Shown here: piece by piece, positions 1 through 64,000 of the stretch
How the letters are laid out: every line of letters begins with the position of its first letter
Position numbering within the stretch: the first letter of the stretch is position 1
Virus record (IMG/VR): IMGVR_UViG_3300030098_007301
Coordinates: 32,001-96,000 of that record
Direction: 5' to 3' (one strand)
From: a virus
Length of the DNA stretch: 64,000 nucleotides
The notes under the pieces: model-generated
What the model saw: the letters and a program-made list of their open reading frames with translations, nothing else
Database searches by the model: none
What the model was told of the DNA's origin: nothing
Position numbers and translations under genes: made by a program

Positions 1-172
1 CACACCGGGCAGGGTGTTGGAATTTAACCAACGGTTTTTTTGACCTAGTTACATTAGGCTTGTCATGCTGCCAAAGAGCGGAACTGACAAAATCCGCACC
101 CGCGATGGGGCTCCCGGCAGAAAACTTTAGGATTTCTCCCTAAAGACAAAACGGGTTTGGACCGTTTTTTTG
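1..172 (+). ncRNA. Candidate structured non-coding element (series of hairpins ending in a terminator-like hairpin); truncated at the window edge
   Basis: Stems 16-20/28-32 (GTTGG/CCAAC), 68-72/116-120 (CTGCC/GGCAG) enclosing 78-82/93-97 (GCGGA/TCCGC), 125-131/139-145 (CTTTAGG/CCTAAAG), and 148-154/162-168 followed by a T-run; no ORF in the track. Confidence 0.3.
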
Positions 173-333
173 TAATGACGTATAGATCTAATAAAACATT
201 TTTTTAAATGTAGAGAGTGTAAAATACGCCAAAACTGAAAAGGGTTTTAGACGCTTCGGGGATCAGTGTCAAACTTTTTTTTAGTCGAACTTGACTTTTG
301 GGGCGTAAACTATTAATCAACAGTTTTTTAGAC

Positions 334-807
334 ATGGAAATAAACTATTCAAAACTGAATCCAAGCGCAAAAGCTCCATTCCAAGCTAATCCTTCTGATG
401 CTGGTTATGATCTTTTCTCAACTGAATACGTAACCATTGAGCCTTTTCAGAGAAAATTAGTCTCAACAGGGATAAATATTGAAATCCCTGATGGTTTTTA
501 TGGAAGAGTCGCCCCAAGAAGCGGTTTAGCGTGTAAAAAAGGTATAGACGTAATGGCTGGAGTAATTGATTCCGGTTATCGCGGCGAAATAAAAGTTTTA
601 TTGATAAATTTAAATTTCGAAGGATATAATCTTAAACCTAATGCTTTTGAAGCTATGTTTGGTTCACAGAATAAAATCACAATTAATCCCGGCGACAGGA
701 TAGCACAGCTCATTATTGAAAAATGCTACCAAGTCGAATGGAATGAGATGAAAACACTAGAAAATTCTAAAAGAGGTCAGGGCGGTTTCGGCAGCTCTGG
801 GGAATAA
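334..807 (+). CDS. dut: Trimeric dUTPase
   Basis: Motifs AGYDL, PRSGLA, GVIDSGYRGEI, GDRIAQL and RGQGGFGSSG; ATG at 334 preferred over TTG at 298. Confidence 0.97.
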   Translation: MEINYSKLNPSAKAPFQANPSDAGYDLFSTEYVTIEPFQRKLVSTGINIEIPDGFYGRVAPRSGLACKKGIDVMAGVIDSGYRGEIKVLLINLNFEGYNLKPNAFEAMFGSQNKITINPGDRIAQLIIEKCYQVEWNEMKTLENSKRGQGGFGSSGE

Positions 808-809
808 TC

Positions 810-1016
810 ATGGAAAAATCAAATAAGGAAGTCCTTTCCTATAACACTAAGATGCTAGGCTCTGAAGTCCACGTTATCAAAAACGGAGGGTGGAAAGGAA
901 AAGTAGAAAGAGTCATAGATAATGAATATTTCGAAATATCAAAATTAGAAAATCCACTAGAGAGTGAAGTAGTGTCGATGTATGACATCCGATCGCTTTC
1001 TTACGGATCGTTCTGA
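810..1016 (+). CDS. Hypothetical protein (68 aa, possibly a small SH3/KOW-like beta protein)
   Basis: ORF directly after dut with plausible composition. Confidence 0.6.
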   Translation: MEKSNKEVLSYNTKMLGSEVHVIKNGGWKGKVERVIDNEYFEISKLENPLESEVVSMYDIRSLSYGSF

Positions 1017-1082
1017 CCCACCTGTCACTAGCCCCACATTAAAAAACGCTTATTTCCTAAGAAATAGGCCTATGAGTCATGT

Positions 1083-1098
1083 TGGCACATTGCCTGCT
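1083..1098 (+). promoter_or_regulatory. sigma54-type -24/-12 promoter upstream of hsp20
   Basis: TGGCAC-attgc-CTGCT; GG(1084-85)-N10-GC(1096-97) spacing is exact. Confidence 0.65.
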
Positions 1099-1109
1099 AA
1101 AATAAAAGC

Positions 1110-1466
1110 ATGTTAATGCCAACTGCATTTAGTAGGGGCTTGCTCGATTTTGCAACGCCGTTATTTGAAGAAATTGAACGTAGCCATAATTCGTATTTCA
1201 CGGAAGAGGATGGTAAATATATTTTTGAGGTAGAAATGCCCGGCTTTGCGAAAGAAGATGTTAAAGTCAACGTCGACACGTCAGGGCACCTCAACCTACA
1301 AGGTAAAACCACTCGAAGAGGAAAAGAGGTTAAGTTCGGCCAAACTTACCATATTCCAGAAAAGGCTGATGCTGCTACAGCGGATGCAAGCCTGAAAAAT
1401 GGCATATTTAGGTTGATATTGAAAAAGAAAAATAAGCACAAACCTAAACAAATACAAATAAAGTAG
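1110..1466 (+). CDS. Small heat-shock protein (Hsp20/alpha-crystallin)
   Basis: EVEMPGFAKEDVKV and ADASLKNGIFRL core motifs; C-terminal IxI motif (KQIQIK). Confidence 0.92.
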   Translation: MLMPTAFSRGLLDFATPLFEEIERSHNSYFTEEDGKYIFEVEMPGFAKEDVKVNVDTSGHLNLQGKTTRRGKEVKFGQTYHIPEKADAATADASLKNGIFRLILKKKNKHKPKQIQIK

Positions 1467-1471
1467 CAATT

Positions 1472-1496
1472 AGCCGGGCTTTGCCCGGCTTTTTTT
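1472..1496 (+). terminator. Intrinsic terminator after hsp20
   Basis: AGCCGGGC-TTT-GCCCGGCT stem-loop followed by a T-run. Confidence 0.9.
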
Positions 1497-1503
1497 GTGT
1501 AAT
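1497..1503 (+). promoter_or_regulatory. GTGTAAT motif (putative phage promoter)
   Basis: Recurrent upstream motif; directly after the terminator and 7 nt before an ATG at 1511. Confidence 0.55.
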
Positions 1504-1552
1504 TACTAGTATGCCGTTAAGTCGTTCAAGTTCAATAATTTACAAAACGAAT

Positions 1553-1581
1553 TTGACAAACCTTCTTCTCTCAAATAAAAT
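1553..1581 (+). promoter_or_regulatory. sigma70-type promoter
   Basis: TTGACA-N17-TAAAAT, 9 nt before the ATG at 1591. Confidence 0.75.
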
Positions 1582-1590
1582 TTTCTTTAA

Positions 1591-1782
1591 ATGGTCAACG
1601 ACGTCATGCTAACTCAAAAAGATCACGATAACGTCTGCCAATTGTTGCAGCAATTGATAGAATTTTCTCAACACGAGGATAGGTTAAACAATCTATCAGA
1701 CCCTATGAAATATCCCGGCGAAGGATTCATTACTAACAAACTTAAACTTATAAAGGAAGTTTTAGAAAATGGATCTGAATAA
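1591..1782 (+). CDS. Hypothetical protein (63 aa)
   Basis: ORF downstream of the sigma70 promoter; overlaps the next gene. Confidence 0.65.
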   Translation: MVNDVMLTQKDHDNVCQLLQQLIEFSQHEDRLNNLSDPMKYPGEGFITNKLKLIKEVLENGSE

Positions 1783-2098
1783 AAAATTAGAAAATTTGTT
1801 AAAAGAAAAAGAGTCCCTCACTGCGGACATAAAAATATGTTGCAACAGCATAGAGTTTTGGGAAAAAAGAGCGGAAAAAATATTTAATAAAATGGATGCT
1901 TTTGAGGAGAATAGCCTTTTTGAAAGCGACGAAAACAATACAAAAAAGTATAAAAAATTAATGCGGGAATCTAATAAACTTATGACTAGGATAAATTTTG
2001 AAAACGACCAATTAGATATACTTGAAGGCAAAATTTTAGATCTTGAAGAAAAAATAATCAAAGCAATAGCGGCCTATGCCCAAAAGCAAAAAAAATAA
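1769..2098 (+). CDS. Hypothetical coiled-coil protein (109 aa)
   Basis: E/K/L-rich heptad pattern; operon-like overlap. Confidence 0.7.
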   Translation: MDLNKKLENLLKEKESLTADIKICCNSIEFWEKRAEKIFNKMDAFEENSLFESDENNTKKYKKLMRESNKLMTRINFENDQLDILEGKILDLEEKIIKAIAAYAQKQKK

Positions 2099-2243
2099 AA
2101 AATATTATTTAATAGAGTCTGAAAAAAGAAAATGGTCTTATGGAGCTTTTCCTCATACTGACGATGGCCTTGAACAAGCTAAAAAGTATTTAAAGAAGAT
2201 GCAAAGAAAAGTTGACGAAGAGTTAAAAATTATTGAAAAATAA
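2076..2243 (+). CDS. Small basic hypothetical protein (55 aa, MPKSKKNKKYYLIESEKRKWSYGAFPHTDDGLEQAKKYL...), absent from the ORF track
   Basis: Translated by hand from ATG 2076 to TAA 2243; fills the gap before the nrdA promoter. Confidence 0.7.
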   Translation: MPKSKKNKKYYLIESEKRKWSYGAFPHTDDGLEQAKKYLKKMQRKVDEELKIIEK

Positions 2244-2244
2244 C

Positions 2245-2272
2245 TTGACTTACGACCCCGGTTAAATAAAAT
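2245..2272 (+). promoter_or_regulatory. sigma70-type promoter for nrdA
   Basis: TTGACT-N16-TAAAAT. Confidence 0.6.
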
Positions 2273-2279
2273 TAATCAC

Positions 2280-2305
2280 ACACCCTATTAGGGGTGTATT
2301 TTTTT
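2280..2305 (+). promoter_or_regulatory. Hairpin plus T-run in the nrdA leader, containing a GTGTAT motif copy (2294-2299)
   Basis: ACACCCT-ATTA-GGGGTGT followed by ATTTTTTT. Confidence 0.5.
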
Positions 2306-2313
2306 CTACTAAC

Positions 2314-4743
2314 ATGGAAATAAAAGTAAAGAAGAGAAACGGAAAACTAGAAGAATTTGACGTAGAGAAGATAAATAAATGCGTTTATCGAGCCTGCGCT
2401 GGTATTGATGGTAACAACGTATCCGCAAGCGAGGTAATACTTGATGCGCAGTTACAACTTTACGATAAAATCACTACTAAAGAAATTGATGAAGCTTTAA
2501 TTTTGTCAGCGCGAGCAAAGATAGAAAAAGAACCTAATTATAGCAATGTCGCCGCCGCTTTAGCCGTAAACGCGCTTTATAAAGAAGTTTTTCGAGAAAG
2601 CGTTGACTCAGATACTTTTGATTTACAATATAAAAAATCTTTCGTGCAAGGAATTAAGAAATTAACTAAGAAAGAAATTTTAAACGAAAAGCTACTTAGT
2701 TATGATCTTAAAAAATTATCGGAAGCTCTAGTTCCTGATAGAGATCGCAAGTTTAAGTACCTCGGGCTACAAATTTTAATTGACAGATACTTTATTCGTA
2801 GCAATAATAAAATTATCGAGTCGCCTCAGGCTTTTTGGATGAGAATTGCCATGGGGTTAGCTTTAAATGAAAAAAATAAAGAAGAACGAGCAATTGAGTT
2901 TTATAACCTGTTTAGCAACCTGCTTTACACTCCTTCCACTCCTACATTATTTAATAGCGGAACTACTCACTCTCAATTAAGCTCATGTTACTTAAACACA
3001 TTCGATGATAGTATTGACGGAATCTTCGAAGGGGTCTGGCAAGAAGCGCGTAAGAGTAAATACGCTGGAGGTCTTGGCTTTGATGTTACTAATTTTAGGT
3101 CTTCTGGCGCTTTTATCAAAGGCACAAACGGGATTTCTGGAGGAATTGTCCCATGGCTCAAAATCTTCAACGATACACTTGTCGCGGTAAACCAAGGGGG
3201 CAAAAGACCCGGCGCTGGGTGCGCCTATCTAGAACCTTGGCACCTTGACTTTGAGGACTTTTTAAATCTTCGCCGAAACACTGGCGATGAAAGACTTCGG
3301 TGTCACGATATGAACACTGCGTCTTGGATTCCTGACCTTTTTATGAAGAAGGTTCAAGAAGATGGAGATTGGTACATGTTTTGCCCTTCTGACTCAAGAG
3401 ACCTGCATGAAGCCTTTGGGGATTGCTTTACCGCAGTCTACGAGCAGATGGTTGATAAAGCAGAAGTAGGAGAACTAAAAAATTTCCGCAAAGTAAAAGC
3501 TAAGGAGCTTTGGAAAAAAATGTTAAAGGTTTTATTCGAAACGTCCCATCCTTGGGTAACATTTAAAGACCCTTCTAATATTCGTTACAGCAACCAGCAC
3601 CAAGGAACTGTTCACTCCAGTAATCTTTGTACTGAGATTTTACTACATACAAAGCCTTCTGAATATAAAGATGGCGAAAAAATCAAAGTTGGAGAAACCG
3701 CTGTTTGTAACTTAGGAAGTGTTAATTTAAAAAATCATTTAATAAAAAGCGAAACAGGTAAATACTCTTTAAACAAAGAGTTGCTAGCTAACACTATTAA
3801 AACAGCTATCCGCCTTCTTGACAATGTTATAGACTTAAATTTTTATCCAACTAAAGAAGCTAGAAATGCTAATATGCAACACCGCCCTATCGGCCTAGGA
3901 ATGATGGCAACGCATGACGTACTACAATTAGTTGATATACAGTACGACTCGGACAAGGCGGTAAAATATATTGACGAGCTCACAGAGTTCTTTTCTTATC
4001 ACGCCATTCTTTCGTCTAGCAAGTTAGCGCAGGAAAGAGGAAGCTATAAAACCTACGCCGGTTCTTTATGGGATAAAGGCAAACTGCCAATCGATACCTA
4101 TAACGACCTACTAGATTTTAGAAAAAAATCTTCGAAGACCCCCCGGGGGGGTAAAATTGATTGGTCGGAAGTAAGGGAAAGTATTTCGAAATATGGAATC
4201 AGAAATAGTAACACTATGGCAATTGCTCCTACTGCCACTATTGGTTATATCAACGGCGTGGAGCAAAGCGTCGAGCCGAACTTCTCGGTCCTCTTCGTCT
4301 ATGAAAACAAAAGCGGAAACTTCTACATCACGAACGAACAATTCGTCAACGACATGAAAAAAGAGGGCATTTGGAGTCCTCAATTCGCTGAAGCCGTTAA
4401 AGAAGTAGATGGAGACGTGACCCTTCTTGATATCCCAGAAAAATATAAAGAAAAGTATAAAACTGCTTTTGACCGCGATATGTTCAAATTAATTGAATGT
4501 AACGCCGCTAGACAAAAATGGATTGACCAAGGCGTTTCGTTTAATCTTTATAACAAAGGCACTAGTCTAAAATATTTAAATGATATTTATATGGCGGCAT
4601 GGGAAGCTGGACTAAAAACAACTTATTATTTACGTAATCGCGGTGCATCTAAGGTAGAGAAATCTACAAAAAAAGAATACACCAAGGAAGAGCAGATAGC
4701 CTGTTCCATCGCAAACCCTGAAGCATGCGAGGCCTGCCAGTAA
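2314..4743 (+). CDS. nrdA: Class I ribonucleotide reductase alpha subunit with N-terminal ATP cone
   Basis: VKKRNG ATP cone, TPTLFNSG, SSCYL, SNLCTEI, VCNLGS, APTATI, KTTYYLR and C-terminal CEACQ; no intein or intron. Confidence 0.97.
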   Translation: MEIKVKKRNGKLEEFDVEKINKCVYRACAGIDGNNVSASEVILDAQLQLYDKITTKEIDEALILSARAKIEKEPNYSNVAAALAVNALYKEVFRESVDSDTFDLQYKKSFVQGIKKLTKKEILNEKLLSYDLKKLSEALVPDRDRKFKYLGLQILIDRYFIRSNNKIIESPQAFWMRIAMGLALNEKNKEERAIEFYNLFSNLLYTPSTPTLFNSGTTHSQLSSCYLNTFDDSIDGIFEGVWQEARKSKYAGGLGFDVTNFRSSGAFIKGTNGISGGIVPWLKIFNDTLVAVNQGGKRPGAGCAYLEPWHLDFEDFLNLRRNTGDERLRCHDMNTASWIPDLFMKKVQEDGDWYMFCPSDSRDLHEAFGDCFTAVYEQMVDKAEVGELKNFRKVKAKELWKKMLKVLFETSHPWVTFKDPSNIRYSNQHQGTVHSSNLCTEILLHTKPSEYKDGEKIKVGETAVCNLGSVNLKNHLIKSETGKYSLNKELLANTIKTAIRLLDNVIDLNFYPTKEARNANMQHRPIGLGMMATHDVLQLVDIQYDSDKAVKYIDELTEFFSYHAILSSSKLAQERGSYKTYAGSLWDKGKLPIDTYNDLLDFRKKSSKTPRGGKIDWSEVRESISKYGIRNSNTMAIAPTATIGYINGVEQSVEPNFSVLFVYENKSGNFYITNEQFVNDMKKEGIWSPQFAEAVKEVDGDVTLLDIPEKYKEKYKTAFDRDMFKLIECNAARQKWIDQGVSFNLYNKGTSLKYLNDIYMAAWEAGLKTTYYLRNRGASKVEKSTKKEYTKEEQIACSIANPEACEACQ

Positions 4744-5504
4744 TGGATTATTCTAAAATAAATATTTTTTATCCCGTTATAGGTTATACGGGCATGGTTC
4801 ATTCTGACTACATGATGAGTACGATAAACCTCATGTCAGTGTGTCGGCAAAAAAATATAAAAATTGGCCTAAGATCTATATGGTTTGAGAGCTTAATTAG
4901 TAGAGCGCGGAACGCTTCGGTTGCTTTCATGCTTAACAAAGATTATACTCATTTATTTTTTGTTGATACTGATACCCAATTTGACCCGCATGACGTTTTA
5001 AAACTTCTAGACGCGGATGAGGACGTGACTGTTGGAGTCTACCCTAAAAAATATTTTAATGGGCAAAAGATAGAGTTGATGGCCTCTACTGGGAAGCTGC
5101 CTGAATACTGGAGGCATCTTGCAACTGATTTTTCCAGCGAAATCGACTTTGAAGAATTTAAAAAAGCAAAGTCTCAGGATAAAATAGAGGCGAAATATGC
5201 AGCCACCGGATTCATGTTGATAAAACGTGAATGTATAGAAAAAATAATTGCGGCTAAACCGGAAATAAAATACACTAACGATATTGACGGATACATGGAA
5301 GCTGGCGATAATTTTTACGATATATTTAGGTGTGAAGTAAACCCGGAGACAAAAAAGTACGAAAGTGAAGATTATGGTTTTTGCAAACTTTGGAAGTCAC
5401 TTGGCGGCAAAATAAATGTAATTACTGACATAAATCTTGGGCACCGAGGATTTAATACTTATTTAGGAAACTTAAAAGCTCAATCTCAATATTATACTAA
5501 ATGA
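4743..5504 (+). CDS. GT-A fold glycosyltransferase (GT2-like)
   Basis: SLISRARN, HLFFVDTD (DxD), ATGFMLIKR, SEDYGFC and LGH motifs; ATG overlaps the nrdA stop (TAATG). Confidence 0.85.
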   Translation: MDYSKINIFYPVIGYTGMVHSDYMMSTINLMSVCRQKNIKIGLRSIWFESLISRARNASVAFMLNKDYTHLFFVDTDTQFDPHDVLKLLDADEDVTVGVYPKKYFNGQKIELMASTGKLPEYWRHLATDFSSEIDFEEFKKAKSQDKIEAKYAATGFMLIKRECIEKIIAAKPEIKYTNDIDGYMEAGDNFYDIFRCEVNPETKKYESEDYGFCKLWKSLGGKINVITDINLGHRGFNTYLGNLKAQSQYYTK

Positions 5505-6517
5505 ACGACTCAAAAACTGGAAATATATTAGGAAAAGACGTAGCTGGGGTTAATTGCATTTTACCCCACAAACATAAAACCGCGTGGGACTTGTTTTTAA
5601 AAGGCTGCGCTAATAACTGGATGCCAACGGAGATATCAATGGCAGACGACATCAAACAATGGAAAAATGGAGACATAACAGATGATGAAAAACTTTTGGT
5701 TAAACGTTCGCTTGGCTTTTTTGCTGGCAGTGAATCTCTCGTTGGTAACAACCTTTTGCTTAGCGGCTTTAGGTATATTACTGATGCTGAATGTCGCCAG
5801 TATATTTTACGACAAGCGTTTGAGGAAAGCCTTCATAATCTTACTATTGTTTACGTTTGCGATTCTTTGGATCTTAAAATAGATGAAGTATATCAAGCTT
5901 ATTTAAATATTCCATCTATCAAGGCCAAAGATGACTTTCTAATGAGCATTACTACTGACCTAAGTAGGCCAGACTTTAATCCTTATACTCAAGAAGGCAA
6001 AAAAGAGATTTTAAGAAATTTCATTACCTATTGGATTGTCTGCGAAGGTATCTTTTTCTTTAGTGGATTTGCAATGCTGCTAGCCCTTGGTCGCCAAAAT
6101 AAAATGCAGGGCGTCGCTGACCAAATTAAATATACCCTCCGCGACGAAAGCTCTCATATTCAGTTCGGCACTTATGTTATTAATCAGATTATAGAGCAGA
6201 ATCCTAAAATCTGGACTAAATCGTTCCAGCAAGAAATAACTGAACATATACAAAAGGCTGTACAGCTTGAAATAGCATACGCTAAAGATGTATTACCTAG
6301 GGGGATTCTTGGTCTTAATGCTGAAATGTTTGTAGATTACATGCACTACATTGGCAATCGTAGGTTAGAAGGCGTTGGCCTTGAATATAGGTTTGAATCG
6401 GATAAAAATCCATTCCCTTGGCTCGGAGAAGTAGTTGACGTTCAAGCTATGGGTAACTTTTTTGAGCGCCGAGTAAGAGAATATCAACAATCTGGTTCCC
6501 TTGAGGATGACTTTTAA
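5501..6517 (+). CDS. nrdB: Class I RNR beta subunit, class Ic (R2c)-type signature
   Basis: NNWMPTE, FFAGSESLV, EESLH, EGIFFFSGF, RDESSH and NFFERRVREY; first metal ligand is Glu78 and the radical-Tyr position is Ile116. Confidence 0.95.
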   Translation: MNDSKTGNILGKDVAGVNCILPHKHKTAWDLFLKGCANNWMPTEISMADDIKQWKNGDITDDEKLLVKRSLGFFAGSESLVGNNLLLSGFRYITDAECRQYILRQAFEESLHNLTIVYVCDSLDLKIDEVYQAYLNIPSIKAKDDFLMSITTDLSRPDFNPYTQEGKKEILRNFITYWIVCEGIFFFSGFAMLLALGRQNKMQGVADQIKYTLRDESSHIQFGTYVINQIIEQNPKIWTKSFQQEITEHIQKAVQLEIAYAKDVLPRGILGLNAEMFVDYMHYIGNRRLEGVGLEYRFESDKNPFPWLGEVVDVQAMGNFFERRVREYQQSGSLEDDF

Positions 6518-6538
6518 TGTAACATCCTATATACAACA

Positions 6539-6733
6539 ATGTCAAGATTCAAATTCTCCAACGAGTCTTTCATGTTGGGCCAAATTTCTTGTGAAATGAT
6601 TGCCCTGTCTCAACATCTAAATGAAAATCACGGACAAAAGCTTAACGGCGAATTAGTTGAATTAGACAAAATAATAAATAGAGTTAATAGAGTTAAAGAG
6701 ATAATGCTAAAAAAGGACAAAGATGATGCCTAA
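6539..6733 (+). CDS. Hypothetical protein (64 aa)
   Basis: ORF in the small-gene cluster. Confidence 0.6.
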   Translation: MSRFKFSNESFMLGQISCEMIALSQHLNENHGQKLNGELVELDKIINRVNRVKEIMLKKDKDDA

Positions 6734-6923
6734 TATATCTGAATTTGAAAGAAATAAACCGATAAAAACTCATAAATCTATTATGGAGGCCAAGGAAAAA
6801 TACGAAAAATTAGTAAAATCCACCGTGGTCATGGAAGACACTGACGCGGTACGCGTTGAAATGGCAAACTGTATTCTCAAAGACCTCAAAGAAATTTATA
6901 AAAATTTCATAGCTGGATTATAA
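6723..6923 (+). CDS. Hypothetical protein (66 aa)
   Basis: Overlapping operon-like ORF. Confidence 0.65.
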   Translation: MMPNISEFERNKPIKTHKSIMEAKEKYEKLVKSTVVMEDTDAVRVEMANCILKDLKEIYKNFIAGL

Positions 6924-6930
6924 TATTCAT

Positions 6931-7146
6931 ATGAATAATCATATCAAGATTATGCTGGAATCCCAAAGGAGATGCGCCTCTGCCATTCAAGATGCAGCAA
7001 ATGATGCTAGAACAGCGGCCGATGCTTCGGCTCAAGAGGCTAAGGATTTTGAAGAAATGGCTCAAGAAGCAGCAAATAGGGCTGTCGAGGCTAACGAAAG
7101 GGTCAAGAAGCTTGAGGCTAAATTAACTGCTTCTACAATAGAATAA
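6931..7146 (+). CDS. Ala/Glu-rich coiled-coil hypothetical protein (71 aa)
   Basis: ORF and composition. Confidence 0.65.
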   Translation: MNNHIKIMLESQRRCASAIQDAANDARTAADASAQEAKDFEEMAQEAANRAVEANERVKKLEAKLTASTIE

Positions 7147-7459
7147 TCTTATTTTCTATTTTTTCGATTAAGTCTTCTTGGTTTTCAAATCTTATAAATT
7201 TAGTAATTATTGTTGACCTTTGACTCCGTACTTTAATATCAAGACCTAACCCGCTTTCCTCCAATGGGATAACTATATCAGAAATGAAATCAAACATACC
7301 TCTTTTTCGCATAAATTCCCAATATATATCTTTCATTTCTGTCTCGCATTCAAGAAGTACGCTCATACCGCAGTCTAATTTAGCGCAAGAAAGTACGTAC
7401 CTAAACGGAAGAGATTCCGTAGGAGGCTCGCACAAAGGAGCATGAACTAATAAGTTCAT
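7133..7459 (-). CDS. Hypothetical protein (108 aa, MNLLVHAPL...), a lone minus-strand gene
   Basis: A start at 7459 avoids overlap with ppa and lies 7 nt after a GTGTAAT motif (7467-7473, minus strand). Confidence 0.7.
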   Translation of the reverse strand: MNLLVHAPLCEPPTESLPFRYVLSCAKLDCGMSVLLECETEMKDIYWEFMRKRGMFDFISDIVIPLEESGLGLDIKVRSQRSTIITKFIRFENQEDLIEKIENKIILL

Positions 7460-7475
7460 ATAAAGTATTACACTT

Positions 7476-8021
7476 ATGACGCAAAGAAATCTAGTAAATG
7501 ACATTCCGATCACAAAAGATGGATTTGCTCATGTAAGCTGCATCGTAGAAATCCCAAAAGGGACTAATACTAAATACGAATATAATGAAAATTATGATAT
7601 TTTTGAATTAGAGAGGTGCTTAGTTTCGTCCTTACAATACCCGATTAACTACGGACTCATAACTCAAACATTTGCCTTGGATAAAGATCCGTTAGACGTT
7701 TTAATATTTAATCACGACCCCATAGACAGGGGAAGTTTGGTCAGATGTAGGGTTTTGGGGGTTCTAGACTTTGTAGATAATGATGAAATAGATTACAAAG
7801 TTATAGCTGTGCCTCATTGGGCTCCAAAAAGCCGCTACCCAAGGCTAAATTCAATAGAGCCAGAACATCTTAAAATATTTAAGCAATTTTTTCGCATTTA
7901 CAAAATAGACAGAGCCAGCACTGTTAAAGTTGGCGAATGGAAAAACGGTAAAAAGGCTACAACGGTAGTTTTGGACGCTCACAATAGATGGCAAGAAAGA
8001 CAAAAAAATGGGAATGTTTGA
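7476..8021 (+). CDS. ppa: Family I soluble inorganic pyrophosphatase
   Basis: VEIPKG, KYEY, YPINYG, DKDPLDV, DNDEIDYKVIAV and YK motifs are all present. Confidence 0.93.
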   Translation: MTQRNLVNDIPITKDGFAHVSCIVEIPKGTNTKYEYNENYDIFELERCLVSSLQYPINYGLITQTFALDKDPLDVLIFNHDPIDRGSLVRCRVLGVLDFVDNDEIDYKVIAVPHWAPKSRYPRLNSIEPEHLKIFKQFFRIYKIDRASTVKVGEWKNGKKATTVVLDAHNRWQERQKNGNV

Positions 8022-8649
8022 TGATATAATTGTACCGAAGTCTTACCTAAAAGGCTTGTTAACAAAAGACCAAGAGAAACTCTTGAAGGGCTCTAGTCGC
8101 TATGGCGGGTCGGTCAGGGGTATCCAGTTTCAAACTAAGTGTTTGGAAAATGCACTCGATCAATACAAAATTTATAAACAGAACCTTTTTATAAATGACA
8201 AGTCTTCATGGAATTGCGAACCCTCAAGCACAGAACAAATAACTGAAGATACCCCCAAAAAATATCCTTACGAAAAAGGCCGCTGGAATAAGGTAGGTCA
8301 TAACGGGGGCGTAAATTTCTATACATCATTTTATGATGAAGATGAAAATGTTTGGTGGGCTGAGTTTAAATTTATTTTTACGAATGGAGTCATAGATAAA
8401 AAAGAATTAATTAAATTCGAAATACAGGAAACTGCTGAAGAAGCAGAGGAGCGAGAAAAAGACTGGGAGGCAGCTAACGCTAAAAAGAGATTATTCCAAC
8501 GAACTTTTAGATATAAATTCTTTTCTAAGCTTACTAAATTGTTAAGAAAACTTTTAAACTGGTCAGAACAAAAGACTTATGTAAACTATATCTCGATGCC
8601 AGCAGAAAAAAGAGAAAAAGAGAAACTTAGCTTCTGGAAGCATTCATGA
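8008..8649 (+). CDS. Phage hypothetical protein (MGMFD...FQTK type)
   Basis: Long ORF with coupled overlaps; N-terminal pattern common in phage hypothetical proteins. Confidence 0.75.
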   Translation: MGMFDDIIVPKSYLKGLLTKDQEKLLKGSSRYGGSVRGIQFQTKCLENALDQYKIYKQNLFINDKSSWNCEPSSTEQITEDTPKKYPYEKGRWNKVGHNGGVNFYTSFYDEDENVWWAEFKFIFTNGVIDKKELIKFEIQETAEEAEEREKDWEAANAKKRLFQRTFRYKFFSKLTKLLRKLLNWSEQKTYVNYISMPAEKREKEKLSFWKHS

Positions 8650-8870
8650 GCATACCTCAAAAAGGGTATAAGGAACTAAAAGAAGATTGCCCGCCTATTC
8701 CCGGCAACACTTGCCCTCACATAGATAAAGCTCAAAAATACCTAGAAGGCTTAAGAGACCAAAATGAAGCGCTTCGAGACATTGGTAAATACTGGAGAGC
8801 TACGGCTATTAACTTACTTCAAGAGTGCTGCGATTTAAACAAGTGTATAAAAGAATTAGAAGATGAATGA
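8646..8870 (+). CDS. Phage hypothetical protein (74 aa, TCPHID...LR..N..LR..G.YW)
   Basis: ATGA-coupled ORF. Confidence 0.7.
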   Translation: MSIPQKGYKELKEDCPPIPGNTCPHIDKAQKYLEGLRDQNEALRDIGKYWRATAINLLQECCDLNKCIKELEDE

Positions 8871-9142
8871 AAAAAGGGTTTACAGTATTGGAGTTTTTAT
8901 TAGCCATTACTGTTATGTTGTTACTAGTTTCTTTATCTTTACAAAGTTATGCAAATGCGAAGCGCCAAGCCAGAATTGCTGCGTGTAAAGTATATAGAAA
9001 ACAAATAGAAACTTTTCACGAAATGCCAGAATATCGCTTACCAACCATATCGGACTCCGACATTAAAGCTTTAGTGAAGACTTACGATCAATGTTACCAA
9101 TGCCACACAACAGCAAGAATCCCTTATTATTACGCAGAATGA
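8867..9142 (+). CDS. Type IV prepilin-like protein with C-terminal CxxCH motif
   Basis: KKG|FTVLE cleavage/methylation motif with Glu5, hydrophobic helix, AKRQARIAAC segment, and CYQCH at 9092-9106. Confidence 0.8.
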   Translation: MKKGFTVLEFLLAITVMLLLVSLSLQSYANAKRQARIAACKVYRKQIETFHEMPEYRLPTISDSDIKALVKTYDQCYQCHTTARIPYYYAE

Positions 9143-9810
9143 AAATATTAATATTTATCCTACTCGCCCCAGCGCTCTACGCACAGACAACTCGATACGA
9201 TAAAATAGTTGAAAGAAACGCTTTCTCTCTCCTAGATAAGCCTCCCGCCAAAGTTGAACTGCCGAAGCTTCTAGAGAAACCGCCTGTTACATTAAATCTT
9301 ACAGGTATTATGACAAGAAGAGGCGTGACTAACGTTTATTTGTTTTCAAAAGATATTCCTAAAAGATTCTTAACTCTTTCTACCAAAAAAAGGACGGATA
9401 GCGGAGTAACTCTTTTAAGCGTAGAGAGAGGTTTAGTGGAGGTAAATAATAACGGCGTAACGGAGCTTCTCTCTTTTGAGACTCATAAGCTGCCCTCTAC
9501 AATTACATTACCCGCCCTCAATACTAAACCGACAGTTGTGAAGAAGAAGGACGATAAAGGTAAATCCACCAAAGTAGCACCGCCAAAACCTAAGGCAAAC
9601 ATAGTTACTGTCCCCTCTAGACGGCCAAAAATAGACCCAAGGATTATTCAAAAAGGGTTGGAGTACATAGACAGAATAGATGATAAAGAAAAAAGAGAAT
9701 ATATCCTTCAAAGATTAGAAAGGCTTCAGAGCGGCCAAGACAAACTGGACAGAAAAATTGACTCTAACGAGAGACGCAGGCAGTATGACGAGCGGCGCCG
9801 AGACAAATGA
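9139..9810 (+). CDS. Exported or membrane-anchored protein resembling GspC/T2SS-accessory proteins
   Basis: Signal-like MKILIFILLAPALYA; YDKIVERNAF, Pro-rich linker and LNLTGI segment; ATGA overlap fixes the start at 9139. Confidence 0.55.
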   Translation: MKILIFILLAPALYAQTTRYDKIVERNAFSLLDKPPAKVELPKLLEKPPVTLNLTGIMTRRGVTNVYLFSKDIPKRFLTLSTKKRTDSGVTLLSVERGLVEVNNNGVTELLSFETHKLPSTITLPALNTKPTVVKKKDDKGKSTKVAPPKPKANIVTVPSRRPKIDPRIIQKGLEYIDRIDDKEKREYILQRLERLQSGQDKLDRKIDSNERRRQYDERRRDK

Positions 9811-10016
9811 AAATCCCTAAACATAATTTAATAGAGTTTGTTAACTTAGTTAACGAGTGCTGCGCTGTCATGGATCATGACTATGTAGGTGAGTGGATAA
9901 ATAAACCCAATCCAGATTTAAACATGGATACGCCCATGGATATATTTAATAATGAAGGAGCGGAGCGCATTTACAGGCTCCTTTATTTTATTGATATTGG
10001 AGAAGCAGACCTTTAG
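9807..10016 (+). CDS. Stand-alone Xre/MbcA/ParS C-terminal (toxin-binding) domain protein
   Basis: EWINKPNPDLNMDTPMDIF...GAERIYRLLYFIDIG matches the W..PN..L...P.d....G...v..lL..i..G pattern. Confidence 0.7.
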   Translation: MKIPKHNLIEFVNLVNECCAVMDHDYVGEWINKPNPDLNMDTPMDIFNNEGAERIYRLLYFIDIGEADL

Positions 10017-13000
10017 GGCTTAGGTACGCTATTTATTACCATTGTGCTTCCGTCTGGGAATTTAGTTCTAGTAACTAGGAACACAGTTCCATTCACTGTC
10101 TCTTCTATGGTATAGTTAACAGTTGCATCAGCGGTGGCCCTAGGCTCAGGGATGCCTTCTGGTATAACTTGATAATCTATAGCTTCTGGAGATAACAATA
10201 CTTCAAAAGATTTGTACGGGACTCCACTCTGAGTCAATCTAGGAGCACCCGTAGGACTAAGTCCAGTGTGGTAAACTGAAACCGAAGCTCCTGAACCATT
10301 TAAAGTTATAGAATTCATTCCTAAAACGTCTGGAGCCCCTACCTCCAACTCCGAAGAAGTCCCTGTAAAATTAACTGAAGCGCCCTGTTCTCCATTAGAA
10401 AATGTTATGTCTGTTATTTCGTCTAATTTATGTCCACTTAGACGAATACTAGTTCCCGGCGCCCCTCTTAGAGGGCCGTATCCTGTCACATAAAAACAAT
10501 CACCAGTATTTACGAAATCTCTAGCATAAGACGTTACTTTTTTATTAGTTATTTTATTTGCAAATTCATCTATTCCAGATTCAGGGAATTTAAAGTCATC
10601 ATAACCTAACACATTAAAAGAATTAACTGGCTCTAAATATGAACCTGTGTTTATTAAACTAAAATTCAATTCCGTATCCTTAAACCAAGGGTCTAATATA
10701 TATATCCTTCCCGACCCTAATAAATCAAGAGGAGATGTTAACTCTATTTCAGAATAAAAAGTATTAGCTACCCCTCCTATTGTAGCAAGACCTGTAGAAT
10801 ATTTATCTATAGGAATAGTTGATTGAATGAAACTGTTTTCAGTATTATCCATGCCTGAATCTGGAACATTTAATATAGAAACGCCAGAGAATGCCACGAG
10901 GCCTAACCCCGACCCCGACATTTCAGAATCGATCAACTGCTCGTCAAAAGTATTTATTCCTGTAACAGTAATTTTTGTTCCCTTTTCAACAAAGAAAGTA
11001 TTATCGTCAGACTTAGCCAAACCCCCGTCTATTCCTGTCACTACTCCTATTGGATAAAATCCACTAGCTTCTATTTGGTTTTGCCTCCCTGACAGTTTAA
11101 TATCCCCATGGTAAATACCAGTAGGGACTCGAACTGAAATTTTTTCTACCCCATTAGCTATCAAGCTCTCAACGTGCGGTTGCACAGTAACATGTCCTCC
11201 AGTAGGATAAGGAAAAAGCACGTCCATGCCAGTTATATTAAATCCAGTAACATCAATGCTTTCATTTGGTATCGCAAAATTATTAAATCCAGAAACTGAT
11301 ATTAAATTTATACCTGTTGAATTACTTTCAGTGAGGCGCCCAAAAGAATCTAAAAGCTGAAATTTTCCGCTCTCACCGTTTATCGACCCGGGGACATTAA
11401 ACCTTAAAGAGTTATACCTTTGAGAAGTAAAAGAATTAAAATCAAAATAATCCGATTCTCCCGAGAATCTAACTCCCGTGACTAAATCCATTCCAGCTCC
11501 GGATATAGTTATCTGATCGTTAGATTTAAAAACTTGAGAATAATCAATTATAGCCGGTTTTACTTCCCCGCTATAATATCCACTAATACTCGGCTTACTT
11601 GGGGCTACAGCCAGAAAACCTGTCGTTTCTAGTATGCCGCCACTAGTATTAACACTAATTGTGTTTGTTTGAGTGTTCTCAGGTACAACAAAATTAAAAC
11701 CTGTTGTAGAGTTTTGGTTTATTTGCGAGACTATAGTATCTCCTATTTTTAACCCATTAGAAACAATGTTCTCAAAATGTCCAGACATAGTGACGGTATC
11801 ACCAAACTCAACGGACTCTGGCTCAAATCCACTTAGGAATGGAGGAGTTAACGCTGTAATGTCTGCATCGCTATCGGTAAGATTGCTTCTGCCTCTCCTA
11901 TTCCTAGCCAAAACCTTGAAGTTAACGCCACTAGGAAAAGAGTCGGGGTATTGAAATTTAATTTGACTATGGTTAGTGTTATTATATCCGCTAGAGGGGA
12001 GCTTTTGAAAAAGCGCATAGCTTCCGAGTCCAGCACCCCCTGTCCACAGCTCGGCTCCTGCTCCGGTATACAAACAGGTCCCCAACATCAAACCCGTTCT
12101 TCCGGGTACTACCTCAGTATCGGGATCTATAGATGTTACAGTGGGAATACCAAAAGAAAAGAATCCATTGGTTCCAGTTACTGAGCCAAAATGCCCAGAT
12201 AACACAACGTCATAAGACTCTCCTAAAGTTCCAAGAGTAGCGGCATTCCCTATTTGAAAACTAAGCTCAAATCCCGGTGTAATCTCAGCTATATTTCCTG
12301 CGCTATATGTCCCTGCCCCAACATTAGAAGAAGCATTTAACAACATATTTACCCCAGTGATGCTGTATAAATTCTTACCACTAATAGTAACAAAATCTCC
12401 AACTACCCCAGATGATGGCGATATTCCATCTATAATAGGCAAACCTATAGTAGGCGTAAAATGGACATTAGAAGGATAAGACTCTGGATAATTATCTGAA
12501 AAGAAGCTAACGACTCCAGAAGATATAGTTGGGTCACTTGAAACGTTACCCCCAGACACCTGTATATTTATACCTGTAGGAATTAATCCTGAAGCGACTT
12601 TATCACTTAATAATTTAAACTCACCCGTTTCTCCCATTACCGTTCCAAGATAATTAGAGCCGGTTTCATATAAAATATCCCCAACAAAATTGTCCCCCGA
12701 GACTAATAAGAAAGTTCCTGTTGATCCCGCGGGTTTAGCAGAAGAAACTCCAACCTGAGAGAACCCTACTCCAGTAATCGTAGCTAAAGGAGAGAGCGCA
12801 AATTTTTGATCCATCTGAGTGAATTGCCCGCTCCTTAACAACAAATCAGCTTGACCCCTTATATTTCCAGATGGAATTTTCACGGTCGCTGTGTTAGCAG
12901 TCAATGTTACGCCTGATATCAAATCGTCATTACTAGCAAACCTTACTCCTGTAACGCCGCTTAAAGAAAACCCTGTTATAGACAAATCTTCACCGGAAGA

Positions 13001-13528
13001 TAATTGAAAAGAACTTAATCCTGACACTTCGGGTATAGGAACAAACTCATCCACGCTAAGCCCACTTGCTAGAGACTGGTTATTGTTTAGGCCCGTTCGC
13101 AGGGCAGAAAAAACTGTGACTCCATCGTAATCAGCATCTTGAGGAATTATAGCCTCAACTGTTTCCGAGTCTACCAAATTAAAGCTAGCTTCCACTTCCC
13201 CGAATTTAACATTCGTTATTTGGTAAAAGTTTTCGCCAGTGACTGAATATAGGCTTCCCGCCTTACCACTAATATTAGGAAGTTTTCCTACTGTTACTTG
13301 GTCATTCGAAGTTAAGATGATATATTTTTCACCTAAAGAAAATTGCCCATGAGAAGTAGACGCTATTACATCACTCGTAAAAGCGTTTATAGGAACTGTT
13401 CCTGAAACTCCCGTAGTGCCTACATATTGCAAATCCTCAACAAATATATCTCCAAATCTAAGGTCGTCGATCAAGTTCATGTTTTGACCTGATATTTCAA
13501 ACTTCGTATTTGGAGTTAAATATGCCAT
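10013..13528 (-). CDS. Virion protein with multiple IPT/TIG (Ig-like) repeats
   Basis: Repeats such as PIIDGISPSSGVVGDFVTISGKNL, PFLSGFEPESVEFGDTVTMSG and YVTGYGPLRGAPGTSIRLSG. Confidence 0.8.
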   Translation of the reverse strand: MAYLTPNTKFEISGQNMNLIDDLRFGDIFVEDLQYVGTTGVSGTVPINAFTSDVIASTSHGQFSLGEKYIILTSNDQVTVGKLPNISGKAGSLYSVTGENFYQITNVKFGEVEASFNLVDSETVEAIIPQDADYDGVTVFSALRTGLNNNQSLASGLSVDEFVPIPEVSGLSSFQLSSGEDLSITGFSLSGVTGVRFASNDDLISGVTLTANTATVKIPSGNIRGQADLLLRSGQFTQMDQKFALSPLATITGVGFSQVGVSSAKPAGSTGTFLLVSGDNFVGDILYETGSNYLGTVMGETGEFKLLSDKVASGLIPTGINIQVSGGNVSSDPTISSGVVSFFSDNYPESYPSNVHFTPTIGLPIIDGISPSSGVVGDFVTISGKNLYSITGVNMLLNASSNVGAGTYSAGNIAEITPGFELSFQIGNAATLGTLGESYDVVLSGHFGSVTGTNGFFSFGIPTVTSIDPDTEVVPGRTGLMLGTCLYTGAGAELWTGGAGLGSYALFQKLPSSGYNNTNHSQIKFQYPDSFPSGVNFKVLARNRRGRSNLTDSDADITALTPPFLSGFEPESVEFGDTVTMSGHFENIVSNGLKIGDTIVSQINQNSTTGFNFVVPENTQTNTISVNTSGGILETTGFLAVAPSKPSISGYYSGEVKPAIIDYSQVFKSNDQITISGAGMDLVTGVRFSGESDYFDFNSFTSQRYNSLRFNVPGSINGESGKFQLLDSFGRLTESNSTGINLISVSGFNNFAIPNESIDVTGFNITGMDVLFPYPTGGHVTVQPHVESLIANGVEKISVRVPTGIYHGDIKLSGRQNQIEASGFYPIGVVTGIDGGLAKSDDNTFFVEKGTKITVTGINTFDEQLIDSEMSGSGLGLVAFSGVSILNVPDSGMDNTENSFIQSTIPIDKYSTGLATIGGVANTFYSEIELTSPLDLLGSGRIYILDPWFKDTELNFSLINTGSYLEPVNSFNVLGYDDFKFPESGIDEFANKITNKKVTSYARDFVNTGDCFYVTGYGPLRGAPGTSIRLSGHKLDEITDITFSNGEQGASVNFTGTSSELEVGAPDVLGMNSITLNGSGASVSVYHTGLSPTGAPRLTQSGVPYKSFEVLLSPEAIDYQVIPEGIPEPRATADATVNYTIEETVNGTVFLVTRTKFPDGSTMVINSVPKP

Positions 13529-13531
13529 TTT

Positions 13532-14401
13532 TTATCCTTGAAATTCTGTGCTCCCCATCCCCACGTTACCCGCCCCCACGGAGCCATAGCTAAAAAATCC
13601 TTCTGGTACTACTATTTTAATTTGACTATCGTTTTGTATCACATTAATTGTTTGTTTTATATAATCTCCAGCGGCCGAAGCTAGATTCCTAGATTGCATT
13701 ACTCCGGAGCAGGAAAAAGTATCTAAAACCGCGTCGCTACTATATCCCCTCAAGTTAGCCTCTAGTTTTACGTTGCTCCCATCTACAGGTAAATTACCTG
13801 TAGGGTTATCTATTTCAAAGTTCATGCTAACAGTTTTTTTACCGAAGCTAATACTGCTAGGTTTTGTTTCTTCCGCTAAATAAACTGGAGCTACTTCTGA
13901 ATTATAATTGTAAGAACCGGCTACAAAACTGTCAACTTCATCTGTCTCAAAGGCTGAAATTATATTTATTCTAGATGAATTTAAAACAGTAGCAGGCGAC
14001 ACCTGCTCTTCAGTTCTCTCAAAAACTCCTTGAAGATCATCAAAAAATGCTATACTAACACTAGCGGCTATAGGCTGATTTGGAGAAAAATTTACGCTAT
14101 AAGAAGTTAAATACCCACTGTCAAAATTCAATCCTCCAAAATTACCCGATATTATTTGACTCTCTTCTTGAGGTACTTCTCCTTGACCAGTAATAAAGGT
14201 TTTGAAATAATCATTACCGGTTAAAAAATATGCAAATGTTAATGAGCCCCCAATACCATTAGATGCTATATAAGAATTTGTATTTCTATCCCCTATTACA
14301 TAGTTAGCCTCCAAACTCGCGTTAAGAGACATTTCAGCATTGGAAGCTAAAATTTCGTTTCCGTTGATCTTAAGAAGTGCGTTGTTAGCTGAATAAAACA
14401 C
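13532..14401 (-). CDS. Tail-tube-like (baseplate tube) paralogue
   Basis: GYLTSYSVNF and PVYLAE motifs shared with the other tube paralogues; GTG start. Confidence 0.65.
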   Translation of the reverse strand: MFYSANNALLKINGNEILASNAEMSLNASLEANYVIGDRNTNSYIASNGIGGSLTFAYFLTGNDYFKTFITGQGEVPQEESQIISGNFGGLNFDSGYLTSYSVNFSPNQPIAASVSIAFFDDLQGVFERTEEQVSPATVLNSSRINIISAFETDEVDSFVAGSYNYNSEVAPVYLAEETKPSSISFGKKTVSMNFEIDNPTGNLPVDGSNVKLEANLRGYSSDAVLDTFSCSGVMQSRNLASAAGDYIKQTINVIQNDSQIKIVVPEGFFSYGSVGAGNVGMGSTEFQG

Positions 14402-14402
14402 A

Positions 14403-15290
14403 TTAATAGGCCGCAGTTAAGGTCTTTTGCGTTCTGATAATATCATCTAGCCCAACGGTAGCAGAAGTATTTACCTGATGGCCGCTAATCATTTTTACCT
14501 CCATTATTTGCTCCGTGGCGTCTACCCCTTTTAAGTTTATTAAATAATCATTAGCGTCCCCTGTGTACGTTAACCCTGAATTGAAAACATCTTCCGCTAC
14601 ATTTATCGATTCGGAAGCGTTGGTATATAGTGTTGTAGTGGGAAATTCTTGGCCAACTTTGTATATAGGATTATGATTAAATGAAATAGAATAATCCGCT
14701 GAATATACAGTGCCCACTTCCGTACCTGCATTTGGGGCGCTAATAGTTGTTTTTAAATTAGTTAAATCCGTAAATCGCCCATGAGCTACTCCTGTTGCGA
14801 CAGCGGTTCCTCCGGGATTTGATATAGCCGGGTCAGTACCTGTGATTCTACCGCTAATAACACTATCAACATTAGTGGGGGTACTAAAACCGCCAAATAA
14901 GCTAAAAGACGCACTTGATGTGGAAACGGAATTGCTAGCAGTGTTAAAAGCATAAGAATTTAAAAATCCCATACCGCTCATTCCTGCGCATTTTATTAAA
15001 ACCCCGGAGCCAGTCGAGCCTATCGAATGCTTCAGGCCGCTAGCTAGATAATTAATAATATTACCGGGGTGAGAGTGAACTTTACCTGTGATGCTAGTTA
15101 AAAAATTAAAAGAAATATCGCCGACTCTTGGGCCGCCGGGAACATGACCCAAGCTACCTTTATTGCCGATAACATACAACGGCTGAAGGGAGTTGCTGTA
15201 ATTTATATTACAATCAGAAGCCAAAAGCGTTTCGGTTACTCCGCCTACGCTTACTTCTACCGCTGCCTTATCGTAAAATACCTGTGCCAT
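14403..15290 (-). CDS. Tail-tube-like (baseplate tube) paralogue
   Basis: QPLYVIG, GFLNSYAF and NPIYKVG (internal duplication). Confidence 0.65.
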   Translation of the reverse strand: MAQVFYDKAAVEVSVGGVTETLLASDCNINYSNSLQPLYVIGNKGSLGHVPGGPRVGDISFNFLTSITGKVHSHPGNIINYLASGLKHSIGSTGSGVLIKCAGMSGMGFLNSYAFNTASNSVSTSSASFSLFGGFSTPTNVDSVISGRITGTDPAISNPGGTAVATGVAHGRFTDLTNLKTTISAPNAGTEVGTVYSADYSISFNHNPIYKVGQEFPTTTLYTNASESINVAEDVFNSGLTYTGDANDYLINLKGVDATEQIMEVKMISGHQVNTSATVGLDDIIRTQKTLTAAY

Positions 15291-15308
15291 ATCCTTTAGT
15301 TTTTAATT

Positions 15309-15315
15309 ATTACAC
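15309..15315 (-). promoter_or_regulatory. GTGTAAT motif
   Basis: 18 nt upstream of the start at 15290. Confidence 0.6.
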
Positions 15316-15320
15316 ATTTT

Positions 15321-16163
15321 TCACCTTAATATGAAAGATCTTAGATTAAAATTAGCCCCAGCATTACCGTCTGCGCTAGCTTGAAAAGACTCAGAAGTTA
15401 ATAGCATATCTTGAAACGAATATTCTATTATTTTATCCTGAGAGTTGTTTTTGTTCAAAGTTATTGTAGTATTTTGAAAAACTGTTTGCTCGGGAACAAA
15501 CCTCATATTTTTAATTTCATAGTCGTCTATGTCTAATACAAAATTAACATTAACCTCAATAGGGGTACCTGCTATAACTCCAGTTGGAGAGTCTAGGCCA
15601 ACAGCATAGAGAGGGACCCTAGGTGTTGCTATCTCGACGCTAAATGATAACATCCTATTAGTATTGAACTCATCTAAATTAACTTCCATTGAACTATAAC
15701 TAGGAATAGATAAATTAGGAGCGGAAGCAGAAGATTGCTCCCAACTCGGGATATTATTACCTGTCCCCATTTGTCCATAAATTACTGAAGTAGTAGATGT
15801 GCTAGGTATTTCACCTATTCCGCAGGAAACGCTATATGTCTCCAAATACGCTTCAGTGAACTCAATTTTCTCATCTCCATAACTAACTATTCCACTAAAG
15901 GGTAAATCCCCAGTAAAATTCAACATATGATCCGACGCTGTAATATCTGCGTAATTTTCAGGAAAATAATGCGTAAGCAGCGTATTTAACTGCAAACTCG
16001 CCGTCTGAGGGCCTTGAGGGGCATACTGAATGCGGTTTATCCCTAAATTAGACAACGGTGAAGATGCTGCAGAGTCATACCCCAGCGTAGCTGACGTGAC
16101 TCCTTGTATTCCCGTACCGTTAATTACGATACTTTCCGCGTCTCTCCTAATTCTTCCTAACAT
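15321..16163 (-). CDS. Tail-tube-like (baseplate tube) paralogue
   Basis: YLETYSVSCGIGEIP, TPRVPLYAVG and LTSESFQAS align with FMTSYSSEAAVGGLP, SRTPIQKLG and IDSESFSSS of the major tube genes. Confidence 0.7.
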   Translation of the reverse strand: MLGRIRRDAESIVINGTGIQGVTSATLGYDSAASSPLSNLGINRIQYAPQGPQTASLQLNTLLTHYFPENYADITASDHMLNFTGDLPFSGIVSYGDEKIEFTEAYLETYSVSCGIGEIPSTSTTSVIYGQMGTGNNIPSWEQSSASAPNLSIPSYSSMEVNLDEFNTNRMLSFSVEIATPRVPLYAVGLDSPTGVIAGTPIEVNVNFVLDIDDYEIKNMRFVPEQTVFQNTTITLNKNNSQDKIIEYSFQDMLLTSESFQASADGNAGANFNLRSFILR

Positions 16164-16177
16164 TACCTTATCTTTAT

Positions 16178-16201
16178 TTTACACTCTTTTTTGTGTGTAA
16201 T
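16178..16201. promoter_or_regulatory. Divergent pair of GTGTAA motifs
   Basis: GTGTAAA on minus (16178-16184) and GTGTAAT on plus (16195-16201) between divergent operons. Confidence 0.7.
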
Positions 16202-16227
16202 ATAATAAATAAAGGATTAAGGGAAAA

Positions 16228-16815
16228 ATGGCGTTTGATAACAGTATTTATAATGTAGAAACATGGGTCGCAAATAAGACTTACGTTAAAAATGACATAG
16301 TGGCTCGTATTGAATACGTAGGAGGAGCGGCTGCTACGAACAAAGTCCCCAAAGACGTGAAATACTACTACAACCTAACAGGTGCAAATACAGGCACGGC
16401 ACCTGAATCCGACTCAACAAATTGGGGAGGCTATGTAACAGTTAATAATCAAAAGATTCCCTTATTCCTGTGGAAGCCCTCTTATAATGTTTCTACTCGC
16501 CATAACCCAAAAGTTAATGTTGTTAAATTTGGCAACGGCTACGAGCAAAGAAATCCTGACGGGGTATTTTCGCAGCTTATTGATATAGAAATATCTTTTG
16601 AGAAAAGAACCGAACGAGAAGCTCGAGCTATTTTACATTTTCTTAAAGCTCGCAAAGCGGTAGAGAGCTTTGCCATTAAAGAGCTGCCTAATTTATATGC
16701 AGATAACACAACAGGTGGATTTCGTAAAAGGTTTGTTTGCCCTAACTTTAATAGCACTTTTATATTTTACAACAACTATACCGTAACTGCTACCTTATCG
16801 CAGGAAAACAATTAA
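16228..16815 (+). CDS. Lambda gpM-like minor (distal) tail protein with N-terminal carbohydrate-binding-like module
   Basis: VVKFGNGYEQR and ILHFLKARKAVESF; first gene of the M-L-K-I-J order. Confidence 0.85.
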   Translation: MAFDNSIYNVETWVANKTYVKNDIVARIEYVGGAAATNKVPKDVKYYYNLTGANTGTAPESDSTNWGGYVTVNNQKIPLFLWKPSYNVSTRHNPKVNVVKFGNGYEQRNPDGVFSQLIDIEISFEKRTEREARAILHFLKARKAVESFAIKELPNLYADNTTGGFRKRFVCPNFNSTFIFYNNYTVTATLSQENN

Positions 16816-16820
16816 AATAG

Positions 16821-18035
16821 ATGAATAAAGATCAAGCTCAATCATCAATTAAATCTTTAGCTTTTGAGTTATCAAACTTAACTCCATCAGCGATGGTCAC
16901 TTTATTTGAAATAGATTTATCTGATGTCTTAGATGCCAACTCTATTCCAACTTTAGCCGACGAAGCTTCCGCTATAGGCTTTCCTGATGCGGTTGATAGA
17001 GTATTAAGATTTCACAACAATATTAAAGTATTTAATTCTAAAATTACTTGGAATGGCAATGACTATTACCCTGTTCCTATTCAAGCTACGGGCTTTGAGA
17101 CTTCTAGCAAAGGGACGCTTCCCACCCCTGTCCTAACTATTGCAAGTCAAACCGAAGAAGGTGTCACAATGTTGTCTCTCTTAAAACACCACATTTTAAA
17201 GTATGGAGATATAATTGGAAGCAAGGTTACCCGCAGAAGAACTTTTGCTAAATATTTAGACTGGGTGAACTTTGAATTCGCCACGCAGTCTCCAGCTAAA
17301 AGAGCCTTCTCCCCTCGTATTCAAGAACTACCTGCAGGATACGAACCCGACCCTAATGCGGAACTACCAAAAGATGTTTATTTTATAGAGAGAAAAACGG
17401 GCGAAAATAAAAACACTATACAATATCAATTATCTTCTATTTTAGATTTAGAAGGAGTAAAGATTCCTCGTAGGGTAATAGTAGCCGACAAGTGCAATTG
17501 GCAATACCGCGGTCCGGGCTGTTGGTACCAACACATTGATGAAAGTGAAATTAACTCGTCAGGGAACGCTATCGAGCAAGTCCCTGTTCTACAAAAAGCC
17601 GAGTTAACTACAAAAGAATTCACTCTTCCTAAAGACGCCCCACCTGTCGCTAATGACAAAGACGAATCTATAGTTGGCATCATTGATCATAACGAAGCAA
17701 TCCTAACATCTAATAGAACAGAATGGAAAGCAGACACTACTTATAACAAAGGCGACTATGTTTACATTTTAAAAGATAAAATTAAATATTATTTTGTGGC
17801 AAAAGTTAACATAACCGACGAAGAACAAAACAGGAACAATCCCCCACCTAACACTAATTATTGGGTCGCTGATGTTTGCTCTAAAACTTTAGGCGGGTGT
17901 AGGTTAAGATGGGGAGCAGACAACCCCGGGGCTGCTCCGGGGGCATGCCAAATCGGAGGCCCAGTAACTAATGGAAAAGGAGGCCTGCCTTTTGGAGGAT
18001 TTCCGGCCGCTAGAAAAGTAGCAGGAGGCAGATAA
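16821..18035 (+). CDS. Lambda gpL-like tail tip protein
   Basis: LFEID, YYPVPIQATGFE, KVTRRRTFAKYLD; Cys set CNWQYRGPGC ... DVCSKTLGGCRLR (Fe-S type); LPFGGFP. Confidence 0.92.
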   Translation: MNKDQAQSSIKSLAFELSNLTPSAMVTLFEIDLSDVLDANSIPTLADEASAIGFPDAVDRVLRFHNNIKVFNSKITWNGNDYYPVPIQATGFETSSKGTLPTPVLTIASQTEEGVTMLSLLKHHILKYGDIIGSKVTRRRTFAKYLDWVNFEFATQSPAKRAFSPRIQELPAGYEPDPNAELPKDVYFIERKTGENKNTIQYQLSSILDLEGVKIPRRVIVADKCNWQYRGPGCWYQHIDESEINSSGNAIEQVPVLQKAELTTKEFTLPKDAPPVANDKDESIVGIIDHNEAILTSNRTEWKADTTYNKGDYVYILKDKIKYYFVAKVNITDEEQNRNNPPPNTNYWVADVCSKTLGGCRLRWGADNPGAAPGACQIGGPVTNGKGGLPFGGFPAARKVAGGR

Positions 18036-18036
18036 T

Positions 18037-18765
18037 ATGATATCAGACTTCATAAAAAAAGAGATAAAAGCTCACGCAGAAGAAAACCAAAAAGAAGAAT
18101 CTTGCGGGTTAATTCTTTCAGAGAGTATTGTGAGATGCGCTAACGCTTCAGAAAATCCTGCAAGTCATTTCACTATATCGCCTTTTGATTACTTAAAAGC
18201 TTCGCGCAAAGAAAAGATAAAAGCCGTATACCATACGCACGTTTCGGAAAATAATTATTTTTCAGAAGAAGATAAAAAAATGAGCAGGGGGCATAATTTG
18301 CCTTTTGTTTTATATCATCTAGGGACTAGAAGTTTTTTATGTTTTGACCCTAAAAAAGAAAGAGTAGTTGATATTGATAAAAAATTTGAACTAGGCAAAA
18401 GAGACTGTTATACGCTTGTTAAAGACCATTATAAAAAGCTAGGAATAAAAATCGGAGGAAACAATGACCTCGGAGCAAATTGGCTGAATGAAAACCCTAA
18501 TTTAATTCAAGATCTTTTTAAATTAAATCAGACTTCTTTAGACATAATAGAGATGGAATGGTCTGGAATAGAAATGTTAAAAAGGCATGACGTCATAGTA
18601 TTTGAAATGATAAAAGGAGACGGCCCTTGTCATGTTGGAGTGTATTTAGGAGATGGAATAATGTACCACCATCCTCGAAATAGATTCCCTACTACTGAAA
18701 TGCTAACTCCAGTAATACAAAGAAAAATTTATAAAGTATATAGACACACCCAAATAAATGAATAG
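18037..18765 (+). CDS. Lambda gpK-like tail assembly protein (JAB/MPN plus NlpC/P60)
   Basis: EESCG and JAMM motif HTH-x7-S-x2-D; DCYTLV and HVGVYLGDG..YHH. Confidence 0.92.
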   Translation: MISDFIKKEIKAHAEENQKEESCGLILSESIVRCANASENPASHFTISPFDYLKASRKEKIKAVYHTHVSENNYFSEEDKKMSRGHNLPFVLYHLGTRSFLCFDPKKERVVDIDKKFELGKRDCYTLVKDHYKKLGIKIGGNNDLGANWLNENPNLIQDLFKLNQTSLDIIEMEWSGIEMLKRHDVIVFEMIKGDGPCHVGVYLGDGIMYHHPRNRFPTTEMLTPVIQRKIYKVYRHTQINE

Positions 18766-19519
18766 AGTTCAAGTCACACTACACGGAGTTCTGGCCGACC
18801 AAATAGGACGCAGCCAATGGAGCCTTGTAGCCTCTAATGTAAAAGAAGCTATTAACGGGGTCCAAGCGAACTGTAAAAAACTTTATTCTTACCTGATAGC
18901 TAACGATAAAGAAAAAATAAAATATAGAGTTTTAATTAACGGCGACGATTTTCTTATAGAAGAAGGAAAAAGCCCTAACACTAAAGAAGGACTACAGTCT
19001 TCTCAATTATGCCTTGACCGAATCTCTAACTTAAAAACTATAGATATAATTCCAGTAGTGGAAGGTTCGGACGACTGGTTTGATTGGTTTACAGTGATAT
19101 TAGGAGTTGCTCTAATTTGGGTTGGCGCACCCATGATAGCTACGGCCGGATGGGGAAGTATGTACGGTATGGCTGTCGTTGCAGGTATCGGCCTTGTGGC
19201 AGCAGGAATAACTAATCTACTAACTCCTGATCCAGAATTTGACGACTTTAGAGAAATAGAAGGAGGAGGAAGGCCGCCTTATACGTTTTCGGGGCCTCAA
19301 AACGTAACCAATGAAGGAGGCCCGGTTTTTGTAGGGTACGGAAGGTTGCTTGTCGGCAGTCAAGTCATTCAGGCCGCTACTGATCATTTTAATGAGGACG
19401 CTGGAGTTCCGAAGAATGACGCATGGGGCGATAACCAATATGGATTAAGATATAACATTAATAATATTAATACTAAAGTTAATAATAGAATAAAAGACAT
19501 GCAAAAGGAGATAGAATAA
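18758..19519 (+). CDS. Lambda gpI-like tail assembly protein (ubiquitin-like)
   Basis: VTLHGVL, IDIIPVVEGS, hydrophobic segment, YTFSGPQN and PVFVGYGRLLVGSQVI. Confidence 0.9.
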   Translation: MNRVQVTLHGVLADQIGRSQWSLVASNVKEAINGVQANCKKLYSYLIANDKEKIKYRVLINGDDFLIEEGKSPNTKEGLQSSQLCLDRISNLKTIDIIPVVEGSDDWFDWFTVILGVALIWVGAPMIATAGWGSMYGMAVVAGIGLVAAGITNLLTPDPEFDDFREIEGGGRPPYTFSGPQNVTNEGGPVFVGYGRLLVGSQVIQAATDHFNEDAGVPKNDAWGDNQYGLRYNINNINTKVNNRIKDMQKEIE

Positions 19520-19520
19520 A

Positions 19521-22500
19521 ATGGGAGGATTTGGCGGAGGTGACGAAAGACAGGCTCGGCAAGTAGTAACCGACCAAAGAGGCGTACAATCTGGCGACGC
19601 GCCTAATGAATTAGTTGTATTAGATTCCGACGCGGAGATTATAGATCTGCTAGGAGAAGGGCCTATAGAAGGCATAGTAAGCGGTGTCTATAGTTTTAGC
19701 GGGATAGCTGGATATACTGGATATTTTACGGGCGAAACCTTTACTGCTTATACAGCCACTGGACTGGATGGAAATGGGTCTCCAAGCAGCTCCCCCCAAA
19801 CTACGCTTGGATTTTTAAGGTCTATATATTGGAATAATACTCCCATTGTGGATCAAAATGGATATTATAATTTTACTAACATAAATCTAGAATACTCTAA
19901 AGGCCTACCTGAAGGAAATTTAGCTCAATTAAATAGTAGGCTACCAGCAAGCGAGACTCTAGACTTAACGGTAGAGAGGCAAATCGGTGAGAGGCTTTAC
20001 GGGGTATCAATACAAGGTGGAACAGTTCCATCTGCCACTCAAACCGCAGGGGATTTGGCTGACGACTCAAGAATAGACACTGTAGCTAAAACTTATAGCA
20101 TATTAAATAACGAGTGCACTAAAGCTCAGTTAAGAGTAAGAGTTAGTCAATTATTTGAACAAATTAGAAGCGAGGATGCTCCCAAAGACTTCAAAAAAGG
20201 CAAAAATCCTCCAGCTGTGGGGTATGGAGATATCAAAGCTCGTGAGATAACTTACAATATATATTATCAACCTATTTTTGATTTTTATTCTGATGAAATA
20301 AATGGAGAGCATCCGAAAAACAATTCTTGGACTTTTTTCAAAACTGAAACAATACAAGGACATATAGATCAAATTTATGTTAGATCAACTACTATTGATT
20401 TCTCGGCCGACTACGTAGATCAACCCGGATTCGCAGGTTGGAAAATAAAAGTTATAAGGACTACTCCTGAGTCTTTAACGGCTTATTTAAAAAATGTTTC
20501 TTTTATTGATTCTATAGTAGAAATTTATGGCACGAAACTCCGTTATCCTTATAGCGTTATGGTTTATTCCAAGTTTGATGCTGAATTTTTTAGTCGAGTT
20601 CCGGAAAGATCATACGACACAAAACTGATAAAAGTTAAAATTCCCAATAACTATAACCCAATTTTAAAAACATACGGCAGAAGTGATGCTATTGTTGTTG
20701 GTAATTGGCCTACCGTAACTATAAATACCCAATTAAAAAAAGGTCAGTTAGTATATTTTCGAGGAGGGCAAATTTTAGAAATAGGCGTTGACTACCCAGT
20801 AGGAACTGGAACAATTACTAATGCCAGTACATGGATTAGAGATGGTTGGCAAACTGCATGGGGAGGCTCAGCAATTCTAACGAGTCAAAATAAAGGCCAA
20901 AGACGATACCCTGACGTTACAGGGGAAGTAGGAGCTACAACAGAAGGATGGCTTGGAGTAATCAATGGGCAGAATCATATGGGAACTGCTCCGGATAATT
21001 ACTGGGATGGAGGTTTTAAGGAAATTGAGAGTTGGCAAGCCGGAGCAGATGCCCCAATACCCGGGGCGGGCTCTATAATTGAAAAAAGATGGACAGACAA
21101 CCCAGCTTGGTGTTTTTACGATTTAATCACAAACCCTCGTTATGGGTTGGGGGATTTTGTAGATTCTAGTTTTGTAGATAAATGGGCTTTATATGAAATA
21201 GCTCAATATTGCGACGGGTTAGTTCCAGATGGAGCAGGAGGAGTTGAACCGAGGTTCACAATGAATCACATAATTACTTCTCGCGAGGAAGCTTATAAAG
21301 TTATAAATGATTTGTCTTCTATATTTAGAGGCATTGTCTATTATGCTAACGGGCTAGTATATGCTGTCCAAGATGCATTCAAGACCGCTCTTTACCAATT
21401 CAATAATGCTAATGTAGTAAACGGCGATTTTAACTATTCTTCTTCTGCTAAAAAAGCTCGCCATAGCGTCGCTGTTATTCGTTATATTGATAAATTTAAT
21501 CTTTATAACCCAAGCGTAGAGTACGTAGAAAACGAGGAATCCGTAAAAAGATATGGAATTAGACAAATAGAAACTACTGCGCTGGGGTGCACTAGTCGAG
21601 GTCAAGCTAGACGCTTTGGTGAATGGCTATTGGCTAGCGAGGCCCAAGAAACCGAAAGCGTTACCTTTAATGTAGGTCAGGACGGCGCTTACTTACGGCC
21701 CGGAGACATTGTTCAAATTTATGACCAATTTAGAACTCCTTTAAATTTTAGAGGTAGGACTAACGCTGTAACTCCTCTAGCTACGGCTCCTTCTAATATT
21801 ACTTATCCTTACCCAACGGCTGCAGGAACCGCACATCCCGTTACAGGTAATAGCGTTATTATTGATGGCCCAGTTTCTTTTACAAAAGAACAAGTCTATA
21901 AATTCTCATTGCTAACTCCAACTTACAATTATGAGTCTACTGGTATTACAAACTTAAATTCTGATGATGAAATAAGAAGAAGCAGTGTTCAGAATTTATA
22001 TTTCTTAGGTAACCATACTAGAACTATTTCTGGATACTATAACTCAGATTACCAAGAAGGCGGTAGCGGCATAGTTACGCAAATTTATTTTCACACAGGG
22101 CTAAGGCTCTCTGACGGGAATGCAATTGGAACGGGTAACCAACTTGATTTTGATAATTATGTCATCACCGGATATACAAATGAATACGTCAATGGATCAA
22201 CAGTTCAAGATTATTCAGGGGGCTGTTTTTCAGGCGCTAATCTAGTCTGGAGTGCGGAAGTTAATGATCCAGCAAGCGGCGAATACGTTAGCGGTCACTT
22301 TTCTAATTTTAGAATTATTAACGTAACTGAAAATGATGATTCCGCAAGTTATGCTATTTCAGCTTTAGCGTATTCAACAGGCAAATACGATGAAGTAGAA
22401 AATAGACTCGCTTTTGAAAATATAAGTATAGATGACGTCCCATTATGGCCGCATCAAGTGCATACTAGCGCTCCCAAAACTGGAGTTAATGAATTTGCCT

Positions 22501-25500
22501 CTATTATACTTGCTAGCCCTAACGATAACAATAAGGAACAAGAAAAACTGTTTGGACAATATTCAACTTTTGAAGTTAGGGTGCCTCAAGTCTCTACTCA
22601 ATTAAAAATTGGAACCGAACAAAAAGCTGGAGTTACCTCTCATTATATCAACACTAATGAAAAATATACTCTCCCTAAAAGGATGAGTTATCAGGTTTGT
22701 GTTTTTGAACAAGAAACTTTAGGGAACGGATTTGGCGATTCAAATCTAGCTTTAAGCAATACTTTATTTACAGTAGGAGGAGCTAAAGTCAATACTATTT
22801 TCCACGAGGTTTCTGATGCCAATTATAAAGAACTTTATAGGCCATACGCCCTCTATACGATGGATGGAGACCCAAGTAAAAAAGCTTCTAGCGACGGCTT
22901 TGCAAATGATCAAGTTGGATCAGATATAGGAGCCAGATTTTTCCTTGAAAGGCTTTTGACTAAAGATACTAACTATTGGTTTGCAGTTTTTGCATTTAAC
23001 AACTTCACCCGTTCTCGCCATGCTATTGTTGGCTTAATTTTAGGCTCTGACTACGTAGACACTAATAATTATTTTGCAAGTAATCCGAGCCTGTTAGAAA
23101 AAAATAAAATACCCAAAGAAGAAAATTTTAATCTTATTCAAGGTATTGATATAGAGAGTTTGACCTCTCCTGATTTACTTTCAGCAGCCGACAGTAGCAA
23201 AATTAATGACTTAAATGGGACAGAGCCAGTCTTCAATTGGAATACTAGTAACGAATTAGATTTTAGAGATGACTTTAATAAGCCGCTTCCTATGCCTGTT
23301 GGGCAACAATACCGTATTACTATAAGAAATAATGGAGGGGTCGCCCCATCGGACCACAATCCAGCTTCTAACATATTTGTGGAAATAACGGGGTATGACC
23401 AACCAGATACCGCTGCAGGGTTTGCGTTTATACATGAATACAACAGTCCTCATGTTATTTCTAATTTAGCTGACACCTTACTAACCAATAACGATGTAGT
23501 GGGTTATAAATTAGACGGCACTACGACGACTGACGGCAACAAGGCTACATGGTTAAGAGTAGATAAGAGTGGTATAATATTTAGAAATACTCCCAATAAT
23601 TTTCCATTAAGAGAATTTGATCTTGTTGTGGAAGCGCATGATGGGCTAGGCAGGACCAGCGCCGGAAACCAAATATGGAATAATACAATTAGAGGTGAAG
23701 ATACTAGCAACAACTATTCTGAAGACGATAAAGGCAAAGACGGATACGACTTTTTAAGTTGTAGTATAGGAATACCAAGTGGAGTTGTTTTTGCCCAGTA
23801 CGACAGATTCCCCGATCAAAATAGAGTAGATGATTATAGTTTTATAACGCAAGGCCAAGCTCACTTAAGGAAATACCCATATCTTGCAACCGCTGATGTT
23901 TATACTAACGGCGAACTGCATTTAAAGATGACTACTTCTCAAGATGCGGCCGGAAATACAATATTAACTGAAGAAGAATTAAGAAATGCATTTCCAGATG
24001 TCAGAGGCTTGGTCTATTATTATTCTACCGGCGACAATTCGACTAAAGACTCTGAGGCTAAGAACGGGCTTGTTATTTTTGAACCCAATAATAAAGCTCC
24101 ATCCTTCACAATGCAGCCGGATGAAATAGCAGGATCAAAAAATTTCGGATTACAAGGTAATGTTAAATTTACTACAGACAGCTCTAATGGTAAATATCCA
24201 GACGCTTCATCGCCTGCGCTAACAGATGGCAATGCACCGGATAATGTAACAGTCTATAGATACTATCATCTTTTTGATTCCTCTACTAATCCTGCTAATA
24301 TTGTTATTCCGTTTCCTAAAATAGCAGCAAGCAATGTACAAAACATTTATCTTGCAGTTGGATTATTTGATACGCTTTCTTATTTAGAGCATTTTAATTC
24401 AGATAATACGCCAAAAACAAAAACAGTAACTCCGGGCAATACGGCTAAAACTACTACAACTATGGATATACCGGGAGTCACAATAGCTTTTGATGGCAGT
24501 CGACAAGAGGTGAGTCAAGTTGTTCCTACTATACTATTAGAGCAAAAGATTAATTTTTCTACTTATCCTACAAAAATCTGGGATGAAAATGATAACGACA
24601 AACCTGTTGAGTGGACTTATCCTAACTCTAATTTTGCTGCCGCAAAGGGAACCCCAATTTTCCTCAAAGAGAGCAGTCTTCAAACTAAAGGCCAGTCAGC
24701 TTTAGCTTTTAGAGCTTGGTGGGATGTTACTCTCGACCCCGGAGAGGCTGGTCTTTTTATGGATTTCAGCGCTACATCAAATGGTACACCTGTATATAGA
24801 GGGCCTCATAAGAAGTTAGCAGCACCTAATTCTGATGGCGATTTAGTAGTGCAATACGTTAATAAAAATAAATTCAAAGGAATAGCTAAAATAGATTTCG
24901 AAGTCACGGATTCGTGGAAATACGGAAACAGTGGAAAGTTCCGCCAACTTGTCTCAGGGTTTTTAAAGATTTATTTCGCGCAAAAGCAAGAACAGGAAAA
25001 ATATACTGTTGATGTTGAGTTTAAACAAGCTAATAGCGTTACTTCTAAAGGAGAAATAGTTAAATTAACTGATGGCCAAAATGAAACCAACACGAATCCT
25101 AACGAAAGAGATTTCGTGACTAATGATTATCCACTTGAACAATGCAAGTTAGTAGAAAAATCCAGCGAATACGTTAAATTTTACCTGTCTCCCTTCTTTA
25201 TAAAAGGAACAGATAATAAACTTGCAAATAGAATGGACAATGGAGAGCTTTTCTGGCAAGTTAACTGGCAGCTTCTTGATAACGTCACGAAAATAAACAC
25301 AGGGACAGGTAGTACTGCTTATAATGCAGCACTAGCCGCCACAACAAAAGCCGGAACCGGGAAAAGAATATGGTTTAATGAACGTGAAAATGATCACTGT
25401 TGGTCCAACCCCCACAAAATCAAACAATATATACCCTTCCGCGAATTGGCGAATAACGAGTTTGTGAATGTGACACTCGTAGTAGATGCAGGAGACCTTG

Positions 25501-25862
25501 GCGGATATAGACGTCCTTGCAAATTAACTTTTAAATTAAATTCCGGTTTCTATAGTTCTAGCAACAACAGTTTAGTAAAAAAGGCTTGGCCGATAAATGG
25601 ATCTTTTAACATCTCCGTGCATAAATTCGTAGATGCCACTAGTACAGAATTTTATATAGCAAACAGCATAACAAGCAGGTACGGAACGCTAAATATAACC
25701 TACGGAAGCCCTAACAGCCCCCTTGACCCAGTTGGGTTAGAGAAAGACGTGGGAGAGGCTAAAGGAAGTATAAACGATAAGCGTACAAACTTTGCAGGCA
25801 ACATCATCAAAATAAAAGGCGGAATCCTACAAACTGATACTTTTGACGTTGTCCCTAGATAG
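19521..25862 (+). CDS. Lambda gpJ-like central tail tip / host-specificity protein (2113 aa)
   Basis: DLLGEGPIEG, WTDNPAWCFYDLITNPRYGLG, EPRFT, GCTSRGQARRFGEW and LRPGDIVQI. Confidence 0.93.
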   Translation: MGGFGGGDERQARQVVTDQRGVQSGDAPNELVVLDSDAEIIDLLGEGPIEGIVSGVYSFSGIAGYTGYFTGETFTAYTATGLDGNGSPSSSPQTTLGFLRSIYWNNTPIVDQNGYYNFTNINLEYSKGLPEGNLAQLNSRLPASETLDLTVERQIGERLYGVSIQGGTVPSATQTAGDLADDSRIDTVAKTYSILNNECTKAQLRVRVSQLFEQIRSEDAPKDFKKGKNPPAVGYGDIKAREITYNIYYQPIFDFYSDEINGEHPKNNSWTFFKTETIQGHIDQIYVRSTTIDFSADYVDQPGFAGWKIKVIRTTPESLTAYLKNVSFIDSIVEIYGTKLRYPYSVMVYSKFDAEFFSRVPERSYDTKLIKVKIPNNYNPILKTYGRSDAIVVGNWPTVTINTQLKKGQLVYFRGGQILEIGVDYPVGTGTITNASTWIRDGWQTAWGGSAILTSQNKGQRRYPDVTGEVGATTEGWLGVINGQNHMGTAPDNYWDGGFKEIESWQAGADAPIPGAGSIIEKRWTDNPAWCFYDLITNPRYGLGDFVDSSFVDKWALYEIAQYCDGLVPDGAGGVEPRFTMNHIITSREEAYKVINDLSSIFRGIVYYANGLVYAVQDAFKTALYQFNNANVVNGDFNYSSSAKKARHSVAVIRYIDKFNLYNPSVEYVENEESVKRYGIRQIETTALGCTSRGQARRFGEWLLASEAQETESVTFNVGQDGAYLRPGDIVQIYDQFRTPLNFRGRTNAVTPLATAPSNITYPYPTAAGTAHPVTGNSVIIDGPVSFTKEQVYKFSLLTPTYNYESTGITNLNSDDEIRRSSVQNLYFLGNHTRTISGYYNSDYQEGGSGIVTQIYFHTGLRLSDGNAIGTGNQLDFDNYVITGYTNEYVNGSTVQDYSGGCFSGANLVWSAEVNDPASGEYVSGHFSNFRIINVTENDDSASYAISALAYSTGKYDEVENRLAFENISIDDVPLWPHQVHTSAPKTGVNEFASIILASPNDNNKEQEKLFGQYSTFEVRVPQVSTQLKIGTEQKAGVTSHYINTNEKYTLPKRMSYQVCVFEQETLGNGFGDSNLALSNTLFTVGGAKVNTIFHEVSDANYKELYRPYALYTMDGDPSKKASSDGFANDQVGSDIGARFFLERLLTKDTNYWFAVFAFNNFTRSRHAIVGLILGSDYVDTNNYFASNPSLLEKNKIPKEENFNLIQGIDIESLTSPDLLSAADSSKINDLNGTEPVFNWNTSNELDFRDDFNKPLPMPVGQQYRITIRNNGGVAPSDHNPASNIFVEITGYDQPDTAAGFAFIHEYNSPHVISNLADTLLTNNDVVGYKLDGTTTTDGNKATWLRVDKSGIIFRNTPNNFPLREFDLVVEAHDGLGRTSAGNQIWNNTIRGEDTSNNYSEDDKGKDGYDFLSCSIGIPSGVVFAQYDRFPDQNRVDDYSFITQGQAHLRKYPYLATADVYTNGELHLKMTTSQDAAGNTILTEEELRNAFPDVRGLVYYYSTGDNSTKDSEAKNGLVIFEPNNKAPSFTMQPDEIAGSKNFGLQGNVKFTTDSSNGKYPDASSPALTDGNAPDNVTVYRYYHLFDSSTNPANIVIPFPKIAASNVQNIYLAVGLFDTLSYLEHFNSDNTPKTKTVTPGNTAKTTTTMDIPGVTIAFDGSRQEVSQVVPTILLEQKINFSTYPTKIWDENDNDKPVEWTYPNSNFAAAKGTPIFLKESSLQTKGQSALAFRAWWDVTLDPGEAGLFMDFSATSNGTPVYRGPHKKLAAPNSDGDLVVQYVNKNKFKGIAKIDFEVTDSWKYGNSGKFRQLVSGFLKIYFAQKQEQEKYTVDVEFKQANSVTSKGEIVKLTDGQNETNTNPNERDFVTNDYPLEQCKLVEKSSEYVKFYLSPFFIKGTDNKLANRMDNGELFWQVNWQLLDNVTKINTGTGSTAYNAALAATTKAGTGKRIWFNERENDHCWSNPHKIKQYIPFRELANNEFVNVTLVVDAGDLGGYRRPCKLTFKLNSGFYSSSNNSLVKKAWPINGSFNISVHKFVDATSTEFYIANSITSRYGTLNITYGSPNSPLDPVGLEKDVGEAKGSINDKRTNFAGNIIKIKGGILQTDTFDVVPR

Positions 25863-25877
25863 AGATATAATTAATAA

Positions 25878-26744
25878 ATGCATTCTACATCTTTTTCAGG
25901 GAGCATAAAGAACGGAAGTAAGGAACTCTATTCTTCTACTAATTTTATGGTAACAACACCAAACGGGTGTTACGTAAAAATTGGAAGAAACGAGGTCTTT
26001 TACCAAGTAGAATCATCGCGAACCTTACAATTAAAAAAGAAATTTAAATGTTATGGCGATCATATAATTTTAAAAGGAGACTATTCCGCTCAAATATCTG
26101 AAGGAGATTCAGCTAAATTATATTTCTCCGAAAAAGAATTAGTTTACGTTAGCGAAATAGTAAAAAACAAAAAAGATAGTGTTTTCGGCGAGATTTTCAC
26201 ATTAGAGGGAGGGAATTTATCCAGCTCCCAAAATAACCTAACAGGTTCGGCCGCTAAAATAAAAGTCACCGCGGTCAATAAAGAAAAAGAAATACAAGAA
26301 ACCTTAATATATGAAGGAGGAGGCTATTTAAATCCCCCCGAAAACCCCGTAACAGCAGTCAACGAATCAGGACAACGGATTCAATTAAATCTTGAGTTTG
26401 ATAACGCCGCCGAAAGCTCCTTATTTGAAAGAGACTTTAGACTAGTAGATTTTAAAGACGGCGAAACACGACTAGATATGTCTTACAATTTCCCTAAGCC
26501 TATAACTGAAGGGGAACTAATTTTATCTAAAAAAATTATAGTATTAGAAAGAGAATACTCAGGTAAGACAGTATTTAATGTACCGTGCCAAACCAGCTCA
26601 GATTTTTCGCCGATCAATAGCATCCCTCTAATGCCTCCCTATTGCGTAGCTCCTCATGCAATTTATAATAAAGCAATGGAAACAATAGATAAAAAGCTAC
26701 AAGAAATGAATCTTGAAATAGCTAAATTAAAACAGCGCCGTTAG
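25878..26744 (+). CDS. Hypothetical tail-associated protein (288 aa)
   Basis: Follows J; convergent with the TMP, with a 4-nt stop overlap. Confidence 0.7.
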   Translation: MHSTSFSGSIKNGSKELYSSTNFMVTTPNGCYVKIGRNEVFYQVESSRTLQLKKKFKCYGDHIILKGDYSAQISEGDSAKLYFSEKELVYVSEIVKNKKDSVFGEIFTLEGGNLSSSQNNLTGSAAKIKVTAVNKEKEIQETLIYEGGGYLNPPENPVTAVNESGQRIQLNLEFDNAAESSLFERDFRLVDFKDGETRLDMSYNFPKPITEGELILSKKIIVLEREYSGKTVFNVPCQTSSDFSPINSIPLMPPYCVAPHAIYNKAMETIDKKLQEMNLEIAKLKQRR

Positions 26745-29700
26745 ACCGCTCCGAATTTACTTGTATTTTGTAATAACCCGCCGGGTCTTTGTTGTTTAAT
26801 AATTTCTTGAAGAACCACTGTTTGTAGAGCTGTTCCAAGCTGCTTATTCTTTTCAGCTTCTTGAGTAGCGTTTTCTGACATAGCATTACTACTGTCTTGA
26901 GATGAGTTAACACTAGCATTGCCTCTTTTATCTACATTAACGCTAATGCTTACGTTATTATTAACTCCCGCCCCAAAAGCTCCACCGCCACCTACGAATC
27001 CCCCATTGGCATAACCGGGAACATTACCACGATTAAGCTCGTTCATGAACCCTAGGCCATGAGTTCTCACGGTGTCTGCGCTCATTACGTATTCGCCGCC
27101 TGTCAATAAAGCTGGAGAAGCTTGCGTGGCCCCTCCTGCTGCGTATTCAATTGGACCTTTTTGTTCAGTTATATTTGGCACTATGTTGCGCCCGGGACCC
27201 ATACCTGCGCTATCTCTAGTAACTCCTTCAGCCGCAAAAGCAGCATCACGAGTTGCTTCACTAGGCAAAGTCCTGCCCATCAAATAGCTTCCGCCAATTA
27301 ACATTGCTGCGTTAGCGTAAGCGCTAATTAAACGGCCTCTTTTCTTACTTTCATGAGCCCTCATGACGCCTTTTCGGCGCTCAGTTTCAGTAGCCAGATA
27401 ATCTTGATAGCTGCCCATGGCTTGCTCCCTCTGGAACATCCTCGCAGTTTGTGGATCATCTGCTCTTAGTCTTCCTGCTAATGATAATGCGCCGCTAACA
27501 TCGTACGACCCTTCAGTCGGCCGCGCTCTTTCGCTTATTAATCTCCCTGTCGCCGGATCTCTACGGTAGAAGTTAAATCCTTTACTTAAAGATATCGCTG
27601 CGCTCTGGGAATTGCCTGCTATAGAGCTCGCGCTGGTAGCGTTAACATCAGGACCTCCAAAATACCCATGCTCTCCTCTACCATGGCCATAATTCTGACC
27701 CCGGAAGGGATCATCTTGACTTTGGCCGCTGTTATTTATTAATCCTGATAAAGCACTAGCTCCCGCCGACAAAGCAAACATACCACCCATGTTATAACCG
27801 GGGACTGCCCCTGAGTTAATTGCATTTAATGTGCCGTATCCAATTTTTTGAGCAGATGACTTCTTAATAACAAATTCTCCACCGTTCATCATTGTTAATA
27901 CGTCATCTTTGTAACCTGACCCGCCAGTAACTATTCCTCCTTTATTATAGCCCGGTACAGAACCCCCTTGAGAAAATCCCATACGAGAAAATAACATGTT
28001 AGTACCCATACGAGCAGAAACATCTGAGATGGTATTTAGTATACTATCCGCAAATTGAGCTATAGCGCTTCTAGCGTCACTCGCGCCGCTGGCTATATTT
28101 TTAAATGCATCCGCAAAAGAAGTTTTCATAGTAGACGCTAATTCTCTTGAGCCATCTTCTAACTCATTCAAATAGCTTCTTGCGTTATAAGTCATTTCCC
28201 CTCGAAAACCAACCATCATAGATTCATTAACTTCCGTGGCCATTGGGCCTAACCCTCGGAAGTTTCTTCTTCTTTCCATTCTATCTTTAAAAAGAGCAGC
28301 TCCTTGAGCTCCGGTAATTTTTCCTGAAGACATACGGGAAGAAACTTCTCTACTTCTTAATTCAGAGAGAACCATTTCCACCTCGTCATTGAAGTCTCGC
28401 ATTTTTTTGTTATGCTCAAATCTATTTTTTATTTCCTGTTGGTCTAACTTGAATTTTTCTTCAATTAGATTTTTATTTTTAGTATTTTGGTCTTTTAATT
28501 GAATTTTTTGATTCTCAAAGTCAATGTTAAGGCTTCTAAATGTATTTAAAAATGCTTGCAGCCTCTCTAACTCGTCTGTTTGAGCTTTACTTAACTTAAT
28601 TGCTCTTGCACCTCCCTCCCCGGCAGCCAAGCCCCCTAGGTTTTTCAAGGTTTCTTCAAAATTCTTGATGTCTTCCTTGCTTATTTTTCCTACGTCTTTA
28701 CCTGTTACTCCTTTTATCGCGTCTAGGACTTTTTTAACCTCATTACTTCTCTCTCTAATTACTTCATCGGATAAACCTACGCTGCCTCCAAGAGCGTCTT
28801 TAAATATAGATTCTATACTTTTGTTAACGGCTGCTAATTGAAGATCCCCAACTGCTTTTTTGAAATTAGCGTCAGCATCAGTTCTGGCTCCTTTATAACG
28901 AACTGACTCACTTGCTTGAGAAGCGTCTCTTACGGCTTGTGCTACATCGCGAGGATCACCTGTTGCTCTTGCGAAGGACACTCGGCCCTGACCCTTTAAA
29001 GCTGTAAGTCTGTTGTTGTAAGCCGTTTGAGCCCGAGTCATAGCGTTGTTATGTTTTAATGCTCCTGCAGCTGCTATGGTTTCCTTCTTTAATTTATCTA
29101 AAGCTGAAATCTCCGCTTGAAAAGCGGCTACTCTTTCATCTTGTCTTCTTATTTCCTCTTTTATTTTTTCCACCCTCTCCGATTCTATTCGAGCTCTCTC
29201 TATCTGCTCTTCAGCTAGCTTTTCTCCACTTAACTGAGTATTAAGAAATTCTTCTCCTAGCTCTTGGAGAGCCTGTAAAGCATCAAATCTTCCTGATTTG
29301 TCTTTCCCCGCTGCTTCTTCCGCTCGTTTCATCAAATCGTCGGTAAGTTGCTTCCTGCCAGCTTGGTCAAGGTTCGTCTGACCCGCTATCGAAGCGGCTA
29401 AATCTCGAGCGTTTGTAGGTCTACTGTCTAGCGCTGTTCTTAGCCTATCCCTTCTCGCTTTAAGAGCGATTTTGGAAGCGCCTTTATCAAAAGTAGTAAG
29501 AGGTATACTTCTCCCTCTAAACTCCTCAGTGCCTGAACCCAAAGCAAAGTCTGCTATCTCTTCTACCAAACTTACTCCGCTTTTCCTAAAATCGCCTTCT
29601 CCCAGCACGGAAGCTATTCCTTTTATACTTCCTCTTTTTCTTGCCTCTAAATTTGCCTTTGCCTTACTTTGAATCGCGCCTCTCATTAGAGGGAAGCTTC

Positions 29701-32700
29701 CACGGCTTCTAAGCACAGGCCCAAATTGAGTATTCCTCATTCCAGTTCCGGGAAAAGGAGAGTTATAACCAAAACCCGGAGTCCTAGGTGTTGATTTGAC
29801 TAGTTCTATTTCGGCCCCAAGCACGCCCTTCTGCATTTCTCTGCTAGCTAAGTCTGCTTGATATATAGACCCAGCTTCTTGCATTATATCTCTTACGTCT
29901 GACCCAGTTTTCGCTTTTCTTATATTTCTGAAAACCTTAGAGTATAATTCTTCATCTCCGTATTCTTCTTTCACAAATGCAGAGAGAGTATTTCTTTGGC
30001 CCTCTATTTTGCTAAATCTTTTCCCTCCGCCTACTTGATTTATTTTGTCGATTTCCGCAGCGATTCGTTCAAAAGTTTCACTAACCCTATCGTTACGTTT
30101 GGCTAGCTCATCCATTTTTTCATTTAGCTTCTCTATACTGTCCTCAGCAGCTTCAAAGCCTCCAAATCCTTTAATGCCACCGTAAATAGCGCCACCTATA
30201 CCCATTATCGCGCCTACTTTTGGACCAAACATCATCCCTGTTCCACCCATGGAAGCCCCCATCTCAAGTGCTCCTAACGCCGCGCCGCTTACACCTCCTT
30301 GGGTCCCCACTCCTGCGCCTCTAAGAGTACTTCCTGCTAAATTCGCAGCCATAGAAATTCCTACCCCACGCATGCTTGACGAGGCAAGTTTATTAGATTT
30401 TACTAGCTCCTTACTGGCTTTTATTCCTTCTTTTTCCGTTTTTAATTTTTCCTTACCAACGCTTATTTCTTCTTTAACTAATTTTTCCTTTATTTCCGCA
30501 TTTCGGATTTCTGTTCGAGTTATGGCAACTCCTGCGCCTGATCCGGGCGTTACTTTTAAGAAGTTTGGAACACCATGAGTTTGAGGATTTACCCCCATTG
30601 ACCTTGCGCGGCTAATACCTTGTTTTAAACCTCCCGGCTCATGTATAGTATTGTATACCCCCAGCCCCGAAGGGTTGCCTGAGTTTCTTAAAGAGGGATG
30701 ACTTCCTACTCTAACAGCCGAAGCCGGAACGCCTGCAGAAGTTTCGCGGTTAATAGCTTTAACTAATGAAAAATTAGGTATAAATCCTCCGGCGGCTAAT
30801 TGGAAATTTCCATCGCGCGCGAGCTCTTTAAATATAGCCATTTTAGTAATACCTAACTTTTCGCCGGTTTTTGACGCCGCATCATTAAAAACTTTTTTAG
30901 GCAAGTTTCCATCTACGGCTGCCTCTCTACCTATTTTGGCTTCTACTTTTGATTTTTTAGGAGCAAGGTCAGCCCCTTCTTGACGCATAAAAGCTAACAA
31001 CCCCTTGGGAGCATATCTTTCCCCTGAAAAGTCAAACGCCGCCCTGCGATCTATATCTCCATCTTTTAAGGATGCCCTTACCGCTTCCTCAAAAATGTCT
31101 CCTGCGGTTCCTTTGCTAAGCCTTTTTATATTAAAAGCATCGGTGTCCTGTATTGCCCCACCAAAAAGCCTCGCTGAAACTTGATCCTTATATCGATCTA
31201 ATGACCCTTGGAGTATTTTAATAGTACTAGGATCTTGGCCAGCTGCATGGGCAGCAGCTTCTGATTCCGTCATAGGGAACATTGAGACTTGAGGCATTCC
31301 CCAAATTCTTAGTTTTGATTTTTTAAAATCAAGAGCTCTTCCCCGCTTATCCCCTAGTACCAACTGTTTGTATTTTGACGAGGCTAATAATTCTTTTTCC
31401 AGCCCCGGGATAGCATCAAGACTATTTGAAAATTTTAAGGGAGAGCTGCTCCCAGCTTGAGCCATAATCACTCCCATATCGCCAGTAGCATCCAAAGAAG
31501 CGTCTACCGCTCTCCTCTCTCTAACGGCCGATTTAGTGCGTCTTGCAAAATTTGGAACATAGCCGCCCGCAGCATAAGGGTCAAAACCGTGAGCCGCGCC
31601 AAAAGCTGACCTATAGCTTGCTCCAGCCATACTGCCCTTAGGGGGCATAATTGCTGATTGAGACATACCGGGGAAACGCTTTACTGTTTCAGCAGTATTA
31701 TACATTACGGTTCCAGCTCCCGGCTGCTGCATTGTTCTTATCGCTCCAGCTCTATACCCTCCAGCGGCAGCTGCAGCTCTTTCTGAATTTGGATTAGCGA
31801 AGTTAGGTATAAATCCGTCAGCCCTACCCATTGTGACTCCCCCCGTTCTACTAATCCTAGCTCCTCTACTCAATAAACTCCCAGCTATTGGCCCAGCCAT
31901 AGTGGAAGCAGCCGCTCTTTCTAAATTTTGTCTTTTAATGGTAGCTAGTATATCTCTTTCTACAGCTAGAATTGAAGTCTCTTTATTCAGTACCGACTGA
32001 AGTAGCGCGGGCTCTGAAGCTATTGTTTTAGCGACTGCTTCCTCTAAGGCGGCTCTTTGCTGTGTAGCTTTATTTATGCCCATTATGTCCTGAAAAGCCT
32101 TGCCGGTAAATTTTGTTAAATTATAAAACAACTTTGCTATAGTAGCTGTTAGAAGAATAAGGCCGGGGCCAGCAACAAAATCTCCTAAGCCCTTCATGAT
32201 GCTTTTCCCGAACCCTTGGCCAACATTTTCCATCATGCCGCCTTTGCCAAAAGACTCTATAGTTGCGTTAACTATATTAAGTGTCCTTCTTATAGCAGGC
32301 TCTAAAATTCCTCCTCCTAAAGATGACCCAGCTTGAGTCAGGTTAGACATCGTGCGATTTACTAGGGCGTCCAAACTTTTATTTAACTCTTCATTTCTTT
32401 TGTAAGCCTCGTTAGTGGCCTGACTTGATATCTTCAACGCCCGTGAGGTTACTGAAGTTTGAGAAGCTAAGTCTGCCATTGCAGCTTTTAAAATATTAAC
32501 TTGGAAAACGCCTGCCACACTCTCTGAGACCGCAGATTGTTGAGATTTTGATAACGTATCAAATTTTTGCGCCAAATTAGTTATTACCTGTATCCCGGAA
32601 AGCATATTGCCTTCCATATCCGTCACGGCTACTCCAATGTTTCTTAATTTTTGAAGAACGTCGGTGCGTTGAATACGGGTAAATATAGTCTTGAATGCGT

Positions 32701-33487
32701 TACCAATAACTGCACCACCTCGAGCTGTGCGCTGCTGCACAGCAGTTGTAATAGCTAACAACTCGTCCATACTAACTCCTGCCGAAACTGCAGAAGCGCC
32801 AACACGAGAAATAGCTTTAGCCAAGTCCTCGGAGCTAACAGCAAACGCAGCGTCAACTTTTGCCATTTTATTAATAACTTGAGCTGACGTGACTCCTTCT
32901 TTATTAAAAGAGTTAACGGCGGCAGTTAAAGCCTTAACGGAGTCTGCTGCTTGCATACCCGTTAATCGGGTTAAAATAAGGGCGTCGTTTGTTCTTTCTA
33001 TTGTTTTTGTAGCACCTAAACCTTGACGAGCTAACTCGGTGCTAGCTTCAGCCACTACATCAAATCCTTGAGCCGTATTTTTTGCGACTCGGAACATTTC
33101 TTCGCCAAATTTTTTGAGATTTTTTTGGCTTGCGTTAAGAACAACATTTACGTCAAGAAGCGCTTTTTCGACTTTCATCGTCGAAGTGACCAGCCCCTTA
33201 AAGGCCCGGTCAATCTGCATAATAATTCCAGCAGATGCACCAAAAGCTACAACACGGGCATTAGAAGCTTCTAGTGATTTTGTAAATTCGTCGGCTCTAA
33301 CAGTAGCTTTAGAGAGCCCTGTCCCAAGGGCTCTTATTTTATCTCCCCCTCCGGCTCCTCCTATGCCTTTAAAAGCTTTACTAGTGACAGTACCTAGCCT
33401 TTCCATCTCCCTGCGGATGCGAGCTAAATCTTTGTCTGCCTTCCTAGTATTTAATAAAAAATCTACTGTTACGCTGTCCCTAGCCAT
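26741..33487 (-). CDS. Tail tape measure protein (TP901-like N-terminal core), 2248 aa
   Basis: ELARQG, TARGGAVIGNAFKTIFTRI, long Ala-rich helices, and C-terminal GEFVI/GEYVM repeats. Confidence 0.93.
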   Translation of the reverse strand: MARDSVTVDFLLNTRKADKDLARIRREMERLGTVTSKAFKGIGGAGGGDKIRALGTGLSKATVRADEFTKSLEASNARVVAFGASAGIIMQIDRAFKGLVTSTMKVEKALLDVNVVLNASQKNLKKFGEEMFRVAKNTAQGFDVVAEASTELARQGLGATKTIERTNDALILTRLTGMQAADSVKALTAAVNSFNKEGVTSAQVINKMAKVDAAFAVSSEDLAKAISRVGASAVSAGVSMDELLAITTAVQQRTARGGAVIGNAFKTIFTRIQRTDVLQKLRNIGVAVTDMEGNMLSGIQVITNLAQKFDTLSKSQQSAVSESVAGVFQVNILKAAMADLASQTSVTSRALKISSQATNEAYKRNEELNKSLDALVNRTMSNLTQAGSSLGGGILEPAIRRTLNIVNATIESFGKGGMMENVGQGFGKSIMKGLGDFVAGPGLILLTATIAKLFYNLTKFTGKAFQDIMGINKATQQRAALEEAVAKTIASEPALLQSVLNKETSILAVERDILATIKRQNLERAAASTMAGPIAGSLLSRGARISRTGGVTMGRADGFIPNFANPNSERAAAAAGGYRAGAIRTMQQPGAGTVMYNTAETVKRFPGMSQSAIMPPKGSMAGASYRSAFGAAHGFDPYAAGGYVPNFARRTKSAVRERRAVDASLDATGDMGVIMAQAGSSSPLKFSNSLDAIPGLEKELLASSKYKQLVLGDKRGRALDFKKSKLRIWGMPQVSMFPMTESEAAAHAAGQDPSTIKILQGSLDRYKDQVSARLFGGAIQDTDAFNIKRLSKGTAGDIFEEAVRASLKDGDIDRRAAFDFSGERYAPKGLLAFMRQEGADLAPKKSKVEAKIGREAAVDGNLPKKVFNDAASKTGEKLGITKMAIFKELARDGNFQLAAGGFIPNFSLVKAINRETSAGVPASAVRVGSHPSLRNSGNPSGLGVYNTIHEPGGLKQGISRARSMGVNPQTHGVPNFLKVTPGSGAGVAITRTEIRNAEIKEKLVKEEISVGKEKLKTEKEGIKASKELVKSNKLASSSMRGVGISMAANLAGSTLRGAGVGTQGGVSGAALGALEMGASMGGTGMMFGPKVGAIMGIGGAIYGGIKGFGGFEAAEDSIEKLNEKMDELAKRNDRVSETFERIAAEIDKINQVGGGKRFSKIEGQRNTLSAFVKEEYGDEELYSKVFRNIRKAKTGSDVRDIMQEAGSIYQADLASREMQKGVLGAEIELVKSTPRTPGFGYNSPFPGTGMRNTQFGPVLRSRGSFPLMRGAIQSKAKANLEARKRGSIKGIASVLGEGDFRKSGVSLVEEIADFALGSGTEEFRGRSIPLTTFDKGASKIALKARRDRLRTALDSRPTNARDLAASIAGQTNLDQAGRKQLTDDLMKRAEEAAGKDKSGRFDALQALQELGEEFLNTQLSGEKLAEEQIERARIESERVEKIKEEIRRQDERVAAFQAEISALDKLKKETIAAAGALKHNNAMTRAQTAYNNRLTALKGQGRVSFARATGDPRDVAQAVRDASQASESVRYKGARTDADANFKKAVGDLQLAAVNKSIESIFKDALGGSVGLSDEVIRERSNEVKKVLDAIKGVTGKDVGKISKEDIKNFEETLKNLGGLAAGEGGARAIKLSKAQTDELERLQAFLNTFRSLNIDFENQKIQLKDQNTKNKNLIEEKFKLDQQEIKNRFEHNKKMRDFNDEVEMVLSELRSREVSSRMSSGKITGAQGAALFKDRMERRRNFRGLGPMATEVNESMMVGFRGEMTYNARSYLNELEDGSRELASTMKTSFADAFKNIASGASDARSAIAQFADSILNTISDVSARMGTNMLFSRMGFSQGGSVPGYNKGGIVTGGSGYKDDVLTMMNGGEFVIKKSSAQKIGYGTLNAINSGAVPGYNMGGMFALSAGASALSGLINNSGQSQDDPFRGQNYGHGRGEHGYFGGPDVNATSASSIAGNSQSAAISLSKGFNFYRRDPATGRLISERARPTEGSYDVSGALSLAGRLRADDPQTARMFQREQAMGSYQDYLATETERRKGVMRAHESKKRGRLISAYANAAMLIGGSYLMGRTLPSEATRDAAFAAEGVTRDSAGMGPGRNIVPNITEQKGPIEYAAGGATQASPALLTGGEYVMSADTVRTHGLGFMNELNRGNVPGYANGGFVGGGGAFGAGVNNNVSISVNVDKRGNASVNSSQDSSNAMSENATQEAEKNKQLGTALQTVVLQEIIKQQRPGGLLQNTSKFGAV

Positions 33488-33500
33488 ATTCCTAGTGTTT

Positions 33501-33507
33501 ATTACAC
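33501..33507 (-). promoter_or_regulatory. GTGTAAT motif
   Basis: 13 nt upstream of the TMP start. Confidence 0.6.
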
Positions 33508-33516
33508 TATTTTTAG

Positions 33517-34509
33517 CTAGACTCCATGAAGTTTCATCATATCTTCCATGGTTAATTTGCCTCCTTTAGCAGCAGCTTTTTTAGCGAGATTTATAGTTTC
33601 ATTAGGATTATCCAAACCAAGTCTTTTAAGGTCCTGTTTGCTTGCTCCAACAAGGGATGTAGCCGCTCCATCGCCTTCTTGTTGAGATTTATCTAAAACT
33701 TCTTGGGCGCTCTTGGTAGACTCAAACCATTCTACTAATTTTTCTGGATTTTCAGCTATTTCTTCCGGCGGTTTCTTTTCTGAATTTTGAATCATGCTTT
33801 TGTAGTACCTGCCGTATCCAAATAGCTCAATTTGATAAAAAGTTAACTCTACCAAAGGTTTCCCGTAAAAAACATGAGCATTATCCTCGCAAAGGTAAAA
33901 TAAATTAGTATAAAAACCTGATACCGAAATGTGTTTTAAATTATTAGAATTAAATTTTTCAACGCTTTGGTTATATAGCCCTATAAGAGTCATTAATTTG
34001 CCTTCTTCTAACTCTTCGAACTCATCTTTATCGAACAGCCTATCCCCTTTTTCGTTTCTTATAGCATTATATATATAATGTTCGTTAATTCGGCGTGAAG
34101 CGTAAGCTTCGGCCGTAAATCCAATTAGTTGTTCTTTTTCTGTCTCTAAATTTAGCAGTTCAGCTCTTTTTTCTTTTAACTCTCTGTTAGCCTGCTCTAA
34201 GTGAGTGGCTAAAAACACCTTTTGTTTTGTTCTTTCTATACCTGCTATATGGGATTTGACATTTAATATTTTTTTATTTTTCTCTTCGTCCCAAATACCC
34301 TCTTTTAGCAAAAAATCTATCCTTTGGTCACGGGTAGGTAGGCCATCAGCAACGGCTTTTTTGTAAAAATAACGATTCTGAATGTCTAATTCGGCTGAAT
34401 CGTAATTTGTGAAGTGCTTGATTCTTACAGTTTTAAAATCTTGAGACTGAACTAAGGAGAAACCTCTCAGTATTTCGGAAAAAGTGACTTTTAGATCGAC
34501 TTGATCCAT
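33517..34509 (-). CDS. Putative tail assembly chaperone (330 aa)
   Basis: Position between the tube genes and the TMP; charged helical composition. Confidence 0.6.
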   Translation of the reverse strand: MDQVDLKVTFSEILRGFSLVQSQDFKTVRIKHFTNYDSAELDIQNRYFYKKAVADGLPTRDQRIDFLLKEGIWDEEKNKKILNVKSHIAGIERTKQKVFLATHLEQANRELKEKRAELLNLETEKEQLIGFTAEAYASRRINEHYIYNAIRNEKGDRLFDKDEFEELEEGKLMTLIGLYNQSVEKFNSNNLKHISVSGFYTNLFYLCEDNAHVFYGKPLVELTFYQIELFGYGRYYKSMIQNSEKKPPEEIAENPEKLVEWFESTKSAQEVLDKSQQEGDGAATSLVGASKQDLKRLGLDNPNETINLAKKAAAKGGKLTMEDMMKLHGV

Positions 34510-35297
34510 TATTCATTTGCCTTTTGCTCCTCCTTCTCGTCTTCTTCTTCGTCTTGATCAAGTTTCAAAGCTAAGTCAACCATTTCTTGGAATTCTTGCT
34601 GCGAATTTGGCCTGCCCACGAACCAAAAACTAACATAGTAAGCAAATTTACGAGCAACAATAATTTCAAATACGTCTTCTCCTTCATCAATATCATCGTA
34701 GCGGGTAAGACGGGAATCTAAATCTCCTGAGCCAAAAAATTCAACTTCTTTTCCGTCTTGTTCAGCGTGAGCTAAGTGCAACATCCACCATAAAATTACT
34801 TTATTTCGCGCTCTGCTCTCTGCGGTTTCTTCGTATAGGCTATCTTCGTCTAATTGTAGGTCTCTTAAAGCTTTTCTAGCAGGCCTGACTTCTTTTTCTA
34901 ACTGTTTTAGCCTTTTCTTTTGAGATGTAGTGCGTTTCTTTTCATCAATTTCAAGAATTTTAGCTTGCTCTTCATAAAACTTTTTTAACTCATCACTAAT
35001 AGATTTATATTTTTTCTCGTCGTCTTCATTTCTTACTCCGCCGTCGTTGTCAAAGCGTTTTTCGAGTAACGCGCGAGTTAATAACCCAGCTTTAATGCCT
35101 TCTGCAAGTTTTACTCCATAATACAGCTCTGCTTCGTCAGTCATTGCGCGAGTTGGTCGGCGAAGAAAAAATTTCTGCGGTACTTCTTTTACCACATCTT
35201 TAGAAGTCGTTACCTCGGTCCCGTCTTTTTCTTTTTTTGTAGACTTTTCTTGAACCGTTTCTTCTTTATTGACAGTGAATTCGTATATACGCTTCAT
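34509..35297 (-). CDS. Putative tail assembly chaperone (262 aa)
   Basis: Position; charged coiled coil; TAATG coupling. Confidence 0.6.
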   Translation of the reverse strand: MKRIYEFTVNKEETVQEKSTKKEKDGTEVTTSKDVVKEVPQKFFLRRPTRAMTDEAELYYGVKLAEGIKAGLLTRALLEKRFDNDGGVRNEDDEKKYKSISDELKKFYEEQAKILEIDEKKRTTSQKKRLKQLEKEVRPARKALRDLQLDEDSLYEETAESRARNKVILWWMLHLAHAEQDGKEVEFFGSGDLDSRLTRYDDIDEGEDVFEIIVARKFAYYVSFWFVGRPNSQQEFQEMVDLALKLDQDEEEDEKEEQKANE

Positions 35298-35548
35298 TTT
35301 TGTTTATTATTGTTATATTCGATGAATTTTTCAAAATATTCCTCTAGTTCACGAATACAATCGTTACCGAGGTCTAATATTCTTTTGCGGATGCGCTGGT
35401 GAGTTTCTTCGGGGATTTTTATTCCTTCTGCCCCAAGGTCTTCAAGAATGAAGAAGAATTGTTTATATAAATTTGTTATTTTTCGCCGGGTTTGAAACGC
35501 GAAAAAATTATTGATAATATCCCTATCTTTGCCTTCTTCCTTTGACAT
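35294..35548 (-). CDS. Hypothetical protein (84 aa)
   Basis: AAGG RBS and coupled overlap. Confidence 0.7.
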   Translation of the reverse strand: MSKEEGKDRDIINNFFAFQTRRKITNLYKQFFFILEDLGAEGIKIPEETHQRIRKRILDLGNDCIRELEEYFEKFIEYNNNKQK

Positions 35549-35574
35549 ACCTTTTACCTTATATCTTATAGTAA

Positions 35575-35581
35575 ATTACAC
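35575..35581 (-). promoter_or_regulatory. GTGTAAT motif
   Basis: Just downstream of a terminator and 26 nt before the start at 35548. Confidence 0.65.
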
Positions 35582-35590
35582 TATTTTAAC

Positions 35591-35618
35591 AAAAAAAATC
35601 CCCCAAAAGGGGGATTTT
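35591..35618 (-). terminator. Intrinsic terminator after the tail tube genes
   Basis: Minus strand AAAATCCCCC-TTTT-GGGGGATTTTTTTT. Confidence 0.9.
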
Positions 35619-35641
35619 AGTAATATATTTTTAATTTTTTA

Positions 35642-37336
35642 TCAGTCCCAAAGTCCAGCTATGCCGGTATAGTAACCGCTCATAAATACTCCGATATCGT
35701 TTTGATCGGGGCCTCCAATTTGACAAGAAAAATCGTAAGTTACGGTTTTATTGTCTCCAATTGAAGAACTATAAGATTCACTGTCTAATTTTATCTTCTT
35801 TATTTCGTAAGACATCACCGCCTGTGAATCAGCGCCACATGTAGCAGCCTTTTTCAGTATCACTGTAGCGTTATATTCATCATCGCAAGTAATAATGTCT
35901 GCGACTGTGCCAGTGGTTAAATCATTAACCAAAGCGTCTACGCTTAAAGATGCAGTGATTGGGAAATCTACAGGTCTTGCAAAAGCATATTTACTTCCTA
36001 GTTTTTCAATTGGAGTTCTAGATAAATCAAAGCTAATAGTATAGCTTTGAATGGGAACATCATTAAAAGTAGCTCCAAGTAGGGCATTTGCGCTACCGTC
36101 AGATTTAGTTAAAGTTAACGTAATGTCTCCCGGGCGTAATGTACTGATATCTCCCGTAGTATTAACGCCGCTAGTTGTTAGCCCCTGTGTAGCCACCGGC
36201 AATTTAATCGGCGCTATGGGTTTGACGTTATTAGTGGTATTCAGTTTAGTGCCTCCATCTGGAGAAAATCCCGACCAATCTGCAATACTTCCATCTGTAG
36301 TATCAATAGAGGGATTACCTCCGGAAATGTAAGTTACTACATTATTTAGATTTGCTGTATAAACATCAGTTATAGCGGGCGTCCCTCCTGCTACAGTGCC
36401 TACAAACTCATAACCGTCTTTTTGTAAAGTTTGATCTAAAGTTATAGTCTTACTGCCTCCATTTGTAAATTGAGTTCCAGCAGGAATAGTAGCGCTTATA
36501 CCGGTTCTAGTAACTCCCGCCGCTTTTCTCCAAAGCCCATCAGAAGCTGAAGTTGTCCCAACGATATTAACTGTTTTATTACTGCCATTTGTCGGCAGTG
36601 TCCCGGTTACTTGGAACTTTGTCGTACCTGCTATCTCAAAACCGGCAGCGTTACCCATGCCTACCCTGTTGAACCATCTGTCACTAGTATCTTGAGCAGC
36701 GCCTCCATAACCTGTATAACCGTCATAAAATCCAGTGAATCCAGCATTAGCAGCCGCTGTCCCTCCTCCATTAACTGTTGGGTTAACGGAGACCATGTTC
36801 ATGTTTTGCCCTTCGGCCGAAAAAGAAACAGTGGGAAGGCCTCCTACTGCCGCCTCGGTACTGTAAGACGTAATGCTAGCATTTCCGATTCCGATTATAC
36901 TTTCGTATTTACCGCTCTCGGTATTGCTAACTGAATCCGACCCTTCCGTGGTGGTCAGAATATAATAATTTTTTACTCCATCATTCGTTGCGGAATTTAT
37001 AATTCCTGATATGCAAGATACAGGGGTGTTTGAAGCTGAAGCTGTATCGGTGTCGGCCCAAATGTGGAACCCTAATTTGTTTTCGTTTCCTAAATTAGGC
37101 AAATAATAACTCGCGTCAAAAGAAACAGTAGGGGTATCAGTAATAATACTGTCTATTCTAGCTAATTCGCCAAAGCAATTTACATCCTGCCGACTAATGG
37201 AAAAAGAGTAGTTTGCGCTTTGAACTCTATGAAGTGCAGCGATATCCCTATCTCCGGTTTGGACTCCAGTTGCGCTTACGTCTTGTGAAACATATACAGA
37301 TTCACTCTGATAGATGACTCTATTTCTTGTTGCCAT
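35642..37336 (-). CDS. Major tail tube protein paralogue 2 (564 aa, with internal insertion)
   Basis: RNRVIYQSE, RVQSANYSFSISRQDVN and QIGGP shared with 37355-38713. Confidence 0.8.
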   Translation of the reverse strand: MATRNRVIYQSESVYVSQDVSATGVQTGDRDIAALHRVQSANYSFSISRQDVNCFGELARIDSIITDTPTVSFDASYYLPNLGNENKLGFHIWADTDTASASNTPVSCISGIINSATNDGVKNYYILTTTEGSDSVSNTESGKYESIIGIGNASITSYSTEAAVGGLPTVSFSAEGQNMNMVSVNPTVNGGGTAAANAGFTGFYDGYTGYGGAAQDTSDRWFNRVGMGNAAGFEIAGTTKFQVTGTLPTNGSNKTVNIVGTTSASDGLWRKAAGVTRTGISATIPAGTQFTNGGSKTITLDQTLQKDGYEFVGTVAGGTPAITDVYTANLNNVVTYISGGNPSIDTTDGSIADWSGFSPDGGTKLNTTNNVKPIAPIKLPVATQGLTTSGVNTTGDISTLRPGDITLTLTKSDGSANALLGATFNDVPIQSYTISFDLSRTPIEKLGSKYAFARPVDFPITASLSVDALVNDLTTGTVADIITCDDEYNATVILKKAATCGADSQAVMSYEIKKIKLDSESYSSSIGDNKTVTYDFSCQIGGPDQNDIGVFMSGYYTGIAGLWD

Positions 37337-37354
37337 TTTTTACCTTATTTTAAA

Positions 37355-38713
37355 TTATTGAGTAGCGACCCAATCTCCTCCGTAACCACTCATAAATATA
37401 CCAACTCCTTTTTGTTCAGGGCCACCAATTTGAGAACTAAAGTCCAAGGTCACGGTTTTATTATCTCCAATAGAAGAAGAAAAAGATTCAGAATCGATTT
37501 TTAAACCGCGTACTAAATATGCTATCGCGTTCTTTCTAGTAGCGGCAGCTTGATGGCAATCAGGATCCTTCATTTTTATAACTGCGTCATATTCGTCGTC
37601 GCAATTAATGATGTCCGCTATATTGCCCGTAGTTAAATCTGACAAAATTGCATCTATACTCAAACTGGTTGTAATTGGGAAATCAACAGGGCGAGCAAAT
37701 GCGAACTTGGTTCCAAGTTTTTGAATCGGAGTACGACTCATATCGAAACTTAAAGTATAACTTTGGATGTGAGCGTCAGCGACGTCAGCACCAGCTAAAA
37801 GACCAGCGCTTGTTGAGGTGTTCATCATAGAATCTGTGATGGCGTCACTTGTCTTTTTCATCAAACTTAAAGTGATATCTCCCGGACGCAACGCACTAAT
37901 AAGCCCTCCTCCTGCTCCAGAAGCGTCCCCTGTTGGGATTGGCAGGCACACATAGGCAGCGGAAGCAGCATCAGTGCCGACTCCCACTTTTGTTCCGTCA
38001 CTAGGATTAATAGCAGGGTTAGCTCCAGAAATAGCAGTTACAGTGTTGGCCACGGTATTAACAGTTCCCATGTCAAACCCGGGTTGAGTGTTGGTGTTAT
38101 GTGCCGCAAGTTCTCCCGAGTAAGGGATATTTACGAAATTCATATTCATTCCCTCTACGGAAATGCTAACCGTTGGCAAGCCGCCTACTGCGGCCTCAGA
38201 ACTATAAGAGGTCATGAATCCATTGCCGATACCGATAATGCTTTCATATTTTAAGTCGCCAGTAGCTGGATTAACTTGTTTTACGTCAACAGCATCAGAA
38301 CCCTCTTTTGAAGTTAAGATAAAATAATTCTTCTGATAAGCTGTAGTGTCAGAGTTGATTAGTCCAGAAATGCAAGAAGTAGCATTAGAAATAGCCGCGC
38401 CGCTAGGAGTTATCTCAAATCCAAGTTTCTTTTCATTGCAAAAGTTAGCTAGAATATAGCTAGTGTCAAAAGACACGGTTGGCGTGTCAGTGATAATGCT
38501 ATCGATACGAGCTAATTCGCCAAACTGATTAACGTCCTGACGGGAAATACTAAAACTGTAGTTCGCGCTCTGGACTCTCTGTAAATCAGCTATTCCTGTA
38601 GGAATTTTCGTGTTGCTATCTACTGTAGCTTTTTGGCATAGATTCTGATCATAAGCTCCTTGAGTCACGAAAACTGCTTCACTTTGATAAATTACTCGGT
38701 TTCTTGTCGACAT
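37355..38713 (-). CDS. Major tail tube protein paralogue 1 (452 aa)
   Basis: Two internal tube-like repeats (QSANYSFSISRQDVNQFG / QSYTLSFDMSRTPIQKLG); position between neck and chaperone genes. Confidence 0.8.
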   Translation of the reverse strand: MSTRNRVIYQSEAVFVTQGAYDQNLCQKATVDSNTKIPTGIADLQRVQSANYSFSISRQDVNQFGELARIDSIITDTPTVSFDTSYILANFCNEKKLGFEITPSGAAISNATSCISGLINSDTTAYQKNYFILTSKEGSDAVDVKQVNPATGDLKYESIIGIGNGFMTSYSSEAAVGGLPTVSISVEGMNMNFVNIPYSGELAAHNTNTQPGFDMGTVNTVANTVTAISGANPAINPSDGTKVGVGTDAASAAYVCLPIPTGDASGAGGGLISALRPGDITLSLMKKTSDAITDSMMNTSTSAGLLAGADVADAHIQSYTLSFDMSRTPIQKLGTKFAFARPVDFPITTSLSIDAILSDLTTGNIADIINCDDEYDAVIKMKDPDCHQAAATRKNAIAYLVRGLKIDSESFSSSIGDNKTVTLDFSSQIGGPEQKGVGIFMSGYGGDWVATQ

Positions 38714-38775
38714 GGTTAAAATCCTATTTCTTATCCTAAATTACAGCTAACTTCTCTAAAAGTGAAATTATTTTG

Positions 38776-39642
38776 CTATTGTCGGGGGAATCTGAAATTA
38801 CTAATCTCAAAATCAATTAAGGTAGAGTACACATTAGGATTAAATTTTCTAACTTCATTTTCTAAAACTCTATCGAAGCGGGAAACTACAACATCTTCTA
38901 TGTAAATTTGGTTACCATACCCTTTTGTAGCCGAAATTCCGGTATAGTTATATTCATTGTCGTTTCTAAAATATCCAAATGAATCAAATGGCATGTCAGA
39001 CTCTTCAAATAAAGCTATATTTGTCTCTTTTTGATCTCTAAAAATAGCTCCGATTGCATCAACATCAAATTGACTATCAGCAACCACTATAGCCCGAGCC
39101 CTTATAATTGTATTATCCATTCCTCCAAAAGCTATAGGTTCATTCAAGCTTCCATTTGCTTTTAAATATACCACTGGATATGTTTTAGTATCACGCTCTA
39201 ATCCAGTAGGTACTACTGTAGATATCTCATTTCTGTTAGTAAATTGAGTTTGGAACAAAATTTCATCTTCAGTGCTACTAGTAAGAAAAACATTAAAATC
39301 TTTTATAGCAAAACTACCCGTGATGTCTGCAGAGTTGTTGCCGGACCAATATGAACGGCCATTATTATAGTCTATAGCGTAAAGACCTGTATTTCCTCCT
39401 TCTCCTACGTTAGCTAAATTATTTCCAACATATAGGCCAGTTGGAATAGTAGCGCCAGCTATAGAAGAATCCGCTACAATTTGAGAATAAGAACTTGCGT
39501 ACGTTTTATATCCTGCGTATTCATCTGAAACACTATAAAAACGACCGGTGGTATTCTGATAGGCCTCTCCTTTATCTAATAATGTGTGATCAAACCACAA
39601 GAGTAGGCTGGACATCACTTTATTGTCATATTGCGGCTTCAT
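38776..39642 (-). CDS. Putative tail terminator/neck protein (288 aa)
   Basis: Position upstream of the tube genes; YPVVYL...FGG segment. Confidence 0.55.
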   Translation of the reverse strand: MKPQYDNKVMSSLLLWFDHTLLDKGEAYQNTTGRFYSVSDEYAGYKTYASSYSQIVADSSIAGATIPTGLYVGNNLANVGEGGNTGLYAIDYNNGRSYWSGNNSADITGSFAIKDFNVFLTSSTEDEILFQTQFTNRNEISTVVPTGLERDTKTYPVVYLKANGSLNEPIAFGGMDNTIIRARAIVVADSQFDVDAIGAIFRDQKETNIALFEESDMPFDSFGYFRNDNEYNYTGISATKGYGNQIYIEDVVVSRFDRVLENEVRKFNPNVYSTLIDFEISNFRFPRQ

Positions 39643-40229
39643 TTCAGTTTAGTTTTAAATCTTTGTAGCATAGGAGTTATATATGGAGTAGGAGAGAAAT
39701 TTACTAAATTTAGTTTTCTTTCGCTTTGAATAGCTACTCCTGATCTGCTATTTTCGTTTGCTCCAAAAAGCGTATTTACAAAATTGCTAATTCCTCTTTC
39801 TACTCCTTTAACCCAGCTCTGGGTCGTCCAAGTCAATGGCGTTGCAGCGTATATCTCTTGAGCTGATGGGTATCTTATAGGAAATTCCCATTCAAAAGAT
39901 TTTTGACTTAACTTATTTAACCTAGGCTTTTTTTCTACCTGTATAAATTTTTCAAATCCTTCCCTAATTATTTGTACGGGTTTTTGAGATGGAGTAAAAC
40001 CTAAAAAACCAAAAAAATTGCCATATCCGCCAAGAAGTGAGCTATTCATCCCCATAGGCCCCTGTTCTATTTCTTTTGTTACGGGGTGATCATTTAGTTC
40101 TTTTAAAAGTTCTTTTTTTAATGTGTCTACTTTTCTTTTGGCCGCTCCATAAGCAAGATTTTGCATAACTTTAGAATTAGCCACGTTTTTTTTCATCAAT
40201 TGCTTTACTGTTAAATTTTTAATCTTCAT
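39639..40229 (-). CDS. Putative tail completion/neck protein (196 aa, basic)
   Basis: Synteny and coupled overlaps. Confidence 0.5.
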   Translation of the reverse strand: MKIKNLTVKQLMKKNVANSKVMQNLAYGAAKRKVDTLKKELLKELNDHPVTKEIEQGPMGMNSSLLGGYGNFFGFLGFTPSQKPVQIIREGFEKFIQVEKKPRLNKLSQKSFEWEFPIRYPSAQEIYAATPLTWTTQSWVKGVERGISNFVNTLFGANENSRSGVAIQSERKLNLVNFSPTPYITPMLQRFKTKLK

Positions 40230-40666
40230 TACGTTGTAGCCTCCAAATAATAAACGTAATAAGTTTGACCAATAAAGAACCTTGCGCCATCTGAACTTAC
40301 AACATTAAATAAGCTGCCATTAATGTCTATCGAAACAGTTCGCCCTTTGTCTATATAATCTTTACAATCTTTTTCGACTTTGATCCTAACGTCACCTTTT
40401 TCTATCATAACTTTTAATTCGTCTTGGTATTCCAAAGGTTGATTTTCTTTATAATTAACAATAGCGCTAAATGATTGACTAACAGGAGTATAGGAAACAG
40501 TTTCTTTCGGTGCTCCATATCCCGCATAAATATTTTGATTTTCCTCCAAGGTAATAGTTTTTTTAGGTTCTTTATTAACAGTAATAGTAGCTTTGAAAGT
40601 ATCAAAGTGGTCGGCTAAAGCTGTTTGAAACTGCGTTTTAGCTGAATCTGGAATTAAAGATGCCAT
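40229..40666 (-). CDS. Putative head-closure (stopper) protein (145 aa)
   Basis: Synteny; beta-rich composition. Confidence 0.5.
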   Translation of the reverse strand: MASLIPDSAKTQFQTALADHFDTFKATITVNKEPKKTITLEENQNIYAGYGAPKETVSYTPVSQSFSAIVNYKENQPLEYQDELKVMIEKGDVRIKVEKDCKDYIDKGRTVSIDINGSLFNVVSSDGARFFIGQTYYVYYLEATT

Positions 40667-41283
40667 TAGTAGTTAATTATGCGATTATAAGGGTAATTTA
40701 AACTGTTATCGATATAGTTTTCTCCTCTAACGGTATCGTCTCCTGCGACTTGCACCGGAGTTGATTTTCTTAATTTATAGGCATTAACTAAATCCATTAA
40801 TTCAGCGTACTCTTCTCGTTTTAATGCTAAATAAGTCTTACTGAGTTCATTTTTGTTAATTTTACGAACTCTAGAACCGTCAGAAGCCACCTCCACGATA
40901 GGATCAGTAGACGCAGCGCCAACTGTGCTACGAATTTGTTTATCGTAATAATGAACAACGTACATCTTCTTTAATATAGCCACTTCCTCTGGCTGTATAG
41001 CAACGATAGCAGGCACGGATGCGATCCCATTATCCCCGCTGACTGATAAACCTAAAGCTCCAGTCGCCTCGTTAAATGCCTGCGGCTCACATGCCGGATC
41101 TATAAAGCTTCCTGAAAATTCGTAAGCCTCTGAGCCGTAAGTGGATATTTTAAATGTAGTATTTATCCTATTATTCAACTCGCCGACATTGCTTCTAATC
41201 CAAAAAGAAATGGCGGGAACAGAAATGCTCGAAGGTTCTCCGAGTTCCCTAAAAAGTTCATCTGCTATATCGACAATTTTCAT
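40666..41283 (-). CDS. Putative head-tail adaptor (205 aa)
   Basis: Synteny; helical N-terminus. Confidence 0.5.
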   Translation of the reverse strand: MKIVDIADELFRELGEPSSISVPAISFWIRSNVGELNNRINTTFKISTYGSEAYEFSGSFIDPACEPQAFNEATGALGLSVSGDNGIASVPAIVAIQPEEVAILKKMYVVHYYDKQIRSTVGAASTDPIVEVASDGSRVRKINKNELSKTYLALKREEYAELMDLVNAYKLRKSTPVQVAGDDTVRGENYIDNSLNYPYNRIINY

Positions 41284-41293
41284 CTTTTCTAAA

Positions 41294-41300
41294 ATTACAC
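41294..41300 (-). promoter_or_regulatory. GTGTAAT motif overlapping the last codon and stop of the fibre gene
   Basis: GTG TAA T, 10 nt before the start at 41283. Confidence 0.55.
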
Positions 41301-44300
41301 ATCTTTTTCAACTACGAGGCTATCTATATCAGCTCTTTCGCCGTAAATAGTGTAGAAACAGTCAATTGTTTCACCTTCGGCCGCTCCAATTACAATTTGA
41401 GATAATGAAGCACTAACAACATATAAATGCTGGAATCCTCCCCTTGGAGTTAGTTGAACTGTAATAGTGTCTTCTCGTACAAGACCAGACCAGTAATCTG
41501 GCAAAGTAATTGTATTTGATTGAGTTGTTCCTCTATAGTAAACGCCATATTCTGGCCCTTCCAAAGATCCGTGTATTAATTTTTTATTTTCTTTAGTTGG
41601 GTGGTCTATTACGAAAGACTTAGAAGAAGCAGCAAAAGCTCCATTAACTTCAAGTTTATAACTACTAGAAGAACTTGTTCCTATTCCTACGTTCCCTGTT
41701 CTTCCTATCACCATCCTAGAATTGATATCACTACTACCGTTGGCTGTGCTGAAATGCAGCTCTGAATATTTATTCGTATGGTCGAGCATTTTGCATATAA
41801 ATGCACCCGCGTACCATCCGGTTCCACCTTCAAAGGTTATAGCTGATATTTGTCCAGCTGTAGTTGCTTTGTTATTTATTATAACTCTGCAATTAGTCCC
41901 CCAAGCTTGGTTTTCGTTTGTTATAATGGAGTCTCCTCTTAGACGCATTACCGCAAAGTTTGTGTTATCTGTACCTATTCCAATCATTGGGTAGGTATTT
42001 TGACTTCCAACCCATAGAGCTATGTCATCATTAAACTGAGTATCAGGCTCGCCCCAAACAACAAATCTACCATCGCCTACTTCGTAGGTTCCAATCCCAA
42101 CTCTGCCATCATTTTTGATGATCATTTGAGTTTTAGGTGAGGCGGTATTGTCGGTGATAAAGTGAAAATCTCCTACATTTGTAGCATTTTGATATTGATA
42201 AGCGATTCTTCCGTCGGCGTCTCTTGCTCTAAAGTCTAAGTTGGCGTAAACACTATTACTTGCTTGAGCGTTATGAATTAGTAGGCCTTTGCCCGCTCCG
42301 CCTCCACTTAAACCCTCCTGAGTAACATTAGTAGAAGTACTTAAATATTTAACTTCAAATGTTTTATTAGGCGCCCCACTGCCAGTCGTATCGTTTACTA
42401 AAACTCTAGTCGCACCATCTCCTCTATCATATATACCAAATGATGGTGAAGTACTATTATTTTCAGTAATAAAAAGGAATTGGCCTTGGTTGCTGGTGCC
42501 GCTGTATTGAAATGCTATTCTTGCATCAGCGTCGTGAACCCTAAAGTCAATTGGAAAATAAGTATTAGCAGTAGTGCTTGTATTTTGCCCCCGAATTCCG
42601 GGGCCTGCAGTTCCGCTCAAGAAACCGGCTTTAATGTCAGTAACACCAGAGCTATAATAAACATGTAAATTCGCGGAGGAGTACGCATTCAAACCTATTC
42701 CAACATTACCACTACCATCAACTCTTAAATAATCACCGACTCCATTTTTGTGAATTGCAAATGTTCCGCCAGATGTGAGCCTGTTATACCAAATATGTGA
42801 TCCGCTGGTATAACGAAGCTGATAATCTGTTGCCTTTAATTGCAAGCGTAAGTTTGAATCAATCTGCAAAGATTGCGAGCCAGCATTGTAGAAATAAGTG
42901 TTATCACTTCCAAAGTATATTGCTTCGTCACTTTGCAAGGAACTTCCGTTGTATATGCCAGAGTATGTTGAGTCGCTATATGTTTTTAATTTTGTTGCGG
43001 CAGAACCAATGATCGCATCTCCAAGTACTTCTAATTTTGCAGCCGGATTATTTGTTCCTATACCGACATTGCCTCCAGAAATAACACGCATTCTCTCTGC
43101 ACCGTCAGTATAAAACCTTAAATAATCACCACCACTAGAACCATCTATTTTTGCAGCAGTTCCGCCCCACCTAATACTTTGTCCATCATCAAGGAAAGAG
43201 TCTCCTGAATTTATTCTAACGGTGCCGTTAACTTGTAGTTTAAAGGATGGAGCATTTGTTCCTATACCAACATTGCCACCTATAAAATAAGAAGATCCTG
43301 CAGTTCTTAAACTTGTTTTAGTAACGTTGTTATCCCTTAACTCAAGTATACCTTCAGTGCCGTTGTCGTATAAAAGTCCAATACGAGTACCTGTATCGCC
43401 ATCAAGAAACTCAGTATCACCCTTTACGGAAAGAGCAACACCGCCAGTGGCAGAAGCTCCGCCAATAGATACAGTACCAACGCTATTAATAACCGATTGG
43501 ATATTTCTATCACCTACGATTCTAGTCCAATTTTGGTCGCTGCTAGTTCCCCATCCAGATCGCCAATAGAACTCTGACGCTGAGTGCGCAAAATAAAATT
43601 GACCCCTAAAGCTATTAATCGACCTTAAAGTAAATAAAGCTCCGTAAGAATAAATCTGACTAGGTGTTTGTGTTAATGTACTAGGCGCATTAGTTGTAAT
43701 AGTTCCACTACTATTAGCCCAATGCCCATGAGTTGCGTCGTATCTATAAAACTGACAAAAACTGGCTTCGTCATTAGAACGATAATAATCGTTTAAGTTA
43801 TCTGTTCCATACGGTCTATCACCTAACTGCTTGAAAAATCCATTACCTCCCAACGAAGCGTTTCCGGCGCTACTTAAAAATAAATATTTTGATCCACTTC
43901 CAGCGCCGAAACCTACTCCAGAATTTTCAAAATATACTCCAGCAGTATTAACTGCGCTAACAGTAATCGCTGGGTTGGTAGAGTTTCCTGCCGCTGACCC
44001 ATTGCCTAGACGCAAATTAGTACCAATTCTTGCGTCTCCTCCATATACATCTAATTTGTAACCGGGAGCATATGTTCCTATGCCAACTTTACCGGAAGTA
44101 TTAATAGTAATATGATCCCATGTTGAATTTGCCCCTAGACTAAGGGCGTTTCCACTTGCGGCCTGCATTCCAAAACCAGTTCCTCCACCCATAGTACCCC
44201 AACTGATAAGGCCTCTATTAGTGGTGGCAAAAAACATGGTATCTTTGAACCGGCTACTTCCATTTACGGTTAGTCTATTTTCAGGAGTATCGTCACTTAT

Positions 44301-47300
44301 ACCAACATTGCCATTATTACATGTGATTGTTTGTGTTTGACCATTAGTACCAAGATGAAGTTTATGAGTTGTTCCCGTGCCACCACCAATAATAGTAAGA
44401 TCATTACTATAAGTCTGTAGTAGGCCATTATACATCTTCATGCTCCAGTTTTGACCGGTCCCACCTACCTGAAGATAATTACTTACCCAACTAATCATGG
44501 AAGTACCGTTACAGTCTACTGAAAAATCAGCAGCACCATTATTCATGTTGGATTGGTAAGTGGCGTCGCCAACAGCTAACCCTCCATTAACAGTCAAGTG
44601 TGCATTAGTTAATGGGTTAGCTCCCATACCGATACATCCATTACTTAACATTCTGAAGTTATTACCGAAATCAGACCGGTAAGAAAGCGATGCTAAATCA
44701 TTACCTGTGCCAGAGGCAGTCGCGTCAACCCAAGTCCATCCATCAGCATAAGTGTCAGCATAAGTATGACTAAACATGCTTTCCACATACATTTTAACCC
44801 AATAGCCCGGAGTGCTGAGACAAATACAAACTTTCTTAGTTCCAGATGAATCCCAATCTTCAGCAGATAGCTGGATGGTGGGAGCCCATCCTCCCGAGGA
44901 GCTACAAGTAGCATTGTAAAAAGTACTGTTATAATAATGCCAACATACTGTTAGGTTAGCTGTCTCTGCGTTACCATAAATGAAGCCTTTAAGATTAACG
45001 GTGAAATCTGCGCCGCTCAAAGCAAAAGGAATTTTTGTTCTAATTTTAATATTCGGGCTCGCGGCGCTAGTAGCTATGCTTAATCCTATTAAACTTAATC
45101 GACTTTGATCGCCAAAACTTGCCTCTCCATTTACGGATAAAGCGGTATGAGGATTAGAGTCTAATATTCCAACCTTACCAGCCCCCGTAACCGTCATGGT
45201 AGTTATACCATTGCTAGAGCCCCTAAAGTAGGTTGCTCCGTTATTAGCCATAGTTATATAGTTAATACCTAAGTTTTGGTAATTTAAATGAGTAGTATAA
45301 GCCGATCCGCTCAATATCTGAACCTCTCCGTCTGGCTCCACTTTAAACTTATAACCCCCATTTGCATAAACACCTAAAGCACTGCCCGTGCTTCCCGGCT
45401 CATCCATACGCACCAGCAACCCACCTGAATTGCCACTGGTAGCCGTGTTGTATATCCTTGAAAGCCAATTGCCAGTAACTGAAGCTTTGACCTCTAATCT
45501 GTATGCGGGAGCATTTGTCCCTATACCGACATTACCGTCACCAATAATACGTACCTTTTCTGAAGATGTGCCCGCGTTGTCCGTGAAAAATGAAATATAA
45601 CCGGTATTATTAGCGCCTGTAGTCCCGGCTTGTATCATTGCCACCTGTCCAGCATTATTTTGAAATGATACTGTAGAAACAATATCAGTGCTATTGTTAT
45701 TAGAATGCCTTAATACTATCTCTGCTCCTTCGTCATGTGATCCATTACTTTCGACATGCAATTTTGCACTAGGATTCGTAGTATTTATACCAACATTACC
45801 AGTATGCGCTAAAAATAAAGGAATATTAGTTCTAGCATTATTGCCACCAGTATAGAAAAACCAGTCGTACACTGCTGACCTTGCATGACCCGACGCATCG
45901 CACCAAATGTTTAACTGACTGCCTGTGTCGGTATGGTTGCCAGTAATCCTTACTCCTCCGTCTATTTGAGCATAAGCGGTGCCGCTTTGAGTTATAATGG
46001 AGTTACCTATCGTATCGGTATCAGTCCATAGCGCTAATTTATTTGCAGTACCTGAACCATCCACTTGCCCAGCACCAACTGCGGTTTCGATTACGTTACC
46101 ACTTGAGTCAACGGCCAATTTGTAAGCGGCGGTTCCTGTATGAGTTCCGCTACCATAACTACCGAATGTTAACTTACCATTATCAATTATTGTTAGTCTA
46201 TCTTGCCAGCCGCCGACATACGTTTGAAGTTTTATTCCGCCGTCGCCAGCAAGTCTCATAACAGTAGAATCGTTATAAACAAAACCTCCAGCGGTACTAC
46301 CAAAATAAAGTATATTATCTTTTATAATTACGTTATTGCTAGTGTCAATCCGAATGCCGCTAGTATTTGAGTTATACCCAAGATGCAAACCTCCCGCCCC
46401 TTTACCCATTATAGTAGGGACGTTTGAATACGCTGGATAAAATTGGAGATAAGCGGAATGCGATGTCCGATTGACAAGCAACCCAGACCCATCGGCCGAG
46501 GTGAACGTCATGTAATTTTTATTAACGTCCAACCTAGTATTTAAAGTGATGTCATCGCCAATAGTATCCTGCGCTGCTGAGTCGGTGGTTTTAAAATAGA
46601 AGGCCCCGGCGGCTACTTCTAAAACAGATTTGTTACCAGAAAAATTTCCATAGGTAGCCACATAACCGCTATTCGAAGTCTTCCCTTTTGCGCCGTAACC
46701 TATAACAGTATTGCCGTTTGAGTAATGAGATGACAATACGTTAAGTTTATTAGACCCACTATAATTCTTCTCCAACCATGAGCCACCAGTAGTAGAGGGA
46801 TTACCCGCTAGTACCACTCCGCTAAAATCTCCAGCCGCACCATATATAGTAGACCATCGGTTAGATGATGTGCCTAGCGTTATGCTGTTTGTGGGGTAGA
46901 CAGACGTTGAGGATCGCATTCTAGTGCTGCCAAAATCCTCACCTACGTCCAAAAAGTTGTTGCTAATTTGTCCCTCTAGTGCACGTTTTGACGCAAAATA
47001 AAATCGGCTTGCACTATCTCCAGCAAGAGTAAGGTTGCCGCTCACGGTAAGGTTGTTGTTGGCGGTAACGGTTCCATCAGATGAAATTGAAAGCCTTGTT
47101 GCACCAGCACTTTCGTCCCTAAACTCTAAAGCGTCCCCTATTGTGTCGCTATTGCATACAGACCAATTACCGTGGCCAGAATTCAATAATAGTCTAGCGT
47201 TTGAGTTAGCAGCATTTGTTATTTTTAATGTAGCGTTATCATGGCCAGATCCATAAATCTCTAAATTGACAGAAGGATTATTCGTTCCTATACCGATATT

Positions 47301-48302
47301 ACCGCCAGACCTAATAGTCATTCGGGTAGCGGTAGCTGCGCCAGTAGCCTGTGTTTGGAAAGCTATGGCCGCGCTGTCACTCGTGCCGTCTTGGTAACCA
47401 ACAATATTCGCCAAATTAGAATCAATGTCAGTATTACCAAAACGAATAATACCAAGAGAAGCGCCTGCATTGCCGTTTGTCCTCGTTAGCGCTAATATAG
47501 AAACACTACTGTTTCTTAATTGTAGGTTTCCAACCGTAGGAGTTGGCGTGCCTATGCCTATATTTCCGTCTTCTTTAATGTATAAAGCGTCTACAAAAGT
47601 ATCTCCAGAATTAACCGTGAATGTAAGACTGCCCGTAGCCGCGCCACCGGGGGCGGTAGCTAAACATCTAATTCTTGCGGCTGTATTATTTGCTGATCCT
47701 CCCGCGCTACTACCACCAATAAAATTAATATCATGGTTGCCACTGGACCAAGTGTTCTTGATGTTAATATTAGAACCATTGTTTTCAAATATTGCATCCC
47801 CATTAACATGTAGTTTCGCGCCCGGGGTGGTTGTTGCTATACCTAGATTTCCGTCAGTCTTAAACGCCATCCTTGTCGCGCCAGCGTCTTGATCTCTCAA
47901 GTTGAGAAGCCCGTTTGAATCAACGTACAACCTATACTCTCTAGCATCAGTTCTATGTAACCATAAACCTACATCTCCCCCTGAAGTTTCTAGATTGAGA
48001 TTACCGGCAACTTGCAATTTAGTAGCAGGCGCATTTGTTCCTATGCCGACATTACCTGTACCGTTAGGGGTTATCTCAATATGCTTATTGCCGCCAGATT
48101 CAGTTTGAAGTTTTAGGTTAGATGCACCAGCACTGTTTTCTATAGTGTCAGCCTTAAATATACCGCTTAAAGTACGGACACTTGTTGAACCCGTAGAAAT
48201 AAATGCTTCCCCGTTAACATGTAACTGCTGACTAGGCGTTGCGGTATTTATCCCAACCTTGCCTCTTAAAATCTTTAATGCTGGTATAGTTTTATCTGCC
48301 AT
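41295..48302 (-). CDS. Long tail fibre protein (2335 aa) with GNVGIGT repeats and a C-terminal chaperone-like domain
   Basis: More than 10 G(N/K)(V/I)GIGT modules; C-terminal SKSFVIDHP...LEGPE...LPDYW domain typical of fibre ends. Confidence 0.85.
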   Translation of the reverse strand: MADKTIPALKILRGKVGINTATPSQQLHVNGEAFISTGSTSVRTLSGIFKADTIENSAGASNLKLQTESGGNKHIEITPNGTGNVGIGTNAPATKLQVAGNLNLETSGGDVGLWLHRTDAREYRLYVDSNGLLNLRDQDAGATRMAFKTDGNLGIATTTPGAKLHVNGDAIFENNGSNINIKNTWSSGNHDINFIGGSSAGGSANNTAARIRCLATAPGGAATGSLTFTVNSGDTFVDALYIKEDGNIGIGTPTPTVGNLQLRNSSVSILALTRTNGNAGASLGIIRFGNTDIDSNLANIVGYQDGTSDSAAIAFQTQATGAATATRMTIRSGGNIGIGTNNPSVNLEIYGSGHDNATLKITNAANSNARLLLNSGHGNWSVCNSDTIGDALEFRDESAGATRLSISSDGTVTANNNLTVSGNLTLAGDSASRFYFASKRALEGQISNNFLDVGEDFGSTRMRSSTSVYPTNSITLGTSSNRWSTIYGAAGDFSGVVLAGNPSTTGGSWLEKNYSGSNKLNVLSSHYSNGNTVIGYGAKGKTSNSGYVATYGNFSGNKSVLEVAAGAFYFKTTDSAAQDTIGDDITLNTRLDVNKNYMTFTSADGSGLLVNRTSHSAYLQFYPAYSNVPTIMGKGAGGLHLGYNSNTSGIRIDTSNNVIIKDNILYFGSTAGGFVYNDSTVMRLAGDGGIKLQTYVGGWQDRLTIIDNGKLTFGSYGSGTHTGTAAYKLAVDSSGNVIETAVGAGQVDGSGTANKLALWTDTDTIGNSIITQSGTAYAQIDGGVRITGNHTDTGSQLNIWCDASGHARSAVYDWFFYTGGNNARTNIPLFLAHTGNVGINTTNPSAKLHVESNGSHDEGAEIVLRHSNNNSTDIVSTVSFQNNAGQVAMIQAGTTGANNTGYISFFTDNAGTSSEKVRIIGDGNVGIGTNAPAYRLEVKASVTGNWLSRIYNTATSGNSGGLLVRMDEPGSTGSALGVYANGGYKFKVEPDGEVQILSGSAYTTHLNYQNLGINYITMANNGATYFRGSSNGITTMTVTGAGKVGILDSNPHTALSVNGEASFGDQSRLSLIGLSIATSAASPNIKIRTKIPFALSGADFTVNLKGFIYGNAETANLTVCWHYYNSTFYNATCSSSGGWAPTIQLSAEDWDSSGTKKVCICLSTPGYWVKMYVESMFSHTYADTYADGWTWVDATASGTGNDLASLSYRSDFGNNFRMLSNGCIGMGANPLTNAHLTVNGGLAVGDATYQSNMNNGAADFSVDCNGTSMISWVSNYLQVGGTGQNWSMKMYNGLLQTYSNDLTIIGGGTGTTHKLHLGTNGQTQTITCNNGNVGISDDTPENRLTVNGSSRFKDTMFFATTNRGLISWGTMGGGTGFGMQAASGNALSLGANSTWDHITINTSGKVGIGTYAPGYKLDVYGGDARIGTNLRLGNGSAAGNSTNPAITVSAVNTAGVYFENSGVGFGAGSGSKYLFLSSAGNASLGGNGFFKQLGDRPYGTDNLNDYYRSNDEASFCQFYRYDATHGHWANSSGTITTNAPSTLTQTPSQIYSYGALFTLRSINSFRGQFYFAHSASEFYWRSGWGTSSDQNWTRIVGDRNIQSVINSVGTVSIGGASATGGVALSVKGDTEFLDGDTGTRIGLLYDNGTEGILELRDNNVTKTSLRTAGSSYFIGGNVGIGTNAPSFKLQVNGTVRINSGDSFLDDGQSIRWGGTAAKIDGSSGGDYLRFYTDGAERMRVISGGNVGIGTNNPAAKLEVLGDAIIGSAATKLKTYSDSTYSGIYNGSSLQSDEAIYFGSDNTYFYNAGSQSLQIDSNLRLQLKATDYQLRYTSGSHIWYNRLTSGGTFAIHKNGVGDYLRVDGSGNVGIGLNAYSSANLHVYYSSGVTDIKAGFLSGTAGPGIRGQNTSTTANTYFPIDFRVHDADARIAFQYSGTSNQGQFLFITENNSTSPSFGIYDRGDGATRVLVNDTTGSGAPNKTFEVKYLSTSTNVTQEGLSGGGAGKGLLIHNAQASNSVYANLDFRARDADGRIAYQYQNATNVGDFHFITDNTASPKTQMIIKNDGRVGIGTYEVGDGRFVVWGEPDTQFNDDIALWVGSQNTYPMIGIGTDNTNFAVMRLRGDSIITNENQAWGTNCRVIINNKATTAGQISAITFEGGTGWYAGAFICKMLDHTNKYSELHFSTANGSSDINSRMVIGRTGNVGIGTSSSSSYKLEVNGAFAASSKSFVIDHPTKENKKLIHGSLEGPEYGVYYRGTTQSNTITLPDYWSGLVREDTITVQLTPRGGFQHLYVVSASLSQIVIGAAEGETIDCFYTIYGERADIDSLVVEKDV

Positions 48303-48311
48303 TATAAATCC

Positions 48312-51300
48312 TTATGATACTGCCGTTGCCATTCCCATCACGTGGTAACTTAGTTTACCTCCCAGTGTTCCGTTAGCAGCGGTGCTTAATTTTAATTGTA
48401 TAGTAAACGTATCACTACTTGGGTCTACTATTTTTGATTCAATTGAATCAGTATTCGTATTGTCAAATTCGCTTATCACTGTTCCGGGCTCTGCATATCC
48501 GTCACTTCCATTTTGTATAAAGTATTCACCGACAAATGCTACGGCACTATGACTGCTCCAATCGCCACTTAAGAATAATTTTACATAACAGCCAGTATGG
48601 TTGTTTAAATTAATTGTAAGGGCTGTAGTATAAGTATTTCCATTTAAACTTACATCTTTATAACCCATCCAGTTACCGTTATTAGTGGTACCTACTTTAA
48701 AATCGCCTTCGACGTGAAGCTTAGCGGCGGGAGCTGTCGTAGAAATAGCGACTCGGTCAGTTCCTGCTTCAGTGAATAAGAGATAATCATCAGTATCTCC
48801 CTCCACCCTAAAGTCCATGTCCCTGCCGCCCTCATTAACCACCATCCTACCGTTATGGACTTCCAATAACGAAGTCCCATTAGCCTCACGGCAAAGCAAG
48901 AAGTGGCTCACTCCTCCTATAATATCTAAACCATAACTCGCACCATCCAAGTTAATTTTCGCGGCCCAATCCGCACTTGAATTATCATATATATAAAACT
49001 TAGCGTCGGGACTAGCTGTATGGTTAGTGCCTCTTACAATTTGTACTGAATCAGCATTATCAGAAAGATTTCTAAATATAGCACCGGTTCCGTACACATC
49101 TAATTTGTCTAGCGGCTGTGCCGTTCCTATTCCGACATTACCGCTATTCTTAACGAATAAACCCGTTCCTAGGCCTGTATAGGCAGCAAGTGCGTAAACA
49201 GTTCCATTCGTATTAGCAGTACAGTCCACGCTAAGGCCATAACCATGCGCGTTTGTGTTTTTGATTATAGCAGCCCAGTCATTAGCATTTTCCAGCACGT
49301 TAAGTTTTGCGCTTGGCGCATTCGTTCCTATACCAACATTACCATCAACATTTATGCGGACCTGCTCTACTCCTTTTGTATAAAAGCGAGTTATTCCGTG
49401 GGTAAAATTAGCGTTGTTTTTTGATTGCTGCCCAATTGTCAGTATGCCATTACCCGCTCCAGCCGTGCCGGGAGCATAGTGAAAATCACAACTTGTGTCC
49501 CAATTCCAGCCCGTTCCCAAAGTAACACGGCATGAGCCACTAGCCCCTCCTGAGCCACCTATTATCCATAAATTACCAGCAGTAGATGAGTCGTAACCTA
49601 GCAGCCTTGTGGATCCAAAATAAACTGAATTGGAATAACTGGTAAGTTTCACATCGCCACCAGTAACATGGAGCTTGTAGCTCGGACTTGCGGTTCCGAT
49701 GCCAACATTGCCGTCATTTTTAATAATAAATGGAGAGGCACCATGGACATACATATAGGTGCTAGCCGGGCAATCAGTATCATTGTAGTCTTGATTTACT
49801 ACAAAGGGGTAATAATGTACTCCTACTTTCCCTCCATCCTGCACCCAAAGATTAGTATTACCAGAAGAGTCAGTTGTTTTAAGCGTAAGTCCCGTTCCAC
49901 CGCCAGCTCCTTTTATTTCTAATCTTGAGGCTGGACTTGCCATGCCGATGCCAACATTGCCGTCAGACTTAATACGTATCCGTTCAGTAAAAGATGACCC
50001 AGTCGTAAACACCAACCCATCCGAACCATTCTCGACATTTATGGAACCACGGACTTGAGAAGAATCTTTTAGTTGAACATAAGCACCACCCGATTTACTA
50101 AGTATGAGATTGCCGCCAGTATCTACTCGCAAACTTTCTGAACCGGCAGTGTCAATAATTGTCTCATTAGTACGTAAACGAAAAGTCCTAAAACCGTCAT
50201 TTGCAACAGTGCTTGAAAGAACTTGTATTTCGTTTGATACAGAATCGGGGTCAACACGCCAATTACCTTGAGTCCCTAATACGTTTAATTTTGATAAAGG
50301 ATTATTTGTTCCTATTCCTATGTTGCCAGTTGCAGTACAAACTAATCCATAACCCAAAAATGTACCTGACCCGTTGTACCGTTGAATCTCAAAATTATTA
50401 TTGTTGGAGTGTATCTGGTACGCATAGTAACTAGAACTGTATATAGCCCCAGTATGAACGTTTCGGTTGAAGCCAATGCCTTGAAGACTGTTAGTAGCCT
50501 TAAAATTCATGTGGCCACCGAGCAACACTTGCCCCTCAATGTCTAGGTTGTATTGGCTATTGGGGGTTTTGTTTAAACCTATACTGCCAGCAGAGGTAAT
50601 CCGCATCCGTTCTGTATGAACCGTTCCGAAACGCATTGAGTTGTCTGCGTGAGAGTACTCTAAATATCCTTCATAACGCGCTGTTCCAGAATTAGCATCA
50701 CCAAACCCAATAGAATGAGTTCCTGTAGTAGTAGACCAAAGCGTCATACCCCCAGTAGTAGTTCCCGGATTACCTACGCTTAAGTCAATAGTTCCCCCTA
50801 CTCCATATTCAGTTGACCCGATAGCTACATCTTCACCATTAGTAGCTATAGTTGAATTTCCAATTGCGCTAGATCCAGTGAATTTAGGTATATAATTTGC
50901 GCTTCCAGAACCTGAGATGTTACCTCCACCTCCGCCTCCGCTGACTGTAGCCCAAACTACTGTCCCGCTTCCATCAGTTTGCAAGACTTGGTTTGCGCTA
51001 CCATCTGTAGTAGGGAAAGTAAACGCATTGTTAAATGTAACTGCTCCTCCGGAAGCATTGATTCTCATCCGCTCCGTATAAGAACCTCCACCCATAAACT
51101 GAACATTACCTGAGCCGCTCCAGCCATATTGCAAAACATTACTAGAAACTCTAGCAATGGTCCGAGTTGTTCCGCCGCTATCCTTGGATCTAATTTCATA
51201 GTTATGATCCATGAGGAAATTGCCGCCATTCATGTAGATGTCTCCACCTACTTGAAATTTATAAGCAGGACTAACGCCTACGCCCACATTCCCATCAGAT

Positions 51301-54300
51301 TTTACTTGGAATTTAGTTGAGTAACTAGAGCCCGGAGTTTGGATTACGAATAATCCATTTTGGTTACCAAGGTAAACATGATTTCCCCCTGACGCTTCTT
51401 TAATAGATATATAGCTATTAGCACTAGTACTTTCGAAAATAGCAGTTGTCCCTGTGCCGTAAACATGAAGAGTATCGGCAGGAACATGTGTTCCTATTCC
51501 AACACTAGCATGGCTAACATTTATAACTTTAGCGATGTTACTTGTCCCATGTTCCCTTGCTCCAATATGAACCATACCTCCATATTGACCATCTCCAGCG
51601 TTAGGTCGACTCGCCCATATTCCGGCTAAGGAAGTCTGAGTTTCACTGCTATTATATGCTCCTGCAAAATTAATTCCCCCCGCATGACCGTTTGCGTAAG
51701 TGTTAGATGAAGCAATTACTACATTATAATTTAGGCCATTAAAACCACCTATAGTAGGTCTTAAAACATGGAATCCAGCCCATGGAACATTTGTCCCTAC
51801 ACCAACGTTACCATTTTGGTTCATTGCAAGAGCAAGAGTATCCGGGGTACCATCTGTAGCCGCTCCGAATCCAAAACTTATTAACGCATTATTACCACCT
51901 GTATTATTTAAATTAGTAAGAGAAACTCTTCCAGAGGACGAAGCGTTATATCCTAAAAATGCGCCTATAGAAGCTGTAGAGCCTCCAACTTTTACAGCAC
52001 CTTCATAATAACCATTAGACACAGTTCCAGCTTGATAAACATTTAGTAATTGAGTTGGAGAATTTGTTCCTATTCCAACTTTACCTGATGTCACACTTAC
52101 AGTATTTAGGTAATTAGTGCCAGACTGCCTCGTCCCTAGATAAAACCTACTAGGCGTATAGCCAAACATGGCCCTGTTATTGTCGTCTGCACCGCAAGAA
52201 ATTTCTGAATTGACATGGAGCTTTGAGCTGGGACTTGCCGTGCCGATACCTACGTTGCCGCCGCCCGTGACACGTACTCTCTCTGTATTGCTGGCTGATC
52301 TAAAAATTAAATCGTCAGCAGAGAAATCAACATAAGCCGCAGAACCATTGTGACCTAACTGCAAATAATCTCCAGACGTAGAATGTTCTGAGCGTATCCA
52401 AGGTGCAGTTGTGTCAATATGAAGCTGTACTGCTGGAGCATTTGTTCCTATGCCAACATTACCGTCAGCCTTTATCCGCATCTTTTCAGTAACAGCAGTT
52501 GCATTATTGGTCGTTAAAAATGCCAGATACCCACTAACCGCAGTATTGGTATTAGACTGAACTCCCCCTCGAACTTCAGAATGAACTATGTTGGCGGTAC
52601 CATCGTTGTCTTTCCCCATGAACTGAAGGTATCCCAATGGTGCGTCATCAGCGGGAGATGCAGCATTATTATATAGTTGTAATGCTACTGCGTTGCTGGC
52701 TCGTTCAAATTTGATAGCGTCTCCAAGAACATGGAGTTTCTGCGCTGGCGCATTTGTTCCTATACCAACCTTTCCACTTTTAATATAAAGCCTAGAAGTT
52801 GATCCTTCCCTAATATTAAAATTATCTCCGCCCCCGTCATAGTTAGCCCTAATAGACCAATCTACAGAATCGTCGCTACCGAGCCATTCTATATCGCCGT
52901 TGGCTACTACGTTTCCAGTTCGTTTTAGTTGTATTTTTGGAAGAAAAGCTGCTGATCTAATTGTACCACTTACCTCAAGTTTTGTGGCAGGGTCAGAACC
53001 CCCCAATCCTATACCAACGCCAGTAGCAGTTATTCTTATTTGCTCGGCGTTGTTGGCGTACAGCAACGTTTTTGTGACTCCTGTATTTTGAGCTAATACA
53101 GTTCCCCCATATCCGCTTAAAGTCATTGGGGTAGTATAGTTGTAATGAGCGGATAAATCTGCATGATAAGCTGTGTTTTGGGCAGCTTGAAGTGTGATTC
53201 TAGCCTCACTAGAAGCCTCTACAGTTAATCCTCCCGATGCTCCTGTGTTGTCGATAAAAGCAGCTCCAATTACATGGAGCGCTTTCGATGGAGCATTTGT
53301 TCCTATGCCAACATTCCCGTCAGCGATAACCCGCACATGCTCACTACCGTCTACTTCTAAAGTAAGAAAAGAACTTGCAGTCTCATCACTAGCGTCAGCT
53401 TGTAGTTTTAATGCGCCGTCAGATGCGTCTATATAAGCTAATGGGGTTCCCGACGCGTTACTATCTCTAAATCTTATTATAGGACTGCTGCCGTTTATCA
53501 TCAACAGATTGAGAGGTTGATCCGTTCCTATACCAACATTACCTGCCTCAAAAGTGGTCGCCATATTTCCACCATCATAACGAAACCTAATTGGCTGTTT
53601 TGTAATAGTGGTTCCATTGGCTTTTTTCATTTCAGCGCCAATACATAAACCATCTGTCGTGCTCCAATTTGGAGATGCAGAGTTTAAGGTAGAAAGTCTA
53701 ATCACCTCGGGGATTTCATTATCCCCTACGGCACTTTTAGTAATATGTAGAGGTACGGCTGGACTTACTGTTCCTATACCAACAGAACCTTCCTTCAGGA
53801 TCGACAATTTTATTGCGGTTGGATCACCCCCTTTAGCCGCAGAAGTTGAGATAGTAAAATCACCGTAGGCTCCGTTATTAGTGCCTATAGACCAATTTCG
53901 GGTATTGCTATCTGCATATCCGGAGTAAAGCCCAATTATGGGTGAAGTGGCAGATCTTACAGTTAATAATTTAGCCGGATTATTTGTGCCTATACCAACG
54001 CTCCCTGCGGAAGTAATATTAAATTTATCTCCCCCGGCCCATTGCAAACCAAACGTACCATTATTATTATCTATATCCCAACTACCTGTAGTAGATTTAA
54101 GACGAAGAGTAGCAAAGTTTGAGGCACTTTCTATAATTGTCCAGCCATATATATGAAGTAAAGATGCTGGCGCATTTGTTCCTATGCCAACATTCCCGTC
54201 AGCCGCAATACGCATTCTCTCTGCGTTGTTTGTAGCAAACTGCATATACGCATTTTCATACAACCAAAAATAAGCTCTCGTTGAAAGCTCCGCAGCGATT

Positions 54301-57300
54301 GCTAGGCCATCAGATGTAGTAGCGTTAGAAGTGCCATTCGTAAGCTGAATTCTCCCCGCGGTGGTTTCGTGAACATGAAGTTTTGCAACAGGACTATTCG
54401 TCCCTATGCCAAAATTAGCTCCATTATTAATATATGAAGTAGTATTAGCAAAAAGAGCTACCTTAGCTGTCCCTGCAGTATACAGCTCAAGACCCCCTTG
54501 ATCCGCAGCAGAGCCGCTAGTGCCTTGACGAGTTAGCGCTGCTACTAAATAATCGTTACTTTCTAGTAAAATCCTTTTTCCGTCGCCTTTAGATTTAATA
54601 TCACCTGCGACATGAAGTGTTGAATCTGGAGTCGCTACACCTATACCCACGCTCCCGCTATCAAGAGCGATTATCGCAGAGTCCTGCAGAGCTGTCGTTC
54701 CATTCCAGCGAGGAATGTAGTGATCTGTGCCTGAACCTGAAACCCCACCGCCACCACTAACCGTAGCCCAAGTTACTGTTCCACTTCCATTGGTTTGTAA
54801 TACTTGCCCTGCTGAACCATCTGCAGTTGGAAAAGTAAAGGCGCTGTTAAATGTAGTAGCTCCAGTATTACTAATTGCCAACCTAACTGAACGTGATCCT
54901 GCGCTGCCTGTTTCAATACTTGCGTTATACCCACTTAGGACAGTTCCATTAGAGCTATGCTTGTAAAGGAATGCTTCTCCCCCACTTGTGCTTGGAGTAG
55001 TATTTGTTGAAAGCGCTATAGCTCCAACAAATGTAGCTTGCCCAGCGTTACTTATGGTAACAGCCGTTGTGCCCGCATTACTTCCTACCCTAAGTCTAAT
55101 AGATTGATTTTGATACGCAGCAATATCTAAAGCATGACCAGAACCAGATCCTTGTACTCCCATGAAAGCGTACAAGCTGCTGCCTTTCATTAACTCGAGA
55201 CCAACTGAACTTGCGCCTTGAATAGTTACGGCGTTACTCCACGAACCAGCGTTTGGACTAGCTGTCCCTACGCCAACAGCGCCTCCACTAAGATAAGAAG
55301 CCCCAGCTGCGTCTAAATATATTTTGTCGGTTCCGCCATTATTTTTTAACAGCAGAGCTCCCCCTGAATTACCATTAGCACTTTGTCCTAATTGAGCAAT
55401 TTCAACCGTGTTACCAGAATGGGTGACTGCTATTTGATCTACGGTTGACCCACTAGCTTTAACGTTTAATCTCGCAGTCGGAGCATTTGTTCCTATGCCA
55501 ACATTACCATCATGTTTTATTCTAATGCCTTGATTTGCTAATGTAGTGCTATTATATCTACTAATATCTAAATCCCCTCCACTAGCAGTTCCTACAAATT
55601 TTATATTAAAATTGTTATTTAGATTTGCGCTACCGTCAGATTCCCCTATGCGGAAAATAGCCGAAGCGCTAGCTACCGTACTTTCTGAATCTTGAATTGT
55701 TAGTACTGGGTCTGCGCCATATACATGAAGTAAAGATGAAGGACTTGCTGTTCCTATCCCTATCTTACTACTTGATTGAGATATTACAGAATCCCCTATT
55801 GTATTTGCATCGCTATATAATGGAACCTTGTTAGCAGTTCCTCCGCCATCTATGGTTCCAGATACAGCAGCGGGAATTAATCCTGATACAATGGCTATTT
55901 CATCAGTTAAATATGTACCTGTGCTAATTAAGTTACCGCTTAACGTATCTATTTTCCCACTTAGGCCAGCGTTAGTGCCTCCTGCTGTTGCTATACCTGA
56001 TACCGTATTTATTTCTGAAGTTAAAGTTTGGCCAGTAGTCACAAGATTAGTGGCAACAGTATTAGTGTTTGTCGTGAGCGTCTGGCCAGTAGTAACTAAA
56101 TTACTACTTAAATTTGTAATGTCCGTATCGTTGGATGTAATCTGGGTTTGTAAAGCTTGCCCAGTTGTAATCAAGTTACCACTAATATCGTCTACAACTT
56201 TTCCAGTTGATATTAAGTTTGTGGAAACTGTGTTAATATTGGTTGTCAGCGTCTGGCCCGTAGTGACCAAATTGCTAGTCAATGTTGTGACGTCAGAGTC
56301 GTTGCTAGTTATCTGCGTTTGTAACGTTTGACCGGTGGTAATTAGATTCCCACTAATGTCATCCACCACTGAGCCAGTTGAAACTAAGTTGTTTGTTAAC
56401 GTAGAGATGTCAGAGTCATTACTAGTAATTTGAGTCTGCAGTGTCTGGCCAGTAGTAATCAGATTCCCGCTAATATCATCAACAACAACTCCAGTTGAAA
56501 TTAAATTAGAATTAAGGGCAAATTGACCAGTTTCATCATAAATATTTATAGTGCTTCCCATGTTGGCATGTAATCCACACTGATATCCTAATGTTGCTGG
56601 AGCGTTTTGAGGAACCCTGAAAATAAGACTTTGACCTACTCCCGCCGCTCTGGAATTTGTTACGCCGCTCGTATACTCATCATTATAGTTTCCTCCTACG
56701 CCCCCGCTCACAATAATAAATGGGTGACTTGATGCGGAAGAGCTACTTCTAAATTTATACGTATTACCTCTTTGGAGATTTATTACAAGTCGATCCACTT
56801 GAGATGTAGTAAAAGCGCTTCCATCTGTTACTTCACTTAATAAATACCTATTCCCACCGCCTATAGATTGCACGGTTATATCAAATTGTGTGGAATAAGT
56901 ACCGCTGAGACTCTCTTCTGTTAAATAGTCTCCTGTTAAATTTTGTAATGTAGAAATATCACTATCATTACTAGTTATCTGAGTTTGTAGTGTTTGACCA
57001 GTCGTAATTAAATTACTTGTAAGGCTCGTTATATCAGAGTCATTTGAAGTAATCTGTGTTTGAAGCGCTGCTCCTGTTGATATAAGATCAGAGCTAGAAG
57101 CTAGTATTCCTGTATTATCATAAATTTTAGCTTCAGCCCCCATGCCAGCATGATGACCGCAATTATAGTAAAGAACGTCTGGCGCTGATTGAGGAACCCT
57201 GAAGTAAAGAATGCCTCCATTTTGAGCTCTAGAATTAGTGATTCCTGAAGTGTATTCGTGAGTATAATTTCCTCCGTTTCCTTGAGTAGCAAAAAAGAAT

Positions 57301-60300
57301 GGATGATTACTGGTACTAGAATCTGTAGTAAATTTATAAGTATCACCTCTGTTAAGGTATATTTCTAATTGTTTAACTTGAGACGTAGTTGTATGGCTAG
57401 GCCCAGTTACATCACTTAAATAATACCTATTACCTCCTCCATCGTTAGCAACGCTTACGTTAAATTGAGTAGAATAAGTTCCGCTAACACTTTCTTCTGT
57501 TAAATAATCTCCCGTTTCCCCTTGTAAGGTAGTTATCTGTGTCTGTAAAGTCTGTCCAGTAGTAATTAAGTTGGAAGCGCTTGCTACTACTTCGCCTTCT
57601 ACAGCAAGAGGAAAGTTCAACTCAAATCTATCATTGGCGTCATTATATAAAATATTTGCATTAGTTGCAGTTCCGCGATCAATTACAATACCACCGGAAA
57701 TTGCACTAATCCCAGCACCACTTTCGCCACTGTTAATTTGAATTATATTATCTTTAACTGCGAGATTCTCTACATCAACAATAACTTCAGTTCCCGTGAC
57801 TGTTAAGTTATTTATTGTAACGTCATTGGTAAATATTTTATTTCCAGCTATACTCTGGTTAGTTGTCAGCTTAACAGTGGTAGAATCTAAAGTACTAATG
57901 TCAGAATCGTTGCTCGTAATCTGAGTTTGCAGAGTCTGACCAGTAGTTATTAAATTTCCACTAATACTATCAACGAAGCTCCCTGTAGAAATTAAGTTAG
58001 CGGCTGAAGCAAATTGGCCGGTTACTGAATTATCAACTAAGTTCCCGGTATTGTCGTAAACATTTATGGTACTACCCATATTGGCGTGCAGCCCGCATTG
58101 ATACTTTAATGTTGGCGGGGCACTTTGAGGCACCCTAAAAATAAGGCTTTGCCCTACTCCAGCTGCTCTTGAGTTTGTTACTCCGCTTGTATACTCGTTG
58201 CTGTAATTTCCTCCCGCTCCTTCTGTTACAATTATAAATGGATGGCTTGCTGCAGAAGCACTACTTGTAAATTTGTATGTATTACCTCTTTGAAGATTTA
58301 TCTCAAGCCTATCTACCTGAGAAGTAATAAAAGCACTTCCTTCTGTTACTTCGCTTAATAGATATCTGTTGCCCCCATCTATAGATTGCACAGTTATATT
58401 AAATTGAGTAGAATAAGTTCCACTCGTACTCTCTTCAGTTAAGTAATCTCCTGTCTGCCCTTGCAGAGTCGTTATTTGTGTCTGTAGAGTTTGACCGCTA
58501 GTCCCTAAGTTATTCGTAACTGTATTTACGTTAGTTGTTAACGTTTGACCCGTGGTGATTAGATTGGACGTTAAAGTGCTAATATCAGAATCATTACTGG
58601 TAATTTGAGTCTGGAGGGTCTGACCCGTAGTAATAAGATTAGACGTTAAAGTGGTAATGTTAGAATCATTACTTGCAATTTGCGTTTGAAGCGTTTGTCC
58701 AGTAGTTATTAGGTTACCACTTAGCGTATCAACTTTACCACTTAACGCTGGGTCTGAACTTGACCCTGTTGTCAAGCCAGAAACTATAGCTATTTCCGAG
58801 GTTAGCGTCTGCCCTGTTGTAATCAAATTGCTAGTCAGACTAGATATATCTGAATCATTGCTAGTAATTTGTGTTTGTAGGGTTTGACCCGTGGTGATCA
58901 AGTTCCCACTTAACGTGTCTACTTTTCCGCTTAACGCTGTTACATCTTGTCCCCCAGCTATTCCAGAAACTATAGCTATTTCTGAATCTAAAAAATTTCC
59001 ACTTGAAATTAAATTTGAAGCATTATTATCGGTTGAAGTTTTCAGTGCTCCGGTGGCGGCTTTTAAATCAGAAATATCATCATCATTATCAGTAATTAAT
59101 CCTGAAACAGTATTTATCTCTGACGTTAAAGTTTGCCCTGTTGTAATTAAGTGTCCACTTAAAGTATGTATTTGCGGCTGTAAAATCTGTCCAGTAGTAG
59201 CCAAATTACTTACAGCTTCCCCTAAGTCGGTTTCTAGCGTTTCGCCAGTGGCAGATAAATTTGACGTTAAAGTAGATATATCTGAATCATTAGAGCTGAT
59301 TTGAGTTTGTAAGGTCTGACCAGTTGCTATTAAATTACCGCTAATATTATCAGCTTTGGAGGAAACATTATTAACATCTGTTGTTAAAGTCTGGCCAGTA
59401 GTTATCAAATTACCGCTTAAAGCATTAAATTTCCCGCTAAGTTCGCTCGTATCTGTGCGCCCTGTAGCTATACCTGAAACAATAGCTATCTCCGAAGTTA
59501 AAGTCTGACCAGTAGTTATTAAGTTGCCACTTAAGTCGTCTACTTTGCCGCTTAATGCAGGGTCTGAAGCCACTCCAGTAGTAAGGCCAGAAACAATAGC
59601 TATTTCTGCATCTAAAAAATTCCCAGTTGATATTAAATTCCCACTTAAGGCTTCTCCGGTGTTACTTAAGTTACTTGTTAGCGTAGCAATATCAGAATCA
59701 TTGCTAGTGATTTGTGTTTGTAAAATTTGCCCAGAGGTAGCTAAATTACTTACAGTTTGATCTAATCTAGTTGTTAAGGTTTGCCCCGTGGTAACTAAAT
59801 TTGATGTTAAAGAAGAAATATCAGAATCGTTACTTGTGATTTGAGTTTGCAGTGTCTGCCCTGTAGTAGAAATATTACTTGTTAAAGTCGATATATCTGA
59901 ATCGTTTGAATCTATTTGGACTTGAAGAGTCTGCCCTGTTGAATTTAAATTATTAGTTAAAGTTAAAATATCATTATCATTATTTGATATTTGAGTTTGT
60001 AAATTTCTACCCGTGGCGATTAGATTAGTAGTTACGCTAGATATATCAGAATCATCGGCAAAAGACCCAGTTTCACTTCTCTTGACCGCTAAACTTCCTT
60101 CTATGGAGAGAGGGAAATCTATTTCAAAATTGTCGTTAGTTTCATTGAAAATTATATCTGCATCAGGTAACGTGCCCCTGTCTATAACTATACCTCCGGA
60201 ACCTGCAGTTATACCAGCGCCCTGTTCGCCGCTGTTGATAACGATAGTATTGTCTTTTACCCCTAAATGCTCGACGTCAATTATAACTTCCGTCCCTGTT

Positions 60301-61031
60301 ACAGTAAGGTTTCTAATGCTAACGTCTTTAAATTCTGTTGTTCCTGTAGCGCTTCTAAAATCTATCCCTCCCTTAGAGGAATGGATAGGTACGTCTCCAA
60401 TAAATAACGTATTGTTAGAGACTTTTAAATCTTTGAAATGACCACTTAAAAAAGGCTTGGATTCACTACCTAGATTCAAGGTTCCGCTTGCGTCAGGGAT
60501 TATGGAGCCTGAAATTGTCCCTCCAGCTTTACTAAATTTATTTTCTTGAAGGTCTCCTGTAGCCGAACTTAGTAATCCAGTAGCGGTTTGCAGCGAAGAA
60601 ATGTCAGTATTACTATTAGTAATTCTATTTAATAGATCTTGACCAGTGGTAATTAGGTTACCACTTAGCACGTCCCTTAAAGAGTCTAAATTATTTCCGC
60701 TGGCTATAAGATTCCCGCTAAGAGTGGAGATTTGGAATTCTAAATTATTTCCAGTAGAAATAAGATGACCGCTCAACACTCCAATCTCATCTGTTAGAGT
60801 AGTGCCTGTTACTATTAAATTAGCGCGAAGATTAGCTACGTCATTAGTCAGGGAAAGTATATCCCCTTCTGTGGCTAATATATCAGTGTCGACACCTAAA
60901 TCAGGTATTTGTCCGCTGACGTTGGTTACCGGAGGAGCCCCAGCAACAGTAGTAACGCCATCAATACGCTTATCTACTACAGTAGTAGTAGAACCGCTTA
61001 TTACAACGTCGACTACAGTCTGAGTGCTCAT
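48312..61031 (-). CDS. Giant fibre/structural protein (4239 aa): N-terminal coiled-coil repeats, three cupredoxin-like domains, GNVGIGT-repeat shaft
   Basis: Uninterrupted ORF; LITTGQTLQTQITSNDSDI repeats; HPF...C..H..M three times; about 20 GNVGIGT-type modules. Confidence 0.88.
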   Translation of the reverse strand: MSTQTVVDVVISGSTTTVVDKRIDGVTTVAGAPPVTNVSGQIPDLGVDTDILATEGDILSLTNDVANLRANLIVTGTTLTDEIGVLSGHLISTGNNLEFQISTLSGNLIASGNNLDSLRDVLSGNLITTGQDLLNRITNSNTDISSLQTATGLLSSATGDLQENKFSKAGGTISGSIIPDASGTLNLGSESKPFLSGHFKDLKVSNNTLFIGDVPIHSSKGGIDFRSATGTTEFKDVSIRNLTVTGTEVIIDVEHLGVKDNTIVINSGEQGAGITAGSGGIVIDRGTLPDADIIFNETNDNFEIDFPLSIEGSLAVKRSETGSFADDSDISSVTTNLIATGRNLQTQISNNDNDILTLTNNLNSTGQTLQVQIDSNDSDISTLTSNISTTGQTLQTQITSNDSDISSLTSNLVTTGQTLTTRLDQTVSNLATSGQILQTQITSNDSDIATLTSNLSNTGEALSGNLISTGNFLDAEIAIVSGLTTGVASDPALSGKVDDLSGNLITTGQTLTSEIAIVSGIATGRTDTSELSGKFNALSGNLITTGQTLTTDVNNVSSKADNISGNLIATGQTLQTQISSNDSDISTLTSNLSATGETLETDLGEAVSNLATTGQILQPQIHTLSGHLITTGQTLTSEINTVSGLITDNDDDISDLKAATGALKTSTDNNASNLISSGNFLDSEIAIVSGIAGGQDVTALSGKVDTLSGNLITTGQTLQTQITSNDSDISSLTSNLITTGQTLTSEIAIVSGLTTGSSSDPALSGKVDTLSGNLITTGQTLQTQIASNDSNITTLTSNLITTGQTLQTQITSNDSDISTLTSNLITTGQTLTTNVNTVTNNLGTSGQTLQTQITTLQGQTGDYLTEESTSGTYSTQFNITVQSIDGGNRYLLSEVTEGSAFITSQVDRLEINLQRGNTYKFTSSASAASHPFIIVTEGAGGNYSNEYTSGVTNSRAAGVGQSLIFRVPQSAPPTLKYQCGLHANMGSTINVYDNTGNLVDNSVTGQFASAANLISTGSFVDSISGNLITTGQTLQTQITSNDSDISTLDSTTVKLTTNQSIAGNKIFTNDVTINNLTVTGTEVIVDVENLAVKDNIIQINSGESGAGISAISGGIVIDRGTATNANILYNDANDRFELNFPLAVEGEVVASASNLITTGQTLQTQITTLQGETGDYLTEESVSGTYSTQFNVSVANDGGGNRYYLSDVTGPSHTTTSQVKQLEIYLNRGDTYKFTTDSSTSNHPFFFATQGNGGNYTHEYTSGITNSRAQNGGILYFRVPQSAPDVLYYNCGHHAGMGAEAKIYDNTGILASSSDLISTGAALQTQITSNDSDITSLTSNLITTGQTLQTQITSNDSDISTLQNLTGDYLTEESLSGTYSTQFDITVQSIGGGNRYLLSEVTDGSAFTTSQVDRLVINLQRGNTYKFRSSSSASSHPFIIVSGGVGGNYNDEYTSGVTNSRAAGVGQSLIFRVPQNAPATLGYQCGLHANMGSTINIYDETGQFALNSNLISTGVVVDDISGNLITTGQTLQTQITSNDSDISTLTNNLVSTGSVVDDISGNLITTGQTLQTQITSNDSDVTTLTSNLVTTGQTLTTNINTVSTNLISTGKVVDDISGNLITTGQALQTQITSNDTDITNLSSNLVTTGQTLTTNTNTVATNLVTTGQTLTSEINTVSGIATAGGTNAGLSGKIDTLSGNLISTGTYLTDEIAIVSGLIPAAVSGTIDGGGTANKVPLYSDANTIGDSVISQSSSKIGIGTASPSSLLHVYGADPVLTIQDSESTVASASAIFRIGESDGSANLNNNFNIKFVGTASGGDLDISRYNSTTLANQGIRIKHDGNVGIGTNAPTARLNVKASGSTVDQIAVTHSGNTVEIAQLGQSANGNSGGALLLKNNGGTDKIYLDAAGASYLSGGAVGVGTASPNAGSWSNAVTIQGASSVGLELMKGSSLYAFMGVQGSGSGHALDIAAYQNQSIRLRVGSNAGTTAVTISNAGQATFVGAIALSTNTTPSTSGGEAFLYKHSSNGTVLSGYNASIETGSAGSRSVRLAISNTGATTFNSAFTFPTADGSAGQVLQTNGSGTVTWATVSGGGGVSGSGTDHYIPRWNGTTALQDSAIIALDSGSVGIGVATPDSTLHVAGDIKSKGDGKRILLESNDYLVAALTRQGTSGSAADQGGLELYTAGTAKVALFANTTSYINNGANFGIGTNSPVAKLHVHETTAGRIQLTNGTSNATTSDGLAIAAELSTRAYFWLYENAYMQFATNNAERMRIAADGNVGIGTNAPASLLHIYGWTIIESASNFATLRLKSTTGSWDIDNNNGTFGLQWAGGDKFNITSAGSVGIGTNNPAKLLTVRSATSPIIGLYSGYADSNTRNWSIGTNNGAYGDFTISTSAAKGGDPTAIKLSILKEGSVGIGTVSPAVPLHITKSAVGDNEIPEVIRLSTLNSASPNWSTTDGLCIGAEMKKANGTTITKQPIRFRYDGGNMATTFEAGNVGIGTDQPLNLLMINGSSPIIRFRDSNASGTPLAYIDASDGALKLQADASDETASSFLTLEVDGSEHVRVIADGNVGIGTNAPSKALHVIGAAFIDNTGASGGLTVEASSEARITLQAAQNTAYHADLSAHYNYTTPMTLSGYGGTVLAQNTGVTKTLLYANNAEQIRITATGVGIGLGGSDPATKLEVSGTIRSAAFLPKIQLKRTGNVVANGDIEWLGSDDSVDWSIRANYDGGGDNFNIREGSTSRLYIKSGKVGIGTNAPAQKLHVLGDAIKFERASNAVALQLYNNAASPADDAPLGYLQFMGKDNDGTANIVHSEVRGGVQSNTNTAVSGYLAFLTTNNATAVTEKMRIKADGNVGIGTNAPAVQLHIDTTAPWIRSEHSTSGDYLQLGHNGSAAYVDFSADDLIFRSASNTERVRVTGGGNVGIGTASPSSKLHVNSEISCGADDNNRAMFGYTPSRFYLGTRQSGTNYLNTVSVTSGKVGIGTNSPTQLLNVYQAGTVSNGYYEGAVKVGGSTASIGAFLGYNASSSGRVSLTNLNNTGGNNALISFGFGAATDGTPDTLALAMNQNGNVGVGTNVPWAGFHVLRPTIGGFNGLNYNVVIASSNTYANGHAGGINFAGAYNSSETQTSLAGIWASRPNAGDGQYGGMVHIGAREHGTSNIAKVINVSHASVGIGTHVPADTLHVYGTGTTAIFESTSANSYISIKEASGGNHVYLGNQNGLFVIQTPGSSYSTKFQVKSDGNVGVGVSPAYKFQVGGDIYMNGGNFLMDHNYEIRSKDSGGTTRTIARVSSNVLQYGWSGSGNVQFMGGGSYTERMRINASGGAVTFNNAFTFPTTDGSANQVLQTDGSGTVVWATVSGGGGGGNISGSGSANYIPKFTGSSAIGNSTIATNGEDVAIGSTEYGVGGTIDLSVGNPGTTTGGMTLWSTTTGTHSIGFGDANSGTARYEGYLEYSHADNSMRFGTVHTERMRITSAGSIGLNKTPNSQYNLDIEGQVLLGGHMNFKATNSLQGIGFNRNVHTGAIYSSSYYAYQIHSNNNNFEIQRYNGSGTFLGYGLVCTATGNIGIGTNNPLSKLNVLGTQGNWRVDPDSVSNEIQVLSSTVANDGFRTFRLRTNETIIDTAGSESLRVDTGGNLILSKSGGAYVQLKDSSQVRGSINVENGSDGLVFTTGSSFTERIRIKSDGNVGIGMASPASRLEIKGAGGGTGLTLKTTDSSGNTNLWVQDGGKVGVHYYPFVVNQDYNDTDCPASTYMYVHGASPFIIKNDGNVGIGTASPSYKLHVTGGDVKLTSYSNSVYFGSTRLLGYDSSTAGNLWIIGGSGGASGSCRVTLGTGWNWDTSCDFHYAPGTAGAGNGILTIGQQSKNNANFTHGITRFYTKGVEQVRINVDGNVGIGTNAPSAKLNVLENANDWAAIIKNTNAHGYGLSVDCTANTNGTVYALAAYTGLGTGLFVKNSGNVGIGTAQPLDKLDVYGTGAIFRNLSDNADSVQIVRGTNHTASPDAKFYIYDNSSADWAAKINLDGASYGLDIIGGVSHFLLCREANGTSLLEVHNGRMVVNEGGRDMDFRVEGDTDDYLLFTEAGTDRVAISTTAPAAKLHVEGDFKVGTTNNGNWMGYKDVSLNGNTYTTALTINLNNHTGCYVKLFLSGDWSSHSAVAFVGEYFIQNGSDGYAEPGTVISEFDNTNTDSIESKIVDPSSDTFTIQLKLSTAANGTLGGKLSYHVMGMATAVS
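55890..60850 (-). repeat. Imperfect coding repeats (about 18-25 aa, NLITTGQTLQTQITSNDSDISTLTS)
   Basis: Many degenerate copies visible in both protein and DNA. Confidence 0.9.
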
Positions 61032-61035
61032 TTTA

Positions 61036-61404
61036 TTAAGTGGTTACTTGAGGAAAAACGAAAAAGTCGCCTGCTAATATTTTATCTACGGCTCCCTCTA
61101 GATTTGAAGCACCCGTCGGAAATTTTTCTATATCGTAAACAAATTGACCTACCGGTAACCCTGAAGTTTGCGACCCACTTAAATAAACGTCAACTAAGCC
61201 GCTTTGATAAGCGCTTCCTGTGTCTCCTGTTACGATAGTAGGGTCTAAATTAACTAAGTTATCAGCGCTAGAATAACGATATTTTACTACTCCTCTTACG
61301 CCGTAGCCGCTAAGATTTATAGCGTCTCCACTTGCATCCTTAACATTTAACCTAACACTTAGCTGTGACCCTTGTGTCGCGCTAAAATTATAAACCGTTG
61401 CCAT
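61036..61404 (-). CDS. Small virion adaptor protein (BppU-N-like Ig fold, 122 aa)
   Basis: QGS..., INLSGY, VYDIE and KILAG..V.P.VT pattern; lies upstream of the fibre genes. Confidence 0.65.
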   Translation of the reverse strand: MATVYNFSATQGSQLSVRLNVKDASGDAINLSGYGVRGVVKYRYSSADNLVNLDPTIVTGDTGSAYQSGLVDVYLSGSQTSGLPVGQFVYDIEKFPTGASNLEGAVDKILAGDFFVFPQVTT

Positions 61405-61412
61405 ATAGTTTT

Positions 61413-61419
61413 ATTACAC
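61413..61419 (-). promoter_or_regulatory. GTGTAAT motif
   Basis: 8 nt before the start at 61404. Confidence 0.6.
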
Positions 61420-61443
61420 TATATGAGCATTTTTTCTGAAATA

Positions 61444-61809
61444 TTATCTTCCTTCAGAAAGAATTTTCTGGATTTCCTTATCTACAGCTTGAGGTTCTTC
61501 GATAGGAGTAATAGGACGCTGATAAGCTGCAACATGTTTTCTGAATTCACGTAAAAGCCTATCTCTGAGCATATTTCTATTGTCAATTGGGATTATCCCT
61601 ACCTGAGAAGCGTGGCTTTGCATATCTGACATGTTCATGTCGTCTAATCTAGTTTGATATTTAACTTCATCCATAGTTCCATATGCATTCATGCCATTGT
61701 CTCCCCAAACTTGATCTAGGGTAGTAGGTTCAAATTCTTCCACTTTGCCATGGGCTTGAGCCATATTTTTTAAAGAAGCTTTTTTGTTAGTTTTTCTTTT
61801 TGCTGCCAT
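61444..61809 (-). CDS. Hypothetical protein (121 aa) downstream of the capsid gene
   Basis: ORF with AAGG RBS and a GTGTAT motif (61836-61841) upstream. Confidence 0.75.
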   Translation of the reverse strand: MAAKRKTNKKASLKNMAQAHGKVEEFEPTTLDQVWGDNGMNAYGTMDEVKYQTRLDDMNMSDMQSHASQVGIIPIDNRNMLRDRLLREFRKHVAAYQRPITPIEEPQAVDKEIQKILSEGR

Positions 61810-61860
61810 AATCTTACCTTTTATATTATAATTGGATACACTTTTTTTCTAAAAAATAGA

Positions 61861-61887
61861 AAACCCCGGCCCTTGCGGACCGGGGTT
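61861..61887 (-). terminator. Intrinsic terminator after the major capsid gene
   Basis: Minus strand AACCCCGGTCC-GCAA-GGGCCGGGGTTTT followed by a T-rich tail. Confidence 0.88.
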
Positions 61888-61916
61888 GTTAATTAAATAA
61901 CTTTAATTATTTCTAA

Positions 61917-63005
61917 TTAGAGCTGAATACGCAGACCAACCAAAGCGCGAGCATCAAGAAGGACGCGTCCTTCCTCGACTCCACCGTAAAAACCGGTTTT
62001 GTCTTGGCGAGTCACGAACTGGTCATCCGGAAGAGCGGTAAAGGTACCACCAGTCTCGGAGTTGCGAGCCACTGGACGAACAAACGCCTCAGTAGATCTA
62101 TCAACACCAACAACGATTTCCTGATTAGCAGCAAGAGTACCACCGCATACGCTAGAAGAGTACAAGGTGTTGTATTTTTGACCATCACCAAACTCATACA
62201 AGTCAATGATGTTAATACCAAATAGACTCTTAGCGCCACCAGCGCGATACATCTCGTCTTTGATTCCGTCTCCAACCTGCTCGAATGCTGCGTCATCCTT
62301 AAATGCGTTATAAGAAATAGCGCGGATGTCCTCAACAACTTCTGCAGAGCAGAAAATGTCAGTCAAGCCTTTAGAGTAAGAAGTAGTAGGAGTACCGTCT
62401 GCATAAGAAGCATTGATTCTCTTCATCTTCGTAATCATCTGGTTGATTTGAGAGAGACCAAATGTAGTATTACCAGCGTTGATAACTTGGCTACCGGCAC
62501 TACCGGTACCAAACTTACCCTTACCTTCTGCCAAGCCCTTAAGAATAACGGCCCAAGCATTACGATCCTGCTTAACAAGAATCTCGTTAGACATACGCTC
62601 AACAGCTTTGCTCACTACGTCCAAGCGGCTCTTACGTGCGTACTTCTTAAGGAAGCTAACAGCGCTGTCCAACTTGTAAGTAGAGATTTTAAGCTCAGCA
62701 TTACCAGCGATCTGAGAAGAAGGAATACCACCAGCCATATGCTGAGACCAAATAGTCACGTAGTTATCCTTGCCGTTCTGCTCGTAAAACAAATCAAGAG
62801 GATAACTCGGGTTATCATCTTCATCGTACTCTACGTCAGTGTAAAGGTAGGCAGCGGTATTAGCCTGCTGCAAAACCTGTTGAACCACGGGGCCAATAAA
62901 AGCCGCAAAAGCTTCAGTCGCTGGGCGAGAAACTTCCGGGTTCTTGGAGCCCATAGCCTTAATCAATTCGACCTGCTCCGGAGTATTTTTAAGTTTTAAT
63001 TTCAT
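61917..63005 (-). CDS. Major capsid protein (362 aa, probably HK97 fold)
   Basis: Size, strong AGGAG RBS, high-expression codon usage, downstream terminator, and C-terminal GFYG..EEG...LDARAL segment. Confidence 0.8.
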   Translation of the reverse strand: MKLKLKNTPEQVELIKAMGSKNPEVSRPATEAFAAFIGPVVQQVLQQANTAAYLYTDVEYDEDDNPSYPLDLFYEQNGKDNYVTIWSQHMAGGIPSSQIAGNAELKISTYKLDSAVSFLKKYARKSRLDVVSKAVERMSNEILVKQDRNAWAVILKGLAEGKGKFGTGSAGSQVINAGNTTFGLSQINQMITKMKRINASYADGTPTTSYSKGLTDIFCSAEVVEDIRAISYNAFKDDAAFEQVGDGIKDEMYRAGGAKSLFGINIIDLYEFGDGQKYNTLYSSSVCGGTLAANQEIVVGVDRSTEAFVRPVARNSETGGTFTALPDDQFVTRQDKTGFYGGVEEGRVLLDARALVGLRIQL

Positions 63006-63026
63006 ATTAATTTTCTCCTATTATAA

Positions 63027-63626
63027 TTAGCCTTGAGTGAAGTCGAACTTAACCAAAACCGAACCGTCCGCATCCGGACCGCCCAAGGTTCTGCCGATTC
63101 TATTTTGAAGAGATTTGTTGCCGTAAGTGGTAAGTTTACCATTTCCAGTAGCAAAAACATCTACATTGATTGCGAGAGGAGTAGCAGCGGCGTTGCCCTG
63201 ATTCCAAGCTCCAGTTGCCGTAAGGAAAAGTCCTTTCGTACAAACCGGTACAGCCTGACCAGTCAACACAGCCTGAAGCTCAGCAGCTTTACGCGGATTG
63301 AACTTCAATGCTTCACCGTTTTCATCAAACTCTCTAACGTCGTAGAGAGTGATGCCTAATGCAGCTTCGTCAGCACCACCATCGGTGAACTCAACTTCAG
63401 CCGTGACTCCATACCGTTGAGAAACGGTATTGTTGTAACTAGCACCGACGTCACCAATAAATTCAGTTTCTTGGTCGTTCTGCCAACCAGTCTTAACCTT
63501 AACGACTGATCCAGCTTGAATCACGTCGCTTGTGCTAAGAGTGACGGCGTCATCTCCAAAAGCGAAAAGATTGATAACTTCGTGCTCACTATAATCCCTA
63601 AAGGGCATTAATCTTTCGTTTGCCAT
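63027..63626 (-). CDS. Putative capsid decoration/cement protein (199 aa)
   Basis: Immediately upstream of the MCP; AGGAG RBS; LGITLYDV...GQAVPV..KG pattern. Confidence 0.6.
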   Translation of the reverse strand: MANERLMPFRDYSEHEVINLFAFGDDAVTLSTSDVIQAGSVVKVKTGWQNDQETEFIGDVGASYNNTVSQRYGVTAEVEFTDGGADEAALGITLYDVREFDENGEALKFNPRKAAELQAVLTGQAVPVCTKGLFLTATGAWNQGNAAATPLAINVDVFATGNGKLTTYGNKSLQNRIGRTLGGPDADGSVLVKFDFTQG

Positions 63627-63642
63627 AATAATTATCTCCTAT

Positions 63643-63999
63643 TTATTTTGTAAACACAAATCCATCCATGGCAAAAGCCTTGCCATATTTTTCCATAATT
63701 GTTGGTTCTTCAGCAGGAGCAGAAGTCGGGATGTTTACGGGTTCCGTCTTTGCATTATCTACTGCGCTCTCAACAACGTCCTTAACTGCAGAAGCAGAAG
63801 CCTCGGCAGGTGCTGGCTCCTCAGCGGGAGCCGGTTCTTCAGCGGGAGCCTCGGCAGGAGCTTCAGCCGGAGCTGGATCTTCCGCAGGGGCCTCTTCCTC
63901 TTCGTCAGCGTGAGCCTTTGTAGAGAGAAGAACTGACAGAGTCTTGTCCAATTCAGCAAAAGCTTCATCGTCGAGGTCTCTGATTTGAGCGGCGATTAC
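63643..63999 (-). CDS. C-terminal part of a scaffold/prohead protease-type protein (5' truncated) with a Pro-Ala-Glu linker
   Basis: Frame is open to the window edge (VIAAQIRDLDDEAFAELDK...); APAEEPAPAE repeats; head-gene synteny. Confidence 0.6.
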   Translation of the reverse strand, partial: VIAAQIRDLDDEAFAELDKTLSVLLSTKAHADEEEEAPAEDPAPAEAPAEAPAEEPAPAEEPAPAEASASAVKDVVESAVDNAKTEPVNIPTSAPAEEPTIMEKYGKAFAMDGFVFTK

Positions 64000-64000
64000 C

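Follow-up and report, generated by a model that had tools for sequence, protein, structure and literature searches.

A class Ic-like ribonucleotide reductase beta subunit with isoleucine at the radical tyrosine position in an uncultured marine phage

How fast a phage genome is replicated depends on the phage ribonucleotide reductase (RNR), whose cofactor couples phage fitness to the supply of trace metals. The window analyzed here, 64,000 nucleotides from the IMG/VR record IMGVR_UViG_3300030098_007301 (positions 32,001–96,000), belongs to a large, uncultured marine phage and encodes a class I beta subunit, NrdB, that carries isoleucine in place of the radical tyrosine (Table 1). The initial annotation assigned it to class Ic (R2c), with a Mn/Fe cofactor, and regarded the isoleucine as an unusual variant.

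Table 1. Features of the 64,000-nucleotide window, with positions counted from its first letter
Feature	Position	Strand	Remarks
dUTPase	298–807	+	Flanks the RNR genes
Hsp20-family small heat-shock protein	1110–1466	+	Flanks the RNR genes
nrdA, class I RNR alpha subunit	2314–4743	+	809 aa; one N-terminal ATP-cone
ORF between nrdA and nrdB	4725–5504	+	259 aa; phrog_1574 (unknown function), E 7.2e-32
nrdB, RNR beta subunit, Tyr-less, Glu as first ligand (class Ic-like)	5501–6517	+	338 aa, stop-free translation
Trp40 codon TGG	5618–5620	+	C. trachomatis Trp51; radical relay
Glu78 codon GAA, first metal ligand	5732–5734	+	Glu as in R2c, versus Asp in class Ia
Glu109-x-x-His112, metal ligands 2 and 3	5825–5836	+	Glu109 GAA 5825–5827; His112 CAT 5834–5836
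Ile116 codon ATT, radical-Tyr position	5846–5848	+	E. coli Tyr122; C. trachomatis Phe127
Tyr118 codon	5852–5854	+	Aligns with C. trachomatis Tyr129; not the radical site
Glu182 codon, metal ligand 4	6044–6046	+	From alignment to C. trachomatis R2c
Glu216-x-x-His219, metal ligands 5 and 6	6146–6157	+	From alignment to C. trachomatis R2c
Tyr328 codon, C-terminal radical-transfer Tyr	6482–6484	+	C. trachomatis Tyr338
Inorganic pyrophosphatase	7476–8021	+	Flanks the RNR genes
Large ORF	10013–13528	-	1171 aa; no match in Pfam scan
Lambda-L-type minor tail protein	16821–18035
Large ORF	19521–25862	+	2113 aa
Large ORF	26741–33487	-	2248 aa
Large ORF	41295–48302	-	2335 aa
Large ORF	48312–61031	-	4239 aa

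NrdB belongs to the R2 family, with a match to the Pfam domain Ribonuc_red_sm at E 4.3e-77 and a score of 455.9 bits against the NCBIfam model NF005550 (cut-off 309). When the protein is compared with the sequences in the PDB using phmmer, the R2c of Chlamydia trachomatis is matched at E about 5e-112 (1SYY and 4D8F; 4.7e-112 for 1SYY) and 6Y2N at E 1e-108. The alignment with 1SYY is free of gaps over residues 14–219 of the phage protein, with a constant offset of 11, and pairs E78 with E89, E109 with E120, H112 with H123, I116 with F127 and Y118 with Y129 and, in the second half, E182 with E193, E216 with E227 and H219 with H230. Direct reading of the codons together with this alignment bore out the residue numbers, codon coordinates and offset given for Glu78 and Ile116 in the initial annotation, and its description of a virus-encoded class I beta subunit with both sequence hallmarks of class Ic, namely glutamate as the first ligand and, at the radical site, a residue that is redox-inert, holds. 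The E/H/E/E/H series that follows the first ligand is intact, and Ile116 lies four residues after His112. The radical-transfer set of class Ic is retained as well, in the form of W40 and Y328, which are invariant or nearly so, and a conserved acidic alpha-binding tail that follows Tyr328 and ends in SLEDDF; W40 and the Glu109-x-x-His112 motif are invariant in all 38 sequences of the alignment of NrdB with its relatives. The nrdB gene (5501–6517) contains no intein, and in the tetranucleotide ATGA, read directly from the codons, its ATG overlaps the stop codon TGA of the preceding ORF.

An AlphaFold model of NrdB, built from the 38-sequence alignment (pLDDT 87.1, pTM 0.86), is closest to the same proteins. 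The seven top structural matches are all R2c entries (Z 42.7–45.8), with the Mn/Fe NrdB of C. trachomatis in the lead (Z 45.5–45.8, rmsd 1.5–1.9 Å over 312–315 residues, 48–49% identity; the best are 4M1I and 4D8F, with Z about 45.8 and rmsd 1.7–1.9 Å over 314–315 residues), 1SYY and 2ANI at Z about 44 and 6Y2N at Z 42.7, compared with Z of at most 38 for class Ia structures and about 33 for class Id. In the model, residues 96–122 form a single helix that holds positions 112, 116 and 118; because these positions share one continuous helix, the residue four places after the histidine faces the cluster and the residue six places after it points elsewhere.

Three other memberships were considered and rejected. 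Class Ia requires aspartate as the first ligand and tyrosine four residues after the histidine, and the phage protein has Glu78 and Ile116 at these positions. The class Id proteins (NrdBi of F. johnsoniae and L. blandensis; 6CWO, 6SF4 and 5OLK) are distant in sequence, with E values of only ~1e-11 to 1e-9, and in fold (Z ~33 versus 45.8), and the phage protein lacks tyrosine at the site, which class Id proteins retain. For R2lox, the best NCBIfam model reaches 65.8 bits where 194 would be needed to pass its cut-off, and Tyr328 and the C-terminal tail are present.

When representatives at 50% identity were searched exhaustively with HMMER and the radical-site residue was tallied by the first ligand, the representatives with aspartate had tyrosine (44) at the radical site, and those with glutamate had phenylalanine (25), valine (11), isoleucine (5), leucine (5) or tyrosine (6), so that isoleucine clusters are as numerous as leucine clusters among the glutamate-type representatives. 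Substitutions by leucine, isoleucine and valine in R2c have been documented (PMC3824934, citing Hogbom 2010). Among the 201 sequences of the viral clade to which NrdB belongs, position 116 is occupied by valine (122) or isoleucine (79) and nothing else, with ATT, ATA and ATC as the isoleucine codons and GTA, GTT and GTG as the valine codons. At least 18 changes between the two residues map to the clade tree, which was built with FastTree from an alignment that includes column 116 itself, one of ~340 columns. The qualification ‘unusual' thus has to be dropped, given the 79 isoleucine-bearing members, the repeated switches and the five separate 50%-identity clusters. Position 119 was also examined as a packing partner that might compensate for the residue at 116 (Ile/Val versus Val/Ile); independent pairs among the 201 sequences gave no signal of covariation.

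The same picture emerges from larger collections. Valine or isoleucine is present at the site in each of the 120 best matches (77–97% identity) from a collection of 5.8 billion proteins. In IMG/VR, 331 stretches match NrdB at up to 99% identity; the best 80 of these (82–99% identity) comprise 47 with valine and 33 with isoleucine and, without exception, have W40, all six metal ligands, Y118 and Y328. No close relatives were detected among cultured phages, the best matches in INPHARED being 47% and 42% identical, and a search for relatives at the DNA level returned only short nrdA matches. A cellular search of 185,579 prokaryotes, one genome per species, gave at least 596 matches, and the analysis covered the best 80, so that Val/Ile forms of cellular origin may exist among the others. 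The best of these 80, 74% identical, comes from a 44-kb MAG contig with a glycosyltransferase and ORFs of unknown function, possibly a viral contig; the others among these 80 are at most 52% identical and include 47 with glutamate and phenylalanine (Chlamydiota, Planctomycetota, Verrucomicrobiota and Actinomycetota) and 31 with aspartate and tyrosine, from Pseudomonadota. Phage NrdB is ~50% identical to the characterized R2c proteins of Chlamydiota and Actinomycetota and equally so to Asp/Tyr class Ia proteins, so that the assignment to class Ic rests on the two diagnostic residues.

In a maximum likelihood tree of 74 rows (LG+G4), in which the deep nodes are weak, the phage clade (99/98) is nested in a group of 20 rows that all have valine or isoleucine (100/97). 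The Glu/Phe sequences form two groups separate from this one, a Chlamydia-type group (100/99) and an actinobacterial group (100/100); phage NrdB is not nested within the R2c groups of Chlamydiota/Planctomycetota or of Actinomycetota. An earlier quick tree, which included paralogues with degenerate ligands, was set aside as unreliable. The AU test rejects an exclusive grouping of the Val/Ile sequences with both characterized-type R2c groups (p-AU 0.0016), for a grouping chosen after the tree had been seen, and all Tyr-less rows as a single clade are compatible with the data (p-AU 0.265), so that, judged from these sequences, tyrosine may have been lost from the site only once or absent from the start in one lineage. 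The deeper members of the Val/Ile group include an isoleucine-bearing protein that is 54% identical to NrdB and lies in a phage-like context, with an intein-bearing nrdA, an RNA ligase, DHFR and thymidylate synthase.

The dN/dS of NrdB against its relatives is 0.008–0.035, that is, nrdB is under strong purifying selection. The five CheckV-complete genomes of the clade (170–206 kb) each have exactly one match to PF00268 and one to PF02867; with one beta and one alpha match per complete genome and the low dN/dS, the Tyr-less protein appears to be the working beta subunit. In several genomes with valine at the site (L033, L034 and L044 in G002, G003 and G004, respectively), nrdA and nrdB are not adjacent and lie 15–48 kb apart.

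The partner subunit is encoded two genes upstream in the window. NrdA contains the Pfam domains ATP-cone, Ribonuc_red_lgN and Ribonuc_red_lgC (E 3.6e-175), scores 1017 bits against NCBIfam NF005544 (cut-off 965) and has the NrdA of Pseudomonas aeruginosa as its best PDB match (5IM3, E 3.8e-238). The motifs SSCYL, NLCTE, CNLGS and TTYYLR and the C-terminal CEAC are all found, with the catalytic Cys/Asn/Glu motif, the Tyr-Tyr pair and the C-terminal cysteine pair among them. According to Burnim et al. (2022), the NrdA of C. trachomatis has three ATP-cones and that of P. aeruginosa has two; the phage protein has a single one.

The ORF between nrdA and nrdB overlaps the end of the former (stop at 4743) and the start of the latter and is therefore probably co-transcribed with them. 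It has a DTD motif and resembles the Pfam family Glycos_transf_2 at E 0.007 only, below the cut-off; searches of the PDB and NCBIfam with it gave no match. It is kept in a relative with 97% identity (L001), is not found between nrdA and nrdB in two relatives with valine at the site (L002 and L003), and is unrelated to the ORF in the same position in Pseudomonas phage Peetri. A role as an RNR accessory protein or metallochaperone was rejected on the grounds of the weak GT2 likeness and of this lack of conservation in the Val-type relatives; judging by its sequence, the ORF may encode a phage glycosyltransferase carried in the nucleotide-metabolism operon. The dUTPase, Hsp20 and pyrophosphatase genes make up a nucleotide-metabolism module together with the RNR genes, and the module is syntenic in the 97% relative. 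The five very large ORFs elsewhere in the window presumably encode fiber or structural proteins.

With the characterized R2c proteins as analogues, these observations suggest that NrdB is probably a functional beta subunit that lacks a radical tyrosine and stores its oxidant in the dimetal centre, which by analogy would be Mn(IV)/Fe(III). NrdB would be the only class I beta subunit of the phage, working with the NrdA encoded upstream. Because the radical site has no tyrosine, the one-electron oxidant would most likely be held on the dimetal cluster, with the two metals bound by Glu78, Glu109, His112, Glu182, Glu216 and His219. From there, the oxidizing equivalent would travel via Trp40 and then Tyr328, close to the C terminus, to the Tyr-Tyr pair of NrdA and on to the cysteine of its NLCTE motif, and Ile116 would act as a redox-inert packing residue, a part that valine would play equally well in the sister phages. 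By analogy with Mn/Fe enzymes, the phage enzyme might also withstand radical scavengers and save iron, as suggested in the initial annotation. With the R2c of C. trachomatis (1SYY, 4D8F, 4D8G, 4M1H and 4M1I) and 6Y2N, NrdB shares the E/E/H/E/E/H ligands, an inert residue at the radical site, the relay tryptophan and the C-terminal tyrosine; the phage protein differs in having isoleucine for phenylalanine, and the identity is 48–50%.

It is possible, if rather unlikely, that NrdB is a functional Tyr-less beta subunit whose cofactor is unlike that of the Chlamydia R2c, such as Mn2(IV/III) or Fe2, and that it represents an undescribed marine-phage subclass of class I. The Val/Ile group indeed forms a branch of its own, without any characterized protein, the viral group has been set apart under the name ‘Ic-like' in the literature (PMC12918982), and the occurrence of only the β-branched valine and isoleucine in 201 sequences, never phenylalanine or leucine, hints at a different requirement of the pocket. 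However, R2c has exactly the same ligands, one Tyr-less origin shared with true R2c is compatible with the AU test, and class Id lies far away both in sequence (PDB matches at about 1e-11) and in fold (Z about 33 versus 45.8) and retains the tyrosine. The stronger version of this idea, namely that the Val/Ile lineage is not Mn/Fe class Ic at all but a separate, undescribed subclass with, for example, a homobimetallic high-valent cluster, and that the β-branched residue is functionally required, appears doubtful. The reading of NrdB as a Tyr-less subunit with an R2c-like cluster also has to be weighed against a tyrosyl radical in disguise. Tyr118, two residues past Ile116 and invariant in the clade, or a neighbouring tyrosine might bear such a radical next to a di-iron centre, which would make the protein a class Ia enzyme in effect. 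This is very improbable: the residue pairs, without gaps, with Tyr129 of the C. trachomatis R2c, a protein that has no tyrosyl radical, and its equivalent is also found beside the canonical radical tyrosine in the Asp/Tyr relatives (pattern D..Y-Y), which together argue against a shift of the radical site to Tyr118; furthermore, the 96–122 helix turns it away from the cluster, and the first ligand is glutamate, not aspartate. The refuting case named in the initial annotation, an alignment with Tyr118 at the radical position, is therefore not borne out.

A role outside ribonucleotide reduction, as an R2lox-type oxidase or as an R2 paralogue that is inactive or has a regulatory task, has precedents, given that R2 homologues without the tyrosine and with other roles exist, R2lox being one, and that a ligand-less NrdB-like ORF accompanies nrdB in phage Peetri. 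Nevertheless, such a role for the protein encoded in the window seems extremely improbable, considering the R2lox scores far under the cut-off, the invariance of Tyr328 and of the acidic alpha-binding tail, the intact ligands, the dN/dS of about 0.01–0.03 and the status of sole beta subunit in complete genomes with one alpha subunit each.

The NrdB of phage Peetri (vB_PpuM-Peetri) belongs with the Pseudomonas-type class Ia proteins, which share with the phage NrdB described here the NF005550 family, ~44–50% identity, the tyrosine at the position equivalent to 118 and the same type of alpha subunit, but have the aspartate ligand and the radical tyrosine where the latter has glutamate and isoleucine. 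The Peetri genome (PP496444.1) also encodes, directly upstream of its Asp/Tyr nrdB, a ‘hypothetical protein' (L085:3225–4010) that is a degenerate NrdB-like paralogue, recognizable by BLASTP in an N-terminal stretch of some 100 residues (E 2e-6) and with metal ligands that can no longer be recognized.

The clade itself has already entered the literature. A bioRxiv preprint of February 2026 (PMC12918982) describes 269 viral populations from GOV 2.0 with beta subunits that lack the radical tyrosine and have "isoleucine or valine" instead, names the group "subclass Ic-like", finds the alpha subunits to be nearest to NrdAz and reports that the abundance of the group is anti-correlated with modelled iron; the search for beta subunits in that work looked first at proteins near the alpha subunit. 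The Tyr-less Ile/Val state is thus already published, and the window adds one more genome to this clade, without a substantive difference; isoleucine is an ordinary residue in what is an abundant viral clade. The preprint deals with ecology only, residue-level, structural and biochemical analysis being absent from it. Burnim et al. (2022) note that Ic-like sequences are numerous in NrdAz and NrdAq and that members of one subclade can differ in how the radical is generated. A beta subunit without the tyrosine that needed less iron, in abundant marine phages of 170–206 kb, would fit the reported anti-correlation with iron. Members of the Val/Ile lineage are frequent in ocean viromes, and the interest that remains in this lineage lies in the identity of the metals and in the chemistry.

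In the wider family, many R2c-like representatives (P0124, P0126, P0130–P0132 and P0134–P0136) have a length of 640–660 amino acids, and their match to NrdB is split into two parts near residue 217. The break falls inside the E216-x-x-H219 motif, a sequence pattern typical of an intein at the metal site in the long representatives.

Follow-up and report, generated by a model that had tools for sequence, protein, structure and literature searches.

What might a phage gain from a protein of 91 residues that begins like a type IV prepilin and carries, close to its end, a CxxCH motif of the kind to which haem c is attached? Such a protein is encoded in the stretch of viral DNA analysed here (64,000 nucleotides; hereafter the window), and the initial annotation had read it as a minor pilin or pseudopilin supplied by the phage, possibly bearing a haem. 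Rereading the open reading frame bore out its description: the protein opens with MKKG/FTVLE (the slash marks the predicted cleavage site), continues through a hydrophobic helix (F5-L25) and the segment AKRQARIAAC (A31 to C40) to M53-PEY, and reaches CYQCH (C76-YQ-C79-H80), after which comes a Tyr-rich tail of 11 residues. We refer to this protein as the mini-pilin; its features and those of its two immediate neighbours are collected in Table 1.

Table 1. Features of the mini-pilin gene and its flanking genes, with positions in the window
Feature	Position	Strand	Basis or remark
Upstream gene, 74-aa Cys-rich protein, no signal peptide	8646-8870	+	Stop overlaps mini-pilin start
Mini-pilin gene, 91 aa (stop included)	8867-9142	+	ATG-started ORF; 72 homologues; dN/dS; ATGA overlap on either side
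Class III (prepilin) signal with leader MKKG; cleavage predicted ahead of F5; E9 (+5) invariant	8867-8893	+	TIGR02532, conservation
Long alpha-1 helix, ~residues 5-52, predicted; its initial 20 residues form the segment in the membrane or fibre core	8879-9022	+	AlphaFold2, PDB profile matches
Cys40 (mature position 36), invariant	8984-8986	+	Alignments including distant relatives
M53-P54-E55 turn motif	9023-9031	+	P-E invariant; M invariant in main clade, Val in P0079
Second helix, residues 63-80, predicted, with the motif at its end	9053-9106	+	AlphaFold2, pLDDT ~67-78
C76-Y-Q-C79-H80, candidate covalent haem c site	9092-9106	+	Conservation; weak match to E. coli Ccp/YhjA N-terminal haem site
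Downstream gene for a secreted protein of 223 aa with type I signal peptide MKILIFILLAPALYAQ	9139-9810	+	Start overlaps mini-pilin stop (ATGA)

A pilin-like gene family of marine phages

The mini-pilin is a real gene under strong purifying selection, because comparison with nine relatives gave dN/dS values of 0.06-0.17 (at dS of 0.4-2.0, with synonymous sites near saturation), because it has homologues and because it is embedded in a chain of overlapping genes. That chain comprises five genes and runs from an inorganic pyrophosphatase gene (start at 7476) to position 10016. Within it the ATG of the mini-pilin overlaps the stop codon of the gene upstream (ATGA, 8867-8870), and its own stop codon overlaps the ATG of the gene downstream (ATGA, 9139-9142). 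A scan of positions 6400-10300 for promoters and terminators yielded nothing above shuffled sequences.

A word-based search recovered 72 homologues with 62-92% identity, all of which come from metagenomes of marine origin or from viral contigs, many of them from Tara Oceans; the cluster names and contig records of the relatives point to marine metagenome sources only. Relatives are carried by 16 IMG/VR contigs, the longest of which is 170 kb and rated 100% complete. The most distant members, P0078, P0079 and P0082, share 33-45% identity by tblastn. The contigs of P0078 and P0082 are only ~1 kb each, and P0079, found on long contigs, lies amid phage genes for rIIB, a T4-type spanin and a pyrophosphatase. 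An exhaustive profile search with the C-terminal 65 residues only, against 1.84 billion representatives, returned 11 matches, and the seven short ones are the mini-pilin family itself or its fragments; for the C-terminal part, this search brought up no homologue of cellular origin. Four long matches (P0076, P0080, P0081 and P0083) lack CxxCH and were set aside as repeat-protein artefacts. Nor did we find longer cellular proteins that share the N-terminal 52 residues. The family is confined to phage contigs.

The placement of this locus in a phage agrees with the rest of the window, which also encodes a ribonucleotide reductase and lambda-type tail-tip genes (PHROGs 14, 18, 30 and 32), and with the presence of relatives on IMG/VR viral contigs. 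The phage isolate database contains no DNA or protein match to the locus or to the mini-pilin, PHROGs has no family for it, and a scan of IMG/VR with the distant relative P0079 returned no match. One further candidate locus, L016, proved to be a spurious N-terminal match without an open reading frame.

The presence of a prepilin-type signal, the second element of the initial annotation, is upheld by a family model and by conservation. TIGR02532 (prepilin N-terminal cleavage/methylation domain) recognizes the mini-pilin with 17.2 bits at a cut-off of 16.3; F5 (+1), T6 (+2) and E9 (+5) are invariant among 27 aligned sequences; and the residue at position -1 is a G in 47 homologues, an A in 14 and an S in 7. 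The Pfam model N_methyl (PF07963) gives the window protein a score of 15.3, below the gathering score of 21.2, and scores above it for the relatives P0078 (26.5) and P0079 (24.0). A holin or antiholin-type single-pass protein was considered and rejected, the residues of the class III signal being the most conserved part of the mini-pilin.

AlphaFold2, run with the 27 sequences (mean pLDDT 76, and 77-97 over residues 1-40), predicts a helix over residues 7-52, in which the hydrophobic stretch runs on into an amphipathic part as is usual for alpha-1, a turn at about residues 57-62, a second helix over residues 63-80 and a disordered tail. The model shows no antiparallel sheet and no globular head of alpha-beta type. 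Because it gives two helices and no beta-sheet head, the mini-pilin is, as far as the prediction holds, a pilin without a head, comparable to PilA-N, ComGC and the 60-residue PilA fragments of phages. Its best family matches are small helical pilins of the ComGE and ComGC type (NCBIfam), all below the family cut-offs, and its profile matches only pilin N-termini in the PDB, the best being Geobacter PilA-N (9egp). A fold search with the model against the PDB returned nothing at E <= 0.001 and only generic helical matches. Geobacter PilA-N (9egp, 7tgg, 2m7g) and ComGC/ComGE resemble the mini-pilin in having a class III signal, a long alpha-1 helix and little else. However, the matches to these proteins cover residues 2-64 only and remain below family cut-offs, and the proteins themselves lack CxxCH.

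In the complete 170-kb relative the mini-pilin is the sole gene with a class III signal. Across four phage records we found no match to Peptidase_A24 (prepilin peptidase, PilD), to T2SSE (pilus ATPase) or to Cytochrom_C_asm (CcsA/CcmF, cytochrome c synthase). Since these phages encode neither a prepilin peptidase nor a pilus ATPase, processing and assembly of the mini-pilin must use host proteins, and since they encode no cytochrome c synthase, attachment of haem would likewise rely on the host. As to which bacteria these hosts might be, the AKRQARIAAC segment had initially been likened to the expanded prepilin-like families of Verrucomicrobia and Planctomycetes. This likeness was not borne out, as neither DUF1559 (PF07596) nor HX9DG (TIGR04294) matches the mini-pilin; the resemblance at the N-terminus had been drawn from what we take to be the consensus of those families. 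The window contains no tRNA genes.

The CxxCH motif and the third cysteine

Of the 72 homologues, 68 keep CxxCH. The four exceptions comprise two fragments at contig ends, truncated or chimeric, and two full-length proteins, P0050 and P0070, with the variants CYKFD and CFDCP. The distant relatives P0078, P0079 and P0082 all retain C40, P-E and CxxCH; with them included, the invariant columns are the signal residues, C40, P-E and CxxCH, and no others. C40 is invariant throughout the alignments, and M53 is replaced by Val in P0079. Within the motif the first variable position is aromatic and the second is free to vary, and a small residue follows the His. Among the proteins of the window, CxxCH occurs once in 20,251 residues, against 0.008 occurrences expected from composition. 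The motif in the mini-pilin is not there by chance, and the initial reading, which loss of the motif among homologues would have undermined, withstands the comparison with them, distant ones included. The initial description of a prepilin "fused to" a CxxCH motif needs qualification: the motif is present, but it ends a single helix and no recognisable cytochrome domain surrounds it.

Does the motif belong to a cytochrome? No cytochrome family model in Pfam, NCBIfam or the PDB profiles is significant for the mini-pilin or its relatives, and a profile of the C-terminal part identifies no cytochrome among PDB sequences; none is found by fold either. Sub-threshold matches were obtained to Cytochrome_CBB3 (E 0.034), Haem_bd (E 0.03-0.13, in three of seven family members), P460 (E 0.032), Tll0287 (E 0.0035) and HmcA (E 0.009), and those to Haem_bd, Cytochrome_CBB3, P460 and Tll0287 fall exactly at CxxCH. 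The Haem_bd-carrying protein of E. coli is Ccp/YhjA, whose N-terminal haem site reads CDYCHTPSAELPAYYY. When compared by hhalign, the site CDYCHTPSAELPAYY of this protein aligns with mini-pilin residues 74-89 over 16 columns at 50% identity, with a pairwise E of 0.0011 and a probability of 20%. The similarity of the tail extends to only part of the family, with shuffle p values of 0.009-0.04 in two members and no significance in four. A search for Haem_bd in five unrelated genomes, intended for a comparison profile, gave no match.

The N-terminal haem of YhjA and its Met125 ligand (in E-T-M-P-P) have been established by experiment (PMC10301912). Like the mini-pilin, Ccp/YhjA (Haem_bd, PF14376) has a membrane helix followed by a helix that ends in CxxCH-T-x-x-A-x-x-P-x-YY, and the Met-Pro motif that supplies its distal ligand (M125) has a counterpart in the M-P of the mini-pilin. 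However, the order of Met-Pro and CxxCH is reversed between the two proteins, the similarity of the Met loop to that around M125 is not significant (p 0.48), and the mini-pilin matches ~16 of the 133 positions of Haem_bd, a likeness below significance.

We put it slightly short of an even chance that cytochrome c synthase of the host links haem by covalent bonds to C76 and C79, H80 serving as its axial ligand. The His that directly follows the second Cys has the geometry of haem c; the motif ends a helix in the AlphaFold2 model and has a predicted periplasmic location; it is both widely conserved and unique in the window proteome; and its weak local likeness is to genuine haem c sites (Haem_bd, Cytochrome_CBB3, P460, Tll0287 and YhjA). 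Bacterial CcsBA attaches haem to CXXCH peptides of as few as nine residues and needs only two thiols and a His (PMC8112865). A structural role for such a haem would also have a precedent. TfcP of Myxococcus xanthus is a His/Cys-ligated cytochrome c that is needed for the stability of minor pilins and PilY1 (bioRxiv 10.1101/2021.07.28.454143); in this case a c-type haem protein has a structural, not a respiratory, part in type IV pilus assembly. Unlike the mini-pilin, TfcP is a soluble protein with a type I signal peptide, contains a complete cytochrome c domain, and is neither a pilin nor encoded by a phage. Its distal ligand is a Cys, which suggests a possible role for Cys40; in the mini-pilin either M53 or C40 could be the distal ligand, and the haem could substitute for the missing beta-sheet domain, either as the hydrophobic core of a tiny head or as a redox group. 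Against haem stand the lack of any significant cytochrome model together with a YhjA match that is improbable and partial in the family, the replacement of M53 by Val in P0079, and the two full-length homologues without the motif. In addition, the third invariant Cys makes the count odd, and C40 has no explanation under haem other than as a distal ligand of the TfcP kind; a disulfide or a metal site would also fit the three cysteines.

The latter reading, which we regard as the main and a serious rival although somewhat less likely than haem, retains the same mini-pilin with a cluster of three cysteines and a His that holds no haem. A disulfide between C40 and C76 or C79 would staple the second helix to alpha-1, as a minimal version of the disulfide of pilins, and the remaining Cys and the His would coordinate a metal or join the protein to a partner. 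ComGC of B. subtilis has an intramolecular disulfide, and it is proteins of the ComGE/ComGC type that are the best family matches of the mini-pilin, whereas cytochrome models are not significant. The invariant cysteines number three, not two, and by simple geometry an antiparallel hairpin would bring residue 76 opposite approximately residue 40. However, a disulfide leaves the near-invariant His immediately after the second Cys without explanation, as it does the invariance of both C76 and C79, and an adjacent Cys and His seldom ligate one metal ion. The ability of bacterial synthases to modify even nine-residue CXXCH peptides counts against this reading as well.

Possible action on the host

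The explanation that we favor, with confidence and doubt about evenly balanced, is that these phages make a minimal type IV pilin-like protein that enters or jams the fibre machine of the host, with a haem site as the likeliest reading of its CxxCH. We envision that the mini-pilin inserts into the inner membrane of the infected cell with its N-terminus inside and its C-terminus outside. This topology, expected of a pilin with a basic N-terminus and a single membrane helix, would expose CxxCH to the periplasm, on a hairpin that carries Cys40 and C76xxC79H80. Host prepilin peptidase would then cut the protein after Gly4, and the headless subunit would enter, or dock on, the assembly machine of a type IV pilus or a type II secretion system. 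By analogy with known phage pilins, the most likely pay-off would be a host fibre that is remodelled or blocked, for example such that a receptor is masked and other phages are excluded.

A minor pilin supplied by a phage for the purpose of exclusion would have a published precedent in P-FimU of F10-like prophages of Pseudomonas, which replaces a host subunit and blocks phages that bind the pilus tip (Sztanko et al., Cell Rep 2026, PMC12952977). The same study describes P-PilA of Xylella prophages and a truncated PilA of 60 residues from virulent Pseudomonas phages; exclusion of pilus-binding phages was shown for P-FimU and proposed for truncated PilA (PMC12952977). Like these proteins, the mini-pilin is a phage-encoded type IV pilin-like subunit that depends on an assembly machine of the host, and the truncated PilA group, which occurs in non-temperate phages, is headless as the mini-pilin is. 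However, no sequence relation to P-FimU, P-PilA or truncated PilA is detectable beyond the N-terminal signal, and unlike them the mini-pilin comes from a marine setting and conserves a second helix of its own together with Cys40, P-E and CxxCH. The role of phage pilins in competition between phages has only just been shown, and only in Pseudomonas and Xylella; the mini-pilin family extends the idea to large and very abundant ocean phages at many Tara Oceans sites.

Phage pilins are known; what is new here is the CxxCH motif on a phage pilin beside a third invariant Cys, with haem binding that is putative and proposed from sequence. An invariant haem-type CxxCH together with a third invariant Cys, in a head of ~60 residues, is a feature that we found described for no pilin, and our literature search likewise found no published pilin that bears haem or a haem motif. 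If haem is attached, the mini-pilin would be the smallest natural hybrid of a pilin and a cytochrome, and its two helices would offer a simple scaffold on which fibres decorated with haem could be studied or engineered. Without haem, it would still be an unannotated phage tool, putatively directed against host pili or type II secretion.

In its strongest form the proposal has a haem-bearing pilin that is processed by prepilin peptidase and built into the host pilus or pseudopilus, giving a fibre with covalent haems. We consider this outcome unlikely. If true, such a fibre would be a natural cytochrome-pilin hybrid from widespread marine phages, with a possible role in redox, haem or iron functions or in altering receptors.

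The protein might instead be no fibre subunit at all, its class III signal serving only to tether a mini-cytochrome to the inner membrane on the outer side, from which it would tap or sense the respiratory or redox chain of the host in the manner of an auxiliary metabolic gene product. In keeping with this, the gene lies in a variable metabolic and accessory island (pyrophosphatase, ribonucleotide reductase and, in relatives, the genes for serine hydroxymethyltransferase and a dioxygenase that are described below), and its best local match falls in the N-terminal haem domain of E. coli Ccp/YhjA, which is anchored in the membrane (PMC10301912). However, the family shows little or no variation in E at +5, F at +1 and the small residue at -1, and this conservation is needed for recognition by the peptidase and for fibre assembly and not for a plain anchor; moreover, no cytochrome fold or family was detected. 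We judge an anchored cytochrome decidedly unlikely.

Neighbouring genes and the variable island

The secreted 223-aa protein encoded immediately downstream follows the mini-pilin directly in 17 loci, and the lineages of P0079 and P0082 lack it. Metagenomes supply 888 homologues of this protein, but it has no match in Pfam, NCBIfam, PHROGs or the PDB, and no fold assignment; AlphaFold2 gave a pLDDT of 51, unusable for the N-terminal domain, and a scan of genome contigs with this protein found no relative. Its N-terminal part is beta-rich and is joined by a linker rich in Lys and Pro to a helical, charged C-terminus. Identification as GspC/PilP found no support, as there is no match to these models and the nearest named Atlas cluster, at 0.82 (XpsN), is within the chance range. 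The arrangement raises the idea of a split pilin, in which the mini-pilin would be the helix and the coupled secreted protein the head, as in Geobacter PilA-N/PilA-C. This we consider very unlikely: the two genes share an ATGA start/stop overlap, their pairing reaches as far as the 45%-identical P0078 locus, and PilA-N is the best PDB match of the mini-pilin helix, but two lineages have the mini-pilin without this neighbour, a serine hydroxymethyltransferase gene separates the pair in locus L007, and the neighbour, whose model is of low confidence, has no similarity to a pilin head or to GspC/PilP. A complex prediction for the mini-pilin head and the downstream protein scored 0.00, below the mark, and speaks neither for nor against binding.

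The 74-aa gene upstream is present in most relatives, including the P0078 locus, although not in all, and has no family match. Its product has conserved cysteines (CPPIPGNTCP ... ECCDLNKC), and the gene is translationally coupled to that of the mini-pilin.

In locus L010 (7018-8001), and also in L011, a gene for a prepilin-like protein of 327 aa is inserted just upstream of the mini-pilin. This protein scores 38.3 bits with N_methyl, and its N-terminus aligns with that of the mini-pilin at 95.6% probability (hhalign) with a Cys and KQ[LI] in register, the Cys occupying the same mature position 36 as Cys40 of the mini-pilin. Given this second prepilin-like protein beside the first, the island around the mini-pilin collects proteins with class III signals, which fits an interaction with the pilus or secretion machine of the host. 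A scan of genome contigs with the 327-aa protein returned generic pilin N-termini in unrelated phyla, none of them with the Cys. The DUF1559 and HX9DG models do not match this protein either; an H-x9-DG-like string is discernible by eye near its C-terminus.

The island appears to be a preferred site for the uptake of auxiliary genes. Its accessory genes vary among loci and include a serine hydroxymethyltransferase gene (glyA, identified by reading of the sequence) at 5899-7089 in L007, a PKHD-type Fe(II) dioxygenase gene at 6558-7187 in L013 and a cupin gene at 9256-9639 in L010. The inorganic pyrophosphatase of the window is encoded by the phage (7476-8021, + strand; Pfam E 2.3e-42), with 78-96% identity to that of close relatives and 56% to that of distant P0079-type phages (L018 and L019). 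At the other end of the gene chain, positions 9807-10016 (+ strand) encode a 69-aa protein that matches, below threshold, the C-terminal domain of Xre/MbcA/ParS antitoxins (Pfam E 0.0023; NCBIfam E 0.00011). No toxin gene adjoins it, and a 46%-identical copy occurs in distant P0079-type phages (L017 and L020).

Elsewhere in the window, the tail-tip set is followed by a J-like protein or fibre of 2113 aa, and other giant open reading frames encode proteins of 2248, 2335 and 4239 aa. The tail-tip genes and giant frames lie at 16228-25862 (+ strand), 26741-33487 (- strand) and 41295-61031 (- strand), in a genome of ~170 kb. Finally, a related IMG/VR record of 144 kb (G002, which holds locus L005) is classed as a provirus; if this classification is correct, it would point to a temperate lifestyle and possibly to the presence of host flanks.
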